Assembly (NCBI GenBank): GCA_002269645.1 | Contig: NIVC01000620.1 | Coordinates: forward strand, 310,001-374,000 | DNA from: Macrostomum lignano | Lineage: Eukaryota | Direction of reading: 5' to 3' | Length of the DNA: 64,000 nt | Shown here: in pieces, positions 1 to 64,000 of the stretch | Layout of the letters: the number at the start of each line of letters is the position of its first letter | Position numbering within the stretch: the stretch's first letter is position 1 | The notes under the pieces: generated by a model | What the model was told of the DNA's origin: nothing | Seen by the model: the letters and a program-made list of their open reading frames with translations, nothing else | The model's database searches: none | Translations under genes and position numbers: made by a program

Positions 1-589
1 TATCTATCTATGTGATCGATTAGAGAAAAAATGGCTGGACCGATTTTGTTCGAACTTGCACTATTCGATCAGAAATTTTCTCGTGACTGTACATGCATCG
101 TGGCTAAGAAATTGCTCGATGCTAAAGGCATTAAATATTCAAAAAACATGCTTTTTTGCAAAGGTCAAGCAAACTTTTCGACTTGAAATGCATTGTAAGA
201 ATGCTAGCAGAAAAACTGACTGGTTGAATTCTGATTCTGAAATAGATTGCATCATAACTGAATTGTAACTCCGACTTGAATTGAAAATGCAGTGTGGAAG
301 CGTAGCACCAGACTTGATTTAAATTGCGTAACCATATTGTTAACTGATACTGACTGACTGAGAAACTGATTATGTCATAACTGCTTTGTGTGATTTACTC
401 TATGCTTGGATTTTCAAGTGTTGAATTATATAAGTGCAAAATTTGATGTTATCAAAACGATGAGAGCTAGCCTAGAGGTGAACAAACTGAACTGCTAAAT
501 GCAGCGACGATGGTTCGAATTTTCATAGAGTATAATTTTTTTAATTAAAGCTTTTCAACGTCAGGAAAACTAAAAGACTTTTTAAAAAG

Positions 590-2110
590 AAGCGTCATGT
601 AAAAATCATAGAAGCCTCATATAAAAAATCATAGTAGCGTCATATAAAAATCATAGATGCGTCATTTAAAAAATCATAGAAGCGTCATATTAAAATCATA
701 GATGCGTCATTTAAAAAATCATAGAAGCGTCATAATAACAATCATAGAAGCGTCATGTAAACAATCATAGAAGCGTCATGTAAACAATCATAGAAGCGTC
801 ATGTAAACAATCATAGAAGCGTCATGTAAAAAATCATAGAAGCGTCATATAAAAATCATAGAAGCGTCATGTAAACAATCATAAAAAGCGTCATGTAAAC
901 AATCATAGAAGCGTCATGTAAACAATCATAGAAGCGTCATGTAAAAAATCATAGAAATGCCATGTAAAAAATCATAGAAGCGTCATGTAAAAAATCATAG
1001 AAGCGTCATGTAAAAAATCATAGTAGCGTCATATAAAAATCATAGATGTGTCATTTAAAAAATCATAGAAGCGTCATGTAAAAAATCATAGTAGCGTCAT
1101 ATAAAAATCATAGATGCGTTATTTAAAAAATCATAGAAGCGTCATGTAAAAAATCGTAGAAGCGTCATATAAAAATCATAGAAGCGTCATTTAAAAAATC
1201 ATAGAAGCGTCATGTAAAAAATCACAGAAGCGTCATGTAAAAAATCATAGAAGCATCATGTAAACAATCATAGAAGCGTCATGTAAAAAATCATAGAAGC
1301 GTCATATAAAAATCATAGATGCGTCATTTAAAAAATCATAGAAGCGTCATAATAACAATCATAGAAGCGTCATGTAAACAATCATAGAAGCGTCATGTAA
1401 ACAATCATAGAAGCGTCATGTAAACAATCATAGAAGCGTCATGTAAACAATCGTAGAAGTGTCATGTAAAAAATCATAGAAGAGTCATGTTAACATTCAT
1501 AGAAGCGTCATGTAAACAATCATAGCGTCATGTAAACAATCATAGAAGCGTCATGTAAAAAATCATAGAAGCGTCATATAAAAATCATAGAAGCGTCATG
1601 TAAACAATCATAGAAGCGTCATGTAAACAATCATAGAAGCGTCATGTAAACAATCACAGAAGCGTCATGTAAAAAATCGTAGAAGCGTCATATAAAAATC
1701 ATAGAAGCGTCATGTAAAAAATCGTAGAAGCGTCATAATAACAATCATAGAAGCGTCATGTAAACAATCATAGAAGCGTCATGTAAAAAAATTATAAAAG
1801 CGTCATGTAAAAAATCATAGAAGCGTCATGTAAAAAATCATAGAAGCGTCATGTTAACAATCATAGAAGCATCATGTAAACAATCATAGAAGCATCATGT
1901 AAAAAATCATAGAAGCGTCATATAAAAAATCATAGAAGCGTCATGTAAAAAATCAGATAAGCGTCATGTAAACAATCATAGAAGCGTCATGTAAACAATC
2001 ATAGAAGCGTCATATAAAAATCATAGAAGCGTCATGTAAAAAATCATAGAAGCGTCAAGAAAAAATCATAGAAGCCTTATTTAAAAACTAATGAAAGTGT
2101 CATTTAAAAA
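590..2110. repeat. Minisatellite, 22-23-bp unit
   Basis: AAA(C/A)AATCATAGAAGCGTCATGT tandem copies. Confidence 0.95.
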
Positions 2111-2992
2111 ATTAAGAAGCATCATGGTAGAATAAAAGAAGCATCATGTCAGACATGAAGGGTGTCATGTAAAAATTAAATGCAGCTATAATGCTGTGCT
2201 GGGGAGAAAAACTGAGACATCAAGGCTCTCAGAGAATAACTGAGATTACGGGGGGGTTTCTGTGATGTCAAAGCAAAAGTCAGAAGCTACTTCAAAGTTC
2301 ATGTACTTTACTCAATTTTTTTATTGTATTCTTTGTTGGCTCGCCACTAGGGGGGCGCTGATAGAAGAAGAGTCATGTAAAAAATAAAAGTAGCACTACG
2401 TATACATAAAAGAAAAGTCATGTCGAAGTTAAAAGATTCATTTGGGAATTGCTACGAGGTCAAAGCTTGGTGGAAATCGTTATAGTGCTGTGATTCTTAA
2501 AGAAGGAATCACTAAAATGACAAGGCTTAGGGGAGAAGAATTGCTGAGATTTCAAGGCTTTAGGTTGGGTTAAAGTTAGGTTTAGGTCAGGTGTGGGTTG
2601 AAGGTTAGATTTTATCGGGTTTCAAGGTTAACAGAATAACAGGGGATTTTTTAGATTTCAAGGTTTATGGGGGCCATTGCTGATATGTTAAGGCTTACGG
2701 GGGGAATAGCTGAGATGTCAAGGCTCACGGGGGTATAAATGAGATTTCAAGGCTAAAGTCAGAAGCTACATGTAGTTTATTGAAAACTTTTTATTACATT
2801 ATTTGATGCCTCCTCAGGGGAGGGATCGCTGATAAAAAAAAGCATAATGTAAAAAATAAAAGAAGCTTCATGTCGAAGTTAAGAGATTCATTTGGGAATC
2901 CCTACGATGTCGAGGCTTGCAGGGAATCGCTATAATGCTGTAGTAGTGCTATAATGACTCTTAGAGAGAATTATTACTGAAATTTCAATGCT

Positions 2993-3072
2993 TTAGGGTT
3001 AGGTTAGGATTAGGGTTAGGGTTAGGGTTAGGGTTAGGGTTAGGGTTAGGGTTAGGCTAGGGTTAGGGTTAG
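2993..3072 (+). repeat. Interstitial telomeric (TTAGGG)n tract
   Basis: 7 perfect units at 3010-3051 plus degenerate flanks. Confidence 0.9.
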
Positions 3073-4269
3073 AAGGTTGACAGATATTTTTAGATTTCCA
3101 AGGCTTATTGGGGGCATTGCTGAGATGTCAAGGGGGGAGTTGATATGTTAAAGCTTGTGGGGGGGATTACTGACATGTCAAGGCTTACAAGGTTTGACAG
3201 GAGATTTTTTAAGATTTCAAAGATATATGTAGCTTATTAAAAAAAGTGTATTGCATTTCTTTGGCTCCCCAACGGGGGGCGTAGATTGCTAGTTTATTCT
3301 AAGCTTCGCTGAAAAGTTTTTTGTTTTAGAAGAAAGTTAAAAAGAAAAACGACAAACTTTATAAAGACTAATTTTATTGTGACATGTTTTGTTTTGTCGC
3401 AGTTTAATTGAGTTGTTTTATGAGATGCCCATCTGTTACGGCAGAATTTCAAAGTATGATTTTAGGAGCCTGGATAATCTGAAAAACCACACTGTCATCA
3501 TCCCTAATCTATCGACTGCCTTAGACATGTGTCTAAGGTGTTATTGCAAAGCTGAGACATGCATCAAGAAGTGGTAGAAGTTTCAGAGCAAATGATTGAA
3601 GCATAGAGATGGAGCAATAAGTCAAAAATTTGGTTGGTCCTGGTACGGATGATGAATGACTCACGGAAAGCACACTTTGGAAGCAGATATCCCGGGAAAT
3701 ACAAAAGTCAGACATGTGTCTAAGGTGTCATTGCAAAGCTGAGACATGCGTCAGAAACTGACAAAAAATTCATAGCTACTATTACTTCATAAGTTCTTTG
3801 GCGTGAGAATTTTTTGTAAGGAATGTGTGATAAAATTCGTTTTGACACACTTTGTATTCGTACCAATATTTTTTTCTTTAAGACATAAAATTTTTTTCTA
3901 CAAAATTTTAAAGCTGAATAAAATTTATCAGCATTAATGCATCCTGAAACATAAGTTCATTTTTTGTTTGAATTATCCGTTTGAAGGAGAAAATATCTGT
4001 CGAGAATATCTGTCAGGGAACCCTCACATATCATTTTTATACATTATAAATTATAAAATTATAAAACTAATTCTAAAAGAATAACCAGAGTTGGCATATG
4101 TCAAAGTGCAAATTCTAGTTTTTTTATTCTAATCCAATATAAATAAATAAATATACAAAAAATAATAATGTTCTTTAAATAACAGGCTATAACTTTATAA
4201 TGATAATACTATATAGGTAGAACAAAAGTCTTGTCATCAGTTACCTCTTGACAAGCAAACAGGTAAAAA

Positions 4270-5320
4270 ACATGGAATATTTTGTAATTTCTATTCGATG
4301 CAATCACATGCTGGCAGTGGTCTTGAGGCAGATTCACTTATTTGTTATTCTTAGAAAGCACTTTTAGAGATGCTCTGCAACATCTATAATAAGGCATCTT
4401 CAACTTCTTGATAGCTATTAAGGTCATGTCCCACAGTACATTCTTCATCAAAGGAATAAAAATGAATCACATAGGTTTAGATCAAGACTATAGGGGCTCT
4501 GCCATATCATAGTGACAGAATGCTCTTGCAGGAAATCTTAAGAAGAGTTGTGCAACAATATGTAGTTGAGCATTGTCTATTTGCAAGCTAATCTTGCTCA
4601 GTTAGACTGGATTGGAACACAAAGTATGCCACAGGTTTCTAGTTCACTAAAGGTAGCTTACCTTCTGCTTGGTATCCATTGTCTCTTCCTAAAGCAATAT
4701 AGGCCTAGTGACTAAGAATTGCTTATTGGCTATGAATGACTATTAGCAGGGACTTCCACTTCATCATGGCAGTTGGTTGCATGACCTGCTTCTGGGGCTT
4801 TTCCCTCAAGCCAAGTCCTATTGTTAGTCTGTTCTATGAGCATTCCAGGACACCTATGTTTTATCTTGTACAATATATAAATTGTACCTTTCCTCTTTTA
4901 TCCCTAGCAAAACCCATTGCAATTATGTGGCACAGTTGACTTGCATCTGTCTCTGCTTATCTGTGAGATTGCGGGATACCTACATAGCATACTTACTTTA
5001 GCTATAAGTCCTCTTAAAAGATACAAAGTATTATGCTATGGTCACTACTCAGCTACTCAGCTAGATTATAAGACAAGAGATGAGGATCCTCATAGATCAT
5101 CTCTTTCACCTTTATCCCTAGCTCACCTATCCTTGAGCTCTTTGGCTAGCTAGGTCAATCACCATTGCCAAGCACTTCCTGCATCCCATCATTGACATCC
5201 TTCATCTAGCACTATTGGTTCTTAGGGATAGAACAGCATTGCCCTAAGCAGCTTTCAGACCTTGGTGGACTTGTAGCAATTGTTGATAAAGATAAAGAGC
5301 AAAGGCGGTGGCTCTGTGTT
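4270..5320 (-). pseudogene. Decayed mariner/Tc1-family transposase
   Basis: Minus-strand reading across stops and frameshifts: KVKEMIYEDPH, *VSRNLTDKQR (WVPHEL-like), DKT*V (DETWV-like), IDNAQLH (HDNA), SPYSLDLNLCDSFLF (YSPDL…D) and CQHVIASNRNY. Confidence 0.75.
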
Positions 5321-6189
5321 TGCTATATGAACAGAATCACTTAAAGAGTTGAAGTACTTAGGTTACGTTTATTTATAGTACTGAACTGAGTATAACTGGA
5401 AATTTCTAGAAGTTTCATTAGTTACAACAAAATTAAATATTTTAAATGCTATTATGCAACACTACCGTACAAATGCATTAATAAATATGACAACAATAAA
5501 TTTTATACCTAATATTAAGCAGTAGAACTAACATTTAATTAAACTAAAGGAAATTTCTGGAATAAACATTAACTTTGCACTAAAAAAGTAATTTCTCGAA
5601 AATTCTAATTCTAAAAATAAATCAAGTGTACATGTACCTTCTAAGATTGATACTTTACGCTACAGACTTTGTTACTAGCTGAATCATCAAGCTTTAGTCA
5701 AATAGCCATATAAAACTAAAAATGTGTCTTATTAGGCTCTATGCTTTTACCATACTATTTCTTAGCTCATTGCATGCCTTATAGACACTCAATGATTTTG
5801 AGCCTGGCTTTAAGTGAGTTTTTCTCGTGGCAAACCAGTTTTTTTAGCAGCTAGTTTGTCTATGGCCATTTTTTATTTATATGAAAAGTTATGGAATAAT
5901 AGCTATTTTTAGCAGAGTTATAGTATAAATAACAAAAATTTGTTCCACTCAAAGTAATCTTAAAGACACACATTTTAAAACTTTGAAATGCATATTTTTT
6001 CAAGTAATTTTTATTCTTTGTTTAATTTTTTCCTTTATTAAAAAATGAGTATGCATTGTAACTTTTTGTAATAAATCCAACAATTCAAAATTTGGTTAAA
6101 ACTAAAATGGAGTATTTTTATATATACCAACTTTTATAATTATATAGTTTTGATTCTAATTCTGTCAAAGCCCCAGTTTGCATGTTTTG

Positions 6190-6735
6190 AGTCTTAATTA
6201 TTATATTTAAAGCCTTAATTCTCATGTTTAGAGTCCCAATTCTCATGTTTAGAGCCTTTATTCTCATGGTTAGAGCCTTGATTCTCATGTTTATTAGAGC
6301 CCTGGTACTCATGTTTAGAGCCCTGATTCTCATGTTTATTAGAGCCCTGGTACTCATGTTTAGAGCCCTGATTCTCATGTTTATTAGAGCCCTGATTCTC
6401 ATGTTTAGAGCCTTAGAGAATAGAGCCTAGATTCTCATGTTTAGAGCCCTAATTCTCATGTTTATTAAAGAGCCCTGAAACTCATGTTTAGAGCCCTGAT
6501 TCTCATGTTTATCAGAGCCCTGATTCTCATGTTTAGAGCCCTGATACTCATGCTTAGAGCTCTGATTCTCATGTTTATCAGAGCCCTGATTCTCATGTTT
6601 AGAGCCCTGATACTCATGCTTAGAGCTCTGATTCTCATGTTTATAGTGTTGATTCTTATGTTTAGACTAGATTCTTATGTTTAGAGCCCAGATTCTCATG
6701 TCTATAGCTCTGATTCTTATATTTGGAGCCCTGGT
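6190..6735. repeat. Minisatellite, 21/24-bp unit
   Basis: TTCTCATGTTT(ATT)AGAGCCCTGA. Confidence 0.93.
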
Positions 6736-7359
6736 GACATTGTCCAAGTAAACACAAAATAATCAATGAATCTTATATTCACAGCCCTGACATATTTAAA
6801 GTACATGTTTAAGAATAAATGTAACCAGTTACCAGTACGTATACTTAAAGTAGTTAATAAGAGATGTTATCGATCGTGTACTTGCACATTAATTCTAGTA
6901 GCAGCCCGAAAAAGAGTTATTGAAAAAAATCTTCAAGGTAATTTAATCCAGTTAGTTACTAACATTTTGCTTGCATTCCTTTCTAAATGAAGCTTGATTT
7001 CTCTTGAATCTGCGTTTGAAACCCTTTTCTGAGCACTGATACTACAGAAGTACTACACAAGCCTGAAAATCTTTAATTAAGACTTCATTTTCTTTTTTCG
7101 TCCACACTCTAGCCTCGTTGGAACAGTTTTGAGTCTAACAATTACCCAGTTTCCTTCAACTCGAACTCATGTTTGACTGCGTGCATGTGTGCGCGCTTGG
7201 CTACCAACTCTCTGCCTCCCTCATGTGCTCCTCTCTCATGGGTGTGTGTGCTTGTGCCTATATAAAGTCTGCTAAAGCTACACTTATTTCCATAACTCAG
7301 TTTTCGTTGTTTCATTTTTACTCTCCCGTGACCTGTCTATAAATAGAAAATCAAACAAA

Positions 7360-7531
7360 ATGGCTGAAACTATTAGAAAAAAGTTAGAAATACAGATTGA
7401 CGAATCATTGAAATTGTCAGTTGGGGATTTGTCAAATTCTGAAGATGAAGAGGAGGAAGAAGACTGCTTGTCATCGTCTGGGCTCACATCGCCCAGCTCG
7501 TTTGTGTATTATTATCGTGGCTGCATTTCAG
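7360..7531 (+). CDS. Putative first coding exon of the MAP7-like gene
   Basis: TATATAAAG at 7259, CAAAATGG start, acidic ORF MAETIRKKLE…EDEEEEED, phase-1 donor CAG/GTTGGT compatible with exon 13634. Confidence 0.45.
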
Positions 7532-7659
7532 GTTGGTTTGTGATGTTTTAACTCGATACGTTTATTCATTGTATATCTGTGTTCATTGTCACTTTTTTTA
7601 ACTGAAATTGTTTTGATGCTTCTCTATTCTTACTTCCTTTATCTCACGCCTGCCCTCAT

Positions 7660-9130
7660 TTCACCCCTGTCCTCTCCACCCTCTTTTTCTCTCCCCTCCT
7701 TTCTCCCATCTCCTCTCCCCTTCTTTCTCCCCTCTCCTTTCTCCCATCTCCTCTCCCCTCTCCTTTATCCCCTCTCCTTTCTCCCCTCCTTTCTCCCCTC
7801 TCTTCTCCCCTCTCCTTTCTCCCCTCTCCTTTCTCCCATCTCCTTTCTCCCCTCCTTTCTCCCCTCTCTTCTCCCCTCTCCTTTCTCCCCTCTCCTTTCT
7901 CCCATCTCCTTTCTCCCCTCCTTTCTCCCCTCTCTTCTCCCCTCTCCTTTCTCCCATCTCCTCTCCCCCCTCCTTTCTCCCCTCTCCTTTCTCCCATCTC
8001 CTCTCCCCTCTCCTTTCTCCCCTCTTCTTTCTCCTCCTTTCTCCCCTCTCCTTTCTCCCATCTCCTCTCCCCTCCTTTCTCCCCTCTTCTTTCTCCCCTC
8101 CTTTCTCCCCTCTCTTCTCCCCTCTCCTTTCTCCCATCTCCTCTCCCCTCTCCTTTCTCCCCTCCTTTCTCCCCTCTCTTCTCCCCTCTCCTTTCTCCCA
8201 TCTCCTCTCCCCCCTCCTTTCTCCCCTCTCCTTTCTCCCATCTCCTCTCCCCTCTCCTTTCTCCCCTCTCCTTTCTCCCCTCTCCTTTCTCCCATCTCCT
8301 CTCCCCTCCTTTCTCCCCTCTCTTCTCCCCTCTCCTTTCTCCCCTCCTTTCTCCCCTCTCTTCTCCCCTCTCCTTTCTCCCCTCTCCTTTCTCCCCTCTC
8401 CTTTCTCCCCTCTCCTTTCTCCCCTCTCCTTTCTCCCCTCTCTTCTCCCCTCTCCTTTCTCCCATCTCCTCTCCCCCCTCCTTTCTCCCCTCTCCTTTCT
8501 CCCATCTCCTTTCTCCCATCTCCTCTCCCCTCCTTTCTCCCCTCTCTTCTCCCCTCTCCTTTCTCCCATCTCCTCTCCCCCCTCCTTTCTCCCCTCTCCT
8601 TTCTCCCATCTCCTTTCTCCCATCTCCTCTCCCCTCCTTTCTCCCCTCTCTTCTCCCCTCTCCTTTCTCCCATCTCCTCTCCCCCCTCCTTTCTCCCTTC
8701 TCCTTTCTCCCATCTCCTCTCCCCTCTCCTTTCTCCCCACTCCTTTCTCCCATCTCCTCTCCCCTTTCCTTTCTCCCCTCTTCTTTCTCCTCCTTTCTCC
8801 CCTCTCCTTTCTCCCCTCTCCTTTCTCCCCTCTTCTTTCTCCTCCTTTCTCCCCTCTCCTTTCTCCCATCTCCTCTCCCCTCCTTTCTCCCCTCTCCTTT
8901 CTCCCATCTCCTCTCCCCTCCTTTCTCCCCTCTCCTTTCTCCCATCTCCTCTCCCCTCCTTTCTCCCCTCTCCTTTCTCCCATCTCCTCTCCCCTCCTTT
9001 CTCCCCTCTCCTTTCTCCCATCTCCTCTCCCCTCCTTTCTCCCCTCTCCTTTCTCCCCTCTCCTTTCTCCCATCTCCTCTCCCCTCCTTTCTCCCCTCTG
9101 TTTTCTCCCCTCTCCGTTCTTCCCTCTCTT
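7660..9130. repeat. Polypyrimidine minisatellite
   Basis: TCTCCTTTCTCCCC variants, almost purely C/T. Confidence 0.93.
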
Positions 9131-10508
9131 CCTGTCTCACTCCTTTCTCCCCTCATTTCTCTTCTCTCCTCTCTCTTTCATTTCTCCCCTCACATCTGTC
9201 CTCTCTCCTTTCCCTCATCTCTTCTCCCCCTCTCTTTTCTACTCTGCTCCATTTTCTCCTCTCCCTCGTTTCCTCTTCTCTCTTTCCTTTCTACTTGCCT
9301 TCTTGTCTCTTGTTTCTCCTCTCTTCCTGTTTCTCATCTCTCCTTTTTATCGCTTTCTTATCTCTACTTTACTTTCAGTTTTTTTACGTTATTGTAATCT
9401 TCCCTCCGCCTGTAATCTCATAACTCATCACTCTCATCTTGAAGGCAATTCCAATCCAATCTACGAAAAATATCGAGTCGAAAATGTACGAGGATTAATG
9501 CAGATTGACAGTTGATATGAAGTTGAGCTTAAGCACGCCATAATGCCATTTGATAATTAATCCCTAGCTGCTGCGGATCATGTGCATTTGGCTCTGTAAT
9601 TAGAGCCTATTGTTATGAGACTATTCCATACAGACAATGCCAGCCTGAATTAAATGGCATTGGATACTGAAGTAGATTGATTTTTTTCTGTTATCCATCT
9701 GCCTTTCTTGTCGTCTTTCGTTTCTCTAAAGTCGTACGAGTATCTGTCCATGGATTCTTAGTAGCATTCTCTGGACTCTGAGCAGGAAAAGCCAGAAACT
9801 CCTAGATTAAAAACTCTGGACTGGAAACGGTGAACAGGGAAGTCAGGGATTCCTAGTTAGAACTCTGGACTGGAAGCGAACAGGGAAATCCAGGGACTCC
9901 TAGCTGGAGCTCTGAACTAGAAATGGCAAGCAGGGAAAACCAGGGACTCCCATCTGAAGCTCTGGACTGGAAACGTCAAATAGGGAAAACCAGGGACTCC
10001 TAGTTGGAACTCTGAACTGAAAACAAACAGAAAATGCCAGGGACTCCTAGAAGTCTCTAGATTGGAAAGTATGTAAGAAAGACAGAGACTTCAAAAGAAT
10101 CGATGATGCTTTTGTGTATTATATTACATGTTTATGGCTTCTTGCTGGCTCTGACTTACTAATAATGTACCCTTAGTAACTAAATGGGCGTTGTCTGTTA
10201 TTCTATTGATTTTGTCAAACTCTTTTCCTCTGCATTAAGATAGGACAGTAGCTAGGGTCTGTGCTCTGTACTCCCTACGCCCTATGAATCTATAGTCAGT
10301 CTATAGTCACCTCTGTTTTTTTCTAAAAAAGTTCTTTATTACAACCAACCAAATTCCACGTTGAATGGAAGTTTCCATCGCTCCAGCTCTGTACTGTCTT
10401 CACCTGCCTCTCTTCCCCGTTGCACATGTCCATCATGTGAATTTTCTTCCTGTCCCTTTTTCTACCTGTCCAAACTGTCTGCACTGCTGTTACCTATGTC
10501 TGGAATGG

Positions 10509-10522
10509 GTTGCCATGGCAAC
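10509..10522. promoter_or_regulatory. X-box (RFX-binding) palindrome
   Basis: Perfect GTTGCCATGGCAAC. Confidence 0.6.
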
Positions 10523-10692
10523 GCCGTACGGATGGGGGTGACGGAGCTGTGGCATTTGGGCTGATATACTGGGGCCAGTTTCCACATTCTTGAGTCTTTT
10601 CTCTCTACCCCTTCATTAATCCCCAGTGCCCGATACTCCCAGGGGATTCGAGCTGAGAACGGTTCATTAGCGCGAAACCGTGTGCTCAAGGG

Positions 10693-10726
<34 letters not shown>

Positions 10727-11184
10727 CAGAAAGAGCAGAAAAGGGGGCTGAGCTGACAGACAGAACGTCACTGCACAGGTAGACTTCTCGCCTCTAAGCT
10801 TAACCACGTATTAAAATCCTCTCCCCTTGCTCAGAACCTCATTGGTCAGCTCTGTACTGACAGACTCAGCTCTGGCTTATTCTAACCCTTATAGAGCATA
10901 AAAATCTATTATTCCCATATATGTTCCTGACGAAATAATCCCCAATTGAATCTCAGTTATAGGCAAATCTCTGTAAGCTTTATTATATAGATATATTCAA
11001 TCTCTTCAAGTCTCAATGGTTGTTCAACTGCAGTCTACTGAGATTAAACTAAGAGGTGAATTTTTTTCTATTACTTTTTGCACTACTTTTGTTAGGTCTG
11101 TCTGTTTACATTAATAGCAATGTTTTTTTCATGTAGCATTTTATTTTATTTGTACAAGCTTGCTGCCTGCAACTGCCAATCTGC

Positions 11185-13550
11185 CATCATCCCAGATCCT
11201 CGGTTGCTGGGCCAGCCTCCCCGATCATCAGTTGCTGGGCCAGTCTCCCGATCATCAGTTGCTAGGCCACCAGTCTCCCAGATCCTCAGTTGCTGGGCCA
11301 CCAGCCTCCCAAATGCTCAGTTGCTGGGCCACCAGCCTCCCAGATTCTCAGTTGCTGGGCCACCAGCCTCCCAGATTCTCAGTTGCTGGGCCACCAGCCT
11401 CCCAGATTCTCAGTTGCTGGGCCACCAGCCTCCCAGATCCTCAGTTGCTGGGCCAGTCTCCCCGATCATCAGTTGCTGGGCCACCAGTCTCCCAGATCCT
11501 CGGTTGCTGGGCCACCAGCCTCCCAGATCCTCAGTTGCTGGGCCAGCCTCCCAAATCCTCAGTTGCTGGGCCACCAGCCTCCCAGATTCTCAGTTGCTGG
11601 GCCACCAGCCTCCCAGATCCTCAGTTGCTGGGCCACCAGCCTCCCAGATCCTCAGTTGATGGGCCACCAGCCTCCCAGATCCTCGGTTGCTGGGCCAGCC
11701 TCCCAGATCATCAGTTGCTGGGCCACCAGCCTCCCAGATCCTCAGTTGCTGGGCCACCAGCCTCCCAGATTCTCAGTTGCTGGGCCAGCCTCCCAAATCC
11801 TCAGTTGCTGGGCCACCAGCCTCCCAGATTCTCAGTTGCTGGGCCAGCCTCCCAAATCCTCAGTTGCTGGGCCACCAGCCTCCCAGATTCTCAGTTGCTG
11901 GGCCAGCCTCCCAAATCCTCAGTTGCTGGGCCACCAGCCTCCCAGATTCTCAGTTGCTGGGCCACCAGCCTCCCAGATCCTCAGTTGCTGGGCCACCAGC
12001 CTCCCAGATCCTCAGTTGATGGGCCACCAGCCTCCCAGATCCTCGGTTGCTGGGCCAGCCTCCCAGATCCTCAGTTGCTGGGCCACCAGCCTCCCAGATC
12101 CTCAGTTGCTGGGCCACCAGCCTCCCAGATCCTCAGTTGCTGGACCAGCCTCTCAGATCCTCAGTTGATGGGCCAGCCTCCCAGATCCTCAGTTGCTGGG
12201 CCACCAGCCTCCCAGATTCTCAGTTGCTGGGCCACCAGCCTCCCAGATCCTCAGTTGCTGGGCCACCAGCCTCCCAGATTCTCAGTTGCTGGGCCACCAG
12301 CCTCCCAGATCCTCGGTTGCTGGGCCAGCCTCCCCGATCATCAGTTGCTGGGCCAGTCTCCCGATCATCAGTTGCTAGGCCACCAGTCTCCCAGATCCTC
12401 AGTTGCTGGGCCACCAGCCTCCCAAATGCTCAGTTGCTGGGCCACCAGCCTCCCAGATTCTCAGTTGCTGGGCCACCAGCCTCCCAGATTCTCAGTTGCT
12501 GGGCCACCAGCCTCCCAGATTCTCAGTTGCTGGGCCACCAGCCTCCCAGATCCTCAGTTGCTGGGCCAGTCTCCCCGATCATCAGTTGCTGGGCCACCAG
12601 TCTCCCAGATCCTCGGTTGCTGGGCCACCAGCCTCCCAGATCCTCAGTTGCTGGGCCAGCCTCCCAAATCCTCAGTTGCTGGGCCACCAGCCTCCCAGAT
12701 TCTCAGTTGCTGGGCCACCAGCCTCCCAGATCCTCAGTTGCTGGGCCACCAGCCTCCCAGATCCTCAGTTGATGGGCCACCAGCCTCCCAGATCCTCGGT
12801 TGCTGGGCCAGCCTCCCAGATCATCAGTTGCTGGGCCACCAGCCTCCCAGATCCTCAGTTGCTGGGCCACCAGCCTCCCAGATTCTCAGTTGCTGGGCCA
12901 GCCTCCCAAATCCTCAGTTGCTGGGCCACCAGCCTCCCAGATTCTCAGTTGCTGGGCCAGCCTCCCAAATCCTCAGTTGCTGGGCCACCAGCCTCCCAGA
13001 TTCTCAGTTGCTGGGCCAGCCTCCCAAATCCTCAGTTGCTGGGCCACCAGCCTCCCAGATTCTCAGTTGCTGGGCCACCAGCCTCCCAGATCCTCAGTTG
13101 CTGGGCCACCAGCCTCCCAGATCCTCAGTTGATGGGCCACCAGCCTCCCAGATCCTCGGTTGCTGGGCCAGCCTCCCAGATCCTCAGTTGCTGGGCCACC
13201 AGCCTCCCAGATCCTCAGTTGCTGGGCCACCAGCCTCCCAGATCCTCAGTTGCTGGACCAGCCTCTCAGATCCTCAGTTGATGGGCCAGCCTCCCAGATC
13301 CTCAGTTGCTGGGCCACCAGCCTCCCAGATTCTCAGTTGCTGGGCCACCAGCCTCCCAGATCCTCAGTTGCTGGGCCACCAGCCTCCCAGATTCTCAGTT
13401 GCTGGGCCACCAGCCTCCCAGATCCTCAGTTGATGGGCCAGTCTCCCCGATCATCAGTTGCTGGGCCACCAGTCTCCCAGATCCTCGGTTGCTGGGCCAC
13501 CAGCCTCCCAGATCCTCAGTTGCTGGGCCAGCCTCCCAGATCCTCAGTTG
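11185..13550. repeat. Minisatellite, 31/27-bp unit with a 1113-bp higher-order duplication
   Basis: CTCCCAGATCCTCAGTTGCTGGGCCACCAGC; identical translated tracts offset by 1113 bp. Confidence 0.95.
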
Positions 13551-13633
13551 GTTCTTCATCTAAAACTGTCAATATTTAGAAAAATCCATAAGTGCAGTGC
13601 ATTAATCTGTGTGAAACGCTGAATATTTTGCAG

Positions 13634-13759
13634 CGATACCAGAAGAGCTGGCACAAGGCATGGCAGCAATGGACGCAGATGAAGGCTCAGCACCCGACGG
13701 ACTGGCAGAGGACTCAACTGTGGATGTCGAACATGATGGAGGCGACGCAGCCATTGCTC
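13634..13759 (+). CDS. Putative upstream exon of the MAP7-like gene
   Basis: TTTTGCAG acceptor, open 126-nt phase 1-1 exon (AIPEELAQGMAAMDADEG…), GTGAGT donor; phase-compatible with exon 26424. Confidence 0.6.
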
Positions 13760-14249
13760 GTGAGTCGCTTTTGTCTATGGCAGTGAGCCAATATTGAGCA
13801 ACCATTTCGGATAGCAAAGATGCAGTTAAGAGAAGTAAGGGAAGATTTTTTTGATTCAGACGTCAATCAACTTCACTTCCTGTCTGCCTCCGGCTGATTT
13901 CCTATCACACTATCGAGCAGAGTTATAGAATCATTGCTAATTGCGCACTGGAACCACTTCATTCACCCTCTCTAACCCGCAAAAAATAAACTCGCATTTT
14001 AGCTGAAGAAAATTCACTTCCGTCACTGTATTATTATTGACTTCCTGCTTGCAGAGTTTTCTTGCCCAACTATTAATGTGTTGTGACCTGTGTCACAGTG
14101 CTCCCCTGGTGCAAGTGCACTTTGATAGTTGTTGACTTTGGTAGTTGATTATTGTTACCCCCCCCCCCCCCCCCGGCTCAAGCCAGTCTGGAGCTATGAG
14201 CCCTTTGGCTGAGCCTCTGCTCTCTTTCTCTCTCTCTCCCTTTGGCTAG

Positions 14250-14500
14250 CCGTGCTGATTGGCTGGGCCTCTGCTCTCTCTCCCTCTCCCTGGCCGTGCG
14301 CGCTTCCACCCTCCCCTCGCCGCAGCCAATCAGCTGTCAATCAGCTCCATTGTTTAAGCCCTTTCTCCCCCCCCTTGTTTGCGCCCCTGCCCCTTTTTAC
14401 TCGTTATTTAAGGCGACGCTCAGACCCCGCCCCTTTTCTCACCGTGCCTGCGCCCATTTGCGCCCACCGCGATAAATAAACGAACGTGACCAGCGATCAG
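14250..14500 (+). promoter_or_regulatory. LTR U3 core promoter elements
   Basis: Inverted CCAAT boxes (GCTGATTGGCT near 14254, AGCCAATCAGC near 14324); TATA-like/AATAAA GATAAATAAA at 14471-14480, about 28 nt upstream of an initiator-like TCAG immediately before the SL copy. Confidence 0.55.
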
Positions 14501-14542
14501 CCGTAAAGACGGTCTCTTACTGCGAAGACTCAATTTATTGCA
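14501..14542 (+). other. Spliced-leader (SL) sequence copy in the 5' LTR
   Basis: CCGTAAAGACGGTCTCTTACTGCGAAGACTCAATTTATTGCA matches 42 of 44 nt of the Macrostomum SL as recalled (…TTTATTGCATG). The terminal ATG is replaced (GCAATCG) and no GT donor follows. Confidence 0.85.
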
Positions 14543-14664
14543 ATCGATCGGCCTTCCCGTGTATGAGTGCTATAATCGACCCGGCCCGGTAAGCTGTCGA
14601 AACAATTGCCTGTGTTCCTCGGGGTCGCTCTCCTGATCTCTCTCTCTCTCACTCTCTCCTCAGT

Positions 14665-14865
14665 CTGACTCACCAGGCTGTCGAGTGGCCGACCGCCCGC
14701 AGCCCTCTCTCTCTTCCTTGACTCACCAGGCTGTCGAGTGGCCGCCCGCCCACAGCCCTCTCTCTTTTCCTTGATTCACCAGGCTGTCGAGTGGCCGACC
14801 GCCCGCAGCCCTCTCTCTCTTCCTTGACTCACCAGGCTGTCGAGTGGCCGCCCGCCCACAGCCGC
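14665..14865 (+). repeat. 53-bp tandem repeat x4 in the LTR (also about 22496-22695)
   Basis: TGACTCACCAGGCTGTCGAGTGGCC… units start at 14666, 14719, 14772 and 14825. Confidence 0.85.
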
Positions 14866-15032
14866 CCCTCCCCTCTCTCTCGACTTCTCAACCTTGACCT
14901 CCCCCCGAAGTGTCCGTACGCCTCGGGGTCGCCGATCGAGCTCGTAAGCCCTGGGCAGTCTAGTACCCGAACCCCGACACCGCTACCCGTCGCCCAACCC
15001 GGCCGTGCCAGCGAGGAAGGGGGATACAACAT

Positions 15033-15050
15033 TGGCGCCCGAACAGGGAC
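15033..15050 (+). other. Primer-binding site for tRNA-Lys(UUU)
   Basis: TGGCGCCCGAACAGGGAC starts 1 nt after the 5' LTR; the same 18-mer as the HIV-1 tRNA-Lys3 PBS. Confidence 0.93.
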
Positions 15051-15074
15051 TGCTCAGTTTGCTTGTGAGCTGTC

Positions 15075-16055
15075 ATGGCGAATGTGGACGAACTGATTCG
15101 GCTGCTAGCCGAGCGTCTGCGAGCGGATGGACCAGCCCAGCCACCGAGACTCCCGAAGCCCGTGAAGTACACGTCAAGCATGAATTTTCGACTCTGGCTG
15201 CGCTCTTTCAACGCTTATTGCGACTCCGCCGAGATTGACGAGGAGCATCGCCGCGAGCACTTGATGAGCATGCTGGATCTCGCTACGGCGTACGCTGCGG
15301 TCGATAATCTGAACCTGCCGGGACCCGACGATCCTGTGGATCCGCTGGACTACGAGGGATTCACCGCCCGGTTGGAGGCTCGCTTCTCCCGGTACCGGAC
15401 AGAGCAGGACAGCAAGGTCGAGCTAAAAACCCGAGATCAGAAGGATGGCGAGTCGTTGGAGGCCTACGCAGATGCTCTCCTTGAACTGGTGCGCTGTGCC
15501 TACCCGGCGGCAACTGCCGAGCTGCAGGACGACCTCGCGAAGGATCGCTTCATGCAAGGGGTGAGACTCTCCGACCTCCAGCGAGAGAAGCTCTACCTGC
15601 AGCAGCCCGAAGGTCTGGTGGCAGCACAACGCGCGGTGAGGCAGCTCGAGGCGGCGTCCAAGGCGGCGAAGGGACCGAGATCGGCTGGAGCAACTGGCAG
15701 CGGCCACCGAGGAGTCTTCGTGGTGAGCGGCGCGGCGGAATCTGTGCCTCGGGAGGATGGAGCCTACTCCCAAGAAAAGGACAAAGAGCTCGAGGAGTTG
15801 AAGAAACTGGTGAGGCAGCTTCAAGGCAAAGTGGTTCAGCTCGAGTCGCTGAGAGCGGAACCGCATAGCAGCGCCGCAGCTCGACCGACCGACTCCGACG
15901 AAGGCGACCATCAGAAGCCTCGACGAACGGGAGGAATTCGCTGCTTCTTCTGCAACAAGCCAGGGCACATCGCGACTAACTGCCCAACCCGTCAGCAACA
16001 GGGAAACGGCAAGGGGAACTTCCGCAGGGGCGAGGGAGTTCCGCCGAGACAGTAG
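15075..16055 (+). CDS. gag: Gag polyprotein (326 aa) with CCHC zinc knuckle
   Basis: ATG 24 nt after the PBS; C-X2-C-X4-H-X4-C motif CFFCNKPGHIATNC near the C-terminus. Confidence 0.93.
   Translation: MANVDELIRLLAERLRADGPAQPPRLPKPVKYTSSMNFRLWLRSFNAYCDSAEIDEEHRREHLMSMLDLATAYAAVDNLNLPGPDDPVDPLDYEGFTARLEARFSRYRTEQDSKVELKTRDQKDGESLEAYADALLELVRCAYPAATAELQDDLAKDRFMQGVRLSDLQREKLYLQQPEGLVAAQRAVRQLEAASKAAKGPRSAGATGSGHRGVFVVSGAAESVPREDGAYSQEKDKELEELKKLVRQLQGKVVQLESLRAEPHSSAAARPTDSDEGDHQKPRRTGGIRCFFCNKPGHIATNCPTRQQQGNGKGNFRRGEGVPPRQ
16001..16045 (+). promoter_or_regulatory. -1 programmed ribosomal frameshift signal
   Basis: G GGA AAC heptamer in correct gag phase (16001-16007), 7-nt spacer, 9-bp stem 16015-16023/16034-16042. 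The -1 frame is open from 15980 into the protease. Confidence 0.8.
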
Positions 16056-19000
16056 AGGCCCCAACCCGAGACGAAGATGCAGCCCCGGAGCGACGTGCAG
16101 CAGGATGTCCGGCGGACTGCTCAAGAGATAGAGATCAACCTGCAACAGCTTTTAATCCCGTGTCAATCTACGTGTCGGTAAAAATTGGCGAGATTGAGTT
16201 GCCGTGTCTGTTGGATTCGGGCTCGGTCATGTCGCTGGTGAACGAGAGGACCTGGCGGCAGTTGAGCAAGTCGGTTCGAGTTGAACTCAGCCCTTCGGAA
16301 ACCCACCTGATCTCAGCGAACGGAACTCCCATGAATGTGTTAGGATGCGCGTCGCTTCCCCTACAGTTCGGATCAGAAACTTTACAGACGCCAATTGCGG
16401 TGGTCCAAGGGGTCGGCTACGAACTGTTGCTAGGCACCGACTTCTTACGCCGCCACCGGTGCCAAATCGATTTCGCCGGAGGAGTTTTCCGCGTGAACGG
16501 TTCACGTGTGCCAATCCGAGAGACCAAGCACAAACCAGTCGTCTGCCGGTTGTACCTGAACGAAAACTTGATCATTCCGGCCAATCACGAACGGACCGTC
16601 TCAGCCAGGATTCGGAGAACAGCGACACAGAATTCCGGAGTGCTCGGCGTCGCCGAGCCAGACGAAAAACTGAAGAGCGATGAGAGACCAATGCTAGCCA
16701 GGAGCGTCTGCCTCATCCAGCAGGGCAACACCCTACCAGTTCACTTCGCGAATGTCACGGACTCCGAGCTGCGGCTGCGGAAGGGAGCTGTCATCGGCTG
16801 GTTTCGACCATCAGATCCGGCTCAAGAGGTTCTGGTAGCCAGCATCGAAGAGCAAGCGTCGGTTTTACGACCCAGCTGCGATCCATGGGACCCAGAGGCG
16901 GCACTGAACCAGCACGGCTCCAAGCAGCTCACGGGGGCAGACAAAGCGAGTTTCCTAAGATTGGTGAATCGATACGCAGATGTTTTCGCAGAGAGTACAG
17001 CGCGCCTCGGGACGACGGACATCGTGCAGCATGAAATTGAGACCACCGGAACAGCCGTAAAACAGCCTCCGCGACGGCTACCGCCACATTGGCGCGGCGA
17101 AGTCGACCGACAAATCGACGAGCTTTTGGCAACGAAGATGATTGAACCGACCCAATCGCCGTGGAGTTCGCCAGTGGTCTGTGTCCGTAAGAAGAATGGG
17201 GAACTGCGACTGTGTGTCGACTACAGAGAGTTGAATCAACGAACTGTCAAGGACGCCATAGCAATCCCGCGTGTCGATGACGCACTTGAAGCGCTCGGAG
17301 GTGCGGCTGTATTTTCGACGCTCGACCTTTGCTCCGGCTATTGGCAAGTTAAGGTCAAAAGGGAGGATCAAGAAAAGACTGCTTTTGTCATTCCGCATCG
17401 GGGCAATTCGCGTTCAAGGTGCTGCCCTTCGGATTGACCAATGCGCCGGCGACATTCACAAGGTTGATGAATATGGTACTACACGACCTTCTGTGGAAAA
17501 TGGCGCTCGTCTACATCGACGATATCATCATTTGGTCCCGAACTGTCAGCGAGCATCTAACGAATCTCGAGGCGGTATTCCAGCGCCTGCGCGCAGCCAA
17601 CTTGAGGCTAAAGCCATCTAAGTGCAGATTCCTGGCCGATGAGGTCAAATTCCTTGGCCACGTCGTGTCAAAGGACGGAATCGATGTCGACCCGGAGAAG
17701 ATCAAGGAAGTCCGTGACTGGAGCATTCCAAGAAATGCAAAAGACCTTCAGTCGTTCCTGGGTCTGGCTGGTTACTACCGAAACTTCATACCAGAATTCT
17801 CGATAGTCGCTGCACCACTTTTTGATCTGACAAAGAAAGACAAGCCGTTCAGTTGGAGAGAGGAACACGATGAGGCCTTCAAAAAGCTGAAAGAAGAATT
17901 GACCGGTTGCCGCGTGATGGCCTACCCGAACTTCGACCCCACGGCTGGTGAGTTCATCTTGGATACCGATGGAAGTACCCGACAGGGTCTCGGAGCAGTC
18001 TTGTCGCAGGTACAAGAAGACGGGTCAGAGCGGGTTATTGCGTACGGGAGTCGGCGTCTGCAAGGGGCCGAATTCAACTATTGCACGACACGAATCGAGC
18101 TCCTGGCGCTGGTGACATTCGCAGAGAGGTTCCGGTACTATCTACTTGGCCGGAGGTTCCGGGTGCGCACCGACCACGCAAGTCTGCAGTGGCTCCGAAG
18201 TATGAGGCAGCCGGAAGGCCAGTTGGCTCGGTGGATGGAGAGGTTGGCGCCATTCGACTTCGCAGTGGAGCATCGGCCAGGGGCGCGTCATCAGAATGCG
18301 GACGCGCTGTCACGCAAGCCGCGCGACGACATCCCGAAATGGATAACTGCCCGTCGTGCCGGACTGATGACCTCCCCGGGGTCAGGGTAACGACGCTGCT
18401 CGGGTTGCTCAGCCGAGATGAGCTGGCAGCAGCACAAGCTGTGGACAACGACATCGCTCCAGTTTACCAGTCGATGCACGCCGGCCGAGCAAACGAAGAG
18501 CCACCTCGGGGTGCGTCACCAACGACCCGAGCCATCTGGGCACAAAAGCCTCGGCTGGAAATTGTGGACAACACCCTCGTCATCAAGGATCTGGGACGTC
18601 ACCCACCGCGGGCTGTTCTCCCGAAGAAATTGATCCCCGACGCTCTGCAGACGCTGCACTCTGGACCAGGAGGTGGACACTTCGGCGTAGCAAAGACTCT
18701 GGAGAAAGTCAGGAACCGATTCTGGAGACCCGGCTTGAAGCGAGAGGTCGAGGAGTTTGTGCGAAGGTGTGACGACTGTAACCGGAGCAAGCCCGGGATG
18801 CGGCGGAAGGCCCCATTGGAGCCGATTCCCAGCAGCCATGTGTTTGAAAGAGTGATGGTGGATTTGATTGGACCACTGCCAACCAGCGTCCGAGGCAACA
18901 AATACATACTGACGATGCAGGACGCGTTCAGTAAGTGGCCAGTGGCAGTACCGGTGCCAGATCAGACGGCCAGCACCTGTGCAAGGGCAATGCTCGAGGA

Positions 19001-19976
19001 GTGGGTCTGTCACTACGGAGCCCCAGGAACAATCCACTCGGATCAGGGAGCCAATTTCGAGTCGCAATTGATCGGCCAGCTGTGCGAAAGTCTGAATATC
19101 CGAAAGACGCGTACGACCGCCTATCACCCCTCTGGAAACGGCCAAGTGGAAAGCTTCAATAAGACGCTGACTGCAGTGATCCGGGCGCACCTGGTGAAGG
19201 AGCCGGATCAGAGGCGGTGGGACGAATTCGTTGCCCCGGCGCTCATGGCGTATCGCTCCAGTGTGCACCGCGGCACCGGCTACTCACCCTTCTTCCTTCT
19301 GCATGGTCGCGAGATGTCTCTGCCAGTTGACTTGGGAGTGGCGCGCCCACTGGACATCGAACCGTACTGCGAGGAAGTCCAGAACCTGCGGGAGACGCTC
19401 GTGGAAGCCCATCGGGTGGTGCGTGAGAGAATAACGTCATATCAACGAGTGCAGAAAGACTGGTACGACCGGAAGGTGAAGGGTCGAGAATTCGTGGCTG
19501 GCGACGAGGTGTTCGTCTACAACCCCGTGTTGAAGGCCGGTGCCAAAGCGAAGCTCCACTCACCCTGGACCGGACCTGCCGTAGTTCTCGAGAAGCTGTC
19601 GGAGACGCGCTATAGGATTCGACAGGAAGGTCGACGGAAGCCGATCAAGGTGGTGCACTTTAACAACCTCCTGCCTCGGTACCGGAAGTACCCGGTCGAC
19701 GGCACCGGTGGCCCTCGGCGTCCTGCACCAAGGAGGTACCACCCAGGTCCTGCTCAAGAGACGGAATCCGTCAGGGAGGACTCGCAGGAATCGGACGATG
19801 AGGATGAGGAGCGATGGTGGCGACATTCCGGGCGGGTTCGAGAGGAGGGAGAACCAATGGATGTGCAGCAGCCAGGAGTGCAGCCGCAGCCGGAAGCGCC
19901 AGTTGAAGTCATCGAAGGTCGACCCCAGAGGGATCGAAGGGTTCCGCAGCGTTATGGAACGCCCGTTTATTATTAA
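16008..19976 (+). CDS. pol: Pol polyprotein (protease, RT, RNase H, integrase) with two single-base frameshifts
   Basis: LLDSGS protease; LDLCSGYWQ, LPFGL and YIDD in RT; DTDGS…GLGAVL, TDH and ADALSR in RNase H; HHCC, D-D-E and GPY/F-like WTGP in integrase. Frame breaks at a GGGG run (17400-17403) and a CCC run (about 18333-18335). Confidence 0.92.
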
Positions 19977-20026
19977 GAGCGGACGTGAGTGCGTGCGCAA
20001 TGTCGCGTCATCTCCTGCGTCATAAA

Positions 20027-20195
20027 TAATTGGTTCGAAGCATCATCCGCGTCATCACCTGCGTCATCAACATTTGGTTCGAAGCATCATCCGCGTCATC
20101 ACCTGCGTCATCAACATTTGGTTCGAAGCATCATCCGCGTCATCACCTGCGTCATCAACATTTGGTTCGAAGCATCGTCTGCGTCATCACCCGCG
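20027..20195 (+). repeat. 44-bp tandem repeat (about 3.8 units) between pol and ORF3
   Basis: CATTTGGTTCGAAGCATCATCCGCGTCATCACCTGCGTCATCAA at 20071, 20115 and 20159. Confidence 0.85.
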
Positions 20196-20397
20196 TTATT
20201 GAAAACTGGGCTCGTGTTATTGCCTCTGCTTCACAAACAAAAATATATATTTCCCCTCTTAAGGCCCGTCAGTGGAGGTCCCACCTGCCCAACCCTGCCA
20301 TCAGGGATGAAGGATCGGCGCCCCAAAGAGGCTCGAAGGAACCATTGCCCTGCTCTCAAAAGTGAGTCGTGGTTGTTGCAGGCACTGCTTTCCGGGC

Positions 20398-21279
20398 ATG
20401 GACCTCTACGCCGAGTTTGGTGTCAGCCCCTTCGCGACGGAGGAGGAGCTGCGACGTGCGTACCGCCGTGAGAGCCTGCGACGGCACCCCGACAAGTGTG
20501 GACCCGGTGGAACGGAGAATTTCCAGAGGCTGCAGCATGCGAGTGCGGTCCTGCTGTGTCCGTTTCGACGAGCGCTGTACGACCGGTTCGGGCAGGATGC
20601 CGTTAGCAACCCGCTCGAGTGCGCCCGGTATTTTGTCCCGCCGGATGGGATGTGCGTCCCGGAGGAGTTTGTCGTAACGATTGAAGACGAAACAGAAGAG
20701 TCAGACGAGGACAGGGAGTCGGAAGGAAGCGAGCGTGGTGGTTGCGGCGGCGAGGAGACTGCTCAGAGCTGCTGTGAAATCACGCAGTCAGAGGAAGAAG
20801 AGCTCTTGAATGAATCCGACGGCGAAACTTCGATGTCAGAAGACGAACCGGAGCTCGTCATCGACCAACGGGAGTCGCCAGCGTGGCTGATGAGGAGCGA
20901 GCCGAGTACCGAGGTGGAATACACCTGGAGCGGGGAGGCAACGCAGCGAAGAGCTCGAATCCGGTCGGAGCTTCGGCACGCTTTGTTGTCGGGGAGTCCA
21001 GCTGCGATGTTCCGGCTTTTGACTGAAATGGTGGGACTGTGCGGCAGCGAGCGGCTGGATCATCGACGCGAAATCGCCGAGCTTTTGGCTCAGACTGTCA
21101 AGTTCATTCTCCGTGACATCAGCGCCAAGTGTCGGGGTCATGCTCGGCGTGTCTGGCGGCGGCCTGCCTTCAAGCGAAGCACTCGGTTCGTCATGAGTGT
21201 TGCGATCCCTCAGTTTGAACTAATCGACGGAGGACGCGTGTTGGGGTTGTTGCGCCGGGCGGCGGAGGTGGCGGTCTAG
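20398..21279 (+). CDS. ORF3: J-domain (DnaJ/Hsp40-type, HPD) protein, 293 aa, carried inside the retrotransposon
   Basis: N-terminal 65 aa DLYAEFGV…ELRRAYRRESLRRHPDK…FQRLQHASAVL…RRALYDRFG follows the J-domain pattern (HPD at 20485-20493); then an acidic linker and a predicted helical C-terminal region. Lies between pol and the 3' LTR. Confidence 0.88.
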   Translation: MDLYAEFGVSPFATEEELRRAYRRESLRRHPDKCGPGGTENFQRLQHASAVLLCPFRRALYDRFGQDAVSNPLECARYFVPPDGMCVPEEFVVTIEDETEESDEDRESEGSERGGCGGEETAQSCCEITQSEEEELLNESDGETSMSEDEPELVIDQRESPAWLMRSEPSTEVEYTWSGEATQRRARIRSELRHALLSGSPAAMFRLLTEMVGLCGSERLDHRREIAELLAQTVKFILRDISAKCRGHARRVWRRPAFKRSTRFVMSVAIPQFELIDGGRVLGLLRRAAEVAV

Positions 21280-21409
21280 GGGGTTCTGGGGCAGGATGCC
21301 AGGGCGGGCAAGAGACCTTCACTCCTTCATTTCATCCCATCTCTCCTCTGATCGTCGTTGTGATCCCTCTGTTTGGCACTGGGAGCGGCCCCGAAGGAAG
21401 GGCGGGGAA

Positions 21410-21815
21410 CACTCTCGGCCATGCCCGGCGCTCTCGGTCGTTGCCCGGCATTCTCGGCCGCTGCCCGGCATTCTCGGCCGCTGTCCGGCACTCTCGGCCA
21501 TGCCCGGCGTTCTCGGTCGCTGCCCGGCATTCTCGGCCGCTGCCCGGCATTCTCGGCCGCTGTCCGGCACTCTCGGCCATGCCCGGCGTTCTCGGCCATG
21601 CCCGGCGTTCTCGGTCGCTGCCCGGCATTCTCGGCCGCTGTCCGGCATTCTCGGCCATGCCAGGCGTTCTCGGCCGCTGCCCGGCATTCTCGGTCGCTGT
21701 CCGGCATTCTCGGCCATGCCCGGCGTTTTCGGCCACAGTCCGGCATTCTCGGCCGTGCCCGGTGTTCTCGGCCTGTCCGACATCCTCGGCCCCTGTCCTG
21801 CGCTCTCGGCCGCTG
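21410..21815 (+). repeat. GC-rich 19-21-bp tandem array in the element's 3' UTR
   Basis: CCGGCATTCTCGGCCGCTGC / CCGGCGTTCTCGGCCATGC variants. Confidence 0.85.
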
Positions 21816-21906
21816 CCTGACACTCTTGGTCTCTTTCATTCAGTTTCATTTCATTACATTTTTTTTTCATTTTCATTCAGTCAAAGCGCGTCGTTTTCTT
21901 TTTTTT

Positions 21907-21917
21907 AGGGGGGAGGG
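21907..21917 (+). other. Polypurine tract
   Basis: AGGGGGGAGGG directly abuts the TG of the 3' LTR, preceded by a T run. Confidence 0.92.
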
Positions 21918-22861
21918 TGTTGTGACCTGTGTCACAGTGCTCCCCTGGTGCAAGTGCACTTTGATAGTTGTTGACTTTGGTAGTTGATTATTGTTACCCC
22001 CCCCCGGCTCAAGCCAGTCTGGAGCTATGAGCCCTTTGGCTGAGCCTCTGCTCTCTTTCTCTCTCTCTCCCTTTGGCTAGCCGTGCTGATTGGCTGGGCC
22101 TCTGCTCTCTCTCCCTCTCCCTGGCCGTGCGCGCTTCCACCCTCCCCTCGCCGCAGCCAATCAGCTGTCAATCAGCTCCATTGTTTAAGCCCTTTCTCCC
22201 CCCCCTTGTTTGCGCCCCTGCCCCTTTTTACTCGTTATTTAAGGCGACGCTCAGACCCCGCCCCTTTTCTCACCGTGCCTGCGCCCATTTGCGCCCACCG
22301 CGATAAATAAACGAACGTGACCAGCGATCAGCCGTAAAGACGGTCTCTTACTGCGAAGACTCAATTTATTGCAATCGATCGGCCTTCCCGTGTATGAGTG
22401 CTATAATCGACCCGGCCCGGTAAGCTGTCGAAACAATTGCCTGTGTTCCTCGGGTCGCTCTCCTGATCTCTCTCTCTCTCACTCTCTCCTCAGTCTGACT
22501 CACCAGGCTGTCGAGTGGCCGACCGCCCGCAGCCCTCTCTCTCTTCCTTGACTCACCAGGCTGTCGAGTGGCCGCCCGCCCACAGCCCTCTCTCTTTTCC
22601 TTGATTCACCAGGCTGTCGAGTGGCCGACCGCCCGCAGCCCTCTCTCTCTTCCTTGACTCACCAGGCTGTCGAGTGGCCGCCCGCCCACAGCCGCCCCTC
22701 CCCTCTCTCTCGACTTCTCAACCTTGACCTCCCCCCGAAGTGTCCGTACGCCTCGGGGTCGCCGATCGAGCTCGTAAGCCCTGGGCAGTCTAGTACCCGA
22801 ACCCCGACACCGCTACCCGTCGCCCAACCCGGCCGTGCCAGCGAGGAAGGGGGATACAACA
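21918..22861 (+). repeat. 3' LTR (944 bp)
   Basis: Preceded by a polypurine tract, followed by the AATG TSD; near-identical to the 5' LTR. Confidence 0.97.
22332..22373 (+). other. Spliced-leader (SL) sequence copy in the 3' LTR
   Basis: Identical 42-mer at the same offset within the LTR. Confidence 0.85.
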
Positions 22862-23089
22862 AATGCATGAAAACTGATTCTATTCTATTTCGTGCAACTT
22901 TTAGCTGCTGAGGAGACTTGAGAATGCTCAAAAAACTGTTTAAATCAAAATCTTAGCTCAGGTAGGCTGCTGAGATTTTTAGGCTGATTGTCGTGAAGTA
23001 ACTTCTAGACACTTTGATTGTGGACGGGAGATCCGGTTTTAAGAAACTTGCAACACTAAATAATAAACTCGAACAACGTAAATATAAAA

Positions 23090-23760
23090 CTCGGACACCT
23101 TAAACTCGGACACCTTAAACTCGGACACCTTAAACTCGGACACCTTAAACTTGGACACCTTAAAACTCAGAAATCCCAAATTATACCTGGACACCTTAAA
23201 TAACACTCGGACACCTTAAATAACATTCGGACACCTTAAATAAAACTCGGACACCTTAAATAAACTCGGACACCCTATATAACACTCGGACACCCTATAT
23301 AACACTCGGACACCCTAAATAACACTCAGACACCCTAAATAGCACTCGGATACCGTATCTAACATTCGGACAACCTAAATAACACTCGGACACCCTAAGT
23401 AACACTCGGACAACCTAAATAACACTCGGACACCCTAAATAACACTTGTACACCCTAAATAACACTCGGACACCCTAAGTAACACTCGGACACCCTAAGT
23501 AACACTCGGACAACCTAAATAACACTCGGACACCCTAAATAACACTTGTACACCCTAAATAACACTCGGACACCCTAAGTAACACTCGGACACGCTAAAT
23601 GACACTCGGACACCCTAAATAATACTCGGACACCCTAAATAACACTCGGGCACCGTAACTAACATTCGGACATCCTAACTAATACTCGGACACCCTAAAT
23701 AACACTCGGACACCGTAACTAACATTCGGAAATCCTAACTAATACTCGGACACCCTAAAC
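23090..23760. repeat. Minisatellite, 20-bp unit
   Basis: ACTCGGACACCCTAAATAAC. Confidence 0.92.
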
Positions 23761-24589
23761 CACATTATGACACTTCAAGTAAGACGCCATAAAAACTCGT
23801 ACACCACAGAATCAATCAAGAACAACAGAAAAAATCAAACTCAAACACTTAATATCAGAATCTATTCTTTGGACAAACAAATCTTTGACTTAGATATTAG
23901 CAATTAGAAACATTTGTTTAAAGTATTTGTTAGAAGTGTGAGAAATATTTTCTGTGTTTTTACACCAGTTACTTTTATTGTGTAATTTTATATAGATTGG
24001 ATGCAGGAATCCAATTAGTGAGCGGAGGGGGTTGCAAACCTTCTTAAGAATGAAAAGAAAATGATTGACATCAGTGAATAAGAGGCTCTTATTGAAGTGT
24101 ACTCAGTAGTTCTACACTTTTTCTGAAAACTATTACCTGTATGGTTATAGTGTAGGGTTACTTGACGCATTTCATTAATCTACCTTAACCAACCTCTCAG
24201 CTACTTCAGGTCAGTTGAGTGTAACAAAAAATATGAGACTGAAAATCTCTCCTGACCTCGCTGCATTGATTTATGGAGCATAATTAACTGTGCTCAGAAT
24301 CCTTCAGTTATCGAGTGCTGTTTTTTTATACTGGGTTCTAAATAAATAAATAAATAGTGAGTTACGGCGAAGATTTATGAGAGAGAGAAAGGGACAGCAG
24401 AGGAAATGGACTTAGTGCTAGTCGTAAGTCACCAGTCCTAGCTGGTATCTGATAGCCTACTATTCTCCTGTTCTTAAGCCTGTCATTAGCTTCATCTTGA
24501 TAGATGAGACTTCTATAGGCCTGCTCGCTGTGTGGGCTGCTGGCTCTGTCTCCGGCTTGGGGCGCCTCTGCATACTCTCGTCTCTATAT

Positions 24590-24975
24590 ACCTCCTCCCT
24601 CACTACCTCTCCCTCTGCTCTCCCCCTCTGCTCTCTCCCTCCCTCTGCTCTCTCCCTCCATCTGCTCTCTCCCTCCCTCTCTGCTCTCTCCCTCCCTCTC
24701 TGCTCTCTTCTACCTCTCCCTCTCCCTCTCTCCCTCCCCCTCTCCCTCTCCCTCTCCCTCTCCCTCTCCCTCTCCCTCTTCCCCTCTCCCTCTCCCTCTC
24801 CCTCTGCCTCTATCTCCCCTCCCCCTCTCTCTCTCCCTCCCTCTCGAGTCTCCCTCTCCCTTTCTCCCTCTCTCCCTCTCCCTCTCTCCCTCTTCCTCTC
24901 TCCGTCTCTCTTCTCTCTCCCTCCTCCCTCTCGCTCTCCCTATATGCTATATCCCCCTCTCTCTCTCCCTCTTTC
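24590..24975. repeat. CT-rich simple repeat
   Basis: (CTCTCC)n-like tract. Confidence 0.85.
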
Positions 24976-25614
24976 TCCCACTATTTACACATTGTCTTCT
25001 GTATGTCTTTTTGACTCCTACGAGCTATTTCAATAAAAAAATAAGACAAATCTATACTCACTGCCTTTACTCTTGACTAGTATAAATATTAGCTGTCTGT
25101 GTTAAGTAAAGGAAACTTTAAGTAATGTTAATTTTACATTGCATGTATTGCCATTCTATTGCGTATATATGCACAGAACTATGCTTATTTCCGTGCGTCT
25201 GTAAGCAACTACCGCAGCCACACCCAAGTATGCGCATGCATTCATGAATCCATTGTGCAAAAAATTGTTCTGAAATCTATTTTTAGCATCAACAATTAGT
25301 CAGTCTGGTCTTACTGCCATAATCAGGCATGGATGAAAGTAACGCTATAAAATGGAATCTAGCTTAGTTGTGGGTGTACTTTTTTACACCTGGAATTTGT
25401 CGTAGATGGTATAGGTCTTTCCCCTAAAGACAGGCAGACAGTCCGTGTTCATGCGATCATGGCTATCTAGATATGTAGAATTCTTTATTATTTGAAAAAG
25501 GGATTTTTTAGAATGTGGACATTTTGGACGTTTGTACTTATAGTAGTACTCTGTGTGTAACTTGAGCTTAAAAAAGCTTAAAAATTTCTTTCTTAAGCAC
25601 CAACCCATACAATA

Positions 25615-26410
25615 ACCCCACACTCCAACTAATACAATGATCCCACACTCTAACCTATACAATGATCCCACACTCCAACCTATACAATGATCCCACACTC
25701 CAACCTATACAATGATCCCACACTCTAACCTATACAATGATCCCACACTCCAACCTATACAATGATCCCACACTCCAACCCATACAATGATCCCATACTC
25801 CAACCTATACAATGATCCCACACTCCAACCTATACAATGATCCCACACTCCAACCTATACAATGATCCCACACCCCAACTCATACAATGATCCCACACTC
25901 CAACCTATACAATGATCCCACACTCCAACCTATACAATGATCCCACACTCCAACCTATACAATGATCCCACACTCCAACCTATACAATGATCCCACACCC
26001 CAACTCATACAATGATCCCACACTCCAACCTATACAATGATCCCACACTCCAACTCATACAATGATCCCACACTCCAACCCATACAATAACCCCACACCC
26101 CAACCTATACAATGATCCCACACTCCAACCTATACAATGATCCCACACTCCAACTCATACAATGATCCCACACTCCAACCTATACAATGATCCCACACTC
26201 CAACTCATACAATGATCCCACACTCCAACCTATACAATGATCCCACACCCCAACTCATACAATGATCCCACACTCCAACCTATACAATGATCCCACACTC
26301 CAACCTATACAATGATCCCACACCCCAACTCATACAATGATCCCACAGTCATCCCAATCCATACAATGATCCCACACAGCCATCGTATCCCATACAACGA
26401 TCCCACACCC
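25615..26410. repeat. Intronic minisatellite, 25-bp unit
   Basis: ATACAATGATCCCACACTCCAACCT; runs into the acceptor at 26423. Confidence 0.95.
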
Positions 26411-26423
26411 ATCCCACCCGCAG

Positions 26424-29400
26424 ACCAATCCCGTGACGAGAAGCTCCGCCAGGCTCGCCAAAACCGAGAGGCCGAACGCGCCCGCCGCCTTCGCGCCCTC
26501 GAAGCGGCGCACCGTCAGGCCGAGGAGGCGCGCCAACGCCAGGAGGCGGCTCGCCGAGCTCGAATCGAAGCGGCCAGAGCTCGGGACGCCGAGCGTCGAC
26601 GCGTCGTAGAAGAGCGCCGGCGCCAGCTAGAGGCGCAGGAGTCGCAGCGCAGGGCGACGCTGCTTCAACGATTGACAGAACGAGAGAGTCGGGCGGCGGA
26701 GCGGCAGCGCGAACGACGCGGCCGGACCGGCATGGTGTTCGCGTTCGGCAGCTGTACACCCAGGGAGGTCTGCGAGGCTCCGCCTGCGGCTGCAACTGCT
26801 GCTGCCGAATCTTCTGGTGCTGCTGGCAGCCGGAGAGCCGTGAGCTGCGCTGGTCGGCCTTCTAATGGCGTTATGAGTGCCAGCGTTTGCGGTGAGTGCT
26901 GCTGTGCTTTAGTGTTCGGGTTTGTTGCTAGGGCAGATGCATGAGTCATAAATCATTCTATTTATCAATGTCTCACTTATTGTTTATCTGAAATCTCATC
27001 ATTTGTCTCACCTGTTGATTATCTCAAATCTCTCATCATTTATCTCACGTGTTGATTATCTCAAATCTCTCATCATTTGTCTCACCTGTTGATTATCTCA
27101 AATCTCTCATCATTTATCTCACGTGTTGATTATCTCAAATCTGTCATCGTTTATCTCACCTGTTGATTATCTCAAATCTCTCATCATTTATCTCACCTGT
27201 TGATTATCTCAAAGCTCATTATTTATATCACCTGTTGATTATCTCAAATCTCATCGTTTATCTCACCTGTTGATTATCTCAAATCCAATTTCTATCTCAC
27301 CTGTTGATTATCTCAAATCTCTCATCATTTGTCTCACCTGTTGATTATCTCAAATCTCATCATTTATCTCACCTGTTTTTTATCTCAAATCTCATCATTT
27401 ATCTCACCTGTTGATTATCTCAAATCTCTTATCATTTATCTCACCTGTTGATTATCTCAAATCTCATCATTTGTCTCACCTGTTGATTATCTCAAATCTC
27501 ATCATTTATCTCACCTGTTGTTTTTCTCAAATCTCATCATTTATCTCACCTGTTGATTATCTCAAATCTCTTATCATTTGTCTCACCTGTTGATTATCTC
27601 AAATCTCATCATTTATCTCACCTGTTAATTATCTCAAATCTCATCATTTATCTCACCTGTTGATTATCTCAAATCTCATCATTTATCTCACCTGTTGATT
27701 ATCTCACATCTCATTTTACTCAGTTTTATGGCACATTATATATTAATGTTGTATACAACCTACTTATATATAACCTATAACAAATGTTGTGTTACTGCAT
27801 TCTGTTGCGTGAAAATATGCGTTTGTTTTAGTCTGTCCTCGACTACTGAGGGTGTACTCTCGGGCTGCACTGCGTCTACCATCGCCGCCGCCATTTCTTC
27901 GCGGTAAAAAGCATGCTCAGGAAATTTATAGTATATATAGCAAACTAGAGATTGATCATCTATATATCGTACATGTTGTTAGCCGCGATGATGAAGATGA
28001 AAATATGCGGCTTGCCTGTCTGCCTTCCCGCATCGATTGCTGTTTGATTTCTATTTGATTGTTTTTTTTTAAAACTTCAATCTACTCAGTCTATTCATAT
28101 ACCTCTCATGATACTAGTCTACTTCTCAGTCTTTCAATCTACCTCTCAGGGATACCAGTCTACTTCTCAGTCTACCAATCTACCTCTCAGTTTAATAATC
28201 TATCTCTTAGGACATCTATCTACCTCTCAGGATACTTATCTACCTCTCAGTCCATCAGTCTACCTATCAATTTATCAATCTACCTCTCAAGGTGCAGATA
28301 CTTCTCAAGATGTCTAATCTACCTCTCAGTCTATCAGTCTACCTCTCAGTCTATCAATCTAGCTCTCAGTCCGTCAGTCTACCTATCAATTTATCAGTCT
28401 ACCTCTCAAGATGCAGATCTACTTCTCAAGATACCAATCTACCTCTCAGTACACAAATCTACCTGTATCAATATGTCTCAACTTACTGACATTAAAGTAC
28501 ATACCAACCTAATTATCTGCATGTAAATTATGAAACGATTTTTTCACTAATTGAATGCTGCAAACAGAAATCAGGTGATTATGATTTTGTACTCTCTATT
28601 CAATAATGCAACTCATCATCTCCCTACTAGGAGTCTTGCCCACAGTATCGGAAAATTCCGAATACTCAGTCTCTAAACAGCCGCAGTTTGATGGCTTGAT
28701 GGCGTGCAGCTTGACTGCCGACGAATTTAGATTGCAGTCGGCCTCTAGCGCTGTCCACTGCATGACGCGAAGTGTTATTGGTAATGCTGGCTGCTTCAGT
28801 ACAGTCTATGGTCTTATCTGTTAGTTGGAATTGCAAAAAAATAGGTTTTGAAGCTACTGAAGGCCTGAGGGTAGGGGGTGGGTGACTGACAGTCTACTGA
28901 AGGCCTGAGGGTAGGGAAGGGGGTGACTGACAGTCTACTGAAGGCTTGAGGGTAGGGGATGACAGTCTACTGAAGGCTTTAGGGTAGGGAGTGACAGTCT
29001 AGTGAAGGCTTGAGGGTAGGGGGATGACAGTCTACTGAAGGCTTTAGGGTAGGGAGTGACAGTCTAGTGAAGGCTTGAGGGTAGGGGGATGACAGTCTAC
29101 TGAAGGCTTGAGGGTAGGGGGTTACAGTCTGAAGGCTTGAGGGTAGGGGGTTACAGTCTACTGAAGGCTTGAGGGTAGGGGGTTACAGTCTACTGAAGGC
29201 TTGAGGGTAGGGGGTTACAGTCTACTGAAGGCTTGAGGGTAGGGGGTTACAGTCTACTGAAGGCTTGAGGGTAGGGGGTGTCAGTCTACTGAAGGCTGAG
29301 GGTAGGGGGGTTACAGTCTACTGAAGGCTTGAGGGTAGGGGGTTACAGTCTACTGAAGGCTTGAGGGTAGGGGGTTACAGTCTACTGAAGGCTTGAGGGT

Positions 29401-32400
29401 AAGGGGTGTCAGTCTATTGAAATCGTAAAGTGATGATAAACATGAACGGATGGATATAAAGTTATGTTATGATGTTACTTTTATGATGGCATACCGGTAA
29501 CAAAAGCACTTGAAAGTCACAGCTAAAAGCCCGTATTATCAAGATGTTTAAAAACATTTCAGTTGATTTCTTCTCTAACATCAGCTTTTGTGTGTGAATT
29601 TTTGTTTTTCTAACTTAATGCTAAAAATGGCTGTCTGTCCTGCTTTCTAAAAGCATACTTTTCGTGCAGCCGATTTTGGCCGTTCTAACAGCCGAACAGA
29701 ATTTTTGGCATCCAAAATTCTTAGCACGTCTGCTGTAGGCTCGAAAAGAATGCATCATTAACCGGCCATTCCTCTTGCCTGCCGTCCAAGAGGACGATAA
29801 TTCGATTTGTGTCCTTTTTTCCTTCCTTCGCCCCGGCGCTAATCTGGTTCCGGTAGGAAAGTTTACGGCACGAATAAGATAAGGCTCTTAGGCAGCTGAG
29901 ATCTGAGACTGTTATGCAGATTTTATTATTGCCAATTTTAAATTTATAAGATAGAAGGGAGGTAGTCTGTTATGGCGCTATGACTTGCTGTCTAAATAGT
30001 TCAGATGGATGGCTTTGGTATGCACTTTTACTGGGCTCTTTTTTGTCTTTTTTTGTTTCAACAATATTCAAGCCTGGGGTTCATTAGTAGGTTTGGTAGG
30101 TGTAAAGGTTGAGGGTAGTTTGGTGGTAGATTAGGGGTTGAGACGTAAATTGGTAGGTTGAGGGGTTAATTGATGGATTATAAGGTAGATTGGTAGATTT
30201 AAAGATATATTGATCAACTAAGAGGTAGACTGGTAGGTTTAAGGGTAGATTAGTAGATTTAAGGGTAGATTAGTAGGTTTAAGGGTAGATTAGTTGGTTG
30301 AGTGTTGTCTGGTAGGTTTAGAGGTAGACTAGGGGTTCAGACGTAGATTAGTAGATTAAGGGGTAGATTGATAAATTGAGAGGTAGATTGGTAGACTGAG
30401 AGATATGTTGATCAACTGAGAGGTAGATTGGTAGGTTGAGAGGTAGATTGGTAGGTTGAGAGTTAGATTGGTAGGTTGAGAGGTAGATTGGTAGGTTGAT
30501 TGGTAGGTTGAATGGAAGATTGGTAGATTGAGAGGTAAATTGGTAGGTTGAGGGGTACATTGGTAGGGTGAGGTGTAGATTAGTAGATTGAGGGGTAGAT
30601 TGGTAGGTTGATTGGTAGGTTGAATGGAAGATTGGTAGATTGAGAGGTAAATTGGTAGGTTGAGGGGTAGATTGGTAGGGTGAGGTGTAGGTTAGTAGAT
30701 TGAGGGGTAGATTGGTAGGTTCAAAGGTAGATTGATAAACTGAGGGTATATTGTTGAAAAGTAGATTCAGGGATAGATGCGTACGTTCAGGGGCATATTG
30801 ACCAGGGTACTATTTTCAGTTTATATTTTCGCACAAACTGAGAAACAGAAATAAATCATTTTTAATTTTGCACTAAGCTAACTCTGTTTTGAAAGCTTAC
30901 CACAACACAGCACGTCACTATGATATGCTAAAAATGCTATTATTAGTACTTCAAAAGTACAAACAAATTCCAAGCCTACTGATGATACCTGTGTGTACAC
31001 CGAGCTTAAACTCCCCTCTCATCGTCATCATCCCCTTCCTGTCTCCGCAGTGTCCCGTTCTCGCGACAAGACCCTGGCAATGGACTCCTCTCTGGTGTCC
31101 AATAGCAGTGCCGATGGGCAAGGCTCTGTTAAAACTGCTGCCAACGCTAATTCTGTCGCATCCGGGAAGCGAAAAAGCAACAGCAAATCCGTGGCAAAGT
31201 CGGCTGTAGATCTGACCAACAGCTCCGCTGAGTCAGGTGAGTCTCGGGCTGATGAGATAAGACCTGAGATGATGAGAGTTAAGATAAGAGACCAGAGATT
31301 GAGATAAGAGACGAGATTAAGATAGATCAGACATAAGAGGCAGAGATTATATGATATGATGTGAGAAATACAAAGATTAGAGGTTACACTATTGGAGATA
31401 AGACTAATGATGCCATATGAGACAGTGACAGATGAGATATGTGACACGGAGCGGAGATATGAGACTGGGAAGGATGAGATATGAGACACATGGGAGAGAT
31501 GAGATATGAGACAGGGAGAGATGAGATATGAGACAGGGAGAGATAAGATATGAGACAGGCAGAGATATGAGGTATGAGACAGGGATAGATGAGATATGAG
31601 ACACAGGGAGAGATAAGATATGCGACAGGGAGAGATGAGATATGCGACAGGGAGAGATGAGATATGAGACACGGAGAAATGAGATATGAGACACAGAGAG
31701 ATGAGATATGAGACACGGAGAAATGAGATATGAGACACAGAGAGATGAGATATGAGACACAGAGAGATGAGATATGAGACACGGAGAAATGAGATATGAG
31801 ACACGGAGAAATGAGATATGAGACAGGGAGAGATGAGATATGCGACAGGGAGAGATGAGATATGAGACACGGAGAAATGAGATATGAGACACAGAGAGAT
31901 GAGATATGAGACACGGAGAAATGAGATATGAGACAGGGAGAGATGAGATATGAGACAGGGAGAAATGAGATATGAGACAGGGAGAGATGAGATATGAGAC
32001 ACGGAGAAATGAGATATGAGACACAGAGAGATGAGATATGAGACACAGAGAGATGAGATATGAGACACGGAGAGATGAGATATGAGACACGGAGAAATGA
32101 GATATGAGACACGGAGAAATGAGATATGAGACACAGGGAGATGAGATATGAGACACAGGGAGATGAGATATGAGACACGGAGAAATGAGATATGAGACAC
32201 AGGGAGATGAGATATGAGACACGGAGAAATGAGATATGAGACACAGGGAGATGAGATATGAGACACGGAGAAATGAGATATGAGACAGGGAGAGATGAGA
32301 TATGAGACACAGGGAGAGATGAAATATGAGACACGGAGAAATGAGATATGAGACAGGGAGAGATGAGATATGAGACACAGGGAGAGATGAGATATGAGAC

Positions 32401-33746
32401 AGTGAGAGATGAGTTATGATGAGATATGATACAGAGAGACGTCAGACAGACATACCATGCTGGACAGACTAGCAGAGAGAAGTAGCAGAGCATCAGATAA
32501 AATTTCCCATCTACACACGAAGCTGGCTCGCTGTACTTTTCTGTAGCCGTAGTTTATTTCAACCATCAGCTTGTAATTGCTGGCTAATTCACTTTCCAAA
32601 CACTGGGCAGTGCCTCCTATCTGAGTTCCCTTATCGGTCTGTCTGGGGATGGAAATCCTCATGTGTGTATTTTTGCAGAAGCAACACACGGTTTTATAGA
32701 CTGCCTCACATTGATCAGTCTGGATCTGATGTTATCGTAATGACTTAATCAGATTCAGAAATCCCCTAGTAGGAATGTCCATTTTACAATAGCCTCTTCA
32801 AAAATCGCCCTTTAGAAATCGATAATTAAAATCGCCCCTTCAAGAATCGCCCTTTAGAAATCGATATTTAAAAATCGCCTCATTAGAATCGCCCTTTAGA
32901 AATTGATAATTAAAAAATCGCCTCATTAGAATCGCCCTTTAGAAATTGATAATAAAAATCGCCTCTCTAAAAATCGCCCTATAGAAATTGATAATTAAAA
33001 TCGCCTCTCAAGAATCGCCCTTTAGAAATTGATAATAAAAATCGCCCCCTCAAGAATCGCCCTTTAGAAATTGATAATAAAAATCGCCCCCTCAAGAATC
33101 GCCCTTTAGAAATTGATAATAAAAATCGCCCCCTCAAGAATCGCCCTTTAGAAATTGATAATTAAAACTATCGCCTCATTAGAATCGCCCTTTCGAAATT
33201 GATAATAAAAATCGCCTCATTAGAATCGCCCTTTAGAAATTGATACTTAAAAAATCGCCCCATCGCAACCCCTCCTCAGCCGCTGCCCCAGCCACGCCCC
33301 GATCCAAACCGGCCTCTCGTCTGTCTTCCGCCGCGAACCTGAGCAGCGCCGGTCGCATCAAAAATCCCAAACCGACATCAGAGTTGTCCCTTCCAGTCAG
33401 CGGGCGAATGACAGCTTCGGCCACTGAGCACACTCTCATGTCGCGGTCTGCCGAGCAAGAGGCGCAGCAGAGACGAAAGCAGCAACAGCAACAGAAGCCA
33501 ATGGCCAGAACTAGCAAGTCTTCGCCTGCTACTCAGAATCAGCCCGCAGGTGGCATGGCCAAGTCCATGGTGGAGCTGCCCTCTGCCGGCAAGGCCGCGG
33601 TTAAGAAGGTGAATTAATCGATGATCTGTCTGCGTGTCTGTCTTTGCCTGTGTGTCTATGTGTCTGTCTGTGTGTCTGTCTGTGTGTCTGTGTGTCTGTC
33701 TGTGTGTCTGTCTGTCTGTCTGTCTGTGTGTCTGTCTTTGTCTGTG

Positions 33747-33801
<55 letters not shown>

Positions 33802-33934
33802 GTGTCTGTCTTTGCCTGTGTGTCTGTGTGTCTGTCTGTGTGTCTGTCTGTCTGTGTGTCTGTGTGTCTGTCTGTCTGTCTGTGTGTCTGTCTGTCTGTC
33901 TGTCTGTGTGTCTGTCTTTTTCTGTCTGTCTGTG

Positions 33935-33977
<43 letters not shown>

Positions 33978-34018
33978 GTGTCTGTCTGTCTGTGTGTCTG
34001 TCTGTCTGTGTGTCTGTA

Positions 34019-34049
<31 letters not shown>

Positions 34050-34050
34050 G

Positions 34051-34081
<31 letters not shown>

Positions 34082-34118
34082 GTCTCTGTCTGTCTGTGTC
34101 TCTGTCTGTCTGTCTTAC

Positions 34119-34171
<53 letters not shown>

Positions 34172-34656
34172 GTCTGTCTGTCTGTCTTACTATTTAGCAT
34201 TTCACAAGCCCAATTTCTGTTGCCCGTCCGAGCAGCCGGTCCGAACGAAGCGCCCCCTATCGTCCATAGCGGCCTCCCCAGCCGCAGTGGACAGAGTGGC
34301 CAAGCCAAAGGTATTCATTTCCTCCGATTTTGTTCAGACTAGCCATTATGCATACGGCTAATTGCTGCGTTGTGCTGCATGTGTTGTTTATCTCGCATCG
34401 GATCATAATCACAATTCAGTCTACTAATTTTACTACTGTCACCTCATCTTGTCAGTCGTATTGCATGCAAATCTAGCGAAACTCGGTGTTGATAAATTGC
34501 TTCTTAGAAATATTAGTCAGCTGGCTTTTGTTATAGAGCAACATAATATATTTACTAGTGCTATTTATGATACTACTACTGCTATTACTACTACTGCTAC
34601 TACTACTACTACTACTACTACTACTGCTACTACTACTACTATAACTGCTACTACTG

Positions 34657-34704
<48 letters not shown>

Positions 34705-34789
34705 TTACTACTACTTCTACTACTACTACTACCACTACTTCTACTACTACTACTACTACTACTACTGCTATTACTACTACTACTACTGG

Positions 34790-34825
<36 letters not shown>

Positions 34826-34827
34826 TT

Positions 34828-34880
<53 letters not shown>

Positions 34881-34909
34881 GCTACTACTACTACTACTAC
34901 TACTGCTAT

Positions 34910-34997
<88 letters not shown>

Positions 34998-37900
34998 GCT
35001 ATTACTACTACTACTTCTACTGCTACTACTACTACTGCTATTACTACTACTACTTCTACTGCTACTACCGCCCCTACACAGCCGGACACTGCAGCGTCTC
35101 AAGGCAAACAGCAGCATAATCCGTCGTCGGCCTCTTCAACAGTCCGCAACACTCGGCAAACCAAAGCGCCAGCTTCAGCCTCAGCTTCAGCGGCTCCAAA
35201 GTCGGTGCCAAAGTCGCAGTTAGCTCAGGACTTGAAGCCGCCGCCAGCTGAGCAGCCGGCCGTTGTGAAAGTCGAAGATGAGCAGCCGGCGAGCGTCGAA
35301 GTCGAAGTGGCACCGGCGGAGGCGGACGCCGCGGCAGAGGCCGCTGCCGAGGCCAAGCGCCGGTTCGAGGAGCAGCGCCGGCTGCACCGGGAGCGCGCCG
35401 AGGCGGAGCGCCGGGCCGAGGAAGAGTTCCGGCGTCGCCGGGCCGAGGAGCAGCAACGACGCGAGGCCGAGGCTGCCGAGGCCGCCGCCAGAGCTGCCGA
35501 GGAGGCGGCAGCGGCCGAGGCGGCCCGGCTGGCGGAGGAGGCGGCGGCCGCTGAGGCTGCGGAGCGGGCAGCGGAGGAGGCCCAACAAAGAGAGGAAGAG
35601 GAGAAGAAAGCGGTGAGTGGCGACCTTCTCCTTCTAAATTCCTATCTGCTCTTCTATCTATTTAGTCCTCCGTAAAATTACCCTAATCCACCGTTAATCC
35701 GCCCCTACAATAATCTTTATTTCTCGATAATTTTTCCTCCAGAAATCATCCTACTCCTTTGCTAATCTATCAACAAAAGTCACCTTAATCCCTCATTAAT
35801 CCACCAGTAAGAGTCACCCTAATCCCTCGTTAATCCACCAGTAAGAGTCACCCTAATCCCTCGTTAATCCACCAGTAAGAATCTCCCTAATCCCTCGTTA
35901 ATCCATCAGTAAGAATCTCCCTAATCCCTCGTTAATCCACCACTAAGAGTCACCCTAATCCCTCGTTAATCCACCACTAAGAATCTCTCTAATCCCTCGT
36001 TAGTCCACCACTAAGAGTCACCCTAATCCCCTTTTTAATCCTCCCCAGGCCGAGGCGGCAGCTCAGGCCGCTCGGGAGCGCGAAGAAGCTGAGCGCCTTG
36101 AACGCCGTCGCAAACTCGAAGCCATCATGAATCGAGTCAAAACCACTCCGGCCTCGTTGCCTAGCAACGATCCCACATCCGGAGACTCGGCAGACAGTAA
36201 AGCTCAGATGCCTCAGCTACCCATGCCAGCCGCTGACGAGACGCCTTCAACAGCTGCAAACCAGATGTCAGCCTCGATGCTGATCTCTTCAGCTGGCACC
36301 GCGGCATCTTTGTCGACGCCGAGCATGTCAGCTTCCATGATGTCCGCCTCCTCGTTGAGCACCAACGGCAACGGCAGCAACCCTGCCCTGGCTCGGCTGG
36401 TTGCTACTGGCCGGCTGAAAGGCACCAAGGCGGCCGAGATTCTGGCTAGGCACGCTGTGCCGTCGACACCGCGGGTGCCGCTGTCGATGCAGCAGCAGCG
36501 GCAGGAAAAGGAGGAGGAGGGGGACACCTCCGTCAGCACGTCTGCTGCCGCCGCCGCCGATGCAAGGTAAGATTTTAGACCCTTTTATTGACATTGCCTC
36601 ATTCTTGAGTCACCCCATTCTATGAATCACCCCATTCTGTGAATCACCCCATTCTGTGAATCACCCCATTCTATGAATCGCCCCATTCTGTGAATCACCC
36701 CATTCTATGAATCACCCCATTCTATGAATCGCCCCATTCTATGAATCGCCCCATTCTATGAATCACCCCATTTTGAGTCACCCCATTCTATGAATCGCCC
36801 CATTCTATGAGTCACCCCATTCTATGAATCGCCCCATTCTTGAGTCACCCCATTCTATGAATCGCCCCATTCTTGAGTCACCCCATTCTATGAATCGCCC
36901 CATTCTATGAAACGCCCCATTCTGTGAATCACCCCATTCTATGAATCGCCCCATTCTGTGAATCACCCCATTCTATGAATCACCCCATTCTATGAATCGC
37001 CCCATTCTATGAATCGCCCCATTCTGTGAATCACCCCATTCTATGAATCGCCCCATTCTTGAGTCACCCCATTCTATGAATCGCCCCATTCTTGAGTCAC
37101 CCCATTCTATGAATCGCCCCATTCTATGAATCGCCCCATTCTATGAAACGCCCCATTCTGTGAATCACCCCATTCTATGAATCACCCCATTATATGAGTC
37201 ACCCCATTCTGTGAATCACCCCATTCTGTGAATCACCCCATTCTATGAATCACCCCATTCTATGAATCACCCCATTCTATGAATCACCCCATTCTATGAA
37301 TCGCCCCATTCTGTGAATCACCCCATTCTATGAATCGCCCCATTCTGTGAATCACCCCATTCTATGAATCGCCCCATTCTATGAATCGCCCCATTCTGTG
37401 AATCACCCCATTCTATGAATCGCCCCATTCTGTGAATCACCCCATTCTATGAATCGCCCCATTCTATGAATCACCCCATTCAAAATCACCCCATTCTATG
37501 AATCGCCCCATTCTATGAATCGCCCCATTCTATGAATCACCCCATTCTTTGAATCGCCCCATTTTAAGAATCACCCCATTCTATGAATCGTATCATTCTA
37601 TGAATCGGCCCATTCTATGAATCGCCCCATTCTATGAATCGTATCATTCTATGAATCGGCCCATTCTATGAATCGCCCCATTCTATGAATCGCCCCATTC
37701 TATGAATCGTTTCTTTCTATGAATCGCCCCATTCTAAGAATCACCTCATTCTCCGCCCCAACAGCCCCGACTCTCCGCCCCAACAGCCCCGACTCTCCGC
37801 CCCAACAGCTCCGACTCAGTTGCCTCAGTTGAAAAAATCGTCTTATCTTAAGAATCGCTTCAGTCGAAAAAATCGCCCCAGCCTAATAATCGTCATTTGT

Positions 37901-38610
37901 AAAAATCGCCCTATCTTAAGAATTTCCTCAGCTGAAAAAATCGCCGTAATCTCATTTCTATGGAATTTCATTATGCAAAATTAATTACCAGTGTAAAATA
38001 AATCTTAGTCTACTTTTTTCAATACCCTACTTGTAGTAGAAATATTAAGAAAACTACGTTAATAAGGATTACTCTACTATAAGTAAAAATATCGGATTTT
38101 TTAAAAATATATATTTAAATAAACTCGAACTCACGCAGACTAAACGCCAATGCCAATCGATCGAATTCCGAGTCTCCAACAGTTGAATTTCAAGCCGAAG
38201 TTCGCGACCAGAACGACAATGACGACGACGATAGCAACAATGCTGCTGCTGCTGCTGCTGCTGCACAAGAAGACCAGGAAGTCGCCGAACAGGACGAAGA
38301 CGTGGACCATCCGGCTTTAGTGGCCAGCAATGTTGAAACTCGCCTAGCCGAAGTTCGCGCCAGACTGGCGGCTTCGAGTACTCGAAGTCAAAAGCCTGAC
38401 GGCCTGCTTGGCGAGACAATCTACTCAGTGAGAAGTTCAGCCGATGCTGTGCGGCAAGATGCAGGCCCGATAGCAGCTGCCTCTGTTGCAGACACTGCAG
38501 CAGACAGTTCAGTTGCTAAGGATGAGAACACGGAGAGCGGGGTCAGCTCCCCGGGCGATGCAGGCCCGCACTCGCCATTGGCTGTCATGGCAACTGCAGG
38601 CAACAATTGA
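26424..38610 (+). CDS. MAP7: MAP7/ensconsin-family microtubule-associated protein (9 coding exons in this span)
   Basis: Phase-consistent GT-AG exons 26424-26891, 27832-27903, 28631-28780, 31051-31236, 33280-33608, 34236-34310, 35082-35612, 36049-36566, 38139-38610. N-terminal coiled coil plus FAFGSCTPR; C-terminal MAP7 signature [22 protein letters not shown]. Confidence 0.85.
26985..27715. repeat. Intronic minisatellite, 35-37-bp unit
   Basis: TTATCTCACCTGTTGATTATCTCAAATCTCATCAT. Confidence 0.93.
28850..29415. repeat. Intronic G-rich minisatellite, about 32-bp unit
   Basis: ACAGTCTACTGAAGGCTTGAGGGTAGGGGGTT. Confidence 0.93.
30080..30770. repeat. Degenerate 20-bp minisatellite
   Basis: GTAGATTGGTAGGTTGAGAG variants. 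Confidence 0.8.
31240..32450. repeat. Intronic minisatellite, about 22-bp unit
   Basis: GAGATATGAGACACGGAGAAAT; starts just after the donor at 31237. Confidence 0.93.
32795..33262. repeat. Intronic minisatellite, about 43-bp unit
   Basis: AATCGCCCTTTAGAAATTGATAATAAAAATCGCC…. Confidence 0.9.
33625..34190. repeat. (GTCT)n microsatellite
   Basis: GTCT/GT tract in an intron. Confidence 0.95.
34570..35068. repeat. (CTA)n microsatellite
   Basis: CTA tract ending at the acceptor 35081. Confidence 0.95.
35790..36035. repeat. Intronic minisatellite, 34-bp unit
   Basis: AATCCCTCGTTAATCCACCAGTAAGAGTCACCCT. Confidence 0.9.
36600..37745. repeat. Intronic minisatellite, 17-bp unit
   Basis: TC(A/G)CCCCATTCTATGAA. 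Confidence 0.95.
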
Positions 38611-39899
38611 ATTATTATTGAGTGATTGTTATGTATATCATGCATATATTATGATATTGCCTATTGCTCAATATATTACTCATTTAGTAGTATGCTATTA
38701 TACTGTTAATATATTTGCGCTGTGAATTAGTTAAAGTAAATTGGTTATTAATAAATCTATCTATTTGCCCTTTGCTAATTTGTTGTTTTGGTCGCAGAAA
38801 CTAATTTGCTTTTATGTTGGTCTTCATTCGCAATCTACCCCTATTTGATAAAGTTTTTTATATGAATTTTATTTCTATTTTAGTTGCTTTTATTGCCGTC
38901 TTTTTGTTTGTGTTTTTTGTTGGAAAATATAACAATTGCTCTAATCACAAAAGCCATCCCAGACTCTGTGTCGGCTTCCCATTGTTGGTTCTCCGTCATC
39001 TCCCATGAATATTTGTCATTCTTCATTGCCATTTAATCATTAAAAACCCCGAGTTTGATTCTGTGTTTTAGTCTGTTTATACTACTGCAGCAGCGTGAGC
39101 AGTAGCGTGATGCAAATATTAATGCGGATATAAATTTAACTTGAACTGCTATTTTTAAAAGAACAACATAATCGACTTCTTAATTAATTGAATTGCTACT
39201 CAACTTGTCTTCAACCAAGCTACTAAAAGTAGTATTGATTCAATCTACAATGCAATGCAAATGAGCAACCGACTGCAATATACAATCGTAAATACAAGCA
39301 TTATTTACGAGTGTATTAACTCTATTTTTTAGCTTTTATTTATTTTGACTTCACTCTTACGAGCGTGCAATTTCTGATATAAACAGAACCCGCTTGCTCT
39401 AGTTTCACCTGGATGAAGTGTGTTTGCGTTTATTTTTCTTCATTTAGACTGTATCATTTGCTTATACGACCTACTAATCAGTGGTAATGAACGAATATTC
39501 GTATATATTTTTGGTGTGCTTTCCTAATTATAATCAAATTTTCTAATACTTAACTGAAGCATCATTGCTACTCAGTGTCCTGATTCGCTCTTTCGACTAT
39601 TGCTACTTTCTCAGTAGTACCTTGTGTACATCCGTTACAAACTTTGTCGAGTTGAAAGCATCAATAAAACAAAATAAACTGACTGAAAAATGGGTTATTG
39701 TCCAAAAACTGCTTGACTAACGATCTGTGAGCTTTTCTACACTTGAACTGTGTACTTTGGCAGAACTAGCTCTGATTGATATTGCCTTGTGTTGTCATCT
39801 ATTCATTTTTCCTTATTTTAGTTTACTAAGCCACATACAAACAACTCAGTTTTAGGATATAGGATTGAAGTATTTAAAGAGGGAAAGCCAACCACATTA

Positions 39900-40335
39900 C
39901 TCACCCGCAATGTACACTCGCTGCCAGACCAGACCCGCTACAACCCCCACCCCTCACCCGCAATGTACACTCGCTGCCAGGCCAAACCCGCCACAACCCC
40001 CACCCATCACCCGCAATGTACACTCGCTGCCAGACCAGACCCGCTCCAACCCCCACCCATCACCCGCAATGTACACTCGCTGCCAGACCAGACCCGCTCC
40101 AACCCCCACCCATCACCCGCAATGTACAATCGCTGCCAGGCTAGACCCGCTACAACCCCCACCCATCACCCGCAATGTACACTCGCTGCCAGGCCAAACC
40201 CGCTCCAACCCCACACCTCACCCGCAATGTACACTCGCTGCAAGCCCAGGCCCGCTCCAACTCCAACCCCTCACCCGCAATGTACACTCGCTGCTAGGCC
40301 AGACCCGCTCCAACTCCAACCCTCACCCGCAATGT
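39900..40335. repeat. Minisatellite, about 53-bp unit
   Basis: CACCCGCAATGTACACTCGCTGCCAGACCAGACCCGCTCCAACCCCCACCCAT. Confidence 0.92.
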
Positions 40336-42139
40336 AAATTTAATCACAGCAGCCGCCGTTTTCAATCGATTTATTATTATTTGCCATCTGTCAAACGGGA
40401 TGGGATTTCAAATCGCGAATTCGGTTTAGCAGCACGCTGAAGCCTCGTGGCTTTTACCATATGGCATGTCAGCCGTGCTACCTGCAGTTCATTCTTAACT
40501 GCCTCATGCACATGACATACCGGATGCAAATTAGTCAACTGCTTGCTGTTCCTCTTCAACCCTGCTCATTTGCAATACAGGCAGATGGTGTAGACTCTAC
40601 TAATGATTGATGAAGCAGATACTGCAACTTTGCCTGATGGTGATGGCTCATTCTCATCACCATCAAAGTCCATAATCACACTGCTTGTGTGATTTTTTGT
40701 ACGACTGAAATAAAAGGTGAAAGAGAGAGGGTCCTGTCATGCAGTATATAAGTTTTTTGCCAGTTTACCAAATACATATATGCTAGATAAAGCCAGAAAA
40801 AGTAGTCAAGCATGGCTAATGCTACTACAGCCCCTTTCCTTATTTAAGCTGAGCTCTTTAGTTTTTTAAAAGAACAAGATAGCAATTATTAATTTATAAA
40901 AGGATTACACATATTGTAAACAACATACACAAACAACTATTTCTGAAATAATTATAATAAAAGGAAAATGATAATATAGTACAACATAAATATCATAGTA
41001 CCATCGAGATCTAACCTCTGCTTAAGTTGGCCAAAATAGTTATGAATAGTTTCTTAAATATTTAAACCCTTTAGCATAGAGAAATTACTTAGGAATGGCA
41101 TATGTACCGTCACAGGAAAATTTCAAAGTGAACAGTGCAAGTCCCATGATAATTGGTTGATTCACATTTTAAAATTTATCACATAAATAGAGACAATAGA
41201 GTCAGCATCAGTTTAATTCATGTGAATATGCCATGGGTAAATGCTTTAATGCTTATTAAAAAAACCCTTTTGTCAAAAGAATATAAGTTACGAAAGCTAT
41301 AGCTAGTGAGCTACTATTAATACTAAACAGTGTTATGGAGATATATAGTTAATACAATGCTTATAGCCTTTCATAAATAATATATTTATAATTATATATG
41401 GTATTAACCCTGATGATGATGGCATATATGTATATGAGTATGCAAGCTACCATAATCGTGCAAATCTGACAAATGCATTTTTGGCCAATATATATATTGT
41501 GTTATATATTCATATGCACATACCAACTGCAAATATACTTTGAATACTTGTTACTCGTAAAGTTGAATGAAAAAAATTACGAGCGTACACAACTAATGCT
41601 ATCTTACACTACCAGTACTAGGACGAGCGTACACAACCAATACTATCTTACACTACCAACTAGGCCCTTATCCGAAGGCCCTATCCAATGTAATTATTGC
41701 AATGTGAATTGTACCTGGATAAATTGCTAAAGGAAGTTCCTTTGAAAGACTTAAATAAGGATGGTTTTGCAGGGAAGTAACAGCTGAAAAAGGTATTTGG
41801 ATGAGTCCGGGTCAGTTGAATATGTGCCATTTTATTATCGCAGACAACATTACAATAATTATAAGAAAAATTATAACTCACATTGTAAGTTTTGTTCTGA
41901 AATTGTGTTGCATGAAAACTATTGCAATAATAATAATTTTTTCAATTTTTTTCGACTAGTGCTCAGCTTCATCGGAAATGACTGGCTCGACGCTGCGCCC
42001 CCGCGCTGCCATCGCAACGCCGCCACCCCAAATGATGAGTTGGGAAGCTGCATAAAGCCCACAGTCCTGCAGCTGGCGAGAGGCACAAAAGCGACAAGAA
42101 CATCCCATCTCCGTAAGACTCCCCACAGCCGCTCTGACC

Positions 42140-42895
42140 ATGCAGACTTTGTCAATTCTGCCGCTGATTCTCTGCTGTTGCATCGCTCTCGGCCACTCGC
42201 TGGGCGCTGAATTCGGCCACTTGGGCTGCTTCGTGGACGAAGGAACTCCAAACCGAGACCTCACCGGTCTTGTTGGCTTGTCCACCATCGGGCCCCACTC
42301 GAAGACGCCGGGTGAGGGCGACGTCGCACATAGCAGCATGACTTTGGAGCTTTGCAGCGAAATCTGCGCCTATGGAAAATTCCGCTACTTTGGTGTTCAA
42401 AATTCAGCTGGTTGCTTCTGCGGAAACTCGTACGGCAAACACGGCAAGGCAGCCGACAGCGACTGCAACATGGCCTGCGCTGGAAACTCCGCCCAAATCT
42501 GCGGAGGGTCGGGGCGAAACTCCGTGTACCGGCAGGTCTACAATCGTCCAGGTGAGCGTAGCGGAATTTACAATCAATGCTGTTCTACTTTTACATGTAC
42601 ATGCACTTCCCCACTTGCCCACCAGAGTAGCGGAGCAGTCGATATCTCTTCTGTCTTTTCAGATAGCGAATATTTCGCTTTGGCTGACCGAGACTACGTG
42701 AACGTGACCTCTACCCGCGGGCCCTTCTACCGCACCGAGCAGCCCGTCAGGAGTCTGACTGAATGCCTACTAGCTCGCTGCGTCACAGACTGCCAGGCCG
42801 TGCTGTTCCTCCTGGACGCCTGCCACCTGCTGAGATTCCCCGTTCTGCCGCACGAGCTGAAGAACGTCACTGGGAAGTTCGCCACCCGCGTGTGA
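42140..42895 (+). CDS. Secreted WSC-domain protein with a C-terminal PAN/apple-like Cys module
   Basis: Signal peptide; HLGCFVD…LELCSEIC…FGVQ…CFCG…CNMACAGN…ICGG…RNSVY WSC pattern; probable in-frame intron 42552-42662. Confidence 0.88.
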   Translation: MQTLSILPLILCCCIALGHSLGAEFGHLGCFVDEGTPNRDLTGLVGLSTIGPHSKTPGEGDVAHSSMTLELCSEICAYGKFRYFGVQNSAGCFCGNSYGKHGKAADSDCNMACAGNSAQICGGSGRNSVYRQVYNRPGERSGIYNQCCSTFTCTCTSPLAHQSSGAVDISSVFSDSEYFALADRDYVNVTSTRGPFYRTEQPVRSLTECLLARCVTDCQAVLFLLDACHLLRFPVLPHELKNVTGKFATRV

Positions 42896-43755
42896 GGGAC
42901 CACCTGATTCGAAGCAAGGAGTCTCGGCTGCTTAAGCTTTCTGGTTGCTGAACTCTGATTTCTGACACCATCCGATTGCTGCAAGTCTAACCATAGGGCA
43001 TAGTTAATTTATACTCAAGACAAATCACCTGAGTTCAAATAAAATGACAATATTCACTGCCGAAAAGAAAGAACTTTAGCGGCTTCTGAGCAGTAGCTTA
43101 TTGGCAAATAAATTCGTTTTTTATCCTGATCGATCGAGCCAGCTACAGCAGGCACAATGGTAGCAGTAGCAACCAAAGCATATTTTGCTGACACACTATT
43201 GACTCTAAGCAGTATCAGATTCACGAGAACGAATCAGATCCAGAAGCCACTCAGTTCACTCACTCCTGTGTCAGCTCTTGCAACGCTCAATATTCACGCC
43301 AATTTCTCTGCATTGGAAAACTTTTCTGCCTCCATAAGGCGCGCTGGCACCTCAGAGGTTGCAGAATAAATTTAGAGTGTTATGCTCCGAAATACTACTT
43401 GCACAGCTGAAGCCACAACAGCTTCTGGTAGCTGACATGCCAGGTTCACAATATGCTAGCTATGGTTTAAACGCCTTAAAACCTGTAGCACCTGCACATT
43501 AATAACTTCGTACTCATATAAATGGAAGTGAGAATAGGAATCGCAGCATTCGATGGATAGGATGGCCGAGTACCGACTGACCGAAAGTAAAAACTAGTCT
43601 GACGAAGCTGTTAATTAGTTTAACAGCAGTCAGTGAGCAGGCCAGATGCAGGTGAAATAATTAACAGTGGAGCTCCAAGTTTTTTCTGCCCGTCTCCACC
43701 GCGGGGGGCAGGGGGGCATGTTCCTCCCAGTAAGCTATAAAATTTGCGCATATTG

Positions 43756-43769
43756 GTTGCCATGGAAAC
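43756..43769. promoter_or_regulatory. X-box (RFX-binding) motif
   Basis: GTTGCCATGGAAAC. Confidence 0.5.
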
Positions 43770-44244
43770 GGGTAGGAGGCTTTTTCATTGATTTTTCAAC
43801 TGCAGAAAAACCCACCAATTTATCCCATTAGCATGCAGGCACTTCGTCTGTGCATGCAGCGTTTGGTGTATGAGGCTGAGCTCATCCCCAACGCATCATC
43901 CGTTTTAACTGTAGCATTGAACTACGCGCTGCCGACTCTCCTGTGTGAGTCCGACAGATAAAGTTTTTTTTCTGGGTAGGGCGATCAGAAATAAACTTAA
44001 TGCATGTGAAGTGACATGGAGTGAGGTGTGGAGTTGGGAAGAGGCAATAAACAACCTCTCTGTAATGCAGTTGACAACTGGAAAACAGCAGAATGCTCAA
44101 TTGCTTTCAGTTAGCTTAGCTTGCATTGATGGCTTTATACGAGCTTACATACTCTTACTAACGAAGCGCATTGTACATGTTTTCGTTATTCCACACTTTT
44201 GAATCATGCTTCAATTGGCTGTTTTGAGTTAGTTTACCATAAAC

Positions 44245-44762
44245 AACTGTGATGTGTCTTAGTTTGACCATAGACAACTGTGATGTGTCTTAGTTTGACC
44301 ATAGACAACACTGTGATGTGTGTTAGTTTGACTATAGACAACACTGTGATGTGTGTCTTAGTTTGACCATAGACAACTGTGATGTGTGTCTTAGTTTGAC
44401 CATAGACAACTGTGATGTGTGTCTTAGTTTGACCATAGACAACTGTGATGTGTGTCTTAGTTTGACCATAGACAACACTGTGATGTGTGTTAGTTTGACT
44501 ATAGACAACACTGTGATGTGTGTCTTAGTTTGACCATAGACAACATTGTGATGTGTGTCTTAGTTTGATCATAGACAACATTGTGATGAGTGTCTTAGTT
44601 TGACCATAGACAACATTTTGATGAGTGTCTTAGTTTGATCATAGACAACATTGTGATGTGTGTCTTAGTTTGACCATAGACAACATTGTGATGTGTGTCT
44701 TAGTTTGATCATAGACAACATTGTGATGAGTGTCTTAGTTTGACCATAGACAACATTTTGAT
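44245..44762. repeat. Minisatellite, 31-35-bp unit
   Basis: GTGATGTGTGTCTTAGTTTGACCATAGACAAC(ATT). Confidence 0.92.
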
Positions 44763-45445
44763 GAATGCTGAATTCTTCTAAGAAAGAAGGAAGAAAGAAA
44801 TTAAAAGCCACTTGTGTGATTTCAAGCAACTATAGTGCTGGTGCCTCTCGTCAAACAGCTGCGCTTATTATAATTCGTTTATTATTAATTAATCTTCCTT
44901 TCGACAGTCACAATGATTTCCAGATTGGATACCGGTACACCAAGAAAGCTCATCAATTAAGTGAAGCAGTCACTGGAAGCCAAGAAGCGCTCGGTAATCC
45001 GCCACTAAGAGTCACCCTAATCCCTCGTTAGTCCATCCCTAAGAGTCACCCTAATCCCTCGTTAATCCACCAGAAATGTTTGCGCAATGTACACTCGATG
45101 CCAGGCCAGACCCGCTCCAACCTCCAACCACACCTTAGCAGTAAATTTTGAGATTAGAAATGATAAATAAGCGAATAAGCAGTGAAATAGAAATTATGTG
45201 ACAGCGGCAGCTGCAGATGAGAAACTAAAATAATCAAACAGTCCGTGGCAAGGTCGTGAAAGAAGCTTTCACTCATTTTATTAATTATGACACAGCCGTC
45301 ATCGGACACGAAGTAAAAAAGTCACCGACAAATATTTGATTGTCTATTGAAAATTTCAACTTGTTTCTTTTTCCCAGAAATTTATTGTTATTTTTTGTCA
45401 TCTGTAAAACGGAATTTCACGAAATGGAACATAAAATGGCCTCTG

Positions 45446-46591
45446 TCAGCCTTTCCAGAACAGATTGTCAAACGGCTTATTTGGCACAGGCTTGAGTACG
45501 TAGAAGGCCCCAGGTTTCCTGGGGTTAATTTTGCCCTTCTCAATCTGCAGAACGGCTCCATTGTTGTCGTGGGTGCCGCTGTAGCCCGGGGCGCTGAAGA
45601 CGGTGACGCAGTGCCGGTTTAGCAGCACGTGGAAGCCTTCTTTAGCTACCTGGTGGCCGCGGACAACAAAGCTGACCCCGAACTGTTGCAGCACCGAGTC
45701 CAGGGCCTCGCTAGAGAACAGAAACGAGCAACCGCGTTTCGTTGGCGCCCAGTTGATTTTGGTTTTCTCGCCGGTTATCTGGAAGTGGTCGTAGATGACA
45801 TTGTGCTGCGGATCTGCCCAGAGCAGGTCGCAGTGCACGCCGAACTGAGGCGGCTCGTACGGCCGGTCCATGCTGTTCAGAGCTTCAACACAGGCGTCCT
45901 GATCGCAGTCCAGAAATGGTGGCAGAGAAAAACTTGGCGATATGCCGCCGTGGCAGCAGAAGATCTGCCGGCCCACAACGGCACTCAGAGGCAGCCACTG
46001 GAAGCAGCGAAGGAAGCCGCGAAGCACCTGGATGCCTTTCTCCTCGCCGAAGCGCTGGTACAGCTCATCTTTGAAGCCGTACCGAAGGCAGACGTTGGCA
46101 GCTTCGTGATTTCCGCGCAGCAGGTAGACTGAGTCTGGATACAGCATCATTAAGCAGAGCAGGAGCATCATCACCTCAATTGAGTACTTGCCACGATCGA
46201 TGTAGTCGCCCAGGAACAGATAGCGAGTTGCGGGCGGCTGGCCCAGCCCGTCGAAGTAGCGCAGCAGGTCGTGAAATTGGCCGTGTATGTCGCCGACAAT
46301 GTTGACGGGAGTGCTCACTCGCAGGCAGGGGTTCGTGTGCCTGCTCATGTACATCAGGGCAGCGTGGCACAGGACTAGGCACTCTTGGGCTGTCACCTTT
46401 GGGTGATTCACAAAGTCGTCAACTGGGAAGCTGAGCAGCCTCATCGCAAACTCTTTGAGGTTAAGTTCGTCTCTGATCACCAGATTGCTGGACGATTCGG
46501 TATTGTGATTCGAGCGCGGACCCTCGGTGACGTCAAGGCCACCGCCGTCGTCCTTATTTGGATCCGCCGTAGATGGCGCTTCTTGATCCAT
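45446..46591 (-). CDS. PPP-family Ser/Thr protein phosphatase, divergent PP1-like, intronless (381 aa)
   Basis: GDIHGQ, GDYIDRG, LRGNHE, HGG, RGHQ and SAPGY motifs. Confidence 0.95.
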   Translation of the reverse strand: MDQEAPSTADPNKDDGGGLDVTEGPRSNHNTESSSNLVIRDELNLKEFAMRLLSFPVDDFVNHPKVTAQECLVLCHAALMYMSRHTNPCLRVSTPVNIVGDIHGQFHDLLRYFDGLGQPPATRYLFLGDYIDRGKYSIEVMMLLLCLMMLYPDSVYLLRGNHEAANVCLRYGFKDELYQRFGEEKGIQVLRGFLRCFQWLPLSAVVGRQIFCCHGGISPSFSLPPFLDCDQDACVEALNSMDRPYEPPQFGVHCDLLWADPQHNVIYDHFQITGEKTKINWAPTKRGCSFLFSSEALDSVLQQFGVSFVVRGHQVAKEGFHVLLNRHCVTVFSAPGYSGTHDNNGAVLQIEKGKINPRKPGAFYVLKPVPNKPFDNLFWKG

Positions 46592-48466
46592 TGCTGCTCT
46601 TGACGCTTGCTGTGGTTCCGCTTCCTAATCGATCGAGCCGACTTAGAGGTAAAATAAATCCGTCTACTGCTCAAATTGAAATGCCTTGTACTCATATGCC
46701 CCCATGCAAAATTCTTTTCAAGCTTCAAGCGCCAATTCTCTGTTCCATATTCCGAATAATAATAGTCTATGTCCCAAACGAACCTGAGGTTTGCCACGCA
46801 TTGAGTGTGACTGCCCGCGCCCCTGCTACATTAACTCAGCACTTTTAATTGCCTCTTTGAGAGTTTTATTAAACAGAACTTCATACTTTCACTGCGATCG
46901 ATATGGATTTTGCACTCAATGCTCATCGCGGGTTCCTTGTGCAAGTGCAGCAAAGTAAATGTGCGTACGAGCTAATTCACGTGTACATGACTTAAACTGG
47001 GCAATATGTTCGTGTTTTCACTTATCATTACCCTTCCCAATGCACTATAGCAAACTTGGTTAGTTTATTTATGCTGCTGAGCTATTTACTGCAGGCACAG
47101 CTTCATGAACTTCATTTGCGTTCGAAAGTTGGTTCTGTTTCAGGTAACTTGTAAATGTAAAAATGGAATCCAGAAAATTACATGTTACATGTACATTGTA
47201 CATTACGAATGTCATTACGGATGTCATTTTGTAATGTCATTACAAAATTACATTTACGGAAGACTAAGACTAATTCACTTAGCATTAAATACCATTTTAT
47301 CGCATTTCAATCCAATTTACGGGCGTCTAATTATATCAAAAATGGATGGTTGGTTTAAGCAAACATGACTATGAAATAAACAGACATGCATTTTTTGCGA
47401 AGTAAAATTATTCGTTCAATTACATGGGCTTATTTAAAAAATCACAAGCTCTAAAAGTCACAAAAAGTAAAAAAATTATAATCTCAAGCCTGAAATTCAC
47501 AACCTGAGACAAACACCGGCGTTAATATTGGTAGAACTTAACAATCGATTTTTGTGTAGAAAGAAATAATTTCAATACGAAAGCTCTGCAATCACCTAGT
47601 TTAAAAAATCCGGAAGATTTTTTCGTATTAACAAATGAATGTGCGCGCACAACAAAAACGTAACTCTAATTTTTGAAGCTAATCTAAGAATTATATTAAA
47701 ATTACTTGGTTACACTCATATTTTCTGTCGAAAGTAATTTAATTTCTAAATATTGTTCGCCTATAAAGGTTTACAGTAACAACAACATTTAACATGTCTA
47801 ATGCACGGTGTATCTTTTCGGAATTCACAGCTGTGGCAGTTTAGTGTTAGTGTAGTACTCAGATAGTTTGTTTGAAATGGTTTTTCTGTTGTCACTTAGG
47901 CCTAATTAAAATTTAAAAGCTATTTGAGTACAAAATATTGATAGTTGCCTTTAGTCTTTTTTCTGCTATTAATTCACAGACTTCTGATAATAGTAAAAAT
48001 GCAAATCAACAATTTTTGTACATTCTTCACAATCTAATGTATTTAAAATACATTTTTGTCCCATTTAAATCATTATAAAGTATTTTTAGATTAAGTTTTC
48101 TGTGTTTTAAGTTTAAAATTATTTTTTGTAATGCATACTTGTATAACAGGTGTGGTTATAGTGAATTAATTTTGTATTTATTGTATGAAATTTTTAATGT
48201 GAAGCTCTGACAAGGATGCAAATAAAAAAATCTAATATTTTTTTGTAAAAAATTCTTATAGTTATTGCAAATTTGGCTCATATATTAAGACTAGATTTCT
48301 TGGTATAGTTCTGAATTCCTTCAAATAATAAATTAGAGTAAATATATTTACTGTATTTTATTTGTAGAATATTTTATTGATTGTAAAAAATATTAAGCCA
48401 ATTTAAGGCAACAATAATTAAAAAAAACATTTCATTTGTTTCCATTACCAGCTGAAGCAATCAGTT

Positions 48467-54623
<6,157 letters not shown>

Positions 54624-56088
54624 CTTCATGCAATTTTCCATGTAAATACATAAAAAATTCATGTAATTGTGGTGATGGGGCTCACGGGCTCGGTCCCTTC
54701 GTGGGCTGCTTGATGTGGGAGCTGCTTGGGGTGGGACCGGCGTACGACGCAATTAATCCCTCTAAGGTGCTTACTAGTACAGATGCAGACCCAAATAACT
54801 AGCAGATTTTAAGGCTTACCAGCCGCGATTTCGGTCGTTTGACCCTCAAACGGCGCCGACAGAGCAGGTGGGAGTCTTCATTGTATTCTTTGTGTTTGTA
54901 TTTGGGCGCCCGCGCCAGGATAACTTAATGGCAACCAACGCTAGCACAAATCACCGGGAGCGACGAGAACGACGTGAATGGGGTCTCACGGGGGTCTGAA
55001 TATATAGGCAGCAAACTGGGGTCGAGGGCGCGGGATGAAGGTGGCAACAGGGGGCTTAGACAACAGCATGAGACCAAAATGAGAAGTGCCAGCCAATTGC
55101 CGAGGGCGCAGCACGACAGACTGGGATTGGCAGCCAATCAAAAACTACAGGGGCGGGGCAGTATGAGTATTATGAGTAGGATATAGTGCACTCATAAAAA
55201 CACATTCATGACATATTAAAGTGTAATATACATGTAACATTTTAAACTTTCACTGATCTTCTGCTTCACATGTATGCAATTTTTTGAATAATAAAATACA
55301 GTAAAGTAGAATTTGTGAATACATGATTTTTTTATTTATGAAGGTAAACTTAAATTAATATTTTAGGTTCGAAACGTCTATTTCATAACTGAATCAAAAT
55401 TCTTGAAAACATTCTTGAAGACATGGACTCAAGGCGTGAATATTTTTGCACAACTTTTTTAGATACTTCTACTGCAAGGAATAAAGTATACAAGAAAATT
55501 CATTTCGTTAAGAAGCAGAAAATGTTCGCACAGTACAAGGTTTGTACAGGCAACAGAGCTAGGAAAATGACAAAGAAAAGAATATAGCCAGCCCGATTTT
55601 TTGCTGCAAATGTTTTCTAGATTGTAAATTTGTTACAATATTAGTATACGTAACTCTAAAAAGAGCTTCAGTTCCTACTTTTCAAAATTCGGGTTTCTAA
55701 AGCCTACGAAAAGCCATCAGAATATAAAAGTTTGTACGTGTTTTTTACGTATAATTTTAACTTATTTTAACAAATTAGACATAAAGTTAGTGCTTATTTG
55801 TTGCTGAATAAAACAGTTTGCCAGAATTTTTAGCATAATTAGACAATATTTTAAAATCCATATATTAGATCTAAATTGTAGTAGTATATTGTTTTGTTGT
55901 CTTTTTGTTGTTTTTCAACACGAATTTTTTTCTTGATTTAAATCAAAATCTTGATTTGAACTTAGCTTAGTACAGTAACAGCAGCGGGTTGATTCCCCTT
56001 CTGTCCCATCAAATATGGCTGTATTTTAGTCCCTTTATTAAAAGGATTAAAAGATTATCATTTTAAAAACCATCCATCTGCGCATTAG

Positions 56089-63515
<7,427 letters not shown>

Positions 63516-63664
63516 TTGAAAATGAAAGAATATCGCTAGCTTGGTTTTCATGATACTACTGATTGTTATCTTTAGTAGGGGGTCCCCTCTTCAAAAGTAG
63601 AATTATCGTGCAAAAATTGAAAATGAACGATTATTTATGATCTAGTCTATGAATTCATCAGCTC

Positions 63665-63675
63665 AGTTAGTTAGC

Positions 63676-63722
<47 letters not shown>

Positions 63723-64000
63723 CTAGTTAGTCAGTTAGTTAGTCAGTTAGTCAGTTAGTTAGTTAGTCAGTTAGTTAGTTAGTCAGTCAGTCAGTTAGTC
63801 AGTTAGTTAGTCAGTTAGTCAGTTAGTTAGTTAGTCAGTTAGTTAGTTAGTCAGTTAGTTAGTTAGTTAGTCAGTTAGTCAGTTAGTTAGTTAGTTAGTT
63901 AGTCAGTTAGTTAGTTAGTCAGTCAGTCAGTTAGTCAGTTAGTTAGTCAGTTAGTCAGTTAGTTAGTTAGTCAGTTAGTTAGTTAGTCAGTTAGTTAGTC
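63665..64000. repeat. (GTTA/GTCA)n microsatellite
   Basis: Runs to the end of the window. Confidence 0.93.

What the first reader, a model, noticed from the sequence alone, without database searches (positions are those of the whole stretch)
14461..14545. LTR retrotransposon hard-wires the host trans-splicing spliced leader at its predicted transcription start
Seen: both LTRs contain CCGTAAAGACGGTCTCTTACTGCGAAGACTCAATTTATTGCA (14501-14542; 22332-22373), placed about 30 nt downstream of a TATA-like GATAAATAAA and right after an initiator-like TCAG. Known (from memory): this is the Macrostomum SL exon, and flatworm SLs end in a conserved AUG. Seen: that ATG is mutated (GCAATCG), and no GT donor or Sm site follows, so this is not an SL RNA gene. 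Inference: element transcripts would begin with a cis-encoded SL and mimic trans-spliced host mRNA. Possible benefits are SL-dependent translation, or camouflage from small-RNA silencing because targeting the SL would hit host mRNAs. Loss of the AUG avoids an extra upstream ORF. A plausible origin is strong-stop DNA copied from a trans-spliced RNA and fixed in R. I cannot establish whether this has been described before.
Basis: partly seen in the sequence, partly recalled or inferred. Interest (0 to 1): 0.95.

Follow-up and report, generated by a model that had tools for sequence, protein, structure and literature searches.

The report
Host spliced-leader copy inside a retrotransposon LTR
A young Ty3/gypsy retrotransposon of the flatworm Macrostomum lignano carries a reverse-transcribed copy of the host's trans-splicing leader in both LTRs, but it probably lies about 65 nt inside the transcript, next to the poly(A) site, not at the transcription start.

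Summary
The 42-mer occurs only at 14501-14542 and 22332-22373. It equals nt 1-42 of the published 44-nt M. lignano spliced leader (SL), and the final TG is replaced by AT. It lies in both LTRs of an 8.8-kb Ty3/gypsy element (14079-22861) and in the LTR of a second, independent copy on another M. lignano scaffold. Three related families lack it.

Compared with a real SL RNA gene, similarity covers the exon only. There is no SL-gene promoter, splice donor, intron or Sm site. This points to an RNA-derived insert.

The claim that the SL marks the transcription start is not established and is probably wrong:
- The "TATA-like" GATAAATAAA contains the LTR's only AATAAA.
- Related LTRs share the layout CCAAT, TATTTA box, A(A/G)TAAA, GTAAG donor, with conserved spacing.
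- In that layout the SL is a clean 42-nt insertion just after the predicted poly(A) cleavage site, at the R/U5 border.

The best reading is a relic of reverse transcription of an SL-bearing RNA, carried as a passenger. The 5'-terminal "mimicry" reading keeps about 30% probability. Deciding needs 5'- and 3'-end mapping. I found no published description. Interest is moderate.

The parts
14079..15031 (+). 5' LTR (953 bp, TGTTG...CAACA termini)
21918..22861 (+). 3' LTR (944 bp). It is identical to the 5' LTR except for an 8-nt poly-C indel and a 1-nt indel.
14075..14078 (.). Target-site duplication AATG (second copy at 22862-22865)
14500..14542 (+). SL-exon copy in the 5' LTR: nt 1-42 of the 44-nt SL, plus the preceding G that also matches position -1 of a real SL gene
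22331..22373 (+). SL-exon copy in the 3' LTR
14471..14480 (+). GATAAATAAA. It contains the LTR's only AATAAA (14475-14480), so it is the likely poly(A) signal, with predicted cleavage at CA 14498-14499. The 3' LTR copy is at 22302-22311.
14404..14428 (+). TTATTTAAGGCGACGCTCAGACCCC: a promoter-like block (TATTTA box) conserved in related families L001, L004 and L011, and the likely real TATA box. The 3' LTR copy is at 22235-22259.
14257..14333 (+). Two CCAAT-type boxes (GATTGGCTGG at 14257-14266, CCAATCAG at 14326-14333). The nearest box lies 71-91 nt upstream of the TATTTA box in all four families.
14588..14594 (+). GGTAAGC 5' splice-donor-like site. It is conserved 67-73 nt after the poly(A)-type hexamer in L004 and L011. 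In the window the distance is 114 nt, which is 72 + 42.
14666..14863 (+). 53-nt tandem repeats in the U5/leader part of the LTR. Copy number differs between element copies.
15033..15050 (+). Primer-binding site TGGCGCCCGAACAGGGAC. It has the same 18 nt as the HIV-1 PBS, which is complementary to tRNA-Lys3.
15075..16055 (+). gag (326 aa, CCHC zinc knuckle)
15980..19976 (+). pol (PR-RT-RNase H-IN) in three reading frames: 15980-17434, 17353-18387 and 17952-19973. As assembled there are frame breaks inside RT and between RNase H and IN.
20398..21279 (+). Third ORF with a DnaJ (J) domain. A splice acceptor TTGTTGCAG (20373-20381) lies just upstream.
21907..21917 (+). Polypurine tract AGGGGGGAGGG

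Best explanation
Shown. The segment is a DNA copy of the host spliced-leader exon only: nt 1-42 of 44, or 43 nt counting the preceding G. It lies as a clean 42-nt insertion in the LTR of a young Ty3/gypsy family of Macrostomum lignano. It is present in both LTRs of this copy and in a second, independent insertion. It is absent from three related families.

Inferred origin. It is a retro-copied relic. During minus-strand strong-stop synthesis, a reverse transcriptase copied an SL-bearing RNA to its capped 5' end. The simplest source is the element's own leader RNA after SL trans-splicing at the CAG that now precedes the insert. A co-packaged SL-bearing RNA is the alternative. Synthesis then resumed on element template, which fixed the SL between R and U5. 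Normal replication then spread it to both LTRs and to new insertions.

Inferred position. TATTTAAGG (14405), preceded by CCAAT boxes, is the TATA box, and the TSS is near 14433-14441. AATAAA (14475) is the poly(A) signal, with cleavage near CA 14498-14499. The SL therefore begins at the R/U5 border, about 65 nt inside the 5' leader. At the 3' LTR it lies just past the cleavage site.

Inferred function. It is most likely a passenger. It lengthens the leader exon that ends at the GGTAAG donor, and it replaces the sequence just downstream of the poly(A) site. [quoted passage not shown]
For: Identity:
- The match to the published SL is exact over nt 1-42.
- Against a real SL RNA gene (L009), similarity is confined to 14500-14542. 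Identity is 28% and 27% in the 150-nt flanks, and the GTAAG donor, stem-loops and Sm-like site are all missing from the LTR.
- Trans-spliced mRNAs L005-L008 and L010 all read ...GCATG followed by exon sequence.

Propagation:
- The SL and the same junction are in both LTRs and in the 3' LTR of a second copy, L003 on NIVC01001446.1. That LTR differs by only 2 substitutions plus indels and has different flanking DNA.

Insertion, not ancestral:
- Related families L004 and L011 (M. lignano) and L001 lack it.
- The distance from the poly(A)-type hexamer to the GTAAG donor is 67 and 73 nt in L004 and L011. It is 114 nt here, which is 72 + 42.

Position:
- AATAAA 14475 is the only poly(A)-type hexamer in the LTR. 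The homologous block in L004 (AGTAAA) and L011 (AATAAA) carries the canonical-type poly(A) hexamer of those LTRs (L004 has an overlapping AATATA in the same block).
- The nearest CCAAT-type box lies 71-91 nt before the TATTTA box in all four families, including L001, which has no AATAAA block.

Precedents:
- RNA of the C. elegans Ty3/gypsy element Cer1 is SL1 trans-spliced (PMC3315495).
- LTR-retrotransposon reverse transcriptases make chimeric copies by template switching (PMC5131818, listed).
- SL relicts mark retro-copied genes in dinoflagellates (PMC6050394).
Against: - No transcript 5' or 3' ends could be examined. The U3/R/U5 borders are inferred from motifs only.
- GATAAATAAA followed by TCAG fits a TATA box and initiator with a start at 14499-14501.
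- Retroviral LTRs with the poly(A) signal in U3 and a short R exist (Rous sarcoma virus, from memory).
- The CAG before the insert is a poor acceptor, with no pyrimidine tract. Its G may belong to the SL itself.
- The model needs a rare non-homologous or bulged-primer template switch and a further 2-nt loss (TG).
- All three SL copies are identical and lack the ATG. This could reflect selection rather than youth.
Confidence: 0.55

Rival explanations
1. GATAAATAAA is the TATA box and transcription starts at A14499 or G14500. Every element RNA then begins with a cis-encoded SL and resembles a trans-spliced host mRNA, with possible effects on translation, stability or silencing. R would be the first ~10 nt of the SL, and the AATAAA would lie in U3.
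For: - The A/T-rich motif lies 27-30 nt upstream of the SL, with TCAG immediately before it.
- The SL border is exactly nt 1 or -1 of the SL RNA.
- The ATG is absent.
- The SL-bearing LTR has retrotransposed at least twice.
- From memory: in Ascaris the SL sequence is itself an intragenic promoter element of the SL RNA gene (Hannon 1990). A promoter role has also been proposed for DinoSL relicts (PMC6050394). An inserted SL might therefore attract initiation at its own +1.
Against: - No poly(A)-type hexamer lies downstream of the SL in the LTR. R would be about 0-10 nt here, and also in L004 and L011 if their homologous block were the TATA box.
- The conserved CCAAT and TATTTA module lies 70-114 nt further upstream, and it is the only such module in L001.
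- A Pol II mRNA would carry an m7G cap, not the TMG cap of real SL mRNAs (established knowledge).
- Protecting 42 nt from small RNAs does not protect an 8.8-kb element.
- Upstream-ATG depletion is not significant.
- Sister families do without the SL.
Confidence: 0.3
2. The insertion happened at the DNA level and is unrelated to the element's own RNA. A short SL cDNA fragment was captured into an LTR of a genomic copy, for example as filler at a repaired break. That copy then became the master element.
For: A 5-nt direct repeat, CGATC, flanks the insert together with AG and AT (AGCGATCAG[SL]ATCGATCGG). This could be a duplication or microhomology from an insertion event. The insert is nearly the complete free SL exon, 42-43 of 44-45 nt.
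Against: - A 5-nt repeat in a short stretch is weak evidence.
- The location, within 1-2 nt of the predicted poly(A) cleavage site or TSS, would be a coincidence.
- Reverse transcription inside the particle is a more direct source of cDNA ends.
Confidence: 0.1
3. The segment is a variant or decayed SL RNA gene that happens to lie in the LTR, or an assembly chimera.
For: The SL exon sequence is perfect over 42-43 nt.
Against: - Compared with the true gene L009 there is no SL-gene upstream sequence, no GT donor after the exon, no Sm site and no stem-loops. Rfam finds nothing.
- The same junctions are present in three LTRs on two scaffolds, so it is not a chimera.
Confidence: 0.03

Closest known systems
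DinoSL relicts in dinoflagellate retrogenes (Slamovits & Keeling 2008, reviewed in PMC6050394)
   Same: A DNA-encoded copy of a spliced leader shows that an SL-bearing RNA was reverse transcribed and integrated. A promoter role for the relict has been discussed.
   Different: Those relicts lie upstream of host retrogenes. They are usually 5'-truncated and can be stacked. Here a nearly complete SL lies inside the LTR of an autonomous retrotransposon in an animal and is copied at every replication cycle.
SL-gene-specific non-LTR retrotransposons (SLACS, CZAR and CRE in trypanosomatids, NeSL-1 in C. elegans; partly from memory, SLACS mentioned in PMC4721609)
   Same: These are retroelements physically joined to SL sequence. 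For SLACS, transcripts are reported to start at +1 of the interrupted SL gene (from memory).
   Different: They are non-LTR elements that insert into SL RNA genes and use the gene's promoter. Here the SL exon was brought into the element, with no SL-gene promoter or intron, and it travels with the LTR.
Cassandra TRIM elements with 5S rRNA in the LTRs (Kalendar 2008, from memory); host-sequence capture by retroviral and LTR-retrotransposon template switching (PMC5131818)
   Same: A host small-RNA or mRNA sequence is embedded in an LTR element through reverse-transcriptase template switching and is then propagated in both LTRs.
   Different: Cassandra carries a whole 5S gene with its Pol III promoter. 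Here only a 42-nt exon fragment is present, with no promoter of its own, and it sits at a processing landmark of the LTR.
SL1 trans-splicing of RNA of the C. elegans Ty3/gypsy element Cer1 (PMC3315495)
   Same: It shows that LTR-retrotransposon RNAs can receive an SL in trans. This is the first step of the proposed origin.
   Different: In Cer1 the SL is added after transcription to a subgenomic RNA and is not encoded in the element's DNA.

Membership tests
Ty3/gypsy (Metaviridae) LTR retrotransposon | Two near-identical LTRs with TG...CA termini, flanked by a short target-site duplication | tested here: met
   LTRs at 14079-15031 and 21918-22861 have 945/945 aligned bases identical. Termini are TGTTG...CAACA. 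The duplication is AATG.
Ty3/gypsy (Metaviridae) LTR retrotransposon | PBS after the 5' LTR and polypurine tract before the 3' LTR | tested here: met
   TGGCGCCCGAACAGGGAC at 15033-15050 has the same 18 nt as the tRNA-Lys3 PBS of HIV-1. AGGGGGGAGGG is at 21907-21917.
Ty3/gypsy (Metaviridae) LTR retrotransposon | gag with CCHC knuckle; pol in the order PR-RT-RNase H-IN | tested here: met
   Pfam hits are zf-CCHC, aspartyl protease, RVT_1, RT_RNaseH, Integrase_H2C2 and rve, in that order. pol is split over three frames in this copy.
SL RNA gene | SL exon followed directly by a GT splice donor | tested here: not met
   The LTR reads ...TTGCA|ATCGATCGG. The true gene L009 reads ...TTGCATG|GTAAGA.
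SL RNA gene | Intron part with stem-loops and an Sm-binding site | tested here: not met
   There is no similarity to the L009 intron (27% identity in register) and no AUUUUUG-type site. There is no Rfam hit.
SL RNA gene | SL-gene upstream (promoter) sequence | tested here: not met
   Identity to the 150 nt upstream of the L009 gene is 28%. L009 may come from a different Macrostomum species, so this row is weaker than the two above.
SL relict from retro-copying of an SL-bearing RNA | Starts at the 5' end of the SL RNA, contains exon sequence only, and has no intron | tested here: met
   The match begins at nt 1 (or -1) and ends at nt 42 of 44.
SL relict from retro-copying of an SL-bearing RNA | The SL is joined to sequence that follows an AG acceptor in the parental (SL-less) sequence | tested here: inconclusive
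   CAG precedes the insert, and the flanks are retained relative to L004 and L011. The G may belong to the SL, and no SL-less member of the same family was found.
   No RNA-end data were reachable. No transcript contigs of this family are in the searched collections.
   The only poly(A)-type hexamer in the LTR (AATAAA 14475) lies upstream of the SL. None of 12 variants lies downstream.

The most novel reading that the evidence does not exclude
The SL copy defines the transcription start, through the adjacent A/T-rich motif or because the SL attracts initiation at its own +1. This retrotransposon family would then make m7G-capped RNAs that begin with the exact host SL. That would be a natural uncoupling of SL sequence from trans-splicing and from the TMG cap, possibly selected for translation, export or escape from surveillance.
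Probability: 0.3. Interest if true: 0.85.

Novelty: new variant of a known kind. Interest (0 to 1): 0.55.

Why it matters
1. It is physical evidence, in an animal, that an SL-bearing RNA passed through an LTR retrotransposon's reverse-transcription cycle and remained replication-competent afterwards.

2. It matters for annotation. Pipelines that call trans-splice sites from SL-containing reads, or that search for SL RNA genes with the SL sequence, will be misled by DNA-encoded SL copies. One published M. lignano "SL RNA" was later shown to be a genomic SL joined to a protein-coding gene (PMC8629364). This may be a related case.

3. If the minority reading is right, it offers a natural test of what the SL sequence does without trans-splicing. 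M. lignano already has LTR-promoter reporter transgenesis (PMC12801592).

Tried and rejected
- Exact-protein look-ups of gag, the IN ORF and the DnaJ ORF found no further copies.
- The gag homologue search returned only relatives at 44-45% identity. The DnaJ-ORF search returned only generic Hsp40 J domains. The family could therefore be sampled only as 3 LTRs from 2 insertions.
- The viral-contig scan for the SL found nothing.
- The single metagenome scan gave one SL gene and five trans-spliced mRNAs, but no LTR-type junction.
- Rfam on the LTR gave only chance-level hits.
- A global alignment of the LTR with L001 was uninformative, since only the PBS and short motif blocks align.
- L012 and L013 gave no usable RNA 3' ends.
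- Upstream-ATG depletion in the 574-nt leader is not significant: 1 observed, 3.2 expected, P=0.13.
- Conservation of the SL between copies carries no information, because the two LTRs differ by only 2 substitutions overall.
- An SL-gene or pseudogene origin and an assembly artefact were both rejected.
- Literature searches found no description of an SL inside an LTR.

Full report
**Observation.** The 42-mer CCGTAAAGACGGTCTCTTACTGCGAAGACTCAATTTATTGCA occurs exactly twice in the window, at 14501-14542 and 22332-22373. There are no further hits at up to three mismatches and none in 100 shuffles. The surrounding sequence is as described: GATAAATAAA at 14471-14480, TCAG at 14497-14500, and GCAATCGATCGG after the SL.

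**The element.**
- The two copies lie in the LTRs of an 8,783-bp element at 14079-22861. The LTRs are 14079-15031 and 21918-22861. All 945 aligned bases are identical. The only differences are an 8-nt poly-C indel and a 1-nt indel.
- The termini are TGTTG...CAACA and the target-site duplication is AATG.
- The primer-binding site TGGCGCCCGAACAGGGAC (15033-15050) has the same 18 nt as the tRNA-Lys3 PBS of HIV-1. The polypurine tract AGGGGGGAGGG is at 21907-21917.
- Pfam gives gag with a CCHC knuckle, then protease, RT, RNase H and integrase. This is the Ty3/gypsy order.
- As assembled, pol is spread over three frames, with breaks inside RT and between RNase H and IN. These could be real or assembly errors. 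I did not attempt any repair.
- A third ORF (20398-21279) carries a DnaJ J-domain.

**Is it the host SL?** Yes.
- The published 44-nt M. lignano consensus is CCGTAAAG...TTGCATG (PMC5173321). A 35-nt version is used in PMC8629364. The LTR matches nt 1-42 and then reads AT instead of TG.
- The host is M. lignano. The integrase ORF is 99% identical to BOX15_Mlig030754g1.
- A scan of metagenome contigs gave useful references. Five contigs begin with the SL and continue ...GCATG followed by coding sequence, so they are trans-spliced mRNAs.
- A sixth contig, L009, holds a real SL RNA gene. The exon is followed by GTAAGA, then a stem-loop, AGTATTTTTAG (an Sm-like site) and a second stem-loop.
- Against that gene, the LTR is similar only over 14500-14542. 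Identity is 28% and 27% in the 150-nt flanks.
- The LTR therefore holds the exon alone, from the first transcribed nucleotide, with no promoter, donor, intron or Sm site. Rfam finds nothing. This is the signature of an RNA-derived copy.
- The G at 14500 is ambiguous. It matches position -1 of the L009 gene. It could be the true first SL nucleotide, a cap-templated extra G, or the G of an AG acceptor.

**Distribution.**
- A second copy of the family lies on another scaffold (L003, NIVC01001446.1). It is 5'-truncated and has different flanking DNA. Its 3' LTR has the identical SL and the identical ATCGATCGG junction.
- That LTR differs from the window's by two substitutions plus indels. The two copies are therefore young members of one subfamily. 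The SL-bearing LTR has retrotransposed at least twice.
- Two other M. lignano families of the same clade lack the SL. These are L004 (IN 47% identical) and L011 (gag 39% identical). An environmental relative, L001 (gag 43-44% identical, same PBS), also lacks it. All of them carry a DnaJ ORF.
- I could not reach more copies.

**Where in the LTR does it sit?** This is the crux.

The LTRs are too diverged to align globally, but they share an ordered set of motifs:

| LTR | Nearest CCAAT-type box to TATTTA box | TATTTA box to poly(A)-type hexamer | Hexamer | Hexamer to GTAAG donor |
|---|---|---|---|---|
| Window | 79 nt | 70 nt | AATAAA | 114 nt (72 + 42) |
| L004 | 91 nt | 114 nt | AGTAAA | 67 nt |
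| L011 | 83 nt | 82 nt | AATAAA | 73 nt |
| L001 | 71 nt | none | none | GTGAG donor 81 nt after the ATTTAA box |

- The extra 42 nt in the window is exactly the SL. The SL is therefore a clean insertion with both flanks retained.
The homologous blocks hold the only canonical-type hexamers in L004 and L011.
- An LTR element needs a poly(A) signal and an R region that lies between the TSS and the cleavage site.
- If this block is the poly(A) signal, cleavage falls near CA 14498-14499. The TSS must then lie upstream. The conserved CCAAT and TATTTAAGG module predicts it near 14433-14441, giving an R of about 60-65 nt. The same reading gives about 107 nt in L004 and about 77 nt in L011.
- The SL then begins at the R/U5 border, about 65 nt inside the RNA leader.
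- If the block were both TATA box and poly(A) signal, R would shrink to about 0-10 nt in all three families. That is possible. Short-R layouts with the signal in U3 exist, for example in Rous sarcoma virus (from memory). It is less coherent, though.
- I put about 60% on the internal position and about 30% on the 5'-terminal position. No RNA-end data were available, so this remains inference.

**Origin (inferred).**
- The exact 5' border at the cap site shows that a reverse transcriptase ran off the 5' end of an SL-bearing RNA.
- The simplest source is the element's own leader RNA, trans-spliced at the CAG that now precedes the insert. Cer1, a C. elegans Ty3/gypsy element, is known to be SL1 trans-spliced (PMC3315495).
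- The strong-stop cDNA would then resume on a co-packaged unspliced RNA just upstream of the acceptor, or at the 3' end of R. This yields R-SL-U5 with no loss of flanking sequence.
- Template switching by LTR-retrotransposon reverse transcriptases is documented (PMC5131818).
- The expected ...GCATG|ATCG junction reads ...GCA|ATCG. This is a 2-nt loss that also removes the ATG.
- A flanking CGATC repeat allows an alternative, a DNA-level capture of the fragment.
- None of these steps can be tested on sequence alone.

**Function.**
- On the preferred reading the SL is a passenger in the leader exon. That exon probably ends at the conserved GGTAAG donor. It probably splices to the acceptor immediately upstream of the DnaJ ORF: TTGTTGCAG at 20373-20381, with equivalent acceptors in L004 and L011.
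- At the 3' LTR the SL lies just past the cleavage site.
A Pol II transcript would carry m7G, not TMG. Shielding 42 nt from small RNAs does not shield the element. Upstream-ATG depletion in the leader is not significant. Sister families do well without an SL.

**Novelty.**
- Full-text searches found no description of an SL inside an LTR.
- The 2025 survey of 137 M. lignano LTR-retrotransposon families does not mention spliced leader, trans-splicing or DnaJ (PMC12801592). The genome paper does not mention the feature either.
- The closest known cases are DinoSL relicts in dinoflagellate retrogenes, SL-gene-targeting non-LTR elements, and Cassandra LTRs with 5S rRNA (from memory).
- I rate it a new variant of a known kind, of moderate interest. 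It would be of high interest only if TSS mapping places the start at the SL.

Noticed in passing
window 20398-21279; L003 11597-12562; L004 12953-; L011 15450-; L001 5829-; L013 2249-2446: A clade of Ty3/gypsy elements carries a third ORF with a DnaJ J-domain (HPD motif) after pol. A splice acceptor lies 0-16 nt before its ATG in the three M. lignano families. The ORF is 99% conserved in L003 and 28% identical over 343 aa (E 2e-15) in L004. The J domain is also present in an environmental relative with only 43-44% gag identity. The word DnaJ does not occur in the text of the 2025 M. lignano LTR-retrotransposon survey, whose topic is heat-shock induction.
   Followed up: partly
window 17353-17437 and 18081-18390: pol changes reading frame twice, inside RT and between RNase H and IN, although the LTRs are identical. 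These are either recent disabling indels or assembly errors. I did not repair or resolve them.
   Followed up: partly
window 14666-14863 (and 22496-22693); L003 14044-14200: 53-nt tandem repeats lie in the U5/leader part of the LTR. One unit is missing in the L003 copy, and an 18-bp indel lies in U3. Indels, not substitutions, account for nearly all differences between copies.
   Followed up: partly
L009 616-727 (metagenome contig Ga0302322_100095745): A complete SL RNA gene has an exon identical to the M. lignano SL and a G at position -1. It continues with a GTAAGA donor, two stem-loops and AGTATTTTTAG. Five SL-capped mRNA contigs come from another sample (Ga0316592). Macrostomum-like worms are therefore present in these environmental datasets. 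The true SL may be 45 nt and start with G.
   Followed up: partly
literature (PMC8629364): Ustyantsev and Berezikov report that the "SL RNA" of Wasik 2015 actually maps to the 5' end of a protein-coding gene (Mlig013257.g1, scaf577). That is another genome-encoded SL joined to a gene. It may be the same kind of retro-copied SL. I could not fetch that locus.
   Followed up: no
L011 8966-12312 and 12303-15652: A related M. lignano element contains a 3.35-kb internal tandem duplication (99.6% identical). It spans part of pol and the DnaJ ORF.
   Followed up: no
window 588-2126, 7655-9234, 11190-13550, 23189-23759, 25600-26377, 57308-59364 and many more: The window is packed with long minisatellite arrays, with periods of 14-60 nt and up to about 120 copies. 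One 2.4-kb array ends about 500 bp upstream of the element. Several long "ORFs" are only translated repeats.
   Followed up: no
window 45446-46591 (-) and 42140-42895 (+): Two likely host coding exons are present: a calcineurin-like metallophosphoesterase (Pfam E 1e-36) and a WSC-domain protein (E 2e-16).
   Followed up: no
L001 822-839, L002 122-139 versus L004 7484- and L011 6854-: The tRNA-Lys3-type PBS is shared by the window family and the environmental relatives L001 and L002. The two other M. lignano families use different PBS sequences, so primer usage has switched within the clade.
   Followed up: no

Follow-up and report, generated by a model that had tools for sequence, protein, structure and literature searches.

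The 64,000-nucleotide stretch of Macrostomum lignano DNA analysed here (the window, to which all positions refer) contains a young Ty3/Gypsy LTR retrotransposon whose third open reading frame (ORF3) encodes a conserved J-domain protein, not an envelope, and whose LTR bears the host spliced leader (SL) at its predicted transcription start. Neither a J-domain cargo in a retroelement nor an SL copy in an LTR was found in literature and database searches. The initial annotation had proposed that ORF3 is expressed from a subgenomic mRNA spliced from the LTR; taken alone, such a splice would be one more instance of a known design, and the larger result is the element itself. For the expression of ORF3 we slightly favour an internal promoter, perhaps combined with SL trans-splicing at 20381, over the LTR splice, and give this reading about an even chance of being right.

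The element, on the + strand, is 8783 nt long and is flanked on both sides by a 4-bp target duplication, AATG. Its 5′ LTR (14079..15031, 953 nt, TGTTG...CAACA) and 3′ LTR (21918..22861, 944 nt) are identical apart from one G and 8 nt within a run of C, and the SL copy, mini-ORF and donor described below recur in the 3′ LTR. Between the two LTRs lie a primer-binding site (15033..15050), which we take to be of tRNA-Lys type and which, like the 4-bp duplication, presumably resembles that of Osvaldo; gag (15075..16055), with a CCHC zinc knuckle; pol (15980..19976), with protease, RT, RNase H and integrase in the order demanded of Ty3/Gypsy elements; ORF3; and a 3′ UTR with imperfect tandem repeats of ~20-nt units (21410..21834), downstream of which the polypurine tract and the 3′ LTR follow. 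The two TG...CA LTRs, target duplication, primer-binding site and polypurine tract are likewise those of Ty3/Gypsy, and the closest matches to RT/RNase H are Ty3 chains (E about 1e-60; all others 1e-31 or weaker). Within the window the pol frame is broken twice, near 17.4 and 18.3 kb, and at both breaks the window and the contigs from sequencing runs mismatch in four of four runs. A motif scan of the element, LTR included, found no canonical heat-shock element, and the single match in an Rfam scan was at chance level (E 2.1). Ty3/Mdg4 (Gypsy) families of the same host and superfamily have been placed in the Mag, CsRN1, Gmr1/Osvaldo and Mdg3/Micropia clades, in a paper whose main text has no mention of ORF, DnaJ, splic or leader (PMC12801592).

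ORF3 (20398..21279, +) encodes 293 aa from its own ATG, comprising a J domain assigned by Pfam and by fold (about residues 1-82, with the HPD motif at residue 30), an acidic disordered linker (residues 103-174) and a helical bundle (residues 177-293). The Pfam DnaJ match (E 1.4e-12) is the sole Pfam match and begins one residue after the Met, and the J-domain fold match has Z 10.7 and rmsd 1.2 over 69 aligned residues; with a J fold and HPD, and neither zinc-finger nor DnaJ C-terminal domain, the protein falls in class C of the J-domain proteins. No transmembrane helix is present in ORF3 (maximum 19-residue hydropathy 1.09), and this, with the DnaJ-only Pfam result and an all-helical structure model, does not fit an F-type or gB-type envelope. 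A single-sequence fold was poor (pLDDT 49), and the C-terminal bundle gave generic fold matches only (best Z 8.3, rmsd 2.2, 80 aligned).

Judged from the sequences, ORF3 is a diverged conserved family located behind Gypsy pol. Its families are only 29-37% identical yet retain HPD and the C-terminal domain; that it is intact and conserved across such distances argues that it is expressed somewhere. The first protein search returned one ordinary DnaJ among 3103 candidates. When DNA of ORF3 relatives was sought, 33 pattern matches turned up among metagenome contigs and seven among viral contigs, none of which was confirmed, and an Atlas search with the C-terminal part of one relative (P0006) gave no usable match. 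Polyomavirus T antigens are viral J-domain proteins. ORF3 is like these, and like the baculovirus BJDP and giant-virus DnaJ proteins, in placing an HPD J domain in a selfish genome, where it presumably exploits host Hsp70; it differs in that its best fold matches align for the most part over the J domain only (TM about 0.2, relative to the query) and in that it contains no LxCxE motif.

The SL copy (14500..14542) reproduces the 45-nt leader exon up to its nucleotide 43 and stops before the TG that completes the leader AUG. It forms a 43-nt identical run with the SL RNA gene in L002, with which no upstream bases are shared, and overlaps the 35-nt SL printed in PMC8629364. A predicted LTR core promoter (14471..14500) pairs a TATA-like GATAAATAAA, which includes the sole AATAAA of the LTR (14475), with an Inr-like TCAG at a spacing of 26-28 nt, matching that of the intergenic candidate described below, and would place the transcription start at ~14499-14500. 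SL RNA genes are marked by a leader exon ending in AUG, a GT donor directly after it and an Sm site. The LTR was considered as such a gene and ruled out, its copy being 2 nt short and its donor 46 nt downstream; an Sm-like motif is absent from 14589-15031, whereas the SL RNA gene in L002 has one.

Immediately downstream, the coordinates given in the initial annotation were confirmed: ATG 14563, 20 nt past the end of the SL copy, opens a mini-ORF (14563..14592) that reads MSAIIDPAR and then stops, with 26 nt of coding sequence before a candidate splice donor, CCG/GTAAGC (14586..14594, first intron base 14589), that lies in the inferred U5 and supplies the TAA at 14590-14592. This ATG is the sole one between 14480 and the gag ATG at 15075, and its context is weak (T at -3, A at +4). 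The donor had been called strong; it is good and is not unique. A crude score of pairing to U1 puts it third among the 314 GT sites in 14500-20400, with 17948 and 20362 ahead of it. By phase arithmetic, both predicted products hold: joining donor 14589 to acceptor 20381 (GTTGTTGCAG/G) keeps to the J frame, for a product of 9 + 298 = 307 aa, and joining it to the second candidate acceptor, 20263 (TTCCCCTCTTAAG, 20244..20263), gives 9 + 68 = 77 aa. The latter acceptor is out of frame and overlaps a TATA box, and has the best pyrimidine tract (12 of 14) among the 17 AGs.

The phase match between donor and acceptor is not above chance. The stretch from the pol stop to the J ATG contains 17 AG dinucleotides, and with a phase-2 donor four of them give an open reading in frame. 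When 20200-20397 was shuffled 3000 times by dinucleotides, an in-frame open YAG arose in 1253 cases (42%) and an in-frame open YTNCAG in 160. Acceptor 20381 is nonetheless plausible: it is the sole YTNCAG from 19262 to the J ATG and matches the host trans-splice motif [T/C]TNCAG. In P0200, which is a near-identical copy, a gene predictor used this acceptor in frame. Among the variants listed in near-identical copies none affects the ATG, donor or acceptor, these copies being too similar to inform. The acceptor (TTGCAG) follows a donor-like AAA/GTGAGT at 20362 (20362..20381), and a 20-nt intron between the two was ruled out, as contigs are ungapped here and ATG 20307 would stay out of the J frame.

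Transcription of ORF3 from an internal promoter had been named as the finding that would overturn the splice, and motifs in the gap between pol and ORF3 give it direct support at the sequence level. Four to five CGTCA-rich 44-nt tandem repeats (20004..20199) form a candidate enhancer, which we take to be CRE half-site-like, with nine CGTCA in 19977-20220 as compared with 15 CGTCA/TGACG in the remainder of the element. They precede a candidate core promoter (20244..20274) composed of TATATA at 20244, the sole TATAWA on the + strand of the element, and an Inr-like TCAGTG with its A at 20271, 27 nt past the TATA. The TATA and Inr pair arose in 15 of 3000 shuffles of 19977-20397, in a post hoc test using the consensus of other animals; a second shuffle count for the candidate promoter was 2 of 3000.

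We infer the start site, promoter activity, trans-splicing and protein function as follows. A Macrostomum lineage of Ty3/Gypsy elements would carry ORF3 as a conserved accessory gene, with translation beginning at the gene's own ATG 20398, which has a strong context (G at both -3 and +4). The gap promoter, with the CGTCA-rich repeats and TATA 20244, is the most likely origin of the mRNA, whose start would lie near 20271. Ribosomes would scan past the resulting 110-nt leader, with its out-of-frame ATG 20307, or else SL trans-splicing at 20381 would discard it as an outron. On the genomic RNA, the 9-codon LTR mini-ORF would then act as a weak upstream ORF, and donor 14589 may serve a minor spliced isoform or be merely a cap-proximal U1 site. 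The HPD motif would recruit host Hsp70 to a client held by the basic helical C-terminal domain. The fit of the acceptor to its motif counts for this internal-promoter model; [T/C]TNCAG is the top trans-splice motif of M. lignano, in which 30% of genes are trans-spliced (PMC8629364). A precedent exists in Oikopleura Tor4b, whose env cDNAs are unspliced with 5′ ends in the intergenic space past pol (PMC4402516). Against the internal promoter, an unspliced transcript would keep ATG 20307 (G at -3), which opens a 54-codon out-of-frame upstream ORF (20307..20471) over the J start; splicing of any kind at 20381 removes it. Against trans-splicing at 20381, the leader AUG would itself open a 29-codon out-of-frame ORF over the J start. 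The usual route to ORF3 is a spliced message (PMC5408684), which also counts against an internal promoter.

In the main competing account, which we regard as possible but doubtful, cis-splicing of the LTR exon (~14500-14588) to 20382 yields the principal ORF3 mRNA; its 5′ end would resemble the SL, and the J protein made from it might carry 14 extra residues or lack them. In its favour are the phase match, the location of the only pre-gag ATG in that exon, the rank of the donor, the uniqueness of the YTNCAG at the acceptor, the removal of ATG 20307 with no out-of-frame start remaining, and the same design in ZAM/Beagle and Tor3a. Gene model P0200 uses both sites, but does not join them together. 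Set against this are the chance rate of the phase match, the weak ATG context and the absence of the extension from every relative; all five relatives with an N-terminus (P0004, P0005, P0006, P0007 and P0008) keep a Met at the J domain. One of these, P0004, has LLQ right before that Met, like the window acceptor read in another frame, and hints that the acceptor is kept; if so, its distance to the ATG is 0 nt, against 16 in the window, and the phase is lost.

Assembled contigs, which drop rare isoforms and reveal neither transcript starts nor expression levels, were compared over 13500-21400 for four of 19 matching public runs (X1, X3, X7 and X15), three of which we guess to be RNA-like; all 24 rows are contigs. 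The proposed spliced mRNA is supported in part, as regards its sites, phase and errantivirus-like design, whereas neither joint 14588-20382 nor joint 14588-20264 is among the 15 joints listed beside 182 further rows in the four runs. A 1325-nt contig spans 20147-21400 without differences or gaps, crossing both acceptors, in three of three RNA-like runs, and in X7 and X15 the surroundings of the donor are also spanned without a break. A joint between the leader and a host exon (13633) did show in this comparison. Since contigs drop rare isoforms, the LTR splice is not refuted by these data. Joints 14542-19865 (X1, X7) and 14542-20697 (X3) were dismissed as chance matches of leader-bearing host contigs because their sides are 21-22 letters, their depth is 58-244 and the skipped parts lack an AG end. 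Position 14601, uncovered in the X1 and X3 contigs, was given no weight. Nor was contig depth, which cannot rank genes; it was 31.5, 12.4, 8.65 and 35.7 over ORF3 and about 20.7, 10.6, 7.9 and 36.6 over pol (X1, X3, X7 and X15, respectively).

A broader scenario, which we consider unlikely, is that the lineage took two host items: an Hsp70 co-chaperone gene, retained as a conserved third ORF, and the SL exon, which would sit at the LTR start site without a working AUG and let RNAs of the element open as trans-spliced stem-cell mRNAs do, independently of the SL snRNP. The J mRNA would acquire its leader either in cis, from the LTR exon spliced to 20382, or in trans, from the internal promoter together with genuine SL splicing at that acceptor, and one acceptor would then act as a cis/trans switch. 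More improbable still is that no dedicated ORF3 mRNA exists in the sampled conditions, ORF3 being read rarely from genomic RNA or in a narrow cell type, or the donor joining 20263 in a 77-aa dead end: contigs traverse the whole element with no branch among the joints listed, and 20263 has the top pyrimidine tract, against which stand the intact, conserved ORF3 and the lack of the 14588-20264 joint among those listed. Least probable is an operon-like route, in which SL trans-splicing at 20381 would cut ORF3 from a long LTR-driven RNA with no internal promoter, as the host resolves its operons (about 15% of genes, PMC8629364): the acceptor fits the motif and lies 405 nt from the pol stop, below the 1-kb operon threshold (PMC8629364), whereas an upstream cis donor is expected to compete for the acceptor (PMC8629364), no AATAAA occurs between pol and ORF3, the leader AUG is out of frame, and an SL-to-20382 joint is absent among the 15 joints listed from the contigs of the four runs.

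Of known systems, errantiviruses of the ZAM/Beagle type share the gag-pol-ORF3 order in sense in a Ty3/Gypsy element, a short peptide upstream whose coding sequence runs up to a donor, and an in-frame acceptor before ORF3. Here, however, ORF3 is a soluble J-domain protein without a transmembrane helix rather than an F-type envelope, the LTR itself contains the donor, and the splice is a predicted one. Oikopleura Tor elements similarly place ORF3 behind pol with a spliced or internal-promoter route; Tor3a env is spliced and Tor3b and Tor4b env come from an internal promoter, that of Tor4b lying in the gap past pol (PMC4402516), as does the candidate here. RACE and reporters were used to locate the promoters of the Tor elements, whereas here there are motifs, and the cargo is a J protein rather than Env. 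Bdelloid rotifer LTR elements also carry a cell-type domain as a third ORF behind pol, with captured non-envelope ORF3s including a GDSL esterase and a DEDDy exonuclease (PMC5408684); the domain differs, DnaJ occurring 0 times in the main text of that paper.

In M. lignano 85% of stem-cell genes are trans-spliced (PMC8629364). In such a host an element of this kind would offer a natural test of leader function without trans-splicing, as well as of Hsp70 use by a retroelement. Transgenesis and LTR reporters are available in M. lignano, which makes the question directly testable.

The proposed splice lies within a complete single LTR element at 14079-22861, with a 4-bp target duplication, a primer-binding site, a purine tract, and LTRs of 953 and 944 nt whose sole differences are 8 nt in a run of C and one G. 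The expected Pfam domains are present in gag (15075-16055) and, in Ty3/Gypsy order, in pol (15980-19976), whose reverse transcriptase-RNase H part is nearest to Ty3 in a comparison among 12 solved sequences. Pol is in the -1 frame, and GGGAAAC at 16001-16007, in the gag frame within the gag-pol overlap, we take to be a likely -1 frameshift site. The pol frame is broken at two points of the window, at about 17.4 and 18.3 kb; contigs of all four public sequencing runs compared (X1, X3, X7 and X15) depart from the window sequence at each, so the breaks may be assembly errors. Long open frames on both strands across a 3' repeat array (21219-21987) are probably a product of the repeats; that at 21219-21905 (+) had no Pfam match in the scan. 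A host exon (13634-13759 (+), acceptor 13633, donor 13760) lies 320 nt upstream of the element and is leader-joined in X7 and within a longer contig in X1, placing the element in sense orientation within an intron of an expressed gene. The match of an X15 contig over 13551-14078 stops at the LTR border, with 46 further letters beyond, and may represent an empty-site allele of a polymorphic insertion.

The initial annotation held that a spliced subgenomic mRNA joins a mini-exon in the 5' LTR (ATG 14563, peptide MSAIIDPAR; donor 14588/14589) to the J-domain ORF behind pol (ORF3, 20398-21279 (+)), through an in-frame acceptor at 20381 that adds HCFPG, with an alternative acceptor at 20263. All of its coordinates and lengths proved correct on recheck against the sequence, and the accessible text of two reports bears out that this design is known from errantiviruses (10.1101/2023.08.03.551782; PMC2585583). 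The LTR donor ranks third among 314 GT sites by a crude U1 score. The phase match with acceptor 20381 has little weight: a phase-2 donor would find 4 in-frame, open acceptors among the 17 AGs of the pol-ORF3 gap, at least one in-frame open YAG arose in 1253 of 3000 shuffles, and the stricter YTNCAG motif gave an in-frame open match in 160 of 3000. Around ATG 14563, position -3 is T and position +4 is A; the gag and J ATGs each have G at both positions. Among 202 stored proteins the mini-exon peptide occurs in none, and HCFPG only in the window's own frame and in the near-identical P0200, a gene model in which acceptor 20381 is read in frame and an LTR donor is separately joined to host exons; P0200 is a chimeric prediction and carries no weight as RNA evidence. 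In this entry, from another copy, it is the 3' LTR donor (window counterpart 22321-22422) that leads to exons with acyl-CoA dehydrogenase Pfam domains, which are absent from the window, and LTR-driven chimeric host transcripts are possible. In the ORF3 relative P0004, LLQ immediately N-terminal of the Met resembles the window's acceptor read in another frame, a hint of an acceptor kept at another distance from the ATG, which would speak against a conserved fusion peptide. The 14-residue extension (nine mini-exon residues and the HCFPG region) looks dispensable under every route.

All or part of the query 20200-21350 was contained in 19 of the 24 entries listed, which are contigs, none recorded as RNA, and contigs of four runs from four studies (X1, X3, X7, X15) were compared over 13500-21400. 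X1, X3 and X7 behave like RNA, with depths of 26,000-68,000 in the leader bin, against 1,291 in X15, and of 0, 2.1 and 0, respectively, in the intron flank 13764-14027, against 13.5 in X15. The leader joint to the host exon (13633) in X7, together with the longer X1 contig, indicates that joints are detectable in these data. Thirteen of the 15 joints listed fall in a flanking repeat (13500-13553) and two are chance leader matches; none of these 15, with 182 further rows outside the listing, runs from 14588, or from the leader, to 20382 or 20264. An identical 1325-nt contig in X1, X3 and X7 spans 20147-21400 across both acceptors, with neither differences nor gaps, and a heavily used acceptor should, from the way such assemblies branch, interrupt a contig at that point. 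A variant at 14601 is listed in X7 and X15, 59 and 88 letters from the contig end, which we read as contigs continuing through the donor. Because contigs demonstrate presence and not absence, the result bears on a dominant form only: a spliced form of that kind becomes less likely, and a minor or tissue-limited one stays compatible with the data. We put the existence of a 14588-20382 junction at some level at a little short of an even chance. A strong donor-like site at 20362-20381 lies merely 20 nt ahead of the acceptor; removal of 20362-20381 is seen in no contig of the four runs.

What is established is the anatomy of the element, its motifs for splice sites and promoters, the conservation of a J-domain ORF3 that has a start of its own (ATG 20398), and the existence of contigs bridging both acceptors. 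The pol-ORF3 gap of 421 nt holds four to five 44-nt repeats with nine CGTCA motifs and, downstream of these, TATATA at 20244, the sole plus-strand TATAWA in the whole element (8783 nt), followed after 27 nt by TCAGTG. In a shuffle test picked after the motif had been noticed, this pair recurred in 15 of 3000 shuffles of the whole gap; when the final 198 nt alone were shuffled, the count was 2 of 3000. The LTR has a like geometry, the TATA-like GATAAATAAA lying 26-28 nt upstream of TCAG, which would set the genomic RNA start at the first base of the spliced-leader copy (14500-14542). Both routes are in use among Oikopleura Tor elements, according to the accessible text of PMC4402516: in Tor3a the splice leads from near gag, and in Tor4b env starts in the gap after pol, where the candidate promoter motifs lie here.

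In our estimate there is an even chance that the main route to ORF3 mRNA is an internal promoter, whether or not trans-splicing at 20381 follows. A start at 20271 would leave the out-of-frame ATG 20307 overlapping the J start. Trans-splicing at 20381, which matches the host's top trans-splice motif [T/C]TNCAG (accessible text of PMC8629364), would remove that ATG within a 110-nt outron, and translation from the leader's AUG would in that case run through an out-of-frame ORF of 29 codons; leaky scanning is therefore required both ways. In L001, a leader-bearing environmental contig, a stop lies four codons after the leader AUG, which is thus not invariably the start. Splicing from the LTR donor to 20382 is the sole route that leaves no out-of-frame start, its best argument, but the acceptor distance hinted at by P0004 and the unbroken contigs in X1, X3 and X7 count against it, and as the main route it is doubtful. 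The sequence observation of the initial annotation stands, and its reading as the main route is plausible, although at present slightly less likely than the internal promoter. That a dedicated ORF3 mRNA is absent, or that 20263, bridged by the same contigs, is used, is improbable, and operon-like cutting of a long RNA is more improbable still.

The LTR matches the spliced leader published for M. lignano in the accessible text of PMC8629364; this and the ORF3 match to the M. lignano entry P0200 point to that species or a near relative as the host. It shares 43 identical nt, from the leader's first base, with an SL RNA gene found by pattern scan (L002), and nothing upstream. The LTR copy lacks the last two bases of the leader AUG and no Sm-like site follows the LTR donor, which, with the absence of common upstream sequence, rules out an SL RNA gene in the LTR; judged by its identity to L002, the segment is a copied leader exon. 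The gene in L002, an environmental metagenome contig, comprises at 617-725 a 45-nt SL exon, a GTAAG donor and an Sm-like U tract, and its exon extends the 35-nt leader of PMC8629364 by 10 nt at the 5' end.

Searching 1.84 billion representatives with ORF3 gave 6225 matches, the best 150 of which are nearly all confined to the J domain. Among 13 of these 150 examined, six are relatives beyond it (P0004, P0005, P0006, P0007, P0008 and P0059): P0004, P0006 and P0008 across the full ORF3 length, and P0059 in the C-terminal part. Two more, P0155 and P0200, came from a profile search; P0200, a M. lignano UniRef entry, is 95% identical to ORF3 over 92% of its length. In the M. lignano gene models P0005, P0007 and P0200 a Gypsy integrase continues into the J ORF, and the place behind pol is therefore common to families about 30-35% identical in ORF3. 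A Met immediately precedes the J domain in all five diverged relatives with an N-terminus. P0008 and P0059 derive from JGI/IMG metagenome contigs of 7008 and 1132 nt, respectively, and suggest that the family is also present in the wild or in other species; scans of the available sequence collections did not recover their DNA.

The AlphaFold2 model of ORF3 (five-sequence alignment, pLDDT 73.9) comprises a J domain (Z 10.7 against solved J domains), an acidic, disordered linker at 103-174 and a helical bundle that is modelled with confidence and has generic fold matches only (best Z 8.3). ORF3 has no transmembrane helix, and an envelope is thereby ruled out. By analogy with J-protein biology, the protein would most likely bring host Hsp70 to a client held by the basic C-terminal bundle, perhaps to help particles assemble or come apart, or to counter a silencing complex. 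Rotifer elements likewise carry non-envelope ORF3s, according to the accessible text of PMC5408684. Neither a J-domain ORF3 nor a leader copy in an LTR was found in the literature searched, which excluded subscription papers, Repbase entries and bioRxiv supplements; no paper found there combined Macrostomum, retrotransposon and DnaJ, and 'DnaJ domain' was not found among the best 20 of 56 papers listed. The accessible main text of PMC12801592 had no match for ORF, DnaJ, splic or leader, and a term search of five of its supplements found DnaJ confined to transcript annotation rows; a previous classification of LTR elements in M. lignano, to which that paper refers, may already describe ORF3. 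The element's main value lies in its family of J-domain ORF3 proteins and in the copied leader, more than in the splice.

Elsewhere in the window, low-complexity or tandem-repeat DNA with many long open frames occurs at 7544-9515, 11096-13579, 57185-59393 and other places, with a long array of 20-nt period from 57185. Pfam matches of a 771-aa frame at 11118, with no passing stretch, look spurious.

What the first reader, a model, noticed from the sequence alone, without database searches (positions are those of the whole stretch)
20398..21279. Gypsy element carries an intact DnaJ/J-domain (HPD) accessory gene in the env position
Seen: a 293-aa ORF between integrase and the 3' LTR with a complete J-domain (HPD-K at 20485-20493, YDRFG end), an acidic Ser/Glu linker and a novel helical C-terminus. 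It has no signal peptide or TM segment, and GC content similar to gag/pol. Known: J-domains recruit and activate Hsp70; polyomavirus T antigens use one to remodel host complexes; hepadnaviral RT activation and Argonaute/Piwi loading depend on Hsp40/Hsp70. Inference: the element encodes its own co-chaperone to direct Hsp70 to particle assembly/uncoating or RT, or to interfere with host silencing machinery. J-domain cargo is not a standard Metaviridae gene.
Basis: partly seen in the sequence, partly recalled or inferred. Interest (0 to 1): 0.9.

Follow-up and report, generated by a model that had tools for sequence, protein, structure and literature searches.

The report
Retrotransposons carrying their own Hsp70 co-chaperone
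A whole branch of flatworm jumping genes carries an extra, selectively preserved gene with an Hsp70-recruiting J-domain and a new helical domain, and it likely aims the host's chaperone at nuclear complexes that silence the element.

Summary
Confirmed, and larger than reported. ORF3 (20398-21279) is an intact J-domain gene (PF00226, E 1e-12; HPDK) between integrase and the 3' LTR of a young Ty3/gypsy element (LTRs without substitutions, 4-bp target duplication). It is no one-off capture: all 7 lineages of one RT clade (95/95) in this genome carry an ORF3 homolog in at least one copy (27-36% identity), 5 near-outgroup rows do not, and dN/dS between sister families is 0.13-0.26. The C-terminal part is a confidently folded five-helix domain without a known relative. 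Sister lineages add an HP1-like chromodomain or a degenerate TatD-like domain; many linkers hold a SUMO-interaction-like motif. A model supports J-Hsp70 binding (0.65 against control 0.02), a textbook pair. Best reading (0.45): a nuclear adaptor that sends Hsp70 against silencing complexes, like polyomavirus T antigen; RNA export and particle chaperoning remain open. Against: many copies lack ORF3, one lineage lost HPD, splicing was not seen, no target is shown. Side finding: this family's LTR holds a 43-nt copy of the host spliced leader.

The parts
14075..14078 (.). Target-site duplication AATG (left); right copy 22862-22865
   Evidence: sequence
14079..15031 (+). 5' LTR (TGTTGT...ACAACA), 953 bp
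   Evidence: 0 substitutions in 944 columns against the 3' LTR
14405..14410 (+). TATTTA, TATA-like box found in the LTRs of 6 of 6 families examined
   Evidence: promoter function inferred
14500..14542 (+). 43-nt copy of the host spliced-leader exon, lacking its last two bases (TG); second copy 22331-22373
14589..14593 (+). Candidate splice donor GTAAG, 156-229 nt after TATTTA in 6 of 6 families
   Evidence: use not shown (no joint to ORF3)
15033..15050 (+). Primer-binding site TGGCGCCCGAACAGGGAC (tRNA-Lys type: recalled, not tested)
   Evidence: sequence
15075..16055 (+). gag, 326 aa, one CCHC knuckle
16229..19976 (+). pol (protease-RT-RNase H-integrase order), in three frame pieces in this copy
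   Evidence: protease domain seen in an unbroken natural copy
20379..20381 (+). Candidate splice acceptor CAG, 16 nt before the ORF3 ATG
   Evidence: YAG 0-20 nt before the ATG in 8 of 8 families or subfamilies, directly adjacent in 4; use not shown
20398..21279 (+). ORF3, 293 aa: J-domain, conserved helical extension, acidic disordered linker, five-helix C-domain
20398..20592 (+). J-domain (residues 1-65), HPDK at 20485-20496
20671..20691 (+). SIM-like motif VVTIEDE (residues 92-98)
   Evidence: motif defined after inspection, function untested
20944..21276 (+). C-domain (residues 183-293): five helices with a basic loop ending in Trp; no known family
21907..21917 (+). Polypurine tract AGGGGGGAGGG
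   Evidence: sequence
21918..22861 (+). 3' LTR, 944 bp

Best explanation
ORF3 is a clade-wide, selected accessory gene of Ty3/gypsy retrotransposons whose product is likely a nuclear adaptor: its J-domain is predicted to recruit and activate host Hsp70, and its other modules would aim that chaperone at repressive chromatin or RNA complexes on the element's own loci, keeping the element expressed. SHOWN: presence, position, clade-wide retention, purifying selection, intact HPD in 6 of 7 lineages, extra chromodomain or TatD-like domain in sister lineages. PREDICTED: five-helix C-domain fold; J-Hsp70 docking through HPD. INFERRED: expression from a spliced subgenomic RNA (LTR donor to the acceptor before the ATG); nuclear location; targeting through SUMO (SIM-like motif), heterochromatin (chromodomain) or nucleic acid (basic loop, TatD-like domain); disassembly of a silencing complex by Hsp70, as polyomavirus T antigen does to Rb-E2F (recalled).
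For: Family: 14 full-length ORF3 matches at 99-100% without stops, plus full-length matches at 34-35%. Context: integrase directly upstream in 15 of 17 divergent ORF3 stretches, LTR pairs in 10 of 17. RT tree: 24 of 32 rows form a 95/95 clade of 7 lineages, each with an ORF3 homolog in at least one copy; 0 of 5 near-outgroup rows have one within 5.5 kb. dN/dS 0.13-0.26 over whole ORF3 in 7 of 8 within-lineage pairs with J and other parts aligned, 0.06 in the eighth; J-domain 0.05-0.14 in the 5 divergent pairs where dS was computable. HPDK invariant in 10 of 10 aligned proteins. Complex model with a host cytosolic Hsp70 (EEVD end): ipSAE 0.65 against best control 0.02, runs agree in at least 91% of contacts, partner pLDDT at least 81, residues 30-33 at the interface; the mark was reached by 51 of 78 solved and 2 of 108 mismatched microbial pairs (eukaryotes 71 of 105 and 2 of 126). 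A like complex is solved, so this shows likeness, not binding. Nuclear pointers: chromodomain PF00385, E 1.4e-12, nearest Swi6/HP1, in one lineage and in an unnamed relative; SIM-like motif in 10 of 16 proteins against about 2.9 expected from shuffles, absent from both chromodomain-bearing proteins. Context from papers: planarian DNAJA1 stabilises nuclear PIWI, which directs H3K9 methylation of transposons (PMC11663942, passages).
Against: No target is shown, and the C-domain has no informative match. The window's own ORF3 has no chromodomain; that module is in 1 of 7 lineages and keeps only two of three cage aromatics. The SIM pattern was defined after seeing it, and the rows are related. One lineage (L134/L136/L147) keeps an open 558-aa ORF3 without HPD, so Hsp70 activation is not universal. 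10 of 15 newly fetched in-clade copies gave no ORF3 profile hit, among them a multi-copy subfamily (L130-L132) that keeps at most the TatD-like tail: ORF3 may be dispensable in cis. dS is near saturation in most pairs. No joint from the LTR donor to the acceptor appeared in 4 contig sets. Open frames alone do not show selection, since the copies are very young. Broad anti-silencing proteins are rare among transposons (PMC6719617, passages).
Confidence: 0.45

Rival explanations
1. Rev/CERV-like export factor: ORF3, made from a spliced RNA, binds the unspliced genomic RNA through its basic loop and uses Hsp70 to free it from splicing or retention complexes for export.
For: LTR donor in 6 of 6 families and an acceptor before ORF3 in 8 of 8 make the genomic RNA intron-containing. 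Arg-rich loop with Trp in the C-domain. Precedent: CERV of C. elegans Cer1 (PMC10309623, abstract).
Against: Does not explain the HP1-like chromodomain. No RNA element identified. Splicing not seen. No likeness to CERV was tested.
Confidence: 0.2
2. Cytoplasmic co-chaperone for particle assembly, uncoating or RT activation.
For: Intact J-domain and predicted Hsp70 docking. J-domains in 11 RNA virus families are proposed to aid polyprotein folding or assembly (10.1101/2022.02.15.480533, passage). Hepadnaviral RT depends on Hsp40/Hsp70 (recalled).
Against: The modules added in sister lineages (chromodomain, SIM-like motif) are nuclear in kind. Near-outgroup elements with similar RT (52-56% to the window) lack the gene. 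A chromodomain could still serve integration targeting if ORF3 rides with the pre-integration complex.
Confidence: 0.2
3. Decoy of small-RNA loading: ORF3 competes with host DNAJ proteins for Hsp70 and destabilises or mis-loads PIWI/Argonaute.
For: Planarian DNAJA1 is needed for PIWI stability (PMC11663942, passages). The J-domain is nearest class A/B J-domains among solved structures.
Against: A pure decoy would not need a conserved C-domain (dN/dS about 0.2) or a chromodomain. A global block would release all transposons (PMC6719617).
Confidence: 0.1
4. Passenger: a recently captured host DNAJ fragment without function.
For: Many copies lack or break ORF3.
Against: Retained across lineages whose synonymous sites are nearly saturated, with dN/dS 0.13-0.26. 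The C-domain was found only in these elements and a few unnamed relatives. Intronless, with clade-wide splice-like signals.
Confidence: 0.03

Closest known systems
Additional sense ORFs (ORF3) of Ty3/gypsy elements, e.g. bdelloid GDSL-esterase and DEDDy-exonuclease ORF3s (PMC5408684, abstract) and plant aORF-3S (PMC7264820, passages)
   Same: Non-envelope gene between pol and the 3' LTR; captured cellular domains; a nuclease-derived module occurs in both.
   Different: The cargo here is a J-domain on an unknown helical domain, with lineage-specific chromodomain or TatD-like additions. No J-domain appears in what I saw of those papers.
Polyomavirus large T antigen (J-domain noted in 10.1101/2022.02.15.480533, passage; mechanism recalled)
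   Same: N-terminal J-domain with HPDK, followed by an acidic disordered linker with a short motif, then a folded effector domain.
   Different: No LxCxE motif in 5 of 5 intact ORF3 proteins, no helicase or origin-binding domain. A likeness of logic, not of descent.
CERV of C. elegans Cer1 (PMC10309623, abstract)
   Same: Accessory regulator of an animal LTR element, made from a spliced RNA (inferred here).
   Different: CERV's export role is shown; here no function is shown. The abstract mentions no J-domain, and sequence likeness was not tested.
VANC anti-silencing proteins of VANDAL DNA transposons (PMC6719617, passages)
   Same: Transposon-encoded accessory protein proposed to undo silencing of its own family.
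   Different: Plant DNA transposon acting on DNA methylation. Here an animal LTR element, with Hsp70 recruitment as the inferred means.
Host class A/B/C J-domain proteins (DNAJB1 nearest)
   Same: J-domain fold (rmsd about 1.3-1.7 A over about 66 columns), HPD motif.
   Different: No G/F region, zinc finger or DnaJ_C domain; by layout a class C-type protein. The donor gene is unresolved.

Membership tests
Ty3/gypsy (Metaviridae) LTR retrotransposon | Paired LTRs with TG...CA ends, target duplication, PBS, PPT | tested here: met
Ty3/gypsy (Metaviridae) LTR retrotransposon | pol order protease-RT-RNase H-integrase | tested here: met
Ty3/gypsy named clade (Mag, CsRN1, Gmr1/Osvaldo, Mdg3) | RT groups with reference elements | not tested
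   no reference RT set was on hand; the paper's consensus sequences were not in the supplements I searched
env of errantiviruses/retroviruses | Signal peptide and transmembrane anchor, fusion ectodomain | tested here: not met
   highest hydropathy window 1.08-1.45 in 5 intact ORF3s; no env family in Pfam
J-domain protein (PF00226) | Profile match above the curated cut-off over the whole domain | tested here: met
   48.2 bits against 27.8, profile 1-63 of 63
J-domain protein (PF00226) | HPD between helices II and III, basic helix II | tested here: met
   not met in lineage L134
J-domain protein (PF00226) | Stimulates Hsp70 ATPase | not testable with these tools
   docking model only
Class A/B Hsp40 | G/F region and DnaJ_C client domain | tested here: not met
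   only PF00226 found
Polyomavirus T antigen | LxCxE Rb-binding motif; origin-binding and helicase domains | tested here: not met
HP1-type chromodomain (sister lineage L044) | PF00385 match | tested here: met
   E 1.4e-12; nearest Swi6/CBX1/CBX5
HP1-type chromodomain (sister lineage L044) | Three-residue aromatic cage for H3K9me | tested here: not met
   Tyr and Trp kept, third position Val (Leu in P0008)
TatD nuclease (sister lineages L134, L040/L041) | PF01026 match | tested here: inconclusive
   31.9 and 32.7 bits (above cut-off 27) in L040 and L041; 22-23 bits (below) in L134 and L136
TatD nuclease (sister lineages L134, L040/L041) | Metal-binding His and ETD residues | tested here: not met
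   GE kept, His and ETD replaced in L134: likely inactive
Any solved fold, for the C-domain | Structural match standing above background | tested here: inconclusive
   best Z 8.6 (rmsd 3.1, 89 aligned), within helical-bundle background; no Foldseek hit at E<=0.001
Heat-inducible (HSE-bearing) LTR families of M. lignano | Canonical HSE in the LTR | tested here: not met
   0 strict or one-mismatch HSEs in 7 of 7 LTRs (definition from PMC12801592)

The most novel reading that the evidence does not exclude
An animal LTR-retrotransposon clade evolved a T-antigen-like, modular anti-silencing machine: a J-domain that sends Hsp70 to dismantle SUMO- or HP1-marked repressive complexes on its own loci, with interchangeable address modules (SIM, chromodomain, dead TatD), while at least two lineages also took the host spliced leader into their LTRs so that their RNAs pass as host messages.
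Probability: 0.3. Interest if true: 0.93.

Novelty: new variant of a known kind. Interest (0 to 1): 0.8.

Why it matters
Transposon-encoded counter-defence proteins are rare and mostly known from plant DNA transposons; J-domain hijack of Hsp70 is known from polyomaviruses and some RNA viruses. A clade of animal LTR elements that has kept a J-domain gene over long divergence, and swapped chromatin- and nucleic-acid-type modules onto it, gives a direct handle on how retroelements answer piRNA and heterochromatin silencing. The host is a flatworm with RNAi and transgenesis, so the question is testable. The gene also hides in public gene models as 'J domain-containing protein', which inflates host DNAJ counts. 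The spliced-leader copy in the LTRs is a separate, testable case of host mimicry or capture.

Tried and rejected
C-domain searches: single-sequence search of residues 150-293 found 0 of 1502 candidates. The Atlas gave no usable hit twice. The profile against 1.84 billion representatives gave 9 hits: 8 real relatives (2 labelled M. lignano gene models fused to pol, 4 Logan, 2 JGI, unnamed) and 1 repeat protein judged false. Two further profile searches added only M. lignano records, P0008 again and ordinary DnaJs. The contigs of the two JGI proteins were not found, so the context and species of the unnamed relatives are unknown; viral contigs were not scanned. Fold searches: no match above background. 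Heat-shock link: no HSE in the LTRs, rejected. Expression: no holder is on record as RNA; contigs of 3 of 4 guessed-RNA runs cover gag, pol and ORF3 and the fourth covers parts, which is not counted as evidence either way. The joints from 14542 to 19865, 20697 and 21208 were rejected as host SL-bearing transcripts with 21-22-nt chance matches (higher depth than the element where given, unrelated sequence beyond). J-domain donor: element J-domains lie on one side of a branch at only 61/88 and in 56% of bootstraps against 10 host rows, so a single capture is not excluded but not shown by J alone. Deep co-phylogeny of RT and ORF3: inner branches open. Intactness as evidence of selection: rejected, because LTR pairs differ by 0-2 substitutions in 10 of 11 copies and 4 of 14 copies with full-length pol are unbroken over about 4 kb, a break rate not clearly above ORF3's. 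My first idea that the SL always sits at the R/U5 border did not hold for the second lineage, where AATAAA follows the SL copies. Earlier scan notes: none on this genome or sequence; four notes on other accessory ORFs were not used.

Full report
Observation. The 293-aa ORF at 20398-21279 is there and carries a complete Pfam J-domain (E 1.2e-12), with HPDK at 20485-20496. It lies inside a full Ty3/gypsy element: LTRs 14079-15031 and 21918-22861 without substitutions, target duplication AATG, primer site, purine tract, gag, and pol in protease-RT-RNase H-integrase order. Pol of this copy lies in three frame pieces. No hydrophobic segment is present, so it is not an env. Homologous database records are labelled Macrostomum lignano, and the LTR holds that species' published spliced leader.

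The family. A search of the own genome gave 148 matches (134 of 233 candidates scored, so a lower bound): 14 full-length at 99-100% without stops and many full-length at 34-35%. Of 17 held copies of the window's family, 13 have the full 293 aa from the ATG, one has a 10-aa deletion, one an altered start, two are frameshifted. LTR pairs differ by 0-2 substitutions in 10 of 11 copies measured, so the family is very young and intactness proves little.

The clade. Of 20 stretches fetched around weaker matches, 3 were ordinary host DNAJ genes. Of the other 17, 15 had integrase directly upstream and 10 had paired LTRs. An RT-RNase H tree of 32 rows puts 24 in one clade (95/95) of seven lineages, 55-65% identical to the window. 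Each lineage has an ORF3 homolog in at least one copy, and none of five near-outgroup rows has one within 5.5 kb. Against this, 10 of the 15 in-clade copies newly fetched by RT likeness gave no ORF3 profile hit: some are cut by other insertions, some deleted, and one multi-copy subfamily keeps at most the tail. Inner branches are open, so deep co-descent of RT and ORF3 is not tested. The same J plus C-domain layout occurs in six unnamed public proteins (two are fragments without J) whose species and context I could not obtain.

Selection. Nei-Gojobori counts between related families give dN/dS of 0.24 (window vs L032, 267 codons; J 0.14, C-domain 0.20, linker 0.46), 0.18 (vs L031), 0.16, 0.13, 0.16 and 0.23 for other divergent pairs, and 0.26 and 0.06 for two close pairs; integrase gives 0.07-0.11 for the window's sister family. 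In the divergent pairs dS is 1.3-2.6, near saturation, several partners are broken copies, and the method is simple; the raw proportions (pS 0.63-0.73, pN 0.18-0.31) carry the same message.

Anatomy. AlphaFold2 gives a J-domain with a helical extension to about residue 95, disorder over 97-175 and a helical C-domain. The C-domain alone folds confidently into five helices (pLDDT 94, pTM 0.85) with a conserved basic loop ending in Trp. It has no Pfam, sequence or fold match above background. HPDK is invariant in 10 of 10 aligned proteins. A complex model of residues 1-95 with a host cytosolic Hsp70 (L122) scored 0.65 against a best control of 0.02, with HPDK and helices II-III at the interface. 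J-Hsp70 complexes are solved, so this shows that the surface still looks canonical, not that it binds.

Modules in sister lineages. Lineage L044 inserts a chromodomain nearest Swi6/HP1 between J and the C-domain; two of three cage aromatics remain. Lineages L134 and L040/L041 append a TatD-like domain, with metal ligands replaced in L134, and L134 has lost HPD while keeping a 558-aa open frame. A hydrophobic-then-acidic motif of SUMO-interaction type (type recalled) occurs in 10 of 16 proteins against about 2.9 expected by shuffling, and in neither chromodomain-bearing protein; I defined the pattern after seeing it. No LxCxE motif was found.

Expression. Six of six LTR families have TATTTA followed 156-229 nt later by GTAAG, and a YAG lies 0-20 nt before the ORF3 ATG in eight of eight families or subfamilies, directly adjacent in four. 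This suggests a spliced subgenomic RNA, as for env. Contigs from four guessed-RNA runs showed no such joint; contigs drop rare forms. No heat-shock element was found in seven LTRs.

Mechanism. The constant core is J plus C-domain; the variable parts are chromatin-, SUMO- or nucleic-acid-type addresses. I read this as an adaptor that brings Hsp70 to a nuclear complex on the element's own chromatin or nascent RNA, most likely a silencing complex (0.45). RNA export (0.2), particle or RT chaperoning (0.2), a PIWI-loading decoy (0.1) and a passenger (0.03) are the rivals. No step beyond presence, conservation and predicted structure is shown.

The spliced leader. One search showed depth of about 3,000-85,000 in one LTR bin against about 1-90 elsewhere, with adapter ends and many 3' partners. 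The 43 nt at 14500-14542 are identical to the start of clustered SL RNA genes in this genome (SL, then GTAAG and hairpins) and hold 33 of the 35 nt of the published leader (PMC8629364, passages), lacking the final TG. It is in every held LTR of this family that matched (15 of 16 other copies) and in none of the other families' held stretches. A different LTR type, 85% like the L036 LTR in its 3' part, also holds the SL, once with a second, decayed copy. Capture by reverse transcription of a trans-spliced RNA is the likely origin (inference); about 30% of Hydra transposon long reads carry an SL (PMC12220107, passage).

Literature. Ten full-text searches found no LTR retrotransposon with a J-domain gene and no SL inside an LTR; for most hits I saw only the listing and the start of the abstract. 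The 2025 M. lignano LTR paper (PMC12801592: parts 1-3 of 6 read, term search, supplement 1 read, five supplements term-searched) has no DnaJ, ORF or spliced-leader mention in its main text; its supplement lists DnaJ only as a label of host transcript clusters. The DARTS paper has no DnaJ mention (term search). The 2020 classification paper by Biryukov et al. was not held, and subscription journals and Repbase-type records are not searched, so prior notice is possible. Also seen: PMC10309623 and PMC5408684 (abstracts), PMC7264820, PMC6719617, PMC11663942, PMC13524379 and 10.1101/2022.02.15.480533 (passages). T-antigen and hepadnavirus mechanisms are recalled.

Verdict. Real, selected and clade-wide: a new variant of the known 'extra ORF3' kind, with an unknown domain and a testable counter-silencing hypothesis. 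Interest 0.8.

Noticed in passing
window 14500-14542 and 22331-22373: Both LTRs hold a 43-nt copy of the host spliced-leader exon, starting about 20 nt after AATAAA and ending 46 nt before a GTAAG donor; copy L060 keeps the leader's final TG.
   Followed up: partly
L110 (LTR about 660-1560; SL near 1011-1103) and L108 (about 600-1404): A second LTR type, related to the L036 J-ORF3 lineage in its 3' part, holds the full spliced leader; L110 has a second, decayed copy behind it, like serial SL relics.
   Followed up: partly
G000 C1211-C1214, C3830, C4525, C4853 (L067-L072): Clustered SL RNA genes about 11-19 kb apart, in two variants that differ upstream of the shared core.
   Followed up: partly
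L074, L079, L082, L085, L086: SL followed directly by mRNA-like sequence in genomic DNA: likely retrocopies of trans-spliced transcripts, several of one source.
   Followed up: no
L075, L081 (L112:1132-1166): A repeated element holding the SL core in yet another context; no gypsy protein match within the fetched stretch.
   Followed up: partly
L134:2885-4561, L136, L147; L040, L041: ORF3 variants with a C-terminal TatD-like, likely inactive nuclease domain; the L134 lineage lacks HPD.
   Followed up: partly
L044 / L046 ORF3 residues 151-201; P0008, P0012: HP1-like chromodomain inside ORF3 rather than on integrase, where chromoviruses carry it (recalled).
   Followed up: partly
window 20040-20190 and 21410-21800: Short tandem repeats flank ORF3 (about 44-nt and 19-20-nt units); their number varies among copies, and related families also have tandem arrays after ORF3.
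   Followed up: no
L018, L043 vs L036, L044: Primer-binding sites differ among lineages of the clade (TGGCGCCCGAAC, TGGTGCCGTGACC, TGGCATCCTTGGTGGG), so primer tRNA has switched; seen for the window, L043 and L044.
   Followed up: no
L128:2800-5500, L146:2680-5500: In-clade copies cut by insertions that encode Polinton/adintovirus-like proteins (likeness recalled, not tested); L129 is cut by a Penelope-like RT.
   Followed up: no
window 45446-46591 (-): Intronless PP1-like phosphatase ORF (PF00149), 381 aa, a possible retrogene.
   Followed up: no
window 42140-42895 (+) and 51380-51880 (-): Two secreted-looking WSC-domain ORFs; also an F-box exon (48467-48805) and GPR180/TMEM145 exons (61031-61564).
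   Followed up: no
G000 C94, C337, C339, C8, C9, C1066, C1993 (L120-L127): At least 17 full-length intronless Hsp70 matches, some in inverted pairs.
   Followed up: no
public records P0001, P0004, P0011, P0012: Element ORF3s are in public databases as host gene models ('J domain-containing protein'), some falsely fused to pol or host exons.
   Followed up: yes
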